Below are positions 1 to 64,000 of a stretch of DNA of 64,000 nt, piece by piece. A program made the translations under genes and the position numbers. How positions within the stretch are numbered: the first letter of the stretch is position 1; each line of letters begins with the position of its first letter. A model generated the notes under the pieces. The model was not told the origin of the DNA. It ran no database searches and saw only the letters and a list, made by a program, of their open reading frames with translations. Location: the NCBI GenBank assembly GCA_002269645.1, contig NIVC01001147.1:138129-202128 (forward strand), written 5' to 3'. This stretch comes from Macrostomum lignano. Its lineage: Eukaryota.

Positions 1-792
1 CCGAATGTCACTCAAATTGTCACGCTCTTTCTCAGCACCCCTAATGTCACTCAAATTGTCACTCACTTTCTCGGCACTCCGAATGTCACTCCCATTGTCA
101 CTCACTTTCTCAGCACTCCGAATGTCACTCAAATTGTCACTCACTTTATCGGCACTCCGAATGTCACTCAAATTGTCACTCACTTTCTCAGCACTCCGAA
201 TGTCACTCAAATTGTCACTCACTTTCTCGGCACTCCGAATGTCACTCAAATTGTCACGCTCTTTCTCAGCACTCCGAATGTCACTCAAATTGTCACGCTC
301 TTTCTCAGCACCCCTAATGTCACTCAAATTGTCACTCACTTTCTCGGCACTCCGAATGTCACTCCCATTGTCACTCACTTTCTCAGCACTCCGAATGTCA
401 CTCAAATTGTCACTCACTTTATCGGCACTCCGAATGTCACTCAAATTGTCACTCACTTTCTCAGCACTCCGAATGTCACTCAAATTGTCACTCACTTTCT
501 CGGCACTCCGAATGTCACTCAAATTGTCACGCTCTTTCTCAGCACCCCGAATGTCACTCAAATTGTCACTCACTTTCTCAGCACTCCGAATGTCACTCAA
601 ATTGTCACTCACTTTCTCAGCACTCCGAATGTCACTTCCATTGTCAACCACTTTCTCGGCACTCCGAATGTCACTCCCATTGTCACGCTCTTTCTCAGCA
701 CTCCGAATGTCACTCAAATCGTCACGCTCTTTCTCAGCACCCCTAATGTCACTCAAATTGTCACTCACTTTCTCGGCACCCCTAATGTCACT
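1..792. repeat. 39-bp minisatellite (ccgaatgtcactcaaattgtcactcactttctcggcact), probably intronic in RIM
   Basis: About 20 tandem units visible; the 13-aa periodic ORF 5..871 reflects the unit length. Confidence 0.95.
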
Positions 793-951
793 ATCTTCAT
801 TCAAAAAATGTCACTCTCTTGACATTCAGAGCGTTTGTCTTTTTTTATGCGTAACTCTTCCGTCACTCTAAATATATCTAAGAACGCAATAAAACGCTTT
901 CCAAAGAATAAAAGTACATCCAAGCCACCGCGAATCTCAATTTCCTCCAAG

Positions 952-1689
952 GCCGCGCATTGCCAGCGACAGATTTCAGCGCAGCCGTCGGTCGCGCAGC
1001 GTCCTCGGGCCTGACCGCCGGCGCGCTCAGGCCGACTTCGCCGACAGCGGCCAGCGACGTCGGTTTCAGCTTTGGCGCCGGCAGCAGCGGCGGCGGCGGC
1101 GGCGGCGTAGTCGGCGCGCCGGGCAAGAAGCGCCAGCTGCCGCAGGTGCCCGGCGGCGGAGGCGGCGCGTCGCCTTTCGTCCGAATCGACAGCCCGGCGA
1201 CGGCAGCGGCGGCGGCAGCCTCAGAGCAGCTGGCTTACCAACAGCTTCATCGTCAGCAGCCTCCGCATCTGCAGCATCATCGCAGCAGCCTGGGCAGTCG
1301 GCACCCGGCGCCCCGGCTGATGCAGGAAGACGAGGCCGGAGCGATTAGCGACGTGTCGGAGAACTCGGACATCTCCGAGCTGTCCAAGAGGTCGGGGGTG
1401 TCCGGGTACAGCGACCGGCACGCCAGGAGAAGCTTGGCCGGCCTACCCGCAACTGGAGCGGCGGCGGCAGCAGCTGGACACGCCGGCGGCTCCGGCAGCG
1501 GACGATCGAGGAAAGCGTCGACTTCAGCTTTGGTCGGCGCCGACGGCAGCTCCGGCAGCGGAGGCGGCAACGGCAGCGGCGGCGCTGGCGGCTCGAGGAC
1601 GGAGAAAAACCGGCGGGCCAGCATGGGACAGAAGTTCAGCAGCTTCATTCCGGGTCTCAATCGGAAAAGCTCATCGGCCACGAACCTTG
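952..1689 (+). CDS. RIMS: RIM (Rab3-interacting molecule / unc-10) internal exon; gene 5' end lies upstream of the window
   Basis: Acceptor tttcctccaAG at 950-951; donor G|GTGAGC at 1690 (phase 1). Ser-rich ISDVSENSDISELS and RKSSSATNL resemble the RIM region before C2B. Phase fits the next exon. The acceptor is the less certain boundary. Confidence 0.75.
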
Positions 1690-1714
1690 GTGAGCTTGAT
1701 AGAAGCTGGTTGCC

Positions 1715-2350
1715 CCTGGGATGAGGTTGGTTCCCCTGAGATGAGGCTAGTTCCTTCCGAGATGAGGCTAGTTCCTTCTGAGATGAAGCTAGTTCCTTCC
1801 GAGATGAGGCTAGTTCCTTCTGAGATGAGGCTAGTTCCTTCTGAGATGAGGCTAGTTCCTTCTGAGATGAGGCTAGTTCCCCTGAGATGAGGCTAGTTCC
1901 CCTGAGATGAGGCTAGTTCCTTCTGAGATGAGGCTAGTTCCTTCTGAGATGAGGCTAGTTCCTTCTGAGATGAGGCTAGTTCCCCTGAGATGAGGCTAGT
2001 TCCCCTGAGATGAGGCTAGTTCCCCTGAGATGAGGCTAGTTCCCCTGAGATGAGGCTAGTTCCTTCTGAGATGAGGCTAGTTCCCCTGAGATGAAGCTAG
2101 TTCCCCTGAGATAAGGCTAGTTCCTTCTGAGATGAGGCTAGTTCCCCTGAGATGAGGCTAGTTCCCCTGAGATGAGGCTAGTTCCTTCTGAGATGAGGCT
2201 AGTTCCCCTGAGATGAGGCTAGTTCCTTCTGAGATGAAGCTAGTTCCTTCTGAGAGGAAGCTAGTTCCTTCTGAGATGAGGCTAGTTCCTTCTGAGATGA
2301 GGCTAGTTCCCCTGAGATGATGCTAGTTCCTCCTGAGATGATGCTAATTC
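1715..2350. repeat. 21-bp intronic minisatellite (gagatgaggctagttccttct)
   Basis: Tandem array beginning about 25 bp after the RIM donor at 1690. Confidence 0.95.
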
Positions 2351-3014
2351 CCCTTTAGATGATCGATTTAAAAAAATAATTTCCAGTCAGCAGCACCATG
2401 AGCTCCATGCTCATCGAAGCACTTCCATCTTTTCGTTTGCTCAGCCTAATCCCAGCACGCGGCCATGAGCAGAGCAGATTATTAGTAGTGATGGAGGTTT
2501 AAATAATCTATAATGAATTATTAATTCTATTCTGCCAATTCATGCTGGTAATATTCCCAGGACAAGATTAGTTCGAGTTAAAAGAATAAGTTCTTGTCTT
2601 AAAAACTGTTCTCAAGACGAATGTATATACGCTCTACCGGTAGATCGTTGCATCAATTTTTCTCTGCTTTAGCTAATCCACTGTTTCCAATATCAAATTT
2701 CAAAGTAGTCCTTTCTCCGTATTTATTATGCGAGAAATATGAGTCCCCGGATGTTGTATCCAGCGGGTCTTTCGAATCGCAAGCAGAACGGAACAGCAAG
2801 CAGCAGTCGAGATGGAGGGTGGAGGCAGCTGCTTCTTGGGCCACCTCCTAGTTCCCAATGCCCCTTACTTCCCTCTTCACCGAGTCACTCTCTTTCCCAG
2901 GACTCAGCATCCGCTGTTGGCATGGACGCCTTAAACTAGACGTCTGGATTGGAAACACAGCGCATTGACGACTAAAGACCTTTTTGTCTGCAGCTTTAGG
3001 CTTCTGATGATCTA

Positions 3015-3475
3015 GGTGATGATACCCTAGTGATCCTGGTGATGACACCCTAGTGATCCTGGTGATGATACCCTAGTGATCCTAGTGATGAAACCTTAGT
3101 GATCCTGGTGATGATACCCTAGTGATCCTGGTGATGACACCCTAGTGATCCTGGTGATGATATCCTAGTGATCCTGGTGATGACACCCTAGTGATCCTGG
3201 TGATGATACCCTAGTGATCCTGGTGATGACGCCCTAGTGATCCTGGTGATGACACCCTAGTGATCCTGATGATGACACCCTAGTGATCCTGGTGATGATA
3301 CCCTAATGATCCTGGTGATGACACCTTAGTGATCGTGGTGATGACACACTAGTGATCCCAGTGATGACACCCTAGTGATCCTAGTGATGATACCCTAGTG
3401 ATCCTGGTGATGATGCCCTATAGTGATCCTGGTGATGACACACTAGTGATCCCAGTGATGATACCCTCGTGATCG
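3015..3475. repeat. 23-bp intronic minisatellite (cctagtgatcctggtgatgacac)
   Basis: Tandem array seen directly. Confidence 0.93.
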
Positions 3476-3819
3476 TGGTGATGATGCCCTATAGTGATAA
3501 GCTCTGTACACTGAAGATAACTGCAGCTTGCTATCACAATTTTTTACCAATGCTCAGTCGCGCCCAACCGCCAGCCCAGATCACTCATCTAGTACTCCCT
3601 GACAGTAATCCCAAGCATATTGGGGAACAGTTTAACGATTATCTCCAGTCCGCCAGAGATAAGAAAACAGAGCTGAGAGAAGGAGCAGTGAGAATGAGGC
3701 TTGTGCTCGAATCTGCATATCTCCATGACGTACTTGGGGCTGGCAACTCTCGAATGAGTATATTTAACGGGCTGCATGGGCTAAAGCTATATTGTCTGAG
3801 TAGGGCTTGTGTGCACGAC

Positions 3820-3960
3820 AGAACTCCCAAGTCACAGAGTGTACATGCCTGACGGTTTAAAAAGTCAGGACCATTGTACACCCTGTGTGAGCGTGTGTCT
3901 GTGCGCTCAGGACTCAGCGGAATGGGCTGAATGACCCATGTAGATCGCGCTAGTTCCTGC
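3820..3960 (+). mobile_element. SINE-derived central-domain fragment, interrupted by the MITE at 3961
   Basis: cccaagtcacag..gtacatgcctgacg..tgtacaccctgtgtgagcg..gctcagg..ggaatgggc is similar to the SINE bodies at 21325-21525 and 44180-44560. Confidence 0.55.
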
Positions 3961-4658
3961 CAAGGACGACTTAAGTAGAAGGACGGGAAACCTCGTTTCT
4001 TAGAAAATTTTTGAAGGCACTTTTTTCCGAAAAAATACACTGCGGAGATAGGAAATTTTCATTTTTTCAGCACAAAAATTGCTATAACTTTTGATAGGAG
4101 GTAGATCCAGTGTTGATCTTTTGATATGTTGTGCCTTTTTTATTGCTCTATCGATATTTATAAAGCTTTTCGTTCAGAAAATTAGGATTCTATGTTAATT
4201 TTTTATTTTACGTATATTTCCTGTATCTAAAAATCACAAAAATGCATGACACAGCTCTAATATTTGGTTTTATGAATCTATTTTATCATCTATGTTACGA
4301 CTATTTGCTATACAGTCAGGTAAGAAGGATAAAATAGACTCATAAAATCAAAGAGCCAAGCCGTGGCATTCTAATGTATTTCAAGCACAAGACACATGAA
4401 AATATACGTAGAATAAAAAATTAACACAGAATCCTAATTTTCTGAACGGAAAGCTTTATAAATATCGATAGAGCAATAAAAAAGGCACAACATATCAAAA
4501 GATCAACACTGGATCTACCTCCTATCAAAAGTTATAGCAATTTTTGTGCTGAAAAAATGAAAATTTCCTATCTCCGCAGTGTATTTTTTCGGGAAAAAGT
4601 GCCTTCAAAAATTTTCTAAGAAACGAGGTTTCCCGTCCTTCTACTTAAGTCGTCCTTG
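3961..4658. mobile_element. Non-autonomous foldback DNA transposon (MITE), hAT-like
   Basis: Inverted arms of about 265 bp (3961-~4228 and ~4391-4658) with CAAGG...CCTTG termini; 8-bp direct repeat GTTCCTGC at 3953-3960 and 4659-4666 (TSD). YARNG termini plus an 8-bp TSD are hAT hallmarks. Confidence 0.85.
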
Positions 4659-5389
4659 GTTCCTGCTTGTACCAAGGACCACTAGCAGTATATCGGCTAA
4701 TGGTCCTTGGCTTGTACCTGCTCCCCCTTTGTGCGCTTGGGCTCCCCTCCCCCGAGTTTTGCTAAATAATGTCCACATTAGCTATGCGCATCTAATAATA
4801 ATGTTTGATTTACTATTGCACATATGGCACACAGAATAATAGCATGTTTTCTATGCCGGCTAAAATTGCAGATTATTGAGGGCAAGAGCTGGGCGGGATA
4901 GCAGCTTGCTCGGATGTCGAGGATTTGCGATGCGGGAAGGGGATATGAAAGCGTGGGCGTGTGTTACGCGACAAATAGAAGGGAAGGATAGATCACACTC
5001 TTCTCTCCTCTTGCTCCCCAGATTCCTCTGCGACATCAGAGAGCTGTCCTCAAGAGTCCCAAATAACACAACCCGGCTTCCGTCAGATCCGTCGGTCGCG
5101 CGTCCACTCCTAACACCTTTTTTCTAACCCCCTGCCTGTCTCTTGATTCTTACCGCTGAAGCAGAGGAGTTGCAGTCTGGCGTATTTACTGATCGATTAT
5201 AGATAGATTGTGGCGCATCTCTGACTGGTAACTCGTCAGATGTACTTTAGTAGCTTAGCTGGCCGCGGCAGACAGCTGTCTAAATCGACAACTTACCTGG
5301 TTGACTTTACAAGAAACTTTTAAAAGTATTCTAACTTAAGAATTCTAAATATAAAATTCCAACAATAAAACAAAATAAGAACTAAATTA

Positions 5390-5965
5390 TTGATAAAAAT
5401 CGCCCCTAAACACCACAAAACTCAGCAAATTCTTGATAAAAATCGCCCCTAAACACCCCACAAAACTCAGCAAATTCTTGATAAAAATCGGCCCTAAACA
5501 CCACAAAACTCAGCAAATTCTTGAAAAAAATCGCCCCTAAACACCCCACAAAACTCAGCAAATTCTTGATAAAAATCGCCCCTAAAAACCCCACAAAACT
5601 CAGCAAATTCTTGAAAAAAATCGCCCCTAAACACCCCACAAAACTCAGCAAATTCTTGAAAAAATCGCCCCTAAACACCACAAAACTCAGCAAATTCTTG
5701 AAAAAAATCGCCCCTAAACACCACAAAACTCAGCAAATTCTTGAAAAAAATCGCCCCTAAACACCACAAAACCCAGCAAATTCTTGATAAAAATCGCCCC
5801 TAAACACCCCACAAAACCCAGCAAATTCTTGAAAAAAATCGCCCCTAAACACCCCACAAAACCCAGCAAATTATTGATAAAAATCGCCCCTAAACACCCC
5901 ACAAAACCCAGCAAATTCTTGATAAAAATCGCCCCTAAACACCCCACAAAACTCAGCAAGTTCTT
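5390..5965. repeat. ~45-bp intronic minisatellite (ttcttgataaaaatcgcccctaaacaccccacaaaactcagcaaa)
   Basis: Tandem array ending about 100 bp before the acceptor at 6065. Confidence 0.93.
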
Positions 5966-6065
5966 TATAAATCGCCACTAATCGATTGTAAAAATCCGAA
6001 AACCACGTACGCATCATCACTTACCGGAAATCAAAAATTAAAAAATCGTTCATTCCTGTTGCTAG

Positions 6066-6366
6066 AGAAGAAGAACAAAGGCACATTTCAACGCTCTGAG
6101 GAGGTGCTGCCGCCTAGCATGACCGCAGCGGCCTACTCAAGAGATCCCATGAGCTCTAACCGACCTGGCGGTGGTCACCGAACTCAGCCGCAACAGCAAC
6201 AGCAGCAGCCGCAGCAACAGCAGCAATTGTTGCAGCAACAGCAGATGATGCTGCAACAACAGCAGATGATGCTGCAGCAACAGCAACTGCAGTTCCAGCA
6301 GCAACCACAGCAGTTCAGCACCCAAGAGTCTAGCGATGGCAGCCTGCCGAGTTTCGATCCGACAGT
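6066..6366 (+). CDS. RIMS: RIM internal exon (poly-Q insertion)
   Basis: AG at 6064-6065 (phase 1), donor GTAAGA at 6367 (phase 2). TFQRSEEV and QESSDGSL resemble RIM motifs (QRSTET, RESTDGS). Confidence 0.85.
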
Positions 6367-6464
6367 GTAAGACTTTTATGTTTTCATCGTGGGTTTTTTA
6401 TCGCAATTGCGTTTTGGTTTTAGTCGGCAACTTCTGGCAGGCAGTAGACCCGCAGCAGCAGCCT

Positions 6465-7110
6465 TCCAGAGTCTCTTTGAGTCGCCTTTCGGAGTCTCCT
6501 TGAGTCACCTTCCAAAGTCTCTTTAAGTCTGCACCTTCCAGAGTCTCTTTGAGTCACCTTCCAGAGTCTCTTTGACTCACTTTCCAGAGTCTCTTTAAGG
6601 CACCTTTCAGAGTCTCTTTGACTCACCTTCCAGAGTCTCTTTAAGGCACCTTTCAGAGTCTCTTTGACTCACCTTCCAGAGTCTCTTTAAGGCACCTTCC
6701 AGAGTCTCTTTAAGTCGCCTTCCACAATCTCTTTGAGTCACCTTCCAGAGTCTCTTTGAGTCACCTTCCAGAGTCTCTTTGAGTCACCTTCCATTGTCTC
6801 TTTGAGTCACCTTCCAGAGTCTCTTTAAGTCGCCTTCCAGAGTCTCTTTGACTCACCTTCCAGAGTCTCTTTAAGGCACCTTCCAGAGTCTCTTTTAGTC
6901 GCCTTCCACAAACTCTTTGAGTCACCTTCCATTGTCTCTTTGAGTCACCTTCCAGAGTCTCTTAAAGTCGCTTTCCAGAGTCTCTTTGAGTCACCTTCCA
7001 GAGTCTCTTTGAGTCGCCTTCCAGAGTCTCTTTAAGTCACCTTCCAGTCTCTTTAAGTCACCTTCCAGTCTCTTTAAGTCACCTTCCAGTCTCTTTAAGT
7101 CACCTTCAAG
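6465..7110. repeat. 23-bp intronic minisatellite (tctttgagtcaccttccagagtc)
   Basis: Fills most of intron 6367-7190. Confidence 0.93.
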
Positions 7111-7190
7111 TCACCTGCGTATTAAGGTGAATCGAGTTTTAATCAACCGTTACAAACGACACTAACTCAACCAACACTGCTCACTCTCAG

Positions 7191-7530
7191 GCTCAGCGCT
7201 GCTCCCGAAGGCCAGCTAACGGAATTCGTGGAAGGCCTGGGCCCCGGCCAACTAGTTGGCAGGCAGGTGCTTGGCACGCCCTGCCTCGGCGAGATCCAAC
7301 TGGGCCTGTTCAACAGGAAGGGCCGCCTCGAGGTTGAGGTCATCCGGGCCAGGGGACTGTACGCTAAGAAGGGCGCAAAGATGCTGCCGGCTCCGTATGT
7401 TAAAGTCTACCTGCTCGAAGCTAAGAATTGCGTTGAGAAACAGAAAACTTCCGTGACTAGGCGGACTCTCGACCCTCTGTACCAGCAGCAGCTCATCTTT
7501 ATGGAGGATTTCAGAGGAAAGATACTGCAG
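7191..7530 (+). CDS. RIMS: RIM exon, N-terminal part of C2B domain
   Basis: Acceptor ctctcAG at 7189-7190, donor CAG|GTGAGA at 7531. EFVEGLGPGQLVGRQ...GEIQLGL...LEVEVIRARGL...PAPYVKVYLLE...RRTLDPLYQQQL is the diagnostic RIM C2B sequence. Confidence 0.95.
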
Positions 7531-7574
7531 GTGAGAGACTGTCTATATCGAGACTAACTCATTATTGTACGACT

Positions 7575-8445
7575 CATCCTCAGCTTGGGACTCACTGACT
7601 GATCCCTATGATCCTCAATCAGCTTGGGACTCACTGACTGATCCCTGTGATCCTCAATCAGATTGGGACTCACTGACTGATCCCTGTGATCCTCAATCAG
7701 ATTGGGACTCACTGACTGATCCCTGTGATCCTCAATCAGATTGGGACTCACTGACTGATCCCTGTGATCCTCAATCAGATTGGGACTCACTGACAGATCC
7801 CTGTGATCCTCAACCAGATTGGGACTCACTGACTGATCCCTGTGATCCTCAATAAGATTGGGACTCACTGACTGATCCCTGTGATCCTCAATCAGATTGT
7901 GACTCACTGACGGATCCCTACGATCCTCAACCAGATTGGGACTACTGACGGATCCCTGTGATCCTCAACTAGATTGGGACTACTGACGAATCCCTGTGAT
8001 CGTCAACCAGATTGGGACTCACTGACTGATTCTCAACCAGATTGGGACTCACTGACTGATCCCTGTGATCCTCAATCAGATTGGGACTCACTGACTGATC
8101 CCTGTGATCCTCAATAAGATTGGGACTCACTGACTGATCCCTGTGATCCTCAATCAGATTGTGACTCACTGACGGATCCCTACGATCCTCAACCAGATTG
8201 GGACTACTGACGGATCCCTGTGATCCTCAACTAGATTGGGACTACTGACGAATCCCTGTGATCGTCAACCAGATTGGGACTCACTGACTGATTCTCAACC
8301 AGATTGGGACTCACTGACTGATCCTCAATCAGATTGGGACTCACTGACAGATCCCTGTGATCCTCAACCAGATTGGGACTCACTGACTGATCCCTGTGAT
8401 CCTCAACCAGATTGGGACTCACTGACTGATCCCTATGATCCTCGT
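7575..8445. repeat. 39-bp intronic minisatellite (ctcaatcagattgggactcactgactgatccctgtgatc)
   Basis: Fills intron 7531-8471 almost up to the acceptor. Confidence 0.95.
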
Positions 8446-8471
8446 CTGATCCTGCTTTTGCAATCGCGCAG

Positions 8472-8708
8472 GTCACAGTGTGGGGTGACTACGGTCGAAT
8501 GGATCGGAAAGCCTTCATGGGCGTCTGTCAGGTGATGCTGGACGACCTAGATTTAGTCAACATAGTGATCGGCTGGTACAAACTCTACCCGACCTCCTCG
8601 CTGGTGCACCATCATCACAGGCGTTCCTCTTCTTCATCGATTGATGCAGCATCCACTGCCGCAGCTGCCGCAGCCTCCGGCTCCGCAGCTGGCGGTGGTC
8701 TAAGGTAG
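8472..8708 (+). CDS. RIMS: RIM terminal exon (end of C2B)
   Basis: AG at 8470-8471, phase 0. VTVWGDYGRMDRKAFMG...VIGWYKLYPTSSL matches the RIM C2B end. Stop TAG at 8706-8708. Confidence 0.95.
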   Translation, partial: VTVWGDYGRMDRKAFMGVCQVMLDDLDLVNIVIGWYKLYPTSSLVHHHHRRSSSSSIDAASTAAAAAASGSAAGGGLR

Positions 8709-9269
8709 TAACTACCGACAAGTTTATTATTAGTAATTCAAGCCTTCATCAACCATTATAGCAATTGATTGTTTATCTACTATTATAGTCTATGCATGCT
8801 ACTCACAAGCCGATGTAATTTCAGTAGTACTAACGAATATTTAAACTAGTGTATATTTTGTGACCATGAGAAATGATTGATTCAAATATTTTTGTCTGCA
8901 GAAAAATAATAGAATCTCTTTGAGCTCCTGAGTTGCCGAACTTGGCGGGACCCCCAGTATTTTCTATTCTAGTTGAGCATTGCACTGTCAGTAGCCCAGT
9001 ACTGATATTTTTTATATTTTCCACCAATTACTGGAGACCTCATCACCGAAACTAAATTTTCTCTAGGACTTAAGCATCCGAGAGCGAACTCAGCTTTTTC
9101 TCTTTGTTTGCTTAATTCGCTCGGTTTATAATAATTCGACTTGGTGCTAATGGAAAGAGTGCACGAGTGTTGAACTGAAGTTCAATATTTATAATGAGTT
9201 GAGCCCTTATGAGTTCGGACTGACAAAGTTTATGTTGAGTTCATGAGTGAGTTAATGAGTGATTTTATG

Positions 9270-9535
9270 AGTGAGTCATGAGTAAGTCATGAGTGAGTTC
9301 TAGAGTGATTTTATGAGTGAGTCATGAGTGAGTCATAAATGAGTTCATGACTGAGTCATAAATGAGTTCATGACTGAGTCATGATTTAGTTCATGAGTGA
9401 GTTCATGAGTGAGTTGTGAGTTAGTTCATGAGTGAGTCAAAATTGAGTTCATGAGTTATGAGTGAGTCATGAGTGAGTCATATGTGAGTTCATGAGTGCG
9501 TTATGAGTGAGTACATAAGTGAGTTCATGAATGAA
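9270..9535. repeat. Degenerate ~12-bp repeat (gagtgagttcat)
   Basis: Tandem degenerate units seen directly. Confidence 0.8.
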
Positions 9536-10194
9536 CAGGATGCTGTATCCAATATACTACATGTATCGAAGAAGTTAATTTTATAAGCAGTTATAGTGTT
9601 TAATTTTATGTTTCCTCATTCCGAAATAAAATAATTGACAAACTGGGACTTACTCATTACTTTGCTCCAGTTGAAAATAACAAAATTGACACATTTTTTC
9701 GCAGTTTCCTATTTTCCTACGATTTTTTTGCGCTAAATTCAAATTTCTATGCTGGACCCTCGATTGTAGCCTGGAACTGAAGGCTTGCTCGAATAAGCTG
9801 TTCACACCTTATATACCCTGACAGTTAATGAAGATTACTTACTAATGTATTTTTTCATTCTTTTTTCTCATTAAATAAATTTGTTATTTCACAGTTGAAA
9901 TTTCTTTTAACGCGCCGGATGCGGATTTAAACGCGTTTTAATAAAATTCATTAATCATTTCTGAATCATTAATCGTTCTTATATAGAAACGAGGCCAACT
10001 CCTCCGTTGGCGGAGTGAGGGGATAGAACTCCCATCGCCAGAATTTCATTCCCCGAAACCATCAGCTGAATCCAATGACACGAATCCCATCGTCCAAATC
10101 CTCTCCAAATCCTATATTAACCTCCCAAAAACCATGTTGTTTTACCTGTGTGCAAAAATTGACTGCCTGCCATCGTCCAGACTGAGACTCTCGT

Positions 10195-11770
10195 CTGTCT
10201 CCTCTCTCCTCTTTGCTCTCTCATCTCTAATCTCTCCTATGTCCTCTCTGCTCTCTCATCTCTAATCTCTCCTATCTCCTCTCTGCTCTCATCTCCTCGC
10301 TTATCTATCATTTCTCATGTCTACTCTCTTATCTCTCCTCACTACTTTCTCCTCTCAACTTTTTCCTCTCTCCTCTTTTATCTCTTCTCTCTCCTCTCCT
10401 TTATCTCCTCTCTGCTCTCTCATCTCTCTACTTTCTCCCCTCTCCTCTCTCCCTTATCCTCTTGCTTCTCTCCCCTCTCTCTCCCCTCATCTCTACTAAT
10501 TTATCTCTTCTCTCTCGTCTTTTGGCTCTACTCCCTCTGTCTCCTCTTTCTCCTCTCTTACCCCTCTCCTCTCTCCTCTCAATTCCTTCATCTCTTCTCT
10601 CGCCTTTATTCTCTTTTTTCTTTTCTCTAATCTGTCCCTTTTAATTCTCTCTTTTCATGTTCTCTTTCATCTAATCTTTTATCTACTCTAGCCTTTTCTC
10701 TTTTCTCTATTCCCTTTCAATTTAACCATTTCATCCTCTCCATGAAACAGCTATCATCAAAATCCTCTCCGTTAAACTGCAATCTAGCTTGTATCATCCT
10801 CCTTCAAGCTACAATCCATCGATTTAAAAAAATACTATCTCTATCAAATTTCAGTCAATCAAGACTATGAAACTGAAGTCTATAAAAATATGATTTTTAC
10901 TTGTCTGGGTATACGTCAAAAAATCTTCCAAATCTTCCAAATCCTCCATAAAACCTCTGAAATATCATAGCATGTTTTCCCTGTTTACAAAAATTGACTG
11001 CCATCGTCCAGACTGAGACTCTCTCCTGTCGCCTCTCTCCTCTTTGCTCCTTTATCTAATCTCTTCTTTCTGCTTCCTGCTCTCCATCTCCTCTCTCATC
11101 TCTACTCTTACTTTCTTATCAATCACCTCCCATCTCTCATCTCTCCCCTCTATTTTCTCATCTCTATTCTCTCATCTTTCCCCTTTTGCTCTCTCATTTG
11201 TTTTTTCATCTCTCTCTTCTCTCCCTTCTCTTCTCGCTTCGCTCTCTCCCCTCTTCTCTCTATCTCTTCTCTCCTGTCTTCTCTCAATTCTCTCTATCTC
11301 TCCTCTTCTCTCTCATCTCTCATCTCTACTCGCTTATCTATCGCCTCTCCTCTACCCTGTCCTCTCTCTCTCCTCTTTTTTCTCTCTCGTCTCTCCTCTC
11401 TGCTCTCAATTCTCATACTCCTATTTTCTCTCTTACCCTCTCCCTCTTCATCTCTCATCTTTCCCCTCTTCTCTCTACCGTCTCCTGTCTCATCTCTCCT
11501 CTCTCTTCTCTCTCCTCTGTACTATCTTATCCCTCCTCTCTCCTCCCATCTTTCCTCCCTCCTTTGCTCTCTCATTTTCCTCTCTCCCCTCCTTTCTTCC
11601 CTCTACTTTCTCTTCTCTTCGCTCTCCCTCTTCATCATTCCCGCCTCACTCCCCTCTTCTCTCCCCTCTGGCTCTGTCGTCTTTAATCTCTTATCTCTCA
11701 TATCTACTGTCTTTCTATCATCTTTCTATCCTCTCTTCTCCTTGAAATCTCTCTTCTCTTTACTCTCTTA
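10195..11770. repeat. Two CT-rich polypyrimidine low-complexity blocks (~10195-10700 and ~11030-11770)
   Basis: Near-pure C/T on the + strand; each block is preceded by aaaattgactgcc..atcgtccagactgagactctc. Confidence 0.85.
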
Positions 11771-13444
11771 TCTGACGGACTGAAAGCGCCGATAATCAAA
11801 CCAATTGAAATTTGTTACCCGCCTCCTCCATTACTGAATTTACTCAAATGATAGCTGGCCTGAATTTGTGTACTCAACCCCCCCCCCCAACTACAATCTT
11901 GGCAGAAATTTTAAAAGTATGGAATCGTTTTTTCAATGCTGTGCTTTTTGTTTTCATATTTAAAGCAAATAACTTATATCCCCGAATTCAGCGTTGCAAG
12001 ATCCTTCCAGCAATATAAGTCTCTCCTCTCAAAGTTAAAAAAAAGGAACAGTTAACGTCTGAACTTCCCGGTTCAAAGCATTAAGTATCGAGTGTACATT
12101 CACCTGCCTGCTGTTTATTCATTGAATTTCACTGCCCAGCTAATATACAGACAGGCTGCCTTTTGAAAGGCGCCGATAGTAAAACCAATTGAATCTCGAC
12201 ACAGTCCTATCTATCTGTTTACAATGTACATTGCTATGTACACTCAGCCCAAACCAACCCTCCGTTCTGGAGGGAAGCATTAAATTTAACTGAACCCCCC
12301 AACACGCGGGGGTTTTATTAGCATTGAACCCAGAACACGCATCAACCACCCCTCCAATACACAGCGACCTGCGGGGGGAGGTTGGGGTGGTTGTTTTTAC
12401 AATAATGCCACTGGAGAGGCAAAGTGGCCAAAGAAGGTTAAGAAAACAGCTTTTTGCTTTTTTAACGGACTTGACTTTTAATTTTTCAACATTAAAATAG
12501 CCTATTTGTTGCGTAGGAAAATTCTGAATTGATATATGTAAGTCCCGCATTTGAGTTGCCAGCCGTCTAGGAGGAGATACGCGTTAAACCCGGCCGGTCG
12601 ATCGACCCACTCAGCTTTAGATATAAGATAATTCTTAATTAGAAAATAAATACACTGCGGAGATAGTAAAACATCATTTCTTTCTTCACAAAATCAATGA
12701 TTGTGTAAGAATTTAATGTAAATTAAGGAAAGGAAAAGAGCTAGGCGATGATTCTTATTTTATTTGGTTAAAAGACAGCGGAGTAAGAAGTAAGGAGAAG
12801 TAAAGAATTATTCGCGGTTGGCACCGTTTATTTATAGCCATCGCCGGAAACTTCTAGAACATTCTAAGCATTATAACAAAACAAGTATTAATTATTGATT
12901 CCTATTAGATTTGAATTAATTTTAGTACTGCCTTACTGTAATAAATTGTACATTGAATATTTATAAATGCGAGTATTTTAATTAGTTACTGTAAGAGAAC
13001 TTTCTAGAATTTAATTTGTCCTCTAGGGGGAAATTTCTAGAAATAAATATTTAATTTAGCATGCACAACACGTTTGTCTGATGTATTTTATATAGTTATG
13101 TAGTTTCATTTTCCTTATCGTGTTGTTTTTTATTTCATAAGTCCAAGCCAAAGTTGGAAATACTCACAAGTGAAATTTTCGTTTTTTGGTTGAATTGTGT
13201 ATATATATTTTTTTCCAGGAAATTGGCCTCCTAAAAAATTACGCGATCTTAGAGTCTTACGTCCTGTTATACAATTCTGATGTATCAACAGGATAAAATA
13301 TATCATAGCATAAAATTCAACTGGCAAATTCTTGATAGAACAATTGCGAAAGCTATTTAAATGCAGTGAAGTTTAGTGGGCTGTTATCAAGAAATTAAGT
13401 TTTGGATCGAACTGCACAGCAGACTAGCAATCCATTTCCCTCGA

Positions 13445-13894
13445 TCATTTTTTGCCCATCGGAGCAGCCGACTTCGCCATGGCCGCCTTGGTGGTCGAGG
13501 CGAACCGGCGCACGCCGGAGCTTGGAGCCGCTGTGCCGCCACGGCCGCCGCCGCCGCCGCCACCCCGCTTTTTCTCCCCTGCACCGCCGGCGCCTCCAGC
13601 CGGCGCCGCTGCGGAGGAAGCCGGCTTTCCGCGAAACACGCGCTCCCGATCGAAGCCGCACTCGACGTTTGAGATCGATTGTTGCTGTTGCTGCTGTTGC
13701 TCGAATCCCGATGGCAAATCGGCTACTCCTAAAAGCAAATTGCTGTCATCCCAATCGACCTCGCTGTCCAGTTGGAGTCTCAGCGGCGCCAGCAGACTGA
13801 GCCATTCGCGAGCGCCTGGCGTCGGGCCGATGTCGGTCAGGCAGAGCTGCCATTGGAGGAGGCCGCGGTGCGCCAGGGCCAGCGTGTAATAATC
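13445..13894 (-). CDS. TPGS2: Tubulin polyglutamylase complex subunit 2, exon 2 (terminal)
   Basis: Acceptor cccgCAG at 13897-13895, phase 0. DYYTLALAHRGLLQWQLCLTDIGPTPGAREWL matches TPGS2 YYRLLITHLGLPQWQYAFTSYGISPQAKQW. 450 nt to the stop. Confidence 0.88.
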   Translation of the reverse strand, partial: DYYTLALAHRGLLQWQLCLTDIGPTPGAREWLSLLAPLRLQLDSEVDWDDSNLLLGVADLPSGFEQQQQQQQSISNVECGFDRERVFRGKPASSAAAPAGGAGGAGEKKRGGGGGGGRGGTAAPSSGVRRFASTTKAAMAKSAAPMGKK

Positions 13895-14680
13895 CTGCGG
13901 GATTGGGGCGGTTGCTGAGGAACTGGTCCTGCGGGATTGGGGCGGTTGCTGAGGAACTGGTCCTGCGGGATTGGGGCGGTTGCTGAGGCACTGGTCTTGC
14001 GGGATTGGGGCGGTTGCTGAGGAACTGGTCCTGCGGGATTGGGGCGGTTGCTAAGGCACTGGTCTTGCGGGATTGGGGCGGTTGCTGAGGAACTGGTCCT
14101 GCGGGATTGGGGTGGCTGCTGAGGAACTGGTCCTGCGGGATTGGGGTGGCTGCTGAGGAACTGGTCTTGCGGGATTGGGGCGGTTGCTGAGGAACTGGTC
14201 CTGCGGGATTGGGGCGGTTGCTGAGGAACTGGTCCTGCGGGATTGGGGCGGTTGCTGAGGAACTGGTCTTGCGGGATTGGGGCGGTTGCTGAGGAACTGG
14301 TCCTGCGGGATTGGGGCGGTTGCTAAGGCACTGGTCCTGCGGGATTGGGGCGGTTGCTGAGGAACTGGTCCTGCGGGATTGGGGTGGCTGCTGAGGAACT
14401 GGTCCTGCGGGATTGGGGTGGCTGCTGAGGAACTGGTCTTGCGGGATTGGGGCGGTTGCTGAGGAACTGGTCGTGCGGGATTGGGGCGGTTGCTAAGGCA
14501 CTGGTCTTGCGGGATTGGGGCGGTTGCTGAGGAACTGGTCCTGCGGGATTGGGGCGGTTGCTGAGGAACTGGTCCTGCGGGATTGGGGCGGTTGCTGAGG
14601 AACTGGTCCTGCGGGATTGGGCGGTTGCTGAGGAACCGGTCCTGCGGGATTGGGGTGGCTGCTGAGGAGGAACTGGTCCA
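13895..14680 (-). repeat. 34-bp minisatellite filling the TPGS2 intron; the unit contains the 3' splice site
   Basis: About 23 units of accagttcctcagcaaccgccccaatcccgcagg (coding strand); the last unit supplies the acceptor. Confidence 0.93.
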
Positions 14681-14728
14681 CATGGCAAATTATCAGTAAC
14701 GGTATGAGACAGGCTGTCAAAGTCATAC

Positions 14729-15241
14729 CTGGAAGCAGTTGGCCAGCAGGTGGAATCGCATGGCCCTGTCCAGCAGGTAGACACCCGCCCTGTTGCCAGC
14801 GTGCAGGACCAAGCAGACATGCCCCGGCCAGTCCAACGTCTCCAGTTCAAATATTCGACAGTTGCCACGGGCGGCCGAAGACAGCGACACGCCGGCTGCG
14901 TCAAAATCGGCGTCGACGTCGGCCAGAGACGGTCGCTCCTGGCCGAGATCGCAGTGGCCGCCGACAATGGGCCTGAGATTGTCTAGCGAGTTGACGCGAA
15001 AGTTGCCGATTTTCGACTTGATTTCGCCGCACTTGGCGCTGTAGCTGAAGTGCATTCCGTCGGAGGTGTGGTAGAATGTCTTCAGATCTGGCGGCAGCTG
15101 GCAGCAGTTGCGATTCTCCCAGTCGGCGATGGCGGACTGTGGCGCCGGCAGGCAGGTGTGCAGCTTCCAGTCGCAGATAAACTCCTTGTCGGATAAGTGC
15201 TTTTGCAGATCGAGCAAGCACGGGATGAATGGTGAAGACAT
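14729..15241 (-). CDS. TPGS2: Tubulin polyglutamylase complex subunit 2, exon 1 (SMI1/KNR4-like)
   Basis: ATG at 15241, 513 nt, donor CAG|GTATGA at 14728. AIADWENRNCCQLPPDLKTFYHTSDG, RIFELE...GHVCLV and YLLDRAMRFHLL align to TPGS2 motifs as I recall them. Confidence 0.88.
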
Positions 15242-17768
15242 TGCTAAAGTATAGGTTGGACTTGTTAATCAGCTGGCTATCACTGAAGAATCTGAAATTC
15301 GCATTTTAGTTTATTAATTAAACCAGAAATTTACTGAGTGCGACACCAAATATTGAGTAATAATTACTCTTCTACAAAAAAATTGCAGTTCGTGGAGATT
15401 CATTGTACAGAAATAGATATCTATTATTTATCCTATGCTTAGCTATGACTAGCCTTAACCTTTGTAAAATAACAAATGATGGCAGAGAAAGCATGCTTGC
15501 CTTAGTGCACAAGTAGCTGAATTTCATATTCAAGAAATTTAAATCAAAATAGAAAGCATAACCATTAATCACAAAGTCATTTAATACTTAATAAATGATA
15601 TACTTATTAAAAGTATACTTATTATGAAATACAATTTGAATATTATGAAAGACAAAATATACATTTTGAAATACAAAAAAATTGTATTATATCTACAATA
15701 TTAATAAGTAATGTAATACTTGTTGTTTAGTAAGTAATAAAATACTTATTAAAAGTATATTTTATTATATACTTGCAGGGGAGTAGTCAATATTGGTTAC
15801 TATATTGGTTCTTTGATAATTCAAGTTAGAGAGATGTTTTTGGCTTGTGCATTACTTTTGTGGAAAGGAATGTTTGTAAATGCACTCAACATGCTGTTTT
15901 TATAGCATTGTAATAAAGTTATAATAAAAATTTCTAACGACTTCTGTACAAATTGTTTAAGGTATGAAATTTCTAGACTTCCTTAGTTCCATGTTATATG
16001 TTTCTATATTTTAGCAACAAGTAGCTGAAGTAAAACTACTTGCCCACACAAAACAATTGATTACTTTTGCGTGTTAATCACACAATCAAGGCTACATTTG
16101 GTTAGAATTAGGTATTGAAACTTAATTTCATATTCATACTTTTTACGCCATGCATGTCATTCTATCTAGACTAATTGTATTCGGCTCTAATTCGGGGAAC
16201 CCATTGTACGAGCTATTCAACTAAGAATTGTATGGTAGTTACCTAGGTATTTTTGGGTTGTGTTAATTGTCACCGTTTTTTCGCCTTTGCTGAGCACCTT
16301 GGCTTAAGGTAATTTTTTGCCAGCCTTCATCAATGATCGAACTCACGTCCTCACGACCCGAGGATGACAAAAAAGATATAAAAAATCATTAAGTATGCTT
16401 CCTTGAATGTCCACGATGTCGTCGACAGTGTAAACAAAAGCAAAAAACAACTGAAAAATGTTAATGTCCGAAAAATAGGCCTTTACATACATTTATTTTT
16501 TTACAATTTTCTTTAGACAAAAACTCCTAAAAAGTATCTTATATGTTTTAAATGTATTTACTTTGTTTTTGCGAATCTCTCCCACGTTTAAATTTTGCTA
16601 ATCAGCAAAAATTTAAGGGTTCACACTCATGCAGTGACTGAAGTCACACGTTCTTTCACAAGTCGGCATCATGAATCTGATGACCAAATCATATCGCCAT
16701 GTCTCATTGCCAAATAAGAACTGCTTTAGTTACTGGAAAATACCTTAATTTGCAGAAATGTTTCTCATATCATATCAAGTTTTAACTTTTAAGCACTCAT
16801 TCAGGCCTATTATTAGACTTACAGCCATCAGCTATGCTGTTAAACTTCACTCCCGTATTTTATAATTTAATAAAAATACTAGGCCTACGTAATATTTTAT
16901 TTTGTCTAGGTCTACTATAATGTGATGACTGTTATTCATGCCAAAACATATTCTATTCATGCGTTTATGCTTTAGCCTTAAATGCCACTTTGTCTTTGGT
17001 TTGGGTGTATGTATGTACTGTGTACATATTACTTACAAGCATCAAACATGTAGGCCTATATCAAGAAGCATTTTGATCTGGTCTAATTATCATATTTTTC
17101 TATTATGACAACTAAATACAACACTCACCAATAGATTAAATTTGCATGGCATTTCATTGTTCTAGTGATAAGCTTAGCTTAGTCATTTGCTAGCCTTTGG
17201 TTTTAACCAAGTTATTTAGGCTCTAATAAGATTGTATTAGTTGGTTTTATAAAATGATTAGACCCTATCCTAGTGGATTACTTAATATTAAACAAATTAT
17301 AGTTGTATATTCCCTTAGCTTAGTAGATAGAATAGGCCTAAAAAAGATATTTTTATTACAATAGAAAAGCTAATGTCAAAATTATTTTATTACTATTAAT
17401 TATTAATAGGCTTAGCTTTAGAGTCATTTAAAAGAATAGTTCAATAATGTTTTGCCTAAAGCATAGTAATATTAAAAGATTAAAATCCTTTTTTTCTTTT
17501 ATTAGTAAGTTCCTAAATAGCATGAATGATATCAATTTGAAGTTAGGCTATACTTAACTAAGACCTATAGTATATATCCATGGCTTTGTTGTATTTAATA
17601 TATTGGTCATACCCTTCTTGCAATAGTAGCATTGTATTTTCAGCTTTTTATTACTGAAGTTGAAAAGGTACTAGATAATGGGTTTTGTTAATTATTTAAT
17701 TATTATTTATTAATCTAAATTTCTTCTTAAATTATTAATGCATGTCAAAGTTCTCTACAAATTAAACC

Positions 17769-18032
17769 ATGGCTACTAGTTATATTCCCTGTCTGTTTGT
17801 CTTTGCCATCTTGGCTATTGGAGTTGCACTGGCTGGTTCCTGCGAAAAACCTAGCATAAAGAGTTCTGTGTACACTGCTGCTGATGCACATTTCTCTAAC
17901 CATGGCATTGTGTCTGCCACCTTCAATGTTCAATGTGCCAATAAGGCTGCCTCCTCTTCTATGGACGTCTATGCTGTATTCCGCGGTCGTGCTGTGCAGG
18001 CTGCTCAAGATTTGGACTCTTCACAGTACCAG
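17769..18032 (+). CDS. SSR4: Translocon-associated protein delta, exon 1
   Basis: Signal peptide followed by CEKPSIKSSVYTAADA...QYQV; donor CAG|GTGAGT at 18033, phase 0. Confidence 0.92.
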
Positions 18033-18071
18033 GTGAGTTAAAACTGCTGATCGTGTAGACTGACTGCTGGT

Positions 18072-19310
18072 AGATTCGTGTCAACTGAATGTAGATTCGT
18101 GTAGTGAATGTAGATTCGTGTCAACTGAATGTAGATTCGTGTCAACGGAATGTAGATTCGTGTCAACGGAATGTAGATTCGTGTAAAGTGAATGTAGATT
18201 CGCGTCAACTGAATGTAGATTTGTGTAGTGAATGTAGATTCGTGTCAACGGAATGTAGATTAGTGTAAAGTGAATGCAGATTCGCGTCAACTGAATGTAG
18301 ATTCGTGTCAACTGAATGTAGATTCGCGTCAACTGAATGTAGATTTGTGTAGTGAATGTAGATTCGTGTCAACGGAATGTAGATTAGTGTAAAGTGAATG
18401 CAGATTCGCGTCAACTGAATGTAGATTCGTGTCAACTGAATGTAGATTCGCGTCAACTGAATGTAGATTTGTGTAGTGAATGTAGATTCGTGTCAACGGA
18501 ATGTAGATTAGTGTAAAGTGAATGCAGATTCGCGTCAACTGAATGTAGATTCGTGTCAACTGAATGTAGATTCGTGTAAAGTGAATGTAGATTTGCGTAG
18601 ACTGAATGTAGATTCGTGTAAATTGAATGTAGATTCGTGTCAACTGAATGTAGATTCGTGTCAACTGAATGTAGATTCGTGTAAAGTGAATTTAGATTCA
18701 TGTAAAAGTGAATTTAGATTCATGTAAACTGAATTAAGTTTCGTGTAAAGTGAATTTAGATTCATGTAAACTGAATTAAGATTCATGTAAAAGTGAATTT
18801 AGATTCATGTAAACTGAATTAAGATTCGTGTAAAGTGAATTTAGATTCATGTAAACTGAATTAAGATTCGTGTAAAGTGAATGTAGATTCATGTAAACTG
18901 AATTAAGATTCGTGTAAAGTGAATTTAGATTCATGTAAACTGAAATAAGATTCATGTAAAAGTGAAATTAGATTCATGTAAACTGAATTAAGATTCATGT
19001 AAAAGTGAATTTAGATTCATGTAAACTGAATTAAGATTCGTGTAAAGTGAATTTAGATTCATGTAAACTGAATTAAGATTCGTGTAAAGTGAATTTAGAT
19101 TCATGTAAACTGAATTAAGATTCGTGTAAAGTGAATTTAGATTCATGTAAACTGAATTAAGATTCGTGTAAAGTGAATTTAGATTCATGTAAAGTGAATT
19201 AAGATTCATGTAAACTGAATTAAGATTCGTGTAAAGTGAATTTAGATTCATGTAAACTGAATTAAGATTCGTGTAAAGTGAATTTAGATTCATGTAAACT
19301 GAATGTAGAA
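18072..19310. repeat. 21-bp-based intronic minisatellite with higher-order structure (124-bp period at left, 42-bp dimer at right)
   Basis: Monomer gaatgtagattcgtgtcaact; near-identical ORFs offset by 124 bp (18081, 18205, 18329); from ~18690 a 42-bp dimer. Confidence 0.93.
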
Positions 19311-19345
19311 TATAAATCTGGACCACCCCGGGGCACTCTCCGCAG

Positions 19346-19612
19346 GTGACCTTCTCCGAGCCCGTGAAGACCTACCTACCCGCCGGCGGCTACGCCATCG
19401 ACCTGTACGATGAGGACGGCTACGCCCAGTACAGGAAGGCGCAGCGCGGCGAGGCTGGCAAGTCCTCCGTGCCCGAGCCGATGGCCCGGATCGAATTCGA
19501 ATATCCGCGAGTCCGGCACAGCCTGTGGGTCCACTCCGAGACTGTGGCCGTGCTGCTCCTGCTTGGCGCCTCCTTCTACGCCTATTCGGCTCGCAAATCC
19601 ATCCTTAGCTAA
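19346..19612 (+). CDS. SSR4: Translocon-associated protein delta, exon 2
   Basis: Acceptor ctccgCAG at 19343-19345. YAIDLYDEDGYAQYRKAQR...WVHSETVAV plus C-terminal TM matches TRAP-delta. Total 176 aa. Confidence 0.92.
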   Translation: MTFSEPVKTYLPAGGYAIDLYDEDGYAQYRKAQRGEAGKSSVPEPMARIEFEYPRVRHSLWVHSETVAVLLLLGASFYAYSARKSILS

Positions 19613-20790
19613 ATTAGCCGAGCAATTAGCAAATCTAATAGCAGCAATTAGACTGATTGTTACCTGTTGAAGCCTCCGTTTAAACACTAGGGTTAATTCT
19701 CTTTTCAATTGAATTCGTACAACTAATCTTAATCAAGACTCTGCCAGCTTGTGTGTCCTTAAAATTATCTACTATTAATAATATATCTGGTGTCGGCTCG
19801 ACTGTCATTTTGTTAATATAGTATGAACTGTTGCTTGCTTGTCATTCATATTTATTACATATAATAATTAAATGTGTTGGCACAATTTTGATTCCACTGT
19901 TTTGTTTCAATGTACGGCACTAATTTTTTGACATTGCTATTAAATTGTTGCCGCCCGCCCGCGAATGTGTTGCAGAAATAAATGAAAGCGATAAAGAAAG
20001 TTTTGCGTTTGTTTAGTTGAAAAAGCTGTTCTCGTTGTGTTTCTATTTTGATATGAGTTTTGTACCTACAAAGTTGGTCGTTGTATAACAATAACACTTA
20101 ATAAGATTCAAATTCGAGAATAAAACCAATGAGGACCAGTCTGCAATGAACATAACACTGCAATATATTAATTCGCTTGCAATAGTACAGATTTTTAGTA
20201 ATATAGTAGCGAGCCTAATAATGATAACATTAACTCAACTTTTTATTTCTAATACTCTAATCGTCGAACTCTATGCGCTACATAATAACAGTAACAAATA
20301 ATTACATAGCCACGATCCATGCAGAATGTATCGTAACATATGTGCATGTACATTTAGTTAATTAATAACTGTCTAAAACAAAAAAACTACCGATTTTAAC
20401 TTTCTGCGGAATTTTTCTCCGCGTTTGAGTTAAAAAGATGGGATTTAACACCGGTTCAATAAAAATTGGTCCAATTAGCACAAGCTACTCTCAGAGTTCA
20501 GTAGACAGCTGAACATTTTAGTCTTATTTTACTACAAAGCTTGTTTATTTGTCCTCTCACCCTTGAACCCTACGCTCCGCCCAATTTTTATTGCCTTCCT
20601 CGACAGTTCTAACGCTGCCATGTACATTGTGGGTAGCGCTGGCTGCGTCAATGTACATTACGTCTAGGCTTCTAAACTGATAAAATAATTTCAACTGGCT
20701 CTCTTATAAAATAGCTCATGAATATTCTTGCTTGCTGCTCAACTGTACTCGTAAGGGAACTGCTTCACTAAACAATATATAACTAAATAG

Positions 20791-21198
<408 letters not shown>

Positions 21199-21324
21199 TA
21201 GCGAAATACACTGCGATTGCTTTTCTCCTGTTTCTGTGCTCCCTGTTTGCATGTTTCTTGTTTTCATTTCTTTTACTAATTAGCGGGTTTGAGCACTGAC
21301 TCAAATAAAGCCGACAAATAGAAG

Positions 21325-21523
21325 CCATGCCCATTCTGATACTTGAGCAAGCACTCGCTCACACAGGGTGTACATGTACACAGCGACCCTGCAGACTTTC
21401 TAAGTAATCTTCAGACATTTACAAAGCCCCTGGAAAAGTTTCTTGCACGAGCTGCAACGCACGGAATCGAACCCGGGACTCTCCGGTGCGAGAGTCAGAC
21501 ACGTTAACCGCCGAGCCACCTCT

Positions 21524-21525
<2 letters not shown>
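21325..21525 (-). mobile_element. tRNA-derived SINE in the PDCD6 intron
   Basis: Minus strand has box A tggctcggcgg and box B ggttcgattcc, followed by a body sharing the tgtacaccctgtgtgagcg..gaatgggc domain. Confidence 0.75.
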
Positions 21526-22260
<735 letters not shown>

Positions 22261-22404
22261 TCCTGCTGTGCTGTGATTTTGCGTCAATTTAATTTTAAAA
22301 GAAAATTCCTTTGCAAAAAGACTTTCTCCATTTTGAGACATAATTCGACAATATACGTCAGAAATCCTCACTTGATAATTGCGATAATCGCCATTCAGAA
22401 AATA

Positions 22405-22562
22405 CCCCTCAAAAATCGTCATTCAATAAAACGCCCTTCGAATGTCACTCTTCAAAAATCACGATTCGAAAATCGCCCTTCCAAAATCCCCTTCGAAAAT
22501 CGCCCTTCCAAAATCACCCTTCCAAAATCGCCCTTTCAAAATCGCCCTTCTAAAATCGCCTT
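22405..22562. repeat. Short degenerate repeat (aaaatcgcccttcc) downstream of PDCD6
   Basis: Several tandem degenerate copies. Confidence 0.7.
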
Positions 22563-24011
22563 CATATTGACCCTTGTCAGGCACAGGGAATGCTATTATT
22601 AGCTTGTATTTTTATACTCTTAAGTGTGTCTCGCGTATTGCTACTTAGGTATTTTGTGCAGTAGTATAGTTGGCTTATAATCTCTATAGAAAAAACTTTT
22701 GCCTCGATTTTGACTCGAGACGACTTTTTGCTATTTATTTACCGTCCTAAAAGTAGTTTGTAAAACTTCTCAGTATTTTACTAAAAAATTTATTAATTTC
22801 TCAATTTTGAAGTCGTGCCATTTTGTTATATTGTTAAGCCATTCCATTTAAAATTTGAATTTTTAAGCTTGTACTGCGAGAATCTCAGTTTTGGCTTTTT
22901 TGAATCTCAATCGTTATATTTTATTAACATAAATAAACTGTTATTTGAAAACTTTTATAAACTATTGCTACCAAATGTTGAGGACGTTAATGAATTGTTG
23001 ATTAAGTAAGTCTTTCTCAGAGAAATCCGCAGGGATCTGACACTGGGAGATTGGGGATCTGACACTGGGAGATTGGGGATCTGACACACTGTGAGATTGG
23101 GGATCTGACACTGGGAGCTAATTGGATCTGTGAGGTCAGAGCAACTGATGCAGATGATCTTAGATCCGGTATGAATTGCACACAGCTATTGTCATTAGCT
23201 GATCTCATTCCTATAGGTAGGGGATAATCTGATGACAGGTGGGCGGTCTTTATGTACATGTAGGACCGGAATTCCTGCCGATTGATCACGAAGGGTTCAA
23301 AGAGCCCTACTTCCGCATGCTCATATGCATAAATGATTGTTGGGATGGCAGGAAAAACCGTGCTCAGTCAGCAGTTTAGTCTTAGGCTGCGGACGTTGGC
23401 ATATCCGCAATCCCTTTATCTGACTGCCCTGTCAATCTTGCTTCCCGTTACCATTTGTCTTTCGCCCCTAAGAATGGGAGCCGCTTTCACTGCGCAGACC
23501 TCTTTTAAACCCCGTTCCACCCCTCTCCCCAGATCCTGCGCCGATATCTCCCCGTTAGCGATCTCGCCACGGACACTTTGAACGACAATCCTGGATCATG
23601 GTGTCTGTGGACACAGCCCTTCACCTCTATAAAGCTCATTACTACTAGCTAGTTTCAATAAGTTTCGTTAATTCCCTTTTAGCTGTCACCTATTGGGCTA
23701 ATTGAGATAATGCCGTTATTACTGGTGCCCTGAATGGGTGTGTTTCCAATCCCAAATTCTCAGTCAAGTTGTCCTTGACTCCGGCGTTTTAACCTGTGCC
23801 GGGTCTGCGGAAAATTTCGCTTCCTCAAACGCTGCCAGGGCCTTTTCCCCTTGTCTCCCGCCGCCCCTCCCAGCGGGAGAAGCAGCTTCCCCTTCTTGAA
23901 GGGTGGGGGGGGGGGGGTTGAGCCGCGTCGCCCCTCCCTCGTCAATCTTCCGCGCGCCAATCTTTGCAGCAGCCCCGCAACCCGGAGAGACGGGAGAGAG
24001 AGAGAGAGAGG

Positions 24012-24024
24012 ATGCCAAGGCCAG
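24012..24024 (+). CDS. Possible first micro-exon of the Alx gene (MPRP)
   Basis: ATG followed by CAG|GTGATT; phase 1 matches the acceptor at 24957. Speculative. Confidence 0.25.
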
Positions 24025-24957
24025 GTGATTAACCAATTAGGTGAGCCCGTCACTTCTAATAAAGTCGGACCGTGTATAAACAAATATAGAGTCCCGGTTT
24101 GCGGCGCTAGTACTCTCTCTGTCTTGTTGTTTTCCACATTTGGATTCGGTTTTGTTAATTAGATTTTTCCTACTCCAATTATTATCGGTTCTGTTTAAAC
24201 CCTCCCCCAACCAGGACCCATTGATCTCTTAATCCGAATCAGGTAGCGTGTGCGATAGTCTATAAACACGCCTCGATGGATCAACAGACAGGTAAAACGA
24301 ATTCAAATCGATTCAATTTATTACGGGTCTAAACGTTGAAATAGCAGACACCAGGAAGTTTGGTAATCACGTGTATACCACTGGGAAAACTAATATTTTT
24401 AAAGCACGAACAGAACTCCCAGATTATATACAGGCTGGTTTTGAGTTAATCAAATTTAGCGCCAGCAAAAAAACACAGATCTAAACCGGATTTGTCATCC
24501 GGGTCGAGTTTTCAGTTGCGTTTTGACAACACGCTCTTTGCTAGTGAGATATTCGGATGCAGAGAGAAATTCTGGAATCCCAGCCGATCCCGTCTGTGAG
24601 CCCGCGGCATCCTCGCCAACGGAGTGGAATTTCTTCCTGGTCGCTGGGGTGTGCGCGGGGGGCGGCTGGAAGGAGGCGGGACCCCCCCGGGCTGCCCCCA
24701 GAACCCCCACCCCCTCCTTGGGCCAAGGCAGGCGGTACCCCCAAGGAAATTGGATTAGAGTAATTAAATTATTGAATTATCCCATTATGTAGCCTATTTA
24801 AACTGGGCCCTCCGTTGCCCGCCGCCGCCGCCTTTTAGCCTCCCTCCCCCCCGAGTTCTCTTCCACCTTCGATTCCGCCGCCTGTCTGTCAACTGTCCCG
24901 AACCTGTCTTCAGCTGTTCTCCCCTTCATTTCCCTAACCGATGCCTCCGTCTTCTAG

Positions 24958-25355
24958 CAGCAGCAACAACCGCGGCCGCCGCGGCACAGACGCCGCCGCC
25001 TTCGGGGAAATATTTTCCACTGGACCATCGGCAGCATCAACTGCTGCAGCAACAGCAACAACAACAGCAGCAGCAGCAGCAGCAGCAGATGATTCAGCCA
25101 AGTAGTCTGGTCTCGCTGCAGAATGCCGCATCAACTATTCAGGATTTTGTCAAACCACACAGCATCGCCCAGCAACAAAACCTACAGCAGCAGCAACAGC
25201 AGCAGCAGCAACTCAATCTAGGTGGCTCAGCCGATCAAGACGACATCACCGATGGCCTGTCGCCGAATGACGACGCGGACGATAAAAAAAAGAAACGACG
25301 GAATCGAACCACCTTTACCAGCTTTCAGTTGGAGGAAATGGAGAGGGTGTTCCAG
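24958..25355 (+). CDS. Alx: Alx/Cart1-class PRD homeobox gene, exon with poly-Q and homeodomain helix 1
   Basis: Branch-like ccctaac at 24932 and acceptor cttctAG at 24956-24957; open frame to KKRRNRTTFTSFQLEEMERVFQ; donor CAG|GTAAGG at 25356. Confidence 0.8.
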
Positions 25356-25461
25356 GTAAGGATGGGGTATGAGCTTCTAGTAGATTGTGTCAGCATCTAT
25401 CTATCCAATGTGCTCTATAGATGATTGCAGAGATTCAACATCTATCCAATGTGCTCTATAG

Positions 25462-25959
<498 letters not shown>

Positions 25960-26057
25960 TAAACATTGAGTTCCTGTAGTTGCATTATATTTATACGCTC
26001 GTAGCTATTGCGTTGAATTTTTCAGTTTGCGTTAGATATGCTCTCAAATTGATGGTC

Positions 26058-27030
26058 AATACCCAATACCCAATACCCCAATACCCCAACACCCCAATAT
26101 CCGATACCCAATACCCAATACCCAATACCCCAACACCCCAATATCCGATACCCCAATACCCAATACCCAATACCCCAATACCACAATATCCCAATACCCA
26201 ATACCCGAATACCCAATACCCAATACCCAATACCCCAATACCCAATACCCAATACCCAATACCCCAATACCCAATACCCCAATACCCAATACCCAATACC
26301 CAATACCCAATACCCAATACCCCCATACCCAATACCCCAATACCCAATACCCCCATACCCAATACCCCAATACCCAATACCCCAATACCCAATACCCCCA
26401 TACCCAATACCCCAATACCCAATACCCCCATACCCAATACCCCAATACCCAATACCCCAATACCCAATACCCCAATACCCAATACCCCAATACCCAATAC
26501 CCCAATACCCAATACCTAATACCCGAATACCCAATACCCGAATACCCAATACCCAATACCCAATACCCAATACCCCAATACCCAATACCCCAATACCCAA
26601 TACCCCAATACCCAATACCCCAATACCCAATACCCCAATACCCAATACCCCAATACCCCAATACCCCAATACCCAATACCCAATACCCCAATACCCAATA
26701 CCCAATACCCCAATACCCAATACCCCAATACCCAATACCCCAATACCCAATACCCCAATACCCAATACCCAATACCCAATACCCAATACCCAATACCCAA
26801 TACCCAATACCCAATACCCCAATACCCAATACCCAATACCCCAATACCCAATACCCCAATACCCAATACCCCAATACCCAATACCCAATACCCAATACCC
26901 AATACCCCAATACCCAATACCCAATACCCAATACCCAATACCCCAATACCCAATACCCCAATACCCAATACCCCAATACCTAATACCCCAATACCCAATA
27001 CCCAATACCCAACACCCCATACCCCAATAG
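26058..27030. repeat. (CCAATA/CCCAATA)n 6/7-mer simple repeat
   Basis: About 970 bp of mixed 6- and 7-mers. Confidence 0.95.
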
Positions 27031-28529
27031 CCAATGCGCACCAAATAGAAAATGAAACCAGTATAAGTCCAACACAATATGTTTTTATTTAGAAAGCTTA
27101 TCAAATTAAACTGCTTTAAATACCAGACGTTGATCCGTTGTGAACGAGGCGTGCACAGCTGCTGGCACCATTGAGGCACCCTCCAAAAAATGCGTTTAGG
27201 AGTTCAAGAGCCATGCAGGTTAAAGTTTTGTGCCGGATTTGTGCGGATAAACTGCCTACCAAGCTTCTCCCAGCCTCCGTCAGCACTCTCCATTCTCTCT
27301 CTCTCTTTCTATGGCCGGAAGTGGGTCATCCTGCCTCATCCCTCGCCTCCCATTTCATCCATTTGATTGAATGGGGCCACACAGGGAGGGGGGAGAGATG
27401 ATGCAGCCCCCACTTCCAATTGAGGAGTATTATCCGAATTTTCATAGTTTAGCATTCCCAAGCCTTCCCAATCTGCCTATATCTATATTTATGTATATAT
27501 ATATATATATTTCTCATAACTATACTCGCATCCAGTCGCTTCCGGAAGCGCCTAACTAACTATATAAATAGGCAGCTTCAGCTATTTCTCTATGGAATTT
27601 CTGTATAGACAAAAAACAGTTCTGCTGCAGCGAGTCAGGTAGTGGATGGGGGAGCTGCTGGAGTCCAATTCAATTAGAAGACTGCTCAATCAGAGCCATG
27701 ATGGAGCTCATCTGTTTCCCAACAAGGCAGAAGTTTTCAAACAATAGCTTTGAACACAGCAGCAGCAGCTACGCGAAACAATAGCGGAGGTCGCAGCCTC
27801 TCTCCGAGCGCGCTCCATCATGCAAGCTTCCTGTCGACTCAACCAGACACTCTCTGATGGGCTTTGAGTCCCCCAACGCCCACTTTAGGCTTTTGCCCAG
27901 AACTTCCTGACTGCATTTTCTGGGTGAAGTATTTTTTGTCATTGCTTTGCTTTTGACCTTAGTCCACTTTGCGAGGCTCTCTCTGGCTTCCGACATTTTC
28001 CCGCTAAACCTGTCTGCTCAGCTCTGTCTCTTTGTCCTTATTTATTCCACTTGCTTTGGCAATTCGTCCAAGGGTGTCTAAACAGAGCATCTGGACTGTG
28101 AACGACTAATCTATATGCTTGGACGTCTAGCATATAAGATCCAGTCCAGATCATACGAGAGGTTGTCCTTGGCTCTGCATGCTTCGAATACCGCCCGAGA
28201 ATGAGACATCAAAAGAAGAAAGACAGCCGAGTCAAACCCTGCTCAGGTCTCGGCGGGAGCAGCCAAGCCAGGCTAATAAATGGGATTTATGACCACTGGG
28301 GAGTACTGGGGGCCATCCTGATGGTTATGGCTTTTGGGATAAATAATGATGCTTCATTACGATGCCCGGCTCAGCGTCCCTGCCGAGTGATAAAAAACTT
28401 GCGACTTCCCTCGCCATCATTCTTGCTACTGTCCGCTCTTCAGCCTCCCCGGAGACCAGCCTCATCAGACATGGGAGCCTGCCTTTATTTTCACAGCCAT
28501 CGGGTTCTGCTGTGGCACTCCTAGTGTGG

Positions 28530-28785
28530 CACTCTTCCATCTCTCACTCCCACTCTCCGGTCTCATCTGGCACTCCCTCCACCCTGGCACTCTCTCCACC
28601 CTGGCACTCCCTCCACCCTGGTACTCTCTCCACCCTGGCACTCTCTCCACCCTGGCACTCCCTCCACCCTGGTACTCTCTCCACCCTGGCACTCTCTCCA
28701 CCCTGGCACTCCCTCCCATCTGGCACTCCCTCCCATCTGGCACCCCCTCCCATCTGGCACTCTCCGGTCTCATCTGGCACTCGCC
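28530..28785. repeat. 17-bp minisatellite (ccaccctggcactctct)
   Basis: Tandem degenerate units. Confidence 0.85.
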
Positions 28786-29109
28786 ACTTGTCTCATAGGG
28801 ACCTGTTGGGCGGTTGGTACCGATAATTATGTATAATTGTGAGAAAATCGCCTTGCAATTTCTGGGCTTTGCGAAGCGCAATTTATCGAAAAAAGGTAAG
28901 TGCGCATGGAAATTATCTAATCTTCAGCCCCCCCCCCTGAAGATCCCCCTCCCTGTTCCCCAATCACATGAGTTTTCTTTCTGTTTCTGCGAATTTCTTT
29001 GACGCTAAGCTCAACACACTGCAGCTTTAGGGCGGCTTTTGAACTGTGGTCTGAGATGTCCTTTTGAATCGCTGTTTATAGTCTTTCTGGAGTCTCTTTA
29101 CAGGCGAAG

Positions 29110-30002
29110 GCTCTATCTACCGGGTAATCTACTATATCTACCAAGGAATCTACCATATGTACCAAGGTATATACCGTACCTACCAGGGTATCTACTCTGT
29201 CTACCATGGTGTCTACTAAATTTACCAGGGTATCAACTATATCTATTATGGTGTCTACTATATTTACCAGGGTATCTACTCTATCTACCATGGTGTCTAC
29301 TAAATTTACCAGGGTATCTACTCTATCTATTATGGTGTCTACTATATTTACCAGGGTATCTACTCTATCTACCATGGTGTCTACTAAATTTACCAGGGTA
29401 TCTACTCTATCTATTATGGTGTCTACTATATTTATCAGGGTATCTACTCTATCTATTATGGTGTCTACTATATTTACCAGGGTATCTACTCTATCTATTA
29501 TGGTGTCTACTATATTTACCAGGGTATCAACTATATCTACCATGGTGTCTACTCTATTTATCAGGGTATCTACTCTATCTACCAGGGTGTCTACTCTATC
29601 TACCAGGGTGTCTACTCTATCTACCAGGGTGTCTACTCTATCTACCAGGGTGTCTACTCTATCTACCAGGGTGTCTACTCTATCTACCAGGGTGTCTACT
29701 CTATCTACCAGGGTGTCTACTCTATCTACCAGGGTGTCTACTCTATCTACCAGGGTGTCTACTCTATCTACCAGGGTGTCTAATCTATCTACCAGGGTGT
29801 CTACTCTATCTACCTGGGTGTCTACTCTATCTACCAGGGTGTCTACTCTATCTACCAGGGTGTCTACTCTATCTACCAGGGTGTCTACTCTATCTACCAG
29901 GGTGTCTACTCTATCTACCAGGGTGTCTACTCTATCTACCAGGGTGTCTACTCTATCTACCAGGGTGTCTAATCTATCTACCAGGGTGTCTAATCTATCT
30001 AC
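29110..30002. repeat. 21-bp minisatellite (tctactctatctaccagggtg); 42-bp dimer at left, homogeneous at right
   Basis: Seen directly; ends about 35 bp before a strong AG at 30037-30038. Confidence 0.93.
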
Positions 30003-30099
30003 TAAAAGTACTAATTTATCTATTTTTTATTTCAACAGTTGATGCAAAAGTTCTAAAAAACGATGACTCAACAATTCGCCGCCCTGCCACTCCAAACAG

Positions 30100-30435
30100 C
30101 CGCATCTGCCAGTCTGCTGGGGCCCCGGCCAGGGGGTCGCAGCAGCAGCAGCCTACCAGCACAGTCTGGACTCCCCGCCGGGCAGCGGTAGCAGCGCAAC
30201 AGCGGCGGCAGCAGCGGCAGCAGCAGCCGCGGCAGCCCTGTTCACCTCGCAGAGTTCGTCATACGCCCAGCAGCAGCAGCAGCCGCAGCAGTCATTTTAT
30301 TCGTCTCCAACTCACTCGCTGTACGATCCGGTGCACTGCGGCATGCCACTGAAGTCGGCAGACCTCCAGCAGCAGCAGCCAGCTGACGGAGGCTCCCCAG
30401 ATCGAGAATCTGTCACCTACGCAGTCTCCTCTTAG
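30100..30435 (+). CDS. Probable terminal exon of the Alx gene (Ala/Gln/Ser-rich)
   Basis: GC-rich frame AAYQHSLDSPPGSGSSATAAAA...DRESVTYAVSS* open from 30067 to TAG at 30433-30435. Acceptor uncertain: AG at 30098-30099 is phase-compatible with the donor at 25942, whereas the stronger AG at 30037-30038 is not in frame. Confidence 0.45.
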   Translation, partial: PHLPVCWGPGQGVAAAAAYQHSLDSPPGSGSSATAAAAAAAAAAAALFTSQSSSYAQQQQQPQQSFYSSPTHSLYDPVHCGMPLKSADLQQQQPADGGSPDRESVTYAVSS

Positions 30436-31034
30436 TCTCAACTGTTTCCTCTGCTTAACAACAGATATTCATAACTTTTGACAATAAATACACAATTTTT
30501 GTTTTTCTGTAAGAGGTTTCAATGGCTCAGCCACGTTCTCCATCAATAAGTTCTCTTCTTATTCGAACTATAATATTTACTAAACATTCCTGATATCTTC
30601 GATTCAAAAAAAACTTGCTTTAACCTGTGCACCTTGCTAATAATATCAATTTCTCAACTTAAGTGATTGCTTTTAGTTAACCGAACTGACGACAATGCTT
30701 GTTTTGTCTTAAACTGCTTGATTTTTAATTCAAAATTAGCATAAAATTATTTATCTCGCTGTTGTTTTCATTCACTGAGCAATCGTTCTTTATTGATTCT
30801 CTCGTCTTTATATAGTTTTAGCAGCCCCTGTTGCACCAAAGTGATTTCTGTTTAAAGTGAGCGCAGCACCCATGGCAACTAAAATATCGACACTTTTCGT
30901 TGTGCAATATTGGCTGAAAACTGATGATACGAGCTATTGGCCGTCGCTTGCAAAGCGAGTCGCCATTCTAAATAAAACACGCTTCTTTCCACAAAATTTA
31001 ATTAGCTCACTTTCTGCTAGTCAATTAGTTATTC

Positions 31035-32225
<1,191 letters not shown>

Positions 32226-33557
32226 GAATTTTTAAGTTAATGATGAAGCAGAGCACGGAGTCGAACCCATAGGCACTCTGACATGTAAAATCCACTATAG
32301 TTTTTTTTCCACCGCCTCTCCGCCGCGCTCCTCACTGGGCCAATTATCCCCCGAAAAGATTTTGCTAGCCTCCTAAGAAAAACTAGAAAAAAACTCAGCA
32401 AAAGTTTGTGAAAGCAAAAAAAGCATTAGCACAACAAACAGCGCGGCAGAACCCATCAAAGTGTTGTGGAGTCCACTCGGAAGCAGAATTGGATGAAGGA
32501 GAAAGGTGGCATATAGAGGATAAGGGTCGGAGGCTGGGGGCGGATAGACATGGACGCGATCTTCCTGTCTCCGGGGGATGCCCCGCCCCAGCTACCAAGG
32601 AGCTATACAACAAGCACCTAATTGCCTTCCAGGTGCTTTGCACTTGGCCAGGATTCTTCGAGGCAAGCATTTTCCACCCCTCCCGCCCCCTCCTAAGCAT
32701 ATCTATGCTTAATTATCGGCCTGGTTTCCTACGCGGATGCTGCAGATGAAGCCAGCTTCCGTGCTAAGTGCCCATGGTTATTCGTACGTGCCAGAGACTA
32801 TATATGCATATATACTGGTTACCCAAAGCCCAGAGGCTCTTGTCAGTTTATTCAGACCCGCCCTCTTGAATGGCACAGACAGCGGAATGATGAAGCAGAT
32901 TGGCGCACGGAGCCCCTCTGTCAGCTGGTCTCCAGCCTCCTCCCCGGTGCTGCCACTTATTCTCCAAGCGCCAAGGTTCAATGGCGGCGGGTGGGAATAG
33001 CAGGGGGTGGGGTTTAGGCATGGGGAAAAGCCAGAAAAGGGGGTTAGGAAAGGGAATTCACAACAGGTGACTCTCTGTTCGCTGTAGCCCAGAAATTCCC
33101 CTCCGACTGTCTTATCTATCAGCTCCATCGCATCTCCGCCTGAACTGCAGGGCTACCATACTGATCGAGCTCTGCTATCCTTCAATTTTGCTTCCGTTCG
33201 CATTGAATCCGGGGCCATCATGGCTCTCTGCTGGGCCGCCGCTCCACCCCCCTCATTGCATGCCCAATTTCTGCAGGAAGTGAAACGTCGGAAGTTGGTA
33301 GAAAAAAATCAAAAGGGGAGCTTTGCCAGAGCATCCCAGAGGCAGCTCCTACCTTAGTAGCTGGAACCGGAGCAGCCCGTACAAGTGTCTAGTCTGTCGC
33401 TACTGTCAGGCTACTGTCAGTAGTAATTTAAATCAATTTACTTTTACTGCGTGTGTTTTAAATATTTGATAAAAAATCTGCATTTTTTATTACCTTGTTA
33501 GAATTATCCATTTTGTATGTATTTTAATGTTTTATTCAATTAAATTTTGAATCAATA

Positions 33558-33790
33558 GGGTTGTAGCCTAGTGGTTAGAGCGTCGGACTTACGACTGAGC
33601 GGTCGGGGTTCGATTCTCGACCCACTTGAAACAATTTGGGTCCTTGAGCAAGACACTTAGCTCTGCATTGCTTCAGTTCACCCAGCTGTAAAATGGGTGC
33701 CAGCATAAGCTGGGGTAATTGAGGGTGTTGTGCCGACCGCCCAGTCCTTGGACTGAACAGCCGTACGCAGCCTTCAGATGCGCCGCGCTA
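33558..33790 (+). mobile_element. tRNA-derived SINE with CORE-like central domain
   Basis: Box A tagcctagtgg, box B ggttcgattct, then ccttgagcaagacactta...cagctgtaaaatggg resembling the MIR/CORE-type domain. The 3' end is approximate. Confidence 0.8.
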
Positions 33791-34689
33791 TAGCTGTTCG
33801 TTTCTGGCTGAGCTGTCGGTTGCACATCTGCTCATTAGGACAGGTGTAATAAAAAAATCGATAACAGAAAGTCAGATACGCGTACACATACTCGTAGGTA
33901 CTCGTAGGTAGGTAAGTAGGCAGGTAGGTAAGGTAGGTAAGGAACATGTACATGCTCGGTGGAGCCACATGCAATGAACTATCCATCACCTAACAAACAA
34001 TTCAACAAATTTGATTGGTTTTTTTCCTTATTTATTCTACTAACTTCAGATCTCTGTTTAGTAGTTGCAAATGCGTATTGCTAATTGTTTTTGCGATTAT
34101 TAGTTAAATTAAAAGAGCTCGTCGAACTCGAGAAGCTCGACTTAAGGTCCAAATTAGTGGTTTTTAATTATTTTATAGGTAGGTTAGTAACTCTTGGTAT
34201 GGTAAGCTTAACTGGTAAGAATTCTCTGATTTCCGCCATCATGACAATGTATACCGCGCGATACGAAATGCTGCTGTTTAAATACCGGACGGCCTATCGG
34301 AATTCTTTGAGACACCCTCGAGGGTGCTTCAGGTGCTTCAGCTTGCGCCGTTTCTGTTCGTTCTGTTGCTTGACTGGGTCGTGCTCTGCGTGCCGGGCGA
34401 CATCGGAGGCTGCGATTTTGTGCCGAGGCGCAGATGGACAGGCGCGGATAGTATACGGATTTATAGCCGTCAATGCTGTGTTCTAATTATTTTAGTTGGA
34501 GTTAGATAATTAGAATTAACATTAATTATATTCTAACTAACCAAATAGCAGATAGTATAGCAAAGCTAGAATAAAGCGGATAAACATTTTGCTGGTAAAA
34601 TTTAAAAAATTCTGCTCATTTCACGACTGAATATGGCCGCAGCTTATAATTAGAGCGTCGACAACCATTGTTTGTGGCAAGGCAACCTA

Positions 34690-34806
34690 ACTCTGCACAC
34701 GAATACATCGAAGGGGCTTGGGCGGATGTTAAGGCTAAGTTCCGTAACATGTACGGCACCAGCGAGAGGCCTTATGCTTATTTGAACGAGTACCTCTGGC
34801 GCCGTC
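34690..34806 (+). mobile_element. Merlin/IS1595-family transposase C-terminal remnant
   Basis: EYIEGAWADVKAKFRNMYGTSERPYAYLNEYLWRR matches the IExxWxxxK...G...YLxExxWR pattern. Confidence 0.6.
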
Positions 34807-36979
34807 TTTGCCGACTTATAAGTTTTTCGTTATTTTTTGTTCTGTTTTTTTCCATTAATACTTTGTTTAGTGAGGTAGGCGGACTATTGACTTGTTTGGA
34901 GTGACTTGTTTTAACGTACTGACTCGATTTTTAAATTGAAAATAATTTAACGCGGCCCGGCGCTCAAGTGGTGGTGAATAATCTACTGATCCGATTAATA
35001 CAAACACATTTTGGAAGCAAATATCTCAGGAAATACGAAAGGCAATCATGTGTCTAAGATGTCATTGCAAAGCTGAGACATGCGTCAAGAAGTGATAAAA
35101 GTTTCAGAGCAAATGATTAAAGCATAGAGACGCAGCGATTAATCAAACTTTTTGTTGATAAACTATCCCCATCCAAGATCAACCAAAACTTTGATTTAGG
35201 GGCCTACTTCTACTTCTCATTCTTAATAACTAAGTATGACCTAGGCCTAGGGCCTAGGCTATGTAATTTTCTTTTTATGTCAAATATGATTATAATTTAT
35301 ACATAGGCCTACACATAAACCTAGACATGGTCATTTGTATTATAGGCCTATACAAATACAAAAATTTTGACAAATAAGACTTAGGCCTAGGTAATAATTT
35401 CATATTTATAACACAATATAAGAGGTATGAATATATATGTAAATATGAGTATATACATGCATTAAATCAAAATAATTTAATGAACAAAACTATAGTTGTA
35501 GGCCTATTCACCCTACTGTATATATTATATATTAAAGTGTTTTTACCTACTTTTATTTTTCATGCATAGTGACCAGACCACAACCAAGAGCAAAAGGGTG
35601 AGGATAGTCACATCTTAGATAGAAACTAGAAAAAAATCAAGGGGGCAAGCAAGCATAGGCCTATTTTGCCAAAATATAGAGCTATATCCTAGCTTTGGCC
35701 CCCTTTGGCTTTGGGTATTTACCTTCCAAATTCCACCTCTCAACAAATTTCTAGTTGTGCTATTAATAGTAACCAAATGCCTTTTTGCAATTACCAAAAA
35801 ATTATTTAATAATATTCTATCAATTTATTAAAAATCAACAGTTAATTCTATAAATCTTTTAATAGCTTCCATGACTTTTTTAAGATGCTTCTAAAAAGTC
35901 TATAGCTCTAGTCTAGCAATCTTTTTGGAATCCTTTCCATTACCTACAAATAGCAACATAGATCTATTACACACTTGGCACTTGGCAGGCTTTCTTTATA
36001 TGCATATATATAGAAGTAAAAGTCTAGGTCTATAGGAAGTTAAAACTTGGCAATAATAAGGGCTAGATATCTTATCATTACCCTAGAAATAGCAAAATTT
36101 GGCCATCAAAAATGCCCTTTCAAGCAAGTTGACTTTTATACTAGCCTTAATAAAAATAGATAGGCATTATTAGCTATCATTATCAAAAGCTTTTTGATTA
36201 TCCTTTTTCAAATCTTCCTATGCTTAACTATTTTAAAAGAAAATTGAATCAAAATTTGTATATAAACTTTAGATAACCTCTTGTCACTAATATTCACTGT
36301 TCACTAATATATATAGCTTACTAAAGCAAAAACAAAAAAGTAGTTTAATATTTCAATGCACATATACAATTAAACAATAGTTGAAAAAAATTTCCTATAT
36401 ACTAAAAATGAGTTGTCTGTGGGTATGCGATAGATTTCAGAAAAATTGGCTCAACCAATTTTCTTCAAACTTGCACCATTCGATCAGAAATTTTCCTGGC
36501 ACGGTACATGCATATTGGCTAAGAAATTGCTCAATGTTAAAGGGATTAAATATTCGAAAAACATGCTTTTTTACAAAGGTCAAGCAGCTCTTTCGACCTG
36601 AAATGCATTGTAAGAATGCTAGAGAAAAAACTGACTGACTGAATTCCAATTGTGATAAAGATTGCATCACAACAAGTTGAAAACAGTACCGAAGAAATGC
36701 ACACACGACTTGATTTAAATTGCGTAACCATATTGCTAACTTAAATTAAGACTGATACTGGCTGACTAAGAAATTGATTATGTCATAACTTTCTACTCCA
36801 ATTGACTTGCTATAAGAATTGAATTATAAGGGCCACAATTCATGTTCTCCAATTGAAAAGAGATAGTCCTGATGCAAACAGACTGGAATGCTAATGTAGC
36901 AACCTGGGTTCGAATCTTAGTAGTGCAAAAAAGATTTTTTTTATTAAAACACCTTAAAAACACAAAACTGCTAAACATA

Positions 36980-39095
36980 AAAGAAGCGCAATGTCAAACA
37001 CAGAAGAGCCACCATGTCAAACATTAAAGAGCCAACATATCGAACATAAAAGAGTTACCATGTCAAACATAAAAGAGCCACCATGTCAAACCTAAACGAG
37101 CCACCATGTCTAATACCACCTCTCATATTTAAGAGGCACCATGTAAAACATATAAGTGACTTTATGTCAAACATAAAAGAGCCACCATTTCGAACATTAA
37201 ACAGCCACCATTTCGAACATTAAAGAGCCACCAGGTCCAACATAAAAGAGCCACTATTTCGAACATTAAAGAGCCACCATTTCGAACATTAAAGAGCCAC
37301 CATGTCGACCATAAAGGAGCTAACATGTCAAACATAAAAGAGCTAACATGTCAAACATAAAAGAGCTAACATGTCAAACATAAAGAGCCACCATGTCAAA
37401 CATTTAAGAGCCACCATGTCAAACATATATGTGACTTTGTGTCAAACATTAAAGAGCCACCATTTCAAACATTAAAGAGCCACCATTTCAAACATTAAAG
37501 AGCCACCATTTCGAACATTAAAGAGCCACCATGTCAAACATGAAAGAGCTATAACATGAACAATATTAAAGAGCCACCATGTTGAACATAAAAGAGCCGC
37601 CATGTAAAATATTAAAGAGCTACCATGTTAAACATAAAAGAGCCACCATGTAAAACATTAAAGAGCCACCATGTCAAACATTCAAAAGCCACATTGTCAA
37701 ATATTAAAGAGCAAGAGCCACTATGTCAAACATTTAGGAGCCACTTTGTCAAACATTAAAGAGCCACCATGTCAAACATAAAAGAGCCAACATGTCAGAC
37801 ATTAAAAAATCCACCGTATTAAATATAAAAGAGTTACCATGTAGAACAAAAAAGAGCCACCATTTTGAACAAAAAAGAGCCACCATGTCAAACATAAAAG
37901 AGCCAACATGTCAAACATTTATGTGACTTTATGTCAAATGTTAAAGAGCCACCATTTCGAACATAACAGAGCTACCATGTCAAACATTAAAGAGCCACCA
38001 TGTCAAACATAAAAGAGCCACCATGTCAAACATTAAAGAGCCACCATGTCGAACATTAAAGAGCCACCATGTCGAACATTAAAGAGCCACCATGTCGAAT
38101 ATTAAAGACCACCATGTCAAACATTAAAGAGCCACCATGTCAAACATTAAAACTCACCATGTTAAACAATAAAAAGCCACCATATCAAGCATAAAAGAGC
38201 CACCATGTCAAACCTAAAAGAGCCACCATGTCGAAAATTTAAGAGCCAAAATTTAGAATATAAAAGAGCCACCATGTGTACCATATAAGTGACTTTATGT
38301 CAAACATTTAAGAGCCACCATGTTAAACCTAAAAGAGCCACCATGTTAAACCTAAAAGAGCCATAATGTCAAACATTAAAGAGCCACCATGCCACACATA
38401 AGGGAGCCACCATGTCCAACATATATGTGACTCCATGTCAAACATTTAAGAGCCACCATGTCAAACATTAAAGAGCCACCATGTCAAACATTAAATGGCC
38501 ACCATGTCGAACATAAAAGAGCCACCATGTCAAACATTAAATGGCCACCATGTCGAACATAAAAGAGCCACCATGTCAAACATATATGTGACTCCATGTC
38601 AAACATAAAAGAGCCACCATGTTAAACATTAAAGAGCCACCATGTCAAACATATACGTGACTCCATGTCAAACATAAAAGAGCCACTATGTTGAACATTA
38701 AAGAGCCACCATGTCAAACATATATGTGACTTATGTCGAAAATTAAAAAGCCATCATGTCAAACACAAAAAAGCTACCATGTCAAACATAGAAGAGACAC
38801 CATATCAAACATAGAAGAGCCACCATGTAAAACATTAAAGAGCCACCATGTCGAACATTAAAGAGCCATCATGTAAGACATAAAAGAGCCATCATGTCAG
38901 ACATAAAAGAGCCACCATGTCGAACATAAAAGAGCCACCATGTGAAACATATATGTGACTCCATGTCAAACATTAAAGAGCCATCTTGTCGAACACAAAA
39001 AAGCCACCATGTCAAACATTTATGAGCCACCATTTCAAACATAAAAGAGACACCGTTTCAAACATAAAAAGAAGTGTCATGCCAAACAAAATGGA
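36980..39095. repeat. ~23-bp degenerate minisatellite (aaagagccaccatgtcaaacatt), about 2.1 kb
   Basis: Long degenerate tandem array. Confidence 0.93.
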
Positions 39096-39139
39096 GCCAC
39101 TATAAAGCTAAGGATATTGTTGCACTATCTACTTGTTCT

Positions 39140-39540
39140 CTGGTGGATGCTTGCTATTTAAGGATGGATGCTTGCTATCAGTGGATGCTTGCTATCAGGG
39201 GGATGCTTGCTATCGGAAGGATGCTTGCTACTGGGGTAACTTGCTATTGGGAGATGCTTGCTCTTGGGGGGGGGGTGGTGGAGGGTACTTGCTATCTGAG
39301 AGGGGGTTGCTAGATATCTATAAGGTATCTTTGTATCCAGGTTCTGCTTGCTATCTGGGGTTTCTTGCGGTCTGGGGGATGCTTGCTATCTGGGGGATGC
39401 TTGCTATCGGGGGGATGCTTGCTATCTGGGGTTGCTTGCTATCGAGGGTTGCTTGCTATCAGGGGATGCTTGCTCTCTGGGGGATGCTTGCTATTTGGGG
39501 ATCGATGCTTGAATGCTGTCTGAGGATGCTTGCTGTCTTG
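39140..39540. repeat. ~18-bp degenerate minisatellite (gggggatgcttgctatct)
   Basis: Directly follows the previous array. Confidence 0.85.
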
Positions 39541-39975
39541 GGATGTTTTGTTTTTAGAGGGATTGTCTTTAGTTTTTTATGAAGGCTTTGTTTCGCTGTC
39601 TATTTGTTTTTTATAAAGAACAAGGATTCTATCCAGATGTCCCCCATCGGGGGCGAAGATTGCTAGTAATTTTCTATATCTAGGTAAAATTTAATTGAGT
39701 TTTAGCTCAACAAACTATAAAAGGATGCTAAATAATAGTAATAGATCAAAATTATTTTTAGTTGGTTTCTAGCATTCATATATAAGACAAAAACTAATAA
39801 TTTAGATAGTTAGATAATTTAAAATCTTTGTATTTATGAGGATGGCTTCTGTTGCACCTGTTTAGGTATTTAGCACTAATTAGCTGGCGAGGCATTTATG
39901 ATTTAAAGATCAATATATATTTCACCATTTATAAAAAGTAGTCAATGGTAGGGGGGGCTGTGTGCTCAACTGGCA

Positions 39976-40163
39976 AGAGGCATTGCTGCCCATTCCACCG
40001 ACTCCCCTGAGCAAGTACACAAGCGCATGGATATGTATGCAGTCAGGCACAAGCACACATACAGGAGTGTACAGCGGCCCTAACTTTATTTATCGTTAGG
40101 CATGTACACTTGTGCCAAACAACAGCAGACCCAAGCCGAGATTCCAATTTAGCCTCAAATTAA
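39976..40163 (-). mobile_element. Headless SINE fragment (same family as 44180-44560) just upstream of RAE1
   Basis: agaggcattgctgcccattcc..gactcccctgagca and ccaagccgagattccaatttagcc match 44270-44480. Confidence 0.8.
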
Positions 40164-40195
40164 ATCTCAATCAATTTCTACTCAATTTCTCAGCA

Positions 40196-40468
40196 ATGTT
40201 TGGCACAACCGCTGCCAGACCAATCAGCGCCTTCGGGACGCCAACTGTTCAAGACAATCAGGATATTGAGGTGGTTAATCCCCCGGATGATACGGTGACA
40301 AGTTTGCATTTTACTCCGGCGTCGGGGGCCAGTTATTTGCTGTCAACCTCCTGGGACGGTCAGGTTCGCTGCTACGAGATTGCTGGCACAGGGCAGAGCC
40401 AGTTGAAGGCGTCGCAAGCTAATCAGGGACCGCTGTTCGACGGCTGCTGGAGTCCCGATGGCACCAAG
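40196..40468 (+). CDS. RAE1: mRNA export factor RAE1/Gle2 (WD40), exon 1
   Basis: ATG at 40196; DIEVVNPPDDTVTSLHF...LLSTSWDGQVRCYE; donor AAG|GTGAGA at 40469, phase 0. Confidence 0.93.
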
Positions 40469-40559
40469 GTGAGAGTTGGTGACGTGAATTGTACAAGCTT
40501 AGATCTCAGTTGAAATGCCAAGAGCCAAATTATGCTGAATGAAATCCATGTAATTTCAG

Positions 40560-40832
40560 GTGTTCACCGCAGCAGCTGACAAATTCGCTTGGATGTGGGA
40601 CCTGCAGTCGAATTCCTACAACCAGGTGGCGCAGCACGATCAGCCGGTGAAATTCTGCAAACTGGTTACTAGTCCGCAGTATACCTGCTTAGTAACTGGT
40701 AGCTGGGATAAAACTATAAAATTTTGGGATCTTCGTTCGCCTAATCCTATGTTGAGCTTTTCGCTGCCGGAGCGAGTGTACTGCGCTGACATTGTCTACC
40801 CCGTGGCCGTTGTCTGCACCGCCAACAGACAC
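40560..40832 (+). CDS. RAE1: RAE1 exon 2
   Basis: Acceptor tttCAG at 40557-40559; [10 protein letters not shown]...[20 protein letters not shown]...LPERVYCAD; donor GTAAGC at 40833. Confidence 0.95.
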
Positions 40833-40857
40833 GTAAGCCTGGCTGGGGGCAGAGGGT

Positions 40858-41392
40858 GTGACAGGCTGCCTGTCCCAGAGAGAGAGAGAGTAGGACAGGC
40901 TGCCTGTCCCAGAGAGAGAGAGAGTAGGACAGACTGCCTGTCCCAGAGAGAGAGAGTAGGACAGGCTGCTTGTCCCAGAGAGAGAGAGAGAGTAGGACAG
41001 GCTGCCTGTCCCAGAGAAAGAGAGAGAGAATAGGACAGGCTGCCTGTCCCAGAGAAAGAGAGTGAGAGTAGGACAGGCTGCTTGTCCCAGAGAGAGAGAG
41101 AGAGAGAGAGTAGGACAGGCTGCCTGTCCCAGAGAGAAAGAGAGAGAGTAGGACAGACTGCCTGTCCCAGAGAGAGAGAGAGAGAGAGTAGGACAGGCTG
41201 CTTGTCCCAGAGAGAGAGAGAGAGTAGGACAGGCTGCCTGTCCCAGAGAAAGAGAGAGAGAATAGGACAGGCTGCCTGTCCCAGAGAAAGAGAGAGAGTA
41301 GGACAGGCTGCCTGTCCCAGAGAGAAAGAGAGAGAGTAGGACAGGCTGCCTGTCCCAGAGAGAGAGAGAGAGTAAGACAGACTGCCTGTCCC

Positions 41393-41423
<31 letters not shown>

Positions 41424-41945
41424 GACAGGCTGCCTGTCCCAGAGAGAAAGAGAGAGAGTAGGACAGACTGCCTGTCCCAGAGAGAGAGAGAGAGAGAGTA
41501 GGACAGGCTGCTTGTCCCAGAGAGAGAGAGAGAGAGTAGGACAGGCTGCCTGTCCCAGAGAAAGAGAGAGAGAATAGGACAGGCTGCCTGTCCCAGAGAA
41601 AGAGAGAGAGAGTAGGACAGGCTGCTTGTCCCAGAGAGAGAGAGAGAGAGAGTAGGACAGGCTGCCTGTCCCAGAGAGAAAGAGAGAGAGTAGGACAGAC
41701 TGCCTGTCCCAGAGAGAGAGAGAGAGAGAGAGTAGGACAGGCTGCTTGTCCCAGAGAGAGAGAGAGAGTAGGACAGGCTGCCTGTCCCAGAGAAAGAGAG
41801 AGAGAATAGGACAGGCTGCCTGTCCCAGAGAAAGAGAGAGAGTAGGACAGGCTGCCTGTCCCAGAGAGAAAGAGAGAGAGTAGGACAGGCTGCCTGTCCC
41901 AGAGAGAGAGAGAGAGTAAGACAGACTGCCTGTCCCAGAGAGAGT
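40858..41945. repeat. Compound intronic repeat: palindrome ggacaggc-t-gcctgtcc plus variable (GA)n
   Basis: Roughly 28-30 units filling RAE1 intron 2. Confidence 0.95.
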
Positions 41946-42052
41946 AGAACAAGGTGCCTGTCTCTCTCTGTCTCTCTCATAGGAAGGTACGAGATGTATA
42001 ATCTCTGCCATAGAGACAGCCAAGCAATCTGCCAGCCCCGCCACATCCGCAG

Positions 42053-42592
42053 GTGATGGTGTACAGCCTGGAGGGCACGCCCACCCAAGTGAAGCAGCTG
42101 CAGTCGCCGTTAAACTTTCAAACCCGCTGCGTGCGCGTGTTCATGGACAAGATTAACCGCGCCAGACCCACTGGATTCGCCATCGGCAGCATCGAGGGCC
42201 GCGTTGGCATTCAATACTTTGAGCCTACTCAGCCTAGAGACAATTTCACCTTCAAATGTCACCGACAGGCTGGGGCCTCGAATTTCCAAGAAATCTACGC
42301 CGTACACGACCTGGTGTTCCATCCGCAGCACGGCACCCTGGCCACGGTGGGAGGCGACGGGCGCTACGTGTTCTGGGACAAGGACGCCAGGACTAAGCTA
42401 AAGAATTCCGAACAGCTAACCCAGCCGGTCACGTGCTGCAATTTCGATCCGAGCGGATCCGCTTTCACGTACGCGATTGGCTACGATTGGTCCAGGGGCT
42501 ACGAGGGTAACGACATTAATAGGAAGCCGAAAATTTATCTGCACAAGTGCGGCGACGAGGTCAAGCCGAGCAATCAGTTGGGCAAGAAATAA
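42053..42592 (+). CDS. RAE1: RAE1 exon 3 (terminal)
   Basis: GFAIGSIEGRVGIQY...FTFKCHR...IYAVHDLVFHPQHGTLATVGGDG...FWDKDARTKLK...YAIGYDWSRG; total 361 aa; AATAAA at 42702. Confidence 0.95.
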   Translation: MMVYSLEGTPTQVKQLQSPLNFQTRCVRVFMDKINRARPTGFAIGSIEGRVGIQYFEPTQPRDNFTFKCHRQAGASNFQEIYAVHDLVFHPQHGTLATVGGDGRYVFWDKDARTKLKNSEQLTQPVTCCNFDPSGSAFTYAIGYDWSRGYEGNDINRKPKIYLHKCGDEVKPSNQLGKK

Positions 42593-42879
42593 CCGCTTTT
42601 TTACGGCGCTATTCGCTACTGTCTACTGATCTTAAGCTGAGTAGTACAGTATGCAAGTTGGCACTGTTTGTCAAGTTTAAAGTTTGATGCAATTTCATTT
42701 TAATAAAAATTGTGAAATATTTCAATACAAGCCGTCATAATTTGTTCATTGCCGACATTGTCTTTTAATTCTCTTTGGCTGCTATGTTCGCTAAAATATG
42801 TTTTCAGAAAATAAACTTTCTGTCTTATTTCTGTCTTTTCTGAAGACGGGTCACCGCCGCCGCAAGCCTCTCAAATCCC

Positions 42880-43100
42880 CAGTTGCTTTGCCTGCCTCCC
42901 AGATCCCCAGTTGCTGGGCCAGCCTCCCAGATCCTCAGTTGCTGTGCCAGCCTCCCAGATCCCCAGTTGCTAAGCCAGCCTACCAGATCCTCAGTTGCTG
43001 GGCCAGCCTCCCAGAGTGTCAGTTGCTGGGCCAGCCTGCCAGATCCACAGCTGCTGGGCCAGTCTTCCAGATCCTCAGCTGCTAGACCCCCTGCCAGATC
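42880..43100. repeat. 28-bp minisatellite (ccagatccccagttgctgggccagcctc)
   Basis: Between the convergent RAE1 and C2-like genes. Confidence 0.85.
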
Positions 43101-43295
43101 CTTAGGCTCTGAACCAACTTCCCATACACTATCTCAATCAAAATGATCGAAAACATCGAATGGACACAGAACAGAAGCACGGATATTCAGCAAGGCTGGC
43201 GCGGTCAATAAGACATTGTTAATCAAGCGACTCTTTATCGTGTAAGCTTAACATTCCGGTCAGAGATTAGCCTCCCGGATGCGTGTTAGCCGGAG

Positions 43296-43535
43296 CTATT
43301 CGTCTGTCTCCGCATCCGCCTCTTGCGGCGCTGTCGCAGACGCCGGAGCGTTCAAATTGAAACTGCGGCACTTCTTCAGCCGGCAGCTGTGGCCGGCCAA
43401 TCTGGCAAAAAATCTTCGACAGTCTGGTCGGTGCGTTCGGCGGTCCAGTCGGAGCCAGGCCCGTTTGGGTGACGTCACCTCGCGGACGGAGTACACCACG
43501 GCTAGGTTGTCGGCGTTCCTAACAGTGAAGGTTAC
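43296..43535 (-). CDS. Divergent C2-like protein, terminal exon
   Basis: Acceptor aatcaaCAG|GTAACC, 240 nt, phase 0, ending in TAG. Confidence 0.7.
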   Translation of the reverse strand, partial: VTFTVRNADNLAVVYSVREVTSPKRAWLRLDRRTHRPDCRRFFARLAGHSCRLKKCRSFNLNAPASATAPQEADAETDE

Positions 43536-43584
43536 CTGTTGATTGCGGTGGAAATTTTTCTGGTTTGAAAACGCAGTTCACGGA

Positions 43585-43990
43585 TTGGTCTAAGAGATCT
43601 GACGATTTTGATCTACAGATTCTGATCTATAGGGATCTATATATCTATCTCAGATCTATAACGAATATCTATAGAGATCTGCTGATTCTGATCTATAGAG
43701 ATCTGCTGATTCTAATCTATAGAGATCTGCTAATTCTGATCTATAGAGATCTGCTGATTCTGATCCATCGATTCTGATCTATTGAGATCTGATTCTGATT
43801 CATCGATTCTGATCTATCGAGATCTGCTGATTCTGATCCATCGATTCTGATCTATTGAGATCTGATTCTGATTAATCGATTCTGATCTATCGAGATCTGC
43901 TGATTCTGATCTATAGAGATCTGCTGATTCTGATCCATCGATTCTGATCTATCGAGATCTGCCTATTTTGCTCTGTAGTGATCTGCCGAG
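43585..43990. repeat. 24-bp intronic minisatellite (atctgctgattctgatctatagag)
   Basis: Begins about 50 bp from the acceptor. Confidence 0.88.
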
Positions 43991-44179
43991 TCTGATCTAT
44001 GGATATCTGCTGATGCTGGTTTCGGAGATCTAAAGATTCATATCGAGATCCATCGGTTTACCTAAATCCGGTTTATCCAGAGGCATATCAGTTCATCTAG
44101 AGATCTGTCTATTTCATTTAGACATCCGAATTGCATAAAAAACCAATGTCAAGACCTCTTACAGCAAACTTAGTCATCG

Positions 44180-44560
44180 AATCCCCTCTCGCAGTGCCTA
44201 TACAGTTTATTTGAGGCAGGGGTTGTGTGCACCCTGGCGCACTTTAGGCGACATGTCACACAACCGGCGAGAGGCATTGCTGCCCATTCCGCCGACTCCC
44301 CTGAGCAGGCACACTCGGGCACGTACGCAGTCATGCGCTCCGGAACACTTACGCAGGAGTGTACAGCGGCCCTAACTTTATTTATCGTTAGGCATGTACT
44401 CTTCACTGTGCCTTGGGGGTTGGCAATCAAAGGCGTTAATTGCACGAGCAGAGCCAAGCCGAGATTCCAATTTAGCCCCAAAATTAATGTGACTGCATTT
44501 GGAATCGAGCCTGGGCCTCTGGCACATCGGAGCGCCGCGCCAGACCACTGGGCTACGGCC
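44180..44560 (-). mobile_element. Apparently full-length tRNA-derived SINE in an intron
   Basis: Minus strand starts ggccgtagcccagtggtc (box A) and ggctcgattcc (box B), 12 nt after the donor at 44572; a second copy lies at 39976-40163. Confidence 0.8.
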
Positions 44561-44572
44561 CAACAGTCTTAC

Positions 44573-44971
44573 CTGCAGTACGTCCCAGTCCACAATCATC
44601 TGAGCTGCTCTCCTCTCGGCGTATGCCTCGGCCAGCAACTTGGGCCCGTCGAGCACCGAGACTCTAGCTCGAAACGTCCGATTGTTAAGCTGCTCTGGCC
44701 CGGACGGCGGCCGGAAGATCTCGGACGAATGCAGAGTCAACTGAACCTGTCGCGGTGTCTCCGATAAAACCTGGCCGGAGATTCGCACGGTGCCCCACGG
44801 CTCAGCGATGGCGTCGCAGTCCCGGCAGAACCAGAGAAGGTTGCGCCACAGCAGAATTCCATGCTCCAGCTCGTCTCGCTGGTACCGGGCCAGCGACAGG
44901 TTGGCGTCGCCAACGGGATCAGCTCCGTTGTGCACCTCCAGTCTGGCCGCCACTCGCTGCTCGAGCATGGA
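44573..44971 (-). CDS. Divergent C2-like protein, internal exon
   Basis: Acceptor tctttgCAG, donor CAG|GTAAGA; 399 nt, phase 0/0; GC-rich coding-like composition. Confidence 0.72.
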
Positions 44972-45149
44972 CTGCAAAGATAGGAAATTGGAGACATTTG
45001 GTTGGGTATCCATGTAACTGGTATTGGCATGAGAGCCACAAATTGCAAACCAGATCCAATAACTTAAAAGCTCTACGTCATTAACAACCATGGATATGCT
45101 TGCTTGATTTTGCATTAGCTTGAAGCCTAAAATTGACAACTTAGTTGGG

Positions 45150-45530
45150 TCACTGTATCGGATTCCAATAGATTGAGAGCCTAAAACCGGAAACTAAGAT
45201 ATGAGTTGCTGTATCGTATTCTGGATTGAGAGCCTAAAACCGGCTACTAACACTGGGTTGCTGTATCGGATTCTAGCTTGAGAGCCTCAAGTCGGCAACT
45301 AACATGGGTTGCTGTATCGGATTCTAGCTTGAGAGCCTCAAACCGGCAACTAACATGGGTTTCTAATATCGAATTCTAGGTTAAGAGCCTCAAACCGGCA
45401 ATTAACATGGGTTGCTGTATCGAATCTTCTAAGTTGAGAGCCTCAAACCGGCAATTAACATGGGTTGCTGTATCGAATCTTCTAAGTTGAGAGCCTCAAA
45501 CCGGCAATTAACATGGGCTGCTGTATCGAT
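45150..45530. repeat. ~52-bp intronic minisatellite (gggttgctgtatcg...gagagcctcaaaccggcaactaacat)
   Basis: About 7 degenerate units. Confidence 0.85.
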
Positions 45531-45552
45531 GGCAGCTAAGCCCCGCACTTAC

Positions 45553-45818
45553 TCGAGTGACATTCTTGAGGTGAAACTCTGCCTGCCAGCGAGGCGCCAA
45601 CGTCCCCAGCTCGGCATGCGATCGCATAGCAACGAAGCCCTTGCAGCCCGGCACCGTGACCTGACAAACCAGGCTGCTGTCGGCGACGCTGGCCTGCGGA
45701 CAGTCGAGATTCGGGGAGGACAGCTCCGCTCGGATAACCAGTAGTTTGAGCAGCTTCTGAGCTCGATGAAATCGAACTGCTAGTAGAACTCGGCCTACGT
45801 ATGTCTGGTCGTCGCGGT
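45553..45818 (-). CDS. Divergent C2-like protein, internal exon (synaptotagmin-type C2 start)
   Basis: Acceptor tttctttgcCAG (phase 1), donor CGA|GTAAGT (phase 0). GRVLLAVRFHRAQKLLKLLVIRAEL resembles the first two strands of a C2 domain. Confidence 0.7.
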
Positions 45819-45939
45819 CTGGCAAAGAAATGTTTTCAAAATCCCCATGAATTTGATTTCAGAGAATCACCCCCTTGTGCCTGAACTCACAAACCTACGT
45901 GTAGCACCCAAAAAGTCGCAGAACACATGAACCCTCTTG

Positions 45940-46140
45940 AGAATCGATTGAGAAACGCCCACCAACCCAACTGAAAGTCGCCCACCAACCCTCTGAGAAT
46001 CGCCTACCAAACCCACTGAGAATCGCCCACCAACCCCACTGAGAATCGCCTACCAAACCCACTGAGAATCGCCCACCAACCCCACTGGAGAATCGCCCAC
46101 ACACCCCACTGAGAATCTCCCACCAAGCTCCTTGAGAATC
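45940..46140. repeat. ~23-bp intronic minisatellite (cccactgagaatcgcccaccaa)
   Basis: Abuts the donor at 46148. Confidence 0.85.
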
Positions 46141-46148
46141 GCCCTCAC

Positions 46149-46395
46149 CCGGTCTCAAAATCATCCGGAACTCATCGAGAATTCTCTCGTGTCTGGGCAG
46201 GCTCGGATTCAGCTGAATCGAAGGCTGCAGCTGCGGCAGAATCAGCTGTCGTCGCCGATGCTCCATCAGTCGCTGCGACTCAGTCTTGGCCGCTGGCCGG
46301 CACGTGACCAGCGCGGTCGTCAGTCCGACATTGTCGTCCGCCAATTTTGAGTCGGCCTTTTGTTTGTTTTCGTTCCACAACTGGCACAGAAGCAT
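46149..46395 (-). CDS. Divergent C2-like protein, probable first coding exon
   Basis: ATG at 46395 (frame open to 46455); donor G|GTGAGG at 46148, phase 1, matching the next exon. Start uncertain. Confidence 0.55.
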
Positions 46396-47481
46396 CGACG
46401 CAATGAACCTGTGGGCTGAAAAGTCTTCATCTTCAGGCAGGTGCTTGATTAGCTGCTAATCACTGTAAAATCCTACAGCTTTTACTTTTACGTAAAAACG
46501 TTGATCCAGTCCAAAAGTTACACATAGGGGTCCTTGTCCTTTGGGATAACATTAGTTTCCTCCCCCTGATCAGTGGCTTTAAGTGGCTTCATTAGGTAAC
46601 AGACGTCCAGAATCCTTCATTAGGGACACTGATACCCCCAGAGTCCTTCATAGAGACACTGGACATCCACCAGAGTCCTTCTCCAAACACGTTAATCAAA
46701 CACGTTAATTATAATAATTGTTAATGTTAATAAAATTAACCAGTATCTATCTACTCACCGATTTGCAATATAAACTGCTTGTAAGCTTTCTCAAACAGAA
46801 TTTCACTCGTCTGCTCCCTTTGCTTCAGACATTAACATAATTAATTTGCTAAATAAAGCTATAAATTGATTAACAATTAGCCGAAGAGCAAGGACAGGGA
46901 TACTCGGCTAAACCTCCTGGATTTAGTTGCTATCTGTCAATCCCTCCAAAACAGACTCACCCACCCACCCATCTGAAAACGAATACTGTACTGCTCTACC
47001 CTCAAGTGCTGAGGTTGTGACAGCTAGCTAGGTAAGAAAGAGAGAGAGAGCTTGTCATTGTCAGCTGTTAGTGTAAACAACAGCTTATGCAAGACAATCA
47101 TTGTGATGTTCGTACTCTGCTTGTGTCTGTCTTCGTCCTGTGAGTGCATTGCATCTGTTAATTAATCAGTAAGCTAAATGCAATTTCCAGTTAGCGCACC
47201 CTGGCGCAGCGCCTTGGGCAACATCTTCCCACAACCAGTGGTGGCCCATTGCGCTGACTCCTGATCACACGCAAGACCTGAAAAATTGCTTGATTCCCAA
47301 ATACCCGTACAACAATACAGATCTTAGAGGCCTCGAACAAATGAGCAACATTAGTAACTCAGATATCCCATCCTAGACACTCGTGAGCAAGTAAAGTTGA
47401 TTGACAGGTGCAATATACCACTATTAGAGCCACTCAGGTAAGGCTCTACACACTTCTTGGACAGAGAGAGCTGTCCAATTA

Positions 47482-47862
47482 NNNNNNNNNNNNNNNNNNN
47501 NNNNNNNNNNNNNNNNNNNNNNNNNNNNNNNNNNNNNNNNNNNNNNNNNNNNNNNNNNNNNNNNNNNNNNNNNNNNNNNNNNNNNNNNNNNNNNNNNNNN
47601 NNNNNNNNNNNNNNNNNNNNNNNNNNNNNNNNNNNNNNNNNNNNNNNNNNNNNNNNNNNNNNNNNNNNNNNNNNNNNNNNNNNNNNNNNNNNNNNNNNNN
47701 NNNNNNNNNNNNNNNNNNNNNNNNNNNNNNNNNNNNNNNNNNNNNNNNNNNNNNNNNNNNNNNNNNNNNNNNNNNNNNNNNNNNNNNNNNNNNNNNNNNN
47801 NNNNNNNNNNNNNNNNNNNNNNNNNNNNNNNNNNNNNNNNNNNNNNNNNNNNNNNNNNNNNN
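47482..47862. other. Assembly gap (381 N)
   Basis: Run of N. Confidence 1.
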
Positions 47863-50800
47863 CAACTGCGCCTCTAGCTTCAACCGTGTCTATTTGTCTA
47901 AAGAAACTGACTGCGTGCAAAATACAAGTGTACGGAAGCAGAATAACACGCCGTGAGCGTATTTTCGAACAGCCTGTGCATGCGCGAGACTGCTTGGTGT
48001 AGTTATTAGAAGGCAACTGCGCCTCTAGCTTCAACCGTGTCTATTTGTCTAAAGAAACTGACTGCGTGCAAAATACAAGTGTACGGAAGCAGAATAACAC
48101 GCGTGAGCGTATTTTCGAACGCCTGTGCATGCGCGAGACTGCTTGGTGTAGTTATTAGAAGGCAACTGCGCGCCTCTAGCTTCAACCGTGTCTATTTGTC
48201 TAAAGAAACTGACTGCGTGCAAAATACAAGTGTACGGAAGCAGAATAACACGCCGTGAGCGTATTTTCGAACGCCTGTGCATGCGCGAGACTGCTTGGTG
48301 TAGTTATTAGAAGGCAACTGCGCCTCTAGCTTCAACCGTGTCTATTTGTCTAAAGAAACTGACTGCGTGCAAAATACAAGTGTACGGAAGCAGAATAACA
48401 CGCCGTGAGCGTATTTTCGAACGCCTGTGCATGCGCGAGACTGCTTGGTGTAGTTATTAGAAGGCAACTGCGCCTCTAGCTTCAACCGTGTCTATTTGTC
48501 TAAAGAAACTGACTGCGTGCAAAATACAAGTGTACGGAAGCAGAATAACACGCCGTGAGCGTATTTTCGAACGCCTGTGCATGCGCGAGACTGCTTGGTG
48601 TAGTTATTAGAAGGCAACTGCGCCTCTAGCTTCAACCGTGTCTATTTGTCTAAAGAAACTGACTGCGTGCAAAATACAAGTGTACGGAAGCAGAATAACA
48701 CGCCGTGAGCGTATTTTCGAACGCCTGTGCATGCGCGAGACTGCTTGGTGTAGTTATTAGAAGGCAACTGCGCCTCTAGCTTCAACCGTGTCTATTTGTC
48801 TAAAGAAACTGACTGCGTGCAAAATACAAGTGTACGGAAGCAGAATAACACGCCGTGAGCGTATTTTCGAACGCCTGTGCATGCGCGAGACTGCTTGGTG
48901 TAGTTATTAGAAGGCAACTGCGCCTCTAGCTTCAACCGTGTCTATTTGTCTAAAGAAACTGACTGCGTGCAAAATACAAGTGTACGGAAGCAGAATAACA
49001 CGCCGTGAGCGTATTTTCGAACGCCTGTGCATGCGCGAGACTGCTTGGTGTAGTTATTAGAAGGCAACTGCGCCTCTAGCTTCAACCGTGTCTATTTGTC
49101 TAAAGAAACTGACTGCGTGCAAAATACAAGTGTACGGAAGCAGAATAACACGCCGTGAGCGTATTTTCGAACGCCTGTGCATGCGCGAGACTGCTTGGTG
49201 TAGTTATTAGAAGGCAACTGCGCCTCTAGCTTCAACCGTGTCTATTTGTCTAAAGAAACTGACTGCGTGCAAAATACAAGTGTACGGAAGCAGAATAACA
49301 CGCCGTGAGCGTATTTTCGAACGCCTGTGCATGCGCGAGACTGCTTGGTGTAGTTATTAGAAGGCAACTGCGCCTCTAGCTTCAACCGTGTCTATTTGTC
49401 TAAAGAAACTGACTGCGTGCAAAATACAAGTGTACGGAAGCAGAATAACACGCCGTGAGCGTATTTTCGAACGCCTGTGCATGCGCGAGACTGCTTGGTG
49501 TAGTTATTAGAAGGCAACTGCGCCTCTAGCTTCAACCGTGTCTATTTGTCTAAAGAAACTGACTGCGTGCAAAATACAAGTGTACGGAAGCAGAATAACA
49601 CGCCGTGAGCGTATTTTCGAACGCCTGTGCATGCGCGAGACTGCTTGGTGTAGTTATTAGAAGGCAACTGCGCCTCTAGCTTCAACCGTGTCTATTTGTC
49701 TAAAGAAACTGACTGCGTGCAAAATACAAGTGTACGGAAGCAGAATAACACGCCGTGAGCGTATTTTCGAACGCCTGTGCATGCGCGAGACTGCTTGGTG
49801 TAGTTATTAGAAGGCAACTGCGCCTCTAGCTTCAACCGTGTCTATTTGTCTAAAGAAACTGACTGCGTGCAAAATACAAGTGTACGGAAGCAGAATAACA
49901 CGCCGTGAGCGTATTTTCGAACGCCTGTGCATGCGCGAGACTGCTTGGTGTAGTTATTAGAAGGCAACTGCGCCTCTAGCTTCAACCGTGTCTATTTGTC
50001 TAAAGAAACTGACTGCGTGCAAAATACAAGTGTACGGAAGCAGAATAACACGCCGTGAGCGTATTTTCGAACGCCTGTGCATGCGCGAGACTGCTTGGTG
50101 TAGTTATTAGAAGGCAACTGCGCCTCTAGCTTCAACCGTGTCTATTTGTCTAAAGAAACTGACTGCGTGCAAAATACAAGTGTACGGAAGCAGAATAACA
50201 CGCCGTGAGCGTATTTTCGAACGCCTGTGCATGCGCGAGACTGCTTGGTGTAGTTATTAGAAGGCAACTGCGCCTCTAGCTTCAACCGTGTCTATTTGTC
50301 TAAAGAAACTGACTGCGTGCAAAATACAAGTGTACGGAAGCAGAATAACACGCCGTGAGCGTATTTTCGAACGCCTGTGCATGCGCGAGACTGCTTGGTG
50401 TAGTTATTAGAAGGCAACTGCGCCTCTAGCTTCAACCGTGTCTATTTGTCTAAAGAAACTGACTGCGTGCAAAATACAAGTGTACGGAAGCAGAATAACA
50501 CGCCGTGAGCGTATTTTCGAACGCCTGTGCATGCGCGAGACTGCTTGGTGTAGTTATTAGAAGGCAACTGCGCCTCTAGCTTCAACCGTGTCTATTTGTC
50601 TAAAGAAACTGACTGCGTGCAAAATACAAGTGTACGGAAGCAGAATAACACGCCGTGAGCGTATTTTCGAACGCCTGTGCATGCGCGAGACTGCTTGGTG
50701 TAGTTATTAGAAGGCAACTGCGCCTCTAGCTTCAACCGTGTCTATTTGTCTAAAGAAACTGACTGCGTGCAAAATACAAGTGTACGGAAGCAGAATAACA

Positions 50801-53800
50801 CGCCGTGAGCGTATTTTCGAACGCCTGTGCATGCGCGAGACTGCTTGGTGTAGTTATTAGAAGGCAACTGCGCCTCTAGCTTCAACCGTGTCTATTTGTC
50901 TAAAGAAACTGACTGCGTGCAAAATACAAGTGTACGGAAGCAGAATAACACGCCGTGAGCGTATTTTCGAACGCCTGTGCATGCGCGAGACTGCTTGGTG
51001 TAGTTATTAGAAGGCAACTGCGCCTCTAGCTTCAACCGTGTCTATTTGTCTAAAGAAACTGACTGCGTGCAAAATACAAGTGTACGGAAGCAGAATAACA
51101 CGCCGTGAGCGTATTTTCGAACGCCTGTGCATGCGCGAGACTGCTTGGTGTAGTTATTAGAAGGCAACTGCGCCTCTAGCTTCAACCGTGTCTATTTGTC
51201 TAAAGAAACTGACTGCGTGCAAAATACAAGTGTACGGAAGCAGAATAACACGCCGTGAGCGTATTTTCGAACGCCTGTGCATGCGCGAGACTGCTTGGTG
51301 TAGTTATTAGAAGGCAACTGCGCCTCTAGCTTCAACCGTGTCTATTTGTCTAAAGAAACTGACTGCGTGCAAAATACAAGTGTACGGAAGCAGAATAACA
51401 CGCCGTGAGCGTATTTTCGAACGCCTGTGCATGCGCGAGACTGCTTGGTGTAGTTATTAGAAGGCAACTGCGCCTCTAGCTTCAACCGTGTCTATTTGTC
51501 TAAAGAAACTGACTGCGTGCAAAATACAAGTGTACGGAAGCAGAATAACACGCCGTGAGCGTATTTTCGAACGCCTGTGCATGCGCGAGACTGCTTGGTG
51601 TAGTTATTAGAAGGCAACTGCGCCTCTAGCTTCAACCGTGTCTATTTGTCTAAAGAAACTGACTGCGTGCAAAATACAAGTGTACGGAAGCAGAATAACA
51701 CGCCGTGAGCGTATTTTCGAACGCCTGTGCATGCGCGAGACTGCTTGGTGTAGTTATTAGAAGGCAACTGCGCCTCTAGCTTCAACCGTGTCTATTTGTC
51801 TAAAGAAACTGACTGCGTGCAAAATACAAGTGTACGGAAGCAGAATAACACGCCGTGAGCGTATTTTCGAACGCCTGTGCATGCGCGAGACTGCTTGGTG
51901 TAGTTATTAGAAGGCAACTGCGCCTCTAGCTTCAACCGTGTCTATTTGTCTAAAGAAACTGACTGCGTGCAAAATACAAGTGTACGGAAGCAGAATAACA
52001 CGCCGTGAGCGTATTTTCGAACGCCTGTGCATGCGCGAGACTGCTTGGTGTAGTTATTAGAAGGCAACTGCGCCTCTAGCTTCAACCGTGTCTATTTGTC
52101 TAAAGAAACTGACTGCGTGCAAAATACAAGTGTACGGAAGCAGAATAACACGCCGTGAGCGTATTTTCGAACGCCTGTGCATGCGCGAGACTGCTTGGTG
52201 TAGTTATTAGAAGGCAACTGCGCCTCTAGCTTCAACCGTGTCTATTTGTCTAAAGAAACTGACTGCGTGCAAAATACAAGTGTACGGAAGCAGAATAACA
52301 CGCCGTGAGCGTATTTTCGAACGCCTGTGCATGCGCGAGACTGCTTGGTGTAGTTATTAGAAGGCAACTGCGCCTCTAGCTTCAACCGTGTCTATTTGTC
52401 TAAAGAAACTGACTGCGTGCAAAATACAAGTGTACGGAAGCAGAATAACACGCCGTGAGCGTATTTTCGAACGCCTGTGCATGCGCGAGACTGCTTGGTG
52501 TAGTTATTAGAAGGCAACTGCGCCTCTAGCTTCAACCGTGTCTATTTGTCTAAAGAAACTGACTGCGTGCAAAATACAAGTGTACGGAAGCAGAATAACA
52601 CGCCGTGAGCGTATTTTCGAACGCCTGTGCATGCGCGAGACTGCTTGGTGTAGTTATTAGAAGGCAACTGCGCCTCTAGCTTCAACCGTGTCTATTTGTC
52701 TAAAGAAACTGACTGCGTGCAAAATACAAGTGTACGGAAGCAGAATAACACGCCGTGAGCGTATTTTCGAACGCCTGTGCATGCGCGAGACTGCTTGGTG
52801 TAGTTATTAGAAGGCAACTGCGCCTCTAGCTTCAACCGTGTCTATTTGTCTAAAGAAACTGACTGCGTGCAAAATACAAGTGTACGGAAGCAGAATAACA
52901 CGCCGTGAGCGTATTTTCGAACGCCTGTGCATGCGCGAGACTGCTTGGTGTAGTTATTAGAAGGCAACTGCGCCTCTAGCTTCAACCGTGTCTATTTGTC
53001 TAAAGAAACTGACTGCGTGCAAAATACAAGTGTACGGAAGCAGAATAACACGCCGTGAGCGTATTTTCGAACGCCTGTGCATGCGCGAGACTGCTTGGTG
53101 TAGTTATTAGAAGGCAACTGCGCCTCTAGCTTCAACCGTGTCTATTTGTCTAAAGAAACTGACTGCGTGCAAAATACAAGTGTACGGAAGCAGAATAACA
53201 CGCCGTGAGCGTATTTTCGAACGCCTGTGCATGCGCGAGACTGCTTGGTGTAGTTATTAGAAGGCAACTGCGCCTCTAGCTTCAACCGTGTCTATTTGTC
53301 TAAAGAAACTGACTGCGTGCAAAATACAAGTGTACGGAAGCAGAATAACACGCCGTGAGCGTATTTTCGAACGCCTGTGCATGCGCGAGACTGCTTGGTG
53401 TAGTTATTAGAAGGCAACTGCGCCTCTAGCTTCAACCGTGTCTATTTGTCTAAAGAAACTGACTGCGTGCAAAATACAAGTGTACGGAAGCAGAATAACA
53501 CGTAGTGAGCGTATTTTCGAACGCCTGTGCATGCGCGAGACTGCTTGGTGTAGTTATTAGAAGGCAACTGCGCCTCTAGCTTCAACCGTGTCTATTTGTC
53601 TAAAGAAACTGACTGCGTGCAAAATACAAGTGTACGGAAGCAGAATAACACGCCGTGAGCGTATTTTCGAACGCCTGTGCATGCGCGAGACTGCTTGGTG
53701 TAGTTATTAGAAGGCAACTGCGCCTCTAGCTTCAACCGTGTCTATTTGTCTAAAGAAACTGACTGCGTGCAAAATACAAGTGTACGGAAGCAGAATAACA

Positions 53801-54201
53801 CGCCGTGAGCGTATTTTCGAACGCCTGTGCATGCGCGAGACTGCTTGGTGTAGTTATTAGAAGGCAACTGCGCCTCTAGCTTCAACCGTGTCTATTTGTC
53901 TAAAGAAACTGACTGCGTGCAAAATACAAGTGTACGGAAGCAGAATAACACGCCGTGAGCGTATTTTCGAACGCCTGTGCATGCGCGAGACTGCTTGGTG
54001 TAGTTATTAGAAGGCAACTGCGCCTCTAGCTTCAACCGTGTCTATTTGTCTAAAGAAACTCACTGCGAGCAAAATACAAGTGTACGGAAGCAGAATAACA
54101 CGCCGTGAGCGTATTTTCGAACGCCTGTGCATGCGCGAGACTGCTTGGTGTAGTTATAAGAAGGCAACTGCGCCTCTAGCTTCAACCGTGTCTATTTGTC
54201 T
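47863..54201. repeat. 150-bp satellite DNA, left array (~42 monomers)
   Basis: Exact 150-bp period (sequence lines recur every 300 bp); virtually no variants between ~48300 and 54000. Confidence 0.99.
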
Positions 54202-54368
54202 GGTCCGACCGGGCGTAGCTTGGTTGGGTGTTAAACCAGTGGGGCGTGGCTCTTGTGCGTTGGTGCGGGGGTGGTGGGCCGGGCCTTGGTCACGTGCCCG
54301 CGGCCTGGGTGGCGGTTTTTTAATGCGGCGCGGGCTGTCGCTGACCCGCCAAGCGCGTATTGATTTTT
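54202..54368 (+). repeat. Split direct repeat A1
   Basis: Matches A2 (58248-58415) except for one extra G and one C/T substitution. Confidence 0.95.
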
Positions 54369-54376
54369 ATGTTGTT

Positions 54377-55458
54377 ATGTTGCAATGTTATTATGTTGCC
54401 CACGCTAACATAAGCAGTCGGGGCAACAAGGCCGACCTTGTCAGCGCCCTGCTCGCAGCCCCAGACCAGTCGTGGACAGATTCGCTGTTGCAGAACATGG
54501 AGCAATCTGAGCAAGAAGCCGAAGCAGACGACAACATCAGTACGGAGGCGGCTCGGGAGTCGGCGGCGGGCCTGGACGAGGACATCGCGAAGGCGGAGAA
54601 GGAGATCAGACTGTTGCAGCTACGCAAGGAAGCCGCTCAACTCAAGAGGGAGATCGGAGATCTGCAGCGCGAGTGTCCATCCACGCGTCCTATGAATCGC
54701 GGTGAGTGTGCCAAGCCTGCTGGCCCCAGTTACTTTCCTGATGGGTGTGATGATGCTGGATTAGACCAAGAAGATAATGGCAATGAGCTGCTTGACAGAT
54801 TGTTGTCACAGAACAGGGCCAATGAACGGATGGAGTCTTCTGGTAGACGTAAGGCTCTCCTGGTTCGTGATTTCCTCGACGGCTTTGAGCAGGAAGAGGT
54901 GCTGGCTAATGGTTCTGGTGGCCGAATCACTTACAAGAGCAGAAAACCTAATCCAGATAGCATCACGGCAGCGCAGTATTTGGTAGGCAATTGCAGGCTG
55001 ATGATGCAGATGATCAAGGATGGTGCCCTGGTGACTAGTAGAAATGGAACTGCCGACACGACTGATTTGATGAATTACTTACGCTACTCAATACAGATTG
55101 GCGAGCTGTTTGACGGGGCTTCGGCCTGGCGCAGGTGAATCGTTTTGACGAGGACTACCGCACTAGGCAAGCTGAAACTGGCATGCGATGGGGCAAGGAG
55201 TCTTTCCAACTCGTTGCTAAGCACTTAATCAGAACTGGAACTCCAGCAAACCATGGAGTCAGCAAGTCATTGCCCCAGCCACGGCAGCAGCGTTTTCAAA
55301 AACCAATAGACCCCAAGAGCCTCAGAACGCCAGACGGGGAAGAGATCTGCTTGCACTTTAATCGCCGGGGGTGCTTCCGGTCGAGCTGCAAATTCCGGCA
55401 CGTCTGCCGCATCTGTTTCGAGGCCCACCCTGAGGCCAACCATTCGACAAAAAACTGA
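54377..55458 (+). CDS. gag-like ORF1 (coiled coil, C-terminal CCCH-type zinc finger), split by a 1-nt frameshift near 55128
   Basis: 54377-55138 continues in another frame at 55135-55458; CLHFNRRGCFRSSCKFRH (C-x7-C-x4-C-x3-H) is followed by CRICFEAH. Confidence 0.8.
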
Positions 55459-55466
55459 AGTCTGCG

Positions 55467-57278
55467 ATGCTCTGTTTTAATCCTAAAATTTTGCCTAATG
55501 CTCAGCCTGCTTTAAATTTTAACAATCCTGTCGTTGGCAGTGCAGGGGGTCGCCTGCGTTTTTGTTCGTGGGATTCTGAGCTTGAGAATGACCCTGATCG
55601 GAATTTTATCCTAGACGGCATCGCAAATGGTTTTCGCATTACTGATGGCAAAGGGCTTTGTGAGACTTTTAATGCCAATTACATGTCTACTTCTACTTTT
55701 CATCGCGCTGTTGAGCTGCAAATTAAGGAAGAGATTGAGAATGGCAGGTATTTGATTGTGCCTAAGAAGCCTACGATGGTCAGCCCTCTGGGAGCAATTC
55801 CCAAGGATAACGGGAAGGCTCGACTTATTCATGACTGCAGCACGCCTCCGGGCTACTCGGTAAATGACAACTATACGAAGAAGCTGAGCCCCAGGTTTGA
55901 GTCCGTCAAGAAGGTTGCAGCCTCTATCGGCAAGGGCTGGTTCATGGCAAAGCTTGACTTGTCGCAAGCTTACAGAAGCGTGGCGATCCATCCGGATGAT
56001 TACCAGGCGACCGGCATTGGTTGGCGTTTTAAAGGCAACCGTGATCTGACATGGCTTGTCGACACCCGGCTACCCTTTGGTAGCTGCGCCTCGGTCGAGA
56101 TTTTCTACCGGCTTACTCAAGCGGTCAAGAGGATGATGGTGCGACGCGGCGTGGCCAATATTTCGGTTTACCTGGATGATTTTCTGGTTGCAGCCGAGAG
56201 CGAGAAAGAGTGTATGGATGCTCTGAAAGAGCTGATTAAGCTGGTTCGCCAGTTAGGTTTTGGTGTCAATTGGAATAAAGTGGTTGAACCTACGCAATGC
56301 TTGGTGTATCTCGGTGTGAAGATTGATACTGTCCGTGGAGTTCTTAGTGTGCCGGCGGAAAAGTGTGAGGAAATGCGCACCACACTGCTTAACTTTTCGC
56401 AGCGCAGGCGTCTCTCGAAACGACAGCTTTCGTCGCTTTGTGGCAAGCTCAGCTGGGTCGTCCAGGTGGTGCACGCTGGGAGTTGCTTCCTAAGACCCCT
56501 GTTCGACCTGCTTAATGCCCTGGAAAAGCCACATCACAAAGTGCGTGTGTCCGCTGACACTGTGCGTATTTTACTCTGGTGGCGAGGTGCCCTTCTGAAG
56601 CTGCCTGATTTTCAGCTTTGGAGAAGTTGCACAAACGGCTGGATCATCGAAACCGATGCGAGCAGTGCTGGTGGCGGAGCCATTTTGCGCAATGGTAGCG
56701 GTATGGTGGATTGGCTGTACGTCAATTGGGATCTGGATGCTGGAGGAAAGTTTAAAGACAAGCATATCACGTACAAAGAAGCTATTGTTCCGCTGCTGGC
56801 TATGGTTCGCTGGGGTGCCTTTTTAAATGACAGTTCGGTCGTGGTCTACTCCGACTCTAGTGCGGCTGTTGGCATGATTAACAGAGGTTGCTGTCGGCAG
56901 CCTGAGTTGCAGCCGCTGTTCCAGACTGCCATGCTCATTGCTGTTAGGCGTGGGGTTGAGGTGCGCGCTTTTCATGTGCCTGGCTGGTACCATGTCTTTG
57001 CGGACCCGTGCTCTAGGCTGCACGCCGTGGACAAAATGCGCGATTTTTTATTTCGGGTGTATGGCTCTGTTGACTGCTGTTTTAACGAGATCGCTAGCCA
57101 TGCTTTCTGCCCTGCTGCCTCCGTTTTTCTCATTTTACAGGCCCTCCGCGCCAGACTCCCGACCGCCTCAGCAAGCGTTGCGCATTTATCCTGGGCAATG
57201 CCTACGCGCCCCGCACGAAGCGGAGTTACCGGTCGCAGCTCGCGTCTTGGCTGCGATTTTGCAATTCCCGGCACCTGA
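55467..57278 (+). CDS. Reverse transcriptase / RNase H (DIRS-type), 603 aa, uninterrupted
   Basis: SPLGAIPK..RLIHDCS, KLDLSQAY, LPFG, YLDDFL; RNase H motifs TDASS, KEAI, YSDS, ADPCSR. Confidence 0.95.
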   Translation: MLCFNPKILPNAQPALNFNNPVVGSAGGRLRFCSWDSELENDPDRNFILDGIANGFRITDGKGLCETFNANYMSTSTFHRAVELQIKEEIENGRYLIVPKKPTMVSPLGAIPKDNGKARLIHDCSTPPGYSVNDNYTKKLSPRFESVKKVAASIGKGWFMAKLDLSQAYRSVAIHPDDYQATGIGWRFKGNRDLTWLVDTRLPFGSCASVEIFYRLTQAVKRMMVRRGVANISVYLDDFLVAAESEKECMDALKELIKLVRQLGFGVNWNKVVEPTQCLVYLGVKIDTVRGVLSVPAEKCEEMRTTLLNFSQRRRLSKRQLSSLCGKLSWVVQVVHAGSCFLRPLFDLLNALEKPHHKVRVSADTVRILLWWRGALLKLPDFQLWRSCTNGWIIETDASSAGGGAILRNGSGMVDWLYVNWDLDAGGKFKDKHITYKEAIVPLLAMVRWGAFLNDSSVVVYSDSSAAVGMINRGCCRQPELQPLFQTAMLIAVRRGVEVRAFHVPGWYHVFADPCSRLHAVDKMRDFLFRVYGSVDCCFNEIASHAFCPAASVFLILQALRARLPTASASVAHLSWAMPTRPARSGVTGRSSRLGCDFAIPGT

Positions 57279-58141
57279 CGCCGCTGCGGGCAGAGCCTGT
57301 GCACGTGGCTGAATACCTGGCTGAGCTGTCCACCCGGCTGTCAGCCTTTCGGAGTTGCCAGGCGTATGCTAACGCGGTCTCGCTGTACTTCAGAGCTCTC
57401 GGCCGGCCGGACCCGTGCGAGTCGCCGATGGTTAAGCTGGTGCTTCGTGGTCTTCGCCGGTGTCTCAGTCGGCAGCAGCGCTCAAGGGAGCCATTCAGAG
57501 TCGCGGATCTCCTCAAGCTACACGCCCACCTGGACCAACGTCTGAAGAGTGACATCGCGTTCTGGGCAGCAGTTCTGGCAGCCTGGTGGGGTATGCTGCG
57601 AAAAGCGAATGTGACGACGCAATCGGGGCAGCTCGATCTGTGGTGCGACCTGGCAGCATCGAGCATCGTCTTTTCAGAGTACGACTGTGAGCTCACTGTG
57701 CGGCATTCGAAGACCAACCAGTTTGGCGATCGAGTTCAGCGAGTGTTTCTTCCGAAACTGCCTGATGGAAGCTTGTGTGTCCTGTGTCCGTTCCGTGCGC
57801 TCGAGCGGCAGCTACGGACAAACCGAATCGGCCAGGCGCCGCGTCCGGTTCACCTGTTCTCCACGTGGTCGTCCGCGGGATGGTTGCCTCTGACGGCTAG
57901 CAGGTTTGATAGCCGGCTTCGTTCGCTCTGCACATCGGCGGGTTTGTCGCCACGCGAGTTCACTGGCCACGGGCTGCGGCGGGGCGGCGCTACGGCAGCC
58001 ATGCAGCTCGGTGTTCCACTGCCGATGATCAAGAAGCTGGGCGACTGGAAGGGCAACTCAGTGTTTCGCTATCTATCTGTTCGGGACTCGGATGCCAGGG
58101 CGGCTGTGCATGGCTTGGCTCGTCGGGTTGGCGCGCTCTAA
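57141..58141 (+). CDS. Tyrosine recombinase (frame open from 57098; overlaps the RT ORF end)
   Basis: N-terminal AYAPRTKRSYRSQL..WLRFC; catalytic motifs LRKAN (R), HSKTNQ (K), GHGLRRGGAT (HxxR), LGDWKG (W), VFRYL (Y); first ATG only at 57428. Confidence 0.93.
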
Positions 58142-58185
58142 CTCTCTCTCTCTCTCTCTCTATGTCGAACTTTCTGGTTTGGGTT

Positions 58186-58565
58186 GGGCCAGGCTCGAAC
58201 CTGCGCCTCTCGTGCCAACTGCCTTGACTTCGTCTCACTGGTTTAATGGTCCGACCGGGCGTAGCTTGGTTGGGTGTTAAACCAGTGGGGCGTGGCTCTT
58301 GTGCGTTGGTGCGGGGGGTGGTGGGCCGGGCCTTGGTCACGTGCCCGCGGCCTGGGTGGCGGTTTTTTAATGCGGTGCGGGCTGTCGCTGACCCGCCAAG
58401 CGCGTATTGATTTTTTTTCTCGCTTTTAAGTCTCCAAGGTTTTTATTTGGCTTTTAGTCCGGTAAATTAAAGTTAATAAATACGCTCGAATACTCGTACA
58501 ATAGGGCCAGGCTCGAACCTGCGCCTCTCGTGCCAACTGCCTTGACTTCGTCTCACTGGTTTAAT
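58186..58565 (+). repeat. 3' split direct repeats B1-A2-(88-bp spacer)-B2
   Basis: B1 (58186-58247) and B2 (58504-58565) are identical over 62 bp; AATAAA at 58475 lies in the spacer. Confidence 0.95.
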
Positions 58566-61500
58566 AAAGAAACTGACTGCGTGCAAAATACAAGTGTACG
58601 GAAGCAGAATAACACGCCGTGAGCGTATTTTCGAACGCCTGTGCATGCGCGAGACTGCTTGGTGTAGTTATTAGAAGGCAACTGCGCCTCTAGCTTCAAC
58701 CGTGTCTATTTGTCTAAAGAAACTGACTGCGTGCAAAATACAAGTGTACGGAAGCAGAATAACACGTATTGAGCGTATTTTCGAACGCCTGTGCATGCGC
58801 GAGACTGCTTGGTGTAGTTATTAGAAGGCAACTGCGCCTCTAGCTTCAACCGTGTCTATTTGTCTTAAGACACTCACTGCGAGCAAAATACAAGTGTACG
58901 GAAGCAGAATAACACGCCGTGAGCGTATTTTCGAACGCCTGTGCATGCGCGAGACTGCTTGGTGTAGTTATTAGAAGGCAACTGCGCCTCTAGCTTCAAC
59001 CGTGTCTATTTGTCTAAAGAAACTGACTGCGTGCAAAATACAAGTGTACGGAAGCAGAATAACACGCCGTGAGCGTATTTTCGAACGCCTGTGCATGCGC
59101 GAGACTGCTTGGTGTAGTTATTAGAAGGCAACTGCGCCTCTAGCTTCAACCGTGTCTATTTGTCTAAAGAAACTGACTGCGTGCAAAATACAAGTGTACG
59201 GAAGCAGAATAACACGCCGTGAGCGTATTTTCGAACGCCTGTGCATGCGCGAGACTGCTTGGTGTAGTTATTAGAAGGCAACTGCGCCTCTAGCTTCAAC
59301 CGTGTCTATTTGTCTAAAGAAACTGACTGCGTGCAAAATACAAGTGTACGGAAGCAGAATAACACGCCGTGAGCGTATTTTCGAACGCCTGTGCATGCGC
59401 GAGACTGCTTGGTGTAGTTATTAGAAGGCAACTGCGCCTCTAGCTTCAACCGTGTCTATTTGTCTAAAGAAACTGACTGCGTGCAAAATACAAGTGTACG
59501 GAAGCAGAATAACACGTATTGAGCGTATTTTCGAACGCCTGTGCATGCGCGAGACTGCTTGGTGTAGTTATTAGAAGGCAACTGCGCCTCTAGCTTCAAC
59601 CGTGTCTATTTGTCTAAAGAAACTGACTGCGTGCAAAATACAAGTGTACGGAAGCAGAATAACACGCCGTGAGCGTATTTTCGAACGCCTGTGCATGCGC
59701 GAGACTGCTTGGTGTAGTTATTAGAAGGCAACTGCGCCTCTAGCTTCAACCGTGTCTATTTGTCTAAAGAAACTGACTGCGTGCAAAATACAAGTGTACG
59801 GAAGCAGAATAACACGCCGTGAGCGTATTTTCGAACGCCTGTGCATGCGCGAGACTGCTTGGTGTAGTTATTAGAAGGCAACTGCGCCTCTAGCTTCAAC
59901 CGTGTCTATTTGTCTAAAGAAACTGACTGCGTGCAAAATACAAGTGTACGGAAGCAGAATAACACGCCGTGAGCGTATTTTCGAACGCCTGTGCATGCGC
60001 GAGACTGCTTGGTGTAGTTATTAGAAGGCAACTGCGCCTCTAGCTTCAACCGTGTCTATTTGTCTGAAGACACTCACTGCGAGCAAAATACAAGTGTACG
60101 GAAGCAGAATAACACGCCGTGAGCGTATTTTCGAACGCCTGTGCATGCGCGAGACTGCTTGGTGTAGTTATTAGAAGGCAACTGCGCCTCTAGCTTCAAC
60201 CGTGTCTATTTGTCTAAAGAAACTGACTGCGTGCAAAATACAAGTGTACGGAAGCAGAATAACACGCCGTGAGCGTATTTTCGAACGCCTGTGCATGCGC
60301 GAGACTGCTTGGTGTAGTTATTAGAAGGCAACTGCGCCTCTAGCTTCAACCGTGTCTATTTGTCTAAGACACTCACTGCGAGCAAAATACAAGTTACGGA
60401 AGCAGAATAACACGCCGTGAGCGTATTTTCGAACGCCTGTGCATGCGCGAGACTGCTTGGTGTAGTTATTAGAAGGCAACTGCGCCTCTAGCTTCAACCG
60501 TGTCTATTTGTCTAAAGAAACTGACTGCGTGCAAAATACAAGTGTACGGAAGCAGAATAACACGCCGTGAGCGTATTTTCGAACGCCTGTGCATGCGCGA
60601 GACTGCTTGGTGTAGTTATTAGAAGGCAACTGCGCCTCTAGCTTCAACCGTGTCTATTTGTCTAAAGAAACTGACTGCGTGCAAAATACAAGTGTACGGA
60701 AGCAGAATAACACGCCGTGAGCGTATTTTCGAACGCCTGTGCATGCGCGAGACTGCTTGGTGTAGTTATTAGAAGGCAACTGCGCCTCTAGCTTCAACCG
60801 TGTCTATTTTGTCTAAAGAAACTGACTGCGTGCAAAATACAAGTGTACGGAAGCAGAATAACACGCGTGAGCGGTGAGCGTATTTTCGAACGCCTGTGCA
60901 TGCGCGAGACTGCTTGGTGTAGTTATTAGAAGGCAACTGCGCCTCTAGCTTCAACCGTGTCTATTTGTCTAAAGAAACTGACTGCGTGCAAAATACAAGT
61001 GTACGGAAGCAGAATAACACGCCGTGAGCGTATTTTCGAACGCCTGTGCATGCGCGAGACTGCTTGGTGTAGTTATTAGAAGGCAACTGCGCCTCTAGCT
61101 TCAACCGTGTCTATTTGTCTAAAGAAACTGACTGCGTGCAAAATACAAGTGTACGGAAGCAGAATAACACGCCGTGAGCGTATTTTCGAGCGCCTGTGCA
61201 TGCGCGAGACTGCTTGGTGTAGTTATTAGAAGGCAACTGCGCCTCTAGCTTCAACCGTGTCTATTTGTCTAAAGAAACTGACTGCGTGCAAAATACAAGT
61301 GTACGGAAGCAGAATAACACGCCGTGAGCGTATTTTCGAACGCCTGTGCATGCGCGAGACTGCTTGGTGTAGTTATTAGAAGGCAACTGCGCCTCTAGCT
61401 TCAACCGTGTCTATTTGTCTTAAACACTCACTGCGAGCAAAATACAAGTGTACGGAAGCAGAATAACACGCCGTGAGCGTATTTTCGAACGCCTGTGCAT

Positions 61501-64000
61501 GCGCGAGACTGCTTGGTGTAGTTATTAGAAGGCAACTGCGCCTCTAGCTTCAACCGTGTCTATTTGTCTAAAGAAACTGACTGCGTGCAAAATACAAGTG
61601 TACGGAAGCAGAATAACACGCCGTGAGCGTATTTTCGAACGCCTGTGCATGCGCGAGACTGCTTGGTGTAGTTATTAGAAGGCAACTGCGCCTCTAGCTT
61701 CAACCGTGTCTATTTGTCTTAAAGACACTGACTGCGAGCAAAATACAAGTGTACGGAAGCAGAATAACACGCCGTGAGCGTATTTTCGAACGCCTGTGCA
61801 TGCGCGAGACTGCTTGGTGTAGTTATTAGAAGGCAACTGCGCCTCTAGCTTCAACCGTGTCTATTTGTCTAAAGAAACTGACTGCGTGCAAAATACAAGT
61901 GTACGGAAGCAGAATAACACGCCGTGAGCGTATTTTCGAACGCCTGTGCATGCGCGAGACTGCTTGTGTAGTTATTAGAAGGCAACTGCGCCTCTAGCTT
62001 CAACCGTGTCTATTTGTCTAAAGAAACTGACTGCGTGCAAAATACAAGTGTACGGAAGCAGAATAACACGCCGTGAGCGTATTTTCGAACGCCTGTGCAT
62101 GCGCGAGACTGCTTGGTGTAGTTATTAGAAGGCAACTGCGCCTCTAGCTTCAACCGTGTCTATTTGTCTAAAGAAACTGACTGCGTGCAAAATACAAGTG
62201 TACGGAAGCAGAATAACACGCCGTGAGCGTATTTTCGAACGCCTGTGCATGCGCGAGACTGCTTGGTGTAGTTATTAGAAGGCAACTGCGCCTCTAGCTT
62301 CAACCGTGTCTATTTGTCTAAAGAAACTGACTGCGTGCAAAATACAAGTGTACGGAAGCAGAATAACACGCCGTGAGCGTATTTTCGAACGCCTGTGCAT
62401 GCGCGAGACTGCTTGGTGTAGTTATTAGAAGGCAACTGGCCTCTAGCTTCAACCGTGTCTATTTGTCTAAAGACACTCACTGCGAGCAAAATACAAGTGT
62501 ACGGAAGCAGAATAACACGCCGTGAGCGTATTTTCGAACGCCTGTGCATGCGCGAGACTGCTTGGTGTAGTTATTAGAAGGCAACTGCGCCTCTAGCTTC
62601 AACCGTGTCTATTTGTCTAAAGAAACTGACTGCGTGCAAAATACAAGTGTACGGAAGCAGAATAACACGCCGTGAGCGTATTTTCGAACGCCTGTGCATG
62701 CGCGAGACTGCTTGGTGTAGTTATTAGAAGGCAACTGCGCCTCTAGCTTCAACCGTGTCTATTTGTCTGAAGACACTCACTGCGAGCAAAATACAAGTGT
62801 ACGGAAGCAGAATAACACGCCGTGAGCGTATTTTCGAACGCGTGCATGCGCGAGACTGCTTGGTGTAGTTATTAGAAGGCAACTGCGCCTCTAGCTTCAA
62901 CCGTGTCTATTTGTCTAAAGAAACTGACTGCGTGCAAAATACAAGTGTACGGAAGCAGAATAACACGCCGTGAACGTATTTTCGAACGCCTGTGCATGCG
63001 CGAGACTGCTTGGTGTAGTTATTAGAAGGCAACTGCGCCTCTAGCTTCAACCGTGTCTATTTGTCTAAAGAAACTGACTGCGTGCAAAAATACAAGTGTA
63101 CGGAAGCAGAATAACACGCCCGTGAGCGTATTTTCGAACGCCTGTGCATGCGCGAGACTGCTTGGTGTAGTTATTAGAAGGCAACTGCGCCTCTAGCTTC
63201 AACCGTGTCTATTTGTCTAAAGAAACTCACTGCGAGCAAAATACAAGTGTACGGAAGCAGAATAACACGCCGTGAGCGTATTTTCGAACGCCTGTCTGCA
63301 TCGCCGAGACTGCTTGGTGTAGTTATTAGAAGGCAACTGCGCCTCTAGCTTCAACCGTGTCTATTTGTCTAAAGAAACTGACTGCGTGCAAAATACAAGT
63401 GTACGGAAGCAGAATAACACGCCGTGAGCGTATTTTTCGAACGCCTGTGCATGCGCGAGACTGTTGTGTATTATTAGAAGCAACTGCGCCTCTAGCTTCA
63501 ACCGTGTCTATTTGTCTAAAGAAACTGACTGCGTGCAAAATACAAGTGTACGGAAGCAGAATAACACGCCGTGAGCGTATTTTCGAGCGCCTGTGCATGC
63601 GCGAGACTGCTTGGTGTAGTTATTAGAAGGCAACTGCGCCTCTAGCTTCAACCGTGTCTATTTGTCTAAAGAAACTGACTGCGTGGCAAAATACAAGTGT
63701 ACGGAAGCAGAATAACACGCCGTGAGCGTATTTTCGAACGCCTGTGCATGCGCGAGACTGCTTGGTGTAGTTATTAGAAGGCAACTGCGCCTCTAGCTTC
63801 AACCGTGTCTATTTGTCTAAAGAAACTCACTGCGTGCAAAATACAAGTGTACGGAAGCAGAATAACACGCCGTGAGCGTATTTTCGAACGCTGTGCATGC
63901 GCGAGACTGCTTGTGTAGTTATTAGAAGGCAACTGCGCCTCTAGCTTCAACCGTGTCTATTTGTCTAAAGAAACTGACTGCGTGCAAAATACAAGTGTAC
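58566..64000. repeat. 150-bp satellite DNA, right array (~36 monomers, runs off the window)
   Basis: Same monomer as the left array, with scattered variant monomers and small indels. Confidence 0.99.

Follow-up and report, generated by a model that had tools for sequence, protein, structure and literature searches.

The 64,000-nt stretch of Macrostomum lignano DNA analysed here (the window) harbors, within an array of a 150-bp satellite, a 4364-bp tyrosine recombinase (YR) retrotransposon of the Ngaro-like type. Its comparison with other insertions makes it likely that the element, a young representative of a family of low copy number, landed in the satellite by chance and not by targeting. 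In addition, the sequences of the copies indicate that the recombinase is translated from a spliced mRNA, joined to the N-terminal part of Gag.

Structure and boundaries of the element

The element, TGGTCCGACC...CACTGGTTTAA, occupies positions 54201..58564 of the + strand (on which all the element and satellite features reported below are located) and was delimited on the basis of its split repeats and of the comparison with other copies, i.e., six further independent insertions (L001, L002, L003, L004a, L006, and L008) from the Mlig_3_7 assembly. These were reached via YR and gag protein clusters; an exact-protein look-up with the window pol and P0001 matched no contig.

The direct-repeat comparison placed the split direct repeats A1, B1, and A2 at 54201..54368, 58186..58246, and 58247..58415, respectively, and B2 (58504..58564) has all letters the same as B1. 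Between A1 and A2 (99.4% identity), a C/T substitution at 54329 and a G run of unequal length are the only differences, and the internal B1/A2 boundary (ggtttaa-T-ggtccgacc) carries the sequence of the circle junction. The A1-gag-RT/RH-YR-B1-A2-B2 layout with near-identical repeats, described in the initial annotation, is thus borne out by the sequence. The terminal 22-mer and 24-mer have two exact occurrences each in the window (0 expected). A (CT)10 microsatellite, differing in length among copies, lies right behind the YR stop (58142..58161), and an AATAAA polyadenylation-like signal is located 23 nt 5' of B2 (58475..58480). The A1-[ORFs]-B1A2B2 layout was found in all full-length copies and in the relative L010. 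The repeats of a coral relative (L009) do not fit this scheme.

At the left junctions, a T precedes GGTCCG in 7/7 insertions and the element termini are invariant, whereas the base following the right-end GGTTTAA is T, T, T, A, A, and C. The comparison of the copies therefore assigns the ambiguous T to the 5' end of the element, and the initial reading of a single T shared with the target is not supported, this T being the first base of the element itself. The variability of the 3' flanking base is also the reason for rejecting a 1-nt crossover core formed by the shared T. In DIRS elements, the circle junction and the target reportedly have three nucleotides in common; the M. lignano element, in contrast, requires no shared base.

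Insertion into the satellite array

Tandem repeats with a period of 150 were detected by TRF at 47863-54201 and 58565-64000. The left part of the array (47863..54200, about 42 monomers) adjoins, on its upstream side, an assembly gap of 381 N (47482..47862), so that its left edge is a contig end and not a natural boundary; the right part (58565..64000) is more heterogeneous and continues past the end of the window. All the 35 monomers embedded in 48201-53450 are mutually identical. A single monomer is interrupted by the element: from one side of the insertion to the other, the spacing amounts to 4514 (150 + 4364), which means that exactly 4364 bp were added with zero lost or gained, and joining both monomer halves restores the consensus monomer with all letters matching. 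The clean cut of the satellite proposed at the outset is thereby confirmed, and the lack of a target-site duplication extends to the other loci, since no flanking duplication was found in L001, L002, L004a, L006, and L008. Our search of the literature for satellite or centromere sequences of M. lignano found nothing usable, and no observation speaks for the centromeric position that the initial annotation had considered possible for the array.

The perfect monomer restored by two junctions falling at the same monomer position, together with element ends that match to the base the termini from six independent loci, is not expected of a chimera, and renders extremely improbable an assembly artefact in which a transposon contig was joined to satellite reads. 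Such an artefact might be suspected from the scaffold gap at the start of the array, from the 35 identical monomers in series (as in a collapsed or over-polished consensus), and from the description of the M. lignano assembly as redundant and difficult to build.

Coding capacity of the window copy

The gag gene of the window copy carries two private lesions. The first one is a rearrangement at its start (54369..54396; a net 44-bp deletion plus substitutions relative to the other copies), which leaves the native ATG out of frame and deprives the SAP-like domain of its first half; a replacement in-frame ATG is present at 54377. The second one is a 1-bp deletion between 55115 and 55116, where other copies have a C or a G, which could be an assembly error and which ends the first gag frame (54377..55138) early, at the stop 55136-55138. 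The C-terminal part of gag, with a CCCH zinc finger (55348-55407), follows in the -1 frame (55114..55458); intact copies read through from the first part into it without a break, giving a Gag of 372 aa. The SAP domain at the Gag N-terminus was recognized by Pfam right at the cut-off (E=3e-5, 23.9 bits), and its search against the PDB gave no match, so that the assignment rests on this Pfam score.

The pol ORF (55467..57278, 603 aa) is intact and matches RVT_1 (E=7e-17) and RVT_thumb, with the YLDD motif of the RT at 56169-56180 and an RNase H domain at about 56649-57014 (motifs ETDAS and YSDS). The profile search of pol disclosed no methyltransferase (MT), with neither PF05869 nor any domain match beyond the RT at E<=0.1, and the 603 aa are wholly occupied by RT, thumb, and RNase H. 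The YR frame (57098..58141) comprises 347 codons without an ATG and encodes a core-binding SAM-like domain and a catalytic domain; no DDE integrase is present in the ORF list of the element. The description of this copy as structurally complete is hence appropriate for its architecture and for its open pol and YR frames, but not for gag; with full-length gag broken, the window copy would need Gag to be supplied in trans.

Phylogenetic position of the element

In order to classify the element, an NJ tree of its RT was constructed with 45 references (PMC6681497, supplement 16), using both the published and a de novo alignment and capped distances. The RT and those of three relatives form a clade (100%) that is sister to the nine Ngaro-like references and not nested within them, the joint bipartition being recovered in 87% of the bootstraps with the published alignment and in 92% with the de novo one, and the six best RT BLAST matches are all Ngaro-like. 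Concerning the YR, the best BLAST match is LvNgaro2 (5e-16) and the lowest mean distance is to the Ngaro-like references, with a tree support of 8%. The phylogenies called for in the initial annotation therefore group the RT with Ngaro and not with DIRS, PAT, or VIPER, whereas the YR tree is poorly resolved. VIPER-like identity is ruled out by distances that are the largest of all groups (RT 3.5-3.9, YR 3.2-3.4) and by a separate VIPER clade (100%) without the query, and a DIRS1-like one by the 0 inverted repeat pairs within 53000-60000 and the missing MT.

The repeats would also fit a PAT-like element (Pat1, Kangaroo, Toc), since this group has the split direct repeats (A1-B1-A2-B2) as well and, in some members, a zinc finger in gag. 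The element might then belong to the PAT-like, DIRS-order lineage and have secondarily lost its MT, a loss mimicking Ngaro that is documented in a Caenorhabditis briggsae lineage (PMC4157794); the PAT-like DIRS1_CGi is among the best YR matches, in a tree whose YR support is low, and the HGLRRGGAT motif is similar to the PAT-like HSLRSGGAT. However, PAT-like elements carry an MT domain and an RT that groups with DIRS, and the RT of the M. lignano element joins DIRS+PAT in 0% of the NJ bootstraps; together with the RT bootstrap and BLAST results and the YR distances reported above, this makes a PAT-like origin very unlikely. The absence of MT is a criterion for Ngaro-like elements (PMC4157794, PMC3783388), and split direct repeats, a missing MT, a Cre-like recombinase, and an RT sister to Ngaro all identify the element, at the level of its sequence, as Ngaro-like, in agreement with the initial annotation. 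The literature on DIRS and Ngaro in Macrostomum or Platyhelminthes gave nothing usable.

The known Ngaro-like elements (DrNgaro1, XtNgaro2, LvNgaro1/2, SpNgaro3; order DIRS) likewise lack MT, DDE integrase, and target-site duplication and have the nearest RTs, yet the M. lignano element belongs to a separate sister clade. Moreover, unlike these references, its Gag opens with a SAP-like domain, its YR is predicted to be a spliced Gag(N)-YR fusion, and no extra hydrolase ORF is present. DIRS-1 of Dictyostelium discoideum resembles it in the internal circle-junction template, in its location in repeat-rich chromatin, and in the absence of a target-site duplication; on the other hand, the terminal repeats of DIRS-1 are inverted and accompanied by an internal complementary region and an MT, whereas the M. 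lignano element has direct split repeats and no MT.

Expression of the tyrosine recombinase

The YR matches Phage_integrase, the SAM-like core-binding domain, and Cre recombinase (E=7e-10). The alignment to Cre covers the motifs in which the catalytic His, Arg, Trp, and Tyr of that enzyme lie, HxxR, W, and Y being matched, and GMLRKAN (Arg I), HSKT (Lys), HGLRRGG, GDWKG, and FRYL line up with its catalytic residues.

The YR ORF without a start codon is explained by splicing. The GenBank protein BOX15_Mlig030865g1 (453 aa), whose annotation derives from RNA-seq transcript assemblies, is the exact GTGAGT...AG splice product of locus L002, and donor and acceptor are kept in all copies retaining the region, the window copy included. 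In the latter, exon 1 (54377..54701) would encode the N-terminal part of Gag (the SAP-like remnant and an acidic stretch, probably a coiled-coil), and the intron of the subgenomic mRNA (54702..57140, 2439 nt; donor cgcg|GTGAGT, acceptor ttttctcattttacAG|gcc) takes out the C-terminal part of gag and the whole pol, YR translation beginning at 57141. As deduced from these data, the YR is made as a fusion of the N-terminal, SAP-like domain of Gag with the recombinase, to which the first ~118 gag codons are joined. Two other routes were discarded: a -1 frameshift in the pol/YR overlap, where no slippery heptamer exists, and the 98-nt intron of the P0001 model, which has the appearance of an ab initio prediction spanning different frames; P0130 and P0121, models based on RNA-seq, indicate the 2.4-kb intron instead.

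The fusion layout appears to be conserved, in sequence comparisons, in the coral relative and in one other relative. M. lignano has a SAP-like N-terminal module in Gag, and these two have a Cys-rich one. No description of a spliced Gag(N)-YR fusion for Ngaro was found in the searchable literature. In retroviral and errantiviral env expression, the unspliced primary transcript serves as genome and gag/pol mRNA, and splicing from a 5' donor serves a start-less downstream ORF; in the M. lignano element, by contrast, the downstream product is the integrating recombinase, in-frame with the N-terminal domain of Gag.

Other copies and the choice of the target

The initial annotation had suggested that the family may target the satellite. 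The tabulation of the flanks does not sustain this suggestion: the 150-bp monomer is present within 10 kb of none of the six other insertions (0/6), none of them interrupts a tandem array (0/6), and no motif is common to the six target sites. Since tandem repeats make up 13-15% of the M. lignano genome (PMC5730564), one insertion out of seven is what is expected for random insertion, the probability that at least one of seven falls in a tandem repeat being about 0.63-0.68. Non-satellite flanks in other copies, named beforehand as counting against targeting, were found at these six loci, a small and biased sample.

The count of 0/6 still leaves a 95% upper bound of about 39% on the share of copies in the 150-bp satellite. 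Furthermore, the six loci come from annotated gene models of an older assembly, in which satellites are probably under-assembled, and gene models overlapping repeats were filtered out of that annotation, which biases the sample against copies embedded in satellites. A genuine quantitative preference of the family for the 150-bp satellite or for heterochromatin, maybe mediated by the SAP-like DNA-binding domain predicted to be fused to the YR, might thus be hidden, and where a satellite region is better resolved, the one copy observed is indeed a clean, young insertion. Preferences of this kind have precedents. DIRS-1 clusters at Dictyostelium centromeres (PMC7192593), and in Cafeteria burkhardae, Ngaro types 1 and 2a, which share the architecture of the M. 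lignano element, insert preferentially into endogenous virophages (82-91% of copies, statistically shown), ORF1 (gag) having been proposed to set this preference (PMC8547959); the proposal agrees with a recombinase that carries along a DNA-binding module derived from gag. Nevertheless, the 82-91% of Cafeteria compares with 0/6 other copies at the satellite in M. lignano, the target sites share no motif, the 1/7 agrees with the tandem-repeat share, and the terminal-sequence count disclosed neither another copy nor any solo A/B remnant across the 11.8 kb of array that the window covers. On balance, we consider such a preference unlikely. A broader version is similarly doubtful: in a Ngaro-like clade spanning flatworm, coral, and at least one other eukaryote, the recombinase would be expressed only as a fusion with the Gag N-terminal module through a conserved intron, and this module may steer circle integration, giving the M. 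lignano family a heterochromatin/satellite bias hidden by the satellite-poor older assembly.

Age and proposed life cycle

The window copy is 98.8-99.6% identical to the other copies and has one private substitution in 4.4 kb. The published model implies near-identical repeats at insertion (PMC6681497), and, together with the values of A1/A2 and B1/B2, these data uphold the view of a recent insertion.

According to the published Ngaro/PAT model, a full-length RNA would span A1 to about B2 and would be reverse-transcribed by the RT/RNase H of the element, the internal B1-A2 junction acting as the template that restores the B2-A1 junction of a putative circular double-stranded DNA. Conservative recombination, catalyzed by the Cre-like recombinase precisely at the B|A junction, would then insert the circle into the chromosome, adding 4364 bp without duplicating the target and without any evident demand on its sequence. 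The window copy was probably retained since an insertion inside the satellite would be nearly neutral.

A satellite-targeting element would have been unusual, and that reading fails the flank test. What emerges is a well-defined Ngaro-like family that is very young and probably still capable of moving, in an organism used as a model of regeneration. In GenBank, the gene models of this family stand as "hypothetical proteins" despite the removal of models that overlap annotated repeats, which suggests that the repeat library probably lacks the family; it deserves an entry in such libraries. The base-precise, YR-mediated integration, with no duplication and no common target motif over seven sites, is informative on target choice and target cleavage by eukaryotic YR retroelements, and the SAP-like domain together with the predicted splice junction 54701|57141 may offer a handle on the published idea that ORF1 determines the site choice of Ngaro elements.

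Insertion Site and Termini of the Element

Across the interruption of the 150-bp satellite, the start-to-start spacing in the satellite register is 4514 bp (150 + 4364), so that exactly 4364 bp have been added, with neither loss nor gain; the monomer that was split, once its halves are joined, is identical to the consensus monomer. The element is bordered by split direct repeats: the only differences between A1 (54201-54368) and A2 (58247-58415) are a substitution (54329, C vs T) and the length of a G-run, and B1 (58186-58246) and B2 (58504-58564) are identical, with B1 and A2 directly joined (ggtttaa-T-ggtccgacc). The repeat search disclosed no inverted repeats in the element. Its start is TGGTCCGACCGGGCGTAGC and its end CGTCTCACTGGTTTAA; each of the terminal 22- and 24-mers occurs exactly twice in the window, with none expected by chance. 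The spacing, the rebuilt monomer, and the repeat comparison confirm the clean insertion with A and B repeats described in the initial annotation. The T at the junction, which had been considered as shared with the target, has to be assigned differently. A T precedes GGTCCG in 7/7 left junctions, and at the six right junctions GGTTTAA is followed by T, T, T, A, A, and C. Since the T is constant at the left and the base is variable at the right, the T is the first base of the element, which spans positions 54201-58564; the T that follows the right end in the window belongs to the satellite. The circle junction and the target need no common base, unlike DIRS elements, for which a trinucleotide common to both has been reported (PMC7192593).

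The two ends of the element are invariant among all the copies. A staggered exchange of 6-8 bp in non-homologous DNA would leave heteroduplex "coupling" sequences, of which the invariant ends give no sign.

The Satellite Array and Its Surroundings

According to TRF, the satellite extends from position 47863 to the end of the window, interrupted between 54201 and 58565. An assembly gap of 381 N (47482-47862) lies directly upstream; thus, the left edge of the array is a contig end, the array is tied to the upstream 47 kb through scaffolding, and the contig piece carrying both array and element begins inside the satellite. To the left of the element, 35 consecutive monomers (48201-53450) are all identical (100%), whereas those to its right (58565-64000) are more varied (96-100% identity, with small indels), some monomer variants being common to both sides of the insertion. 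This difference is due either to amplification in the very recent past or to a consensus that was polished or collapsed. No indication for or against a centromeric nature of the satellite was found in the window or in the literature searched. It is unlikely that the element was placed in the array by a misassembly, since both junctions fall at one monomer position and the element ends agree to the base with those at six other loci.

The region upstream of the gap (1-47481) contains about 20 unrelated minisatellite arrays with periods of 17-53 bp, besides a (TTAG)~300 tract (31025-32225) and a 7-bp CAATACC array (26057-27035), and most of its long ORFs are repeat artefacts. Two long pyrimidine-only (CT-rich) tracts (10180-10720 and 11020-11790), with a similar header (aaaattgactgcc...catcgtccagactgagactctc) in front of each, look like a duplicated unit; the GC skew across 10-12 kb is -0.67. 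A 28-bp minisatellite (AGATCCTCAGTTGCTGGGCCAGCCTCCC) is located at 42865-43102 and also, near another copy of the element, at 15944-16470 of locus L001, and hence represents a dispersed minisatellite family.

Other Copies and the Question of Satellite Targeting

Other loci of M. lignano were reached via YR and gag protein clusters and taken from GCA_002269645.1 (Mlig_3_7). Full-length copies, 98.8-99.6% identical to the window copy, are harbored by L001, L002, L006, and L008 (the most similar one), while L003 is a 5' fragment and L004 a copy with an internal deletion; the L007 copy duplicates that of L006 in inverted orientation and has an identical flank. With L006 and L007 counted as one, seven independent insertions, including that of the window, are available. 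At the protein level, the window pol product is 96% identical to an M. lignano UniRef protein, and its YR matches BOX15_Mlig028869g1 with 98% identity. These identities, with those of the full-length copies and the minisatellite shared with L001, assign the window to M. lignano or to something indistinguishable from it.

Three copies lie within about 23 kb of contig NIVC01002140.1 (L006 9808-14203; L006 17174-21119, corresponding to L007 9834-14181; and L004 9457-11138). In the L004 copy, A1 is joined to element position 2837. The two L006 copies are inverted to each other with identical outer flanks, which points either to an inverted duplication or to an artefactual palindrome created during assembly. 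Gag, YR, and gag-YR products of the family have been deposited as "hypothetical proteins" (GenBank BOX15_Mlig models; L001, L002, L004, L006, and L008). Since these models survived a filter against repeat-overlapping models, the family is probably missing from the Mlig_3_7 repeat library. A YR-bearing contig of 1160 nt from a different sequencing run (L005, Logan SRR28338166), with 78% DNA identity to the element, represents either another, related family or a related species.

The possibility that the family targets the satellite, as proposed in the initial annotation, found no support: the flanks of the other copies are non-satellite in six cases out of six, an outcome that the annotation itself had named as contrary to the proposal. 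In none of these six insertions is the 150-bp monomer present within 10 kb or a tandem array interrupted (the shortest distance between an insertion and the end of an array is 186 bp), and the neighbours are ordinary genes and transposons (MFS transporters, Helitron, Kringle, TMEM144, and AIG1). No motif is common to the six reconstructed target sites, and neither a second copy nor a solo repeat exists in the 11.8 kb of array in the window. Tandem repeats represent 13.1% of the M. lignano assembly, or 15% including simple repeats (PMC5730564 and its supplement), and with random insertion the probability that at least one of seven copies falls in a tandem repeat is 0.63-0.68. Strict satellite targeting is thus excluded. 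The family could still have a moderate bias toward the satellite, given that the six loci were reached via gene models of an older assembly, a sample biased against satellite-embedded copies, and that 0/6 is compatible with up to about 39% of copies sitting in the satellite (95% bound). As far as the evidence goes, the element lies in the satellite by chance.

Coding Capacity and Age of the Window Copy

The element contains four reading frames, each shifted by -1 with respect to the preceding one. In intact copies (P0132, L002), gag is a single ORF of 372 aa that carries a SAP-like domain at its N-terminus (Pfam PF02037; E=3e-5; 23.9 bits, a score equal to the cut-off) and a CCCH zinc finger at its C-terminus, with an acidic stretch, probably a coiled coil, between them. 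Two lesions absent from all the other copies affect gag in the window: a rearrangement at its start (54369-54396, net 44-bp deletion), as a result of which the native ATG is no longer in frame and the SAP-like domain lacks its first half, and the loss of 1 bp between 55115 and 55116, which divides gag between two frames and could be an assembly error. The pol ORF (55467-57278, 603 aa) encodes RVT_1, a thumb domain, YLDD, and the RNase H motifs, and comparison with the other copies revealed no private lesion in it. The YR frame (57098-58141) is open and encodes a SAM-like core-binding domain and a catalytic domain that aligns with Cre across the motifs bearing its catalytic His, Arg, Trp, and Tyr. 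Hence, the initial description of a structurally complete element is correct for the architecture and for the intact RT and YR frames, but not for gag.

Outside the gag lesions, the window copy bears a single private substitution in 4.4 kb, and this substitution constitutes the A1/A2 mismatch; the copy is therefore young, in agreement with the recent insertion previously suggested. Two tracts are hypervariable and hence unsuitable for dating: the G-run in A (54262-54266 and 58308-58313; about 5-10 G), whose length varies among copies and between A1 and A2 of one copy, and the (CT)n following the YR stop codon (58142-58161), whose length varies among copies.

Classification

Ngaro-like elements are YR retrotransposons with split direct repeats, the internal ones 3' of YR, and without a methyltransferase; PAT-like elements combine Ngaro-type repeats with a methyltransferase, and DIRS1-like elements have inverted terminal repeats and an internal complementary region (PMC4157794, PMC3783388, PMC6681497). 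The repeats of the element match the Ngaro layout. They are also like those of PAT-like elements; however, no Dam/MT profile match was found in the element, whose pol is too small to fit such a domain. The RT was compared using the alignment of supplement 16 of PMC6681497, virus sequences omitted, to which the query RT and three database relatives were added: P0002 and P0004 of M. lignano and P0032 of a coral, Oculina patagonica. The six best BLAST matches of the query RT are all Ngaro-like references. In the NJ trees, the four added sequences form a clade (100%) whose sister group is the nine Ngaro references; the bipartition joining them has a bootstrap of 87% with the published alignment and 92% with a de novo one, and the added clade joined DIRS+PAT in 0% of bootstraps. 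The YR is nearest to Ngaro-like references, with no resolution in the YR tree. The canonical A1...B1A2...B2 layout is present in L010, a relative found in an ENA assembly. Repeat layout, absence of MT, and RT placement thus agree with the Ngaro type first assigned, and the element can be classified as Ngaro-like, its lineage being sister to that of the references sampled.

Expression of the Recombinase and Probable Life Cycle

The published model, together with the anatomy of the element, suggests that a full-length RNA would extend from within A1 to about B2 and undergo reverse transcription; an AATAAA is located at 58475-58480, 23 nt upstream of B2. The internal B1/A2 junction would template the B2/A1 junction of the circle, which the YR would integrate conservatively. 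It follows from this model that, at insertion, A1 is identical to A2 and B1 to B2 (PMC6681497). Variants specific to particular copies are present jointly in A1 and A2 (G-T-G in L008, the L004 copy, and the window copy; T-A-A in the others), a pattern that fits the circle-template model.

The YR frame has no ATG. The database protein BOX15_Mlig030865g1 (P0130, 453 aa) corresponds exactly to gag codons 1-118 followed by the YR frame, that is, to a conceptual splice of L002 (10362-12802) with donor cgcg|GTGAGT and acceptor ttttctcattttacAG|gcc. P0121, P0129, and P0001 make use of this donor as well, and both sites are conserved in every copy retaining that region. Moreover, the GenBank annotation of the BOX15_Mlig models derives from RNA-seq-guided transcript assemblies. 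The ATG-less frame, the exact splice, the conserved sites, and the origin of the annotation together show that the recombinase is made as a SAP-like/coiled-coil/YR fusion from a subgenomic mRNA, the unspliced RNA serving for gag and pol as well as for replication. The window intron spans 54702-57140, between exons 54377-54701 and 57141-58141; a new in-frame ATG (54377) could still give a fusion without the first SAP helix, and the frameshift at 55115 falls within the intron.

A similar organization can be recognized in the relatives. In L009, from Oculina, an ATG at 5938, a donor (AGG|GTGAGC, 6640/6641), and an acceptor (ttccAG|, 8897/8898) define two exons (5938-6640 and 8898-9904) and an open product of 569 aa, the exact length of the gene annotated at 5938-9904. 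L010 has an ATG-less YR frame, one strong acceptor upstream of it (6577/6578), and an in-frame GTAAGA donor (4317/4318) whose place in gag is homologous to that of the Oculina donor. The gag(N)-YR splice layout thus looks conserved in both, with a Cys-rich CSGCKLP...H...C motif in place of SAP in the N-terminal exon. The L009 repeats (5641-5995 and 10044-10431) are arranged as X1Y1-ORFs-Y2-33 nt-X2, lack a clear copy of X 5' of Y2, and do not match an A1...B1A2B2 layout; they may represent a tandem junction or a variant layout.

Neither Gag(N)-YR splicing nor a SAP-YR fusion was found for Ngaro in the searchable literature, although they may be described elsewhere. The idea of satellite targeting, the original source of the interest in this element, is unsupported, and the most interesting find is a by-product, the spliced Gag(N)-YR fusion.
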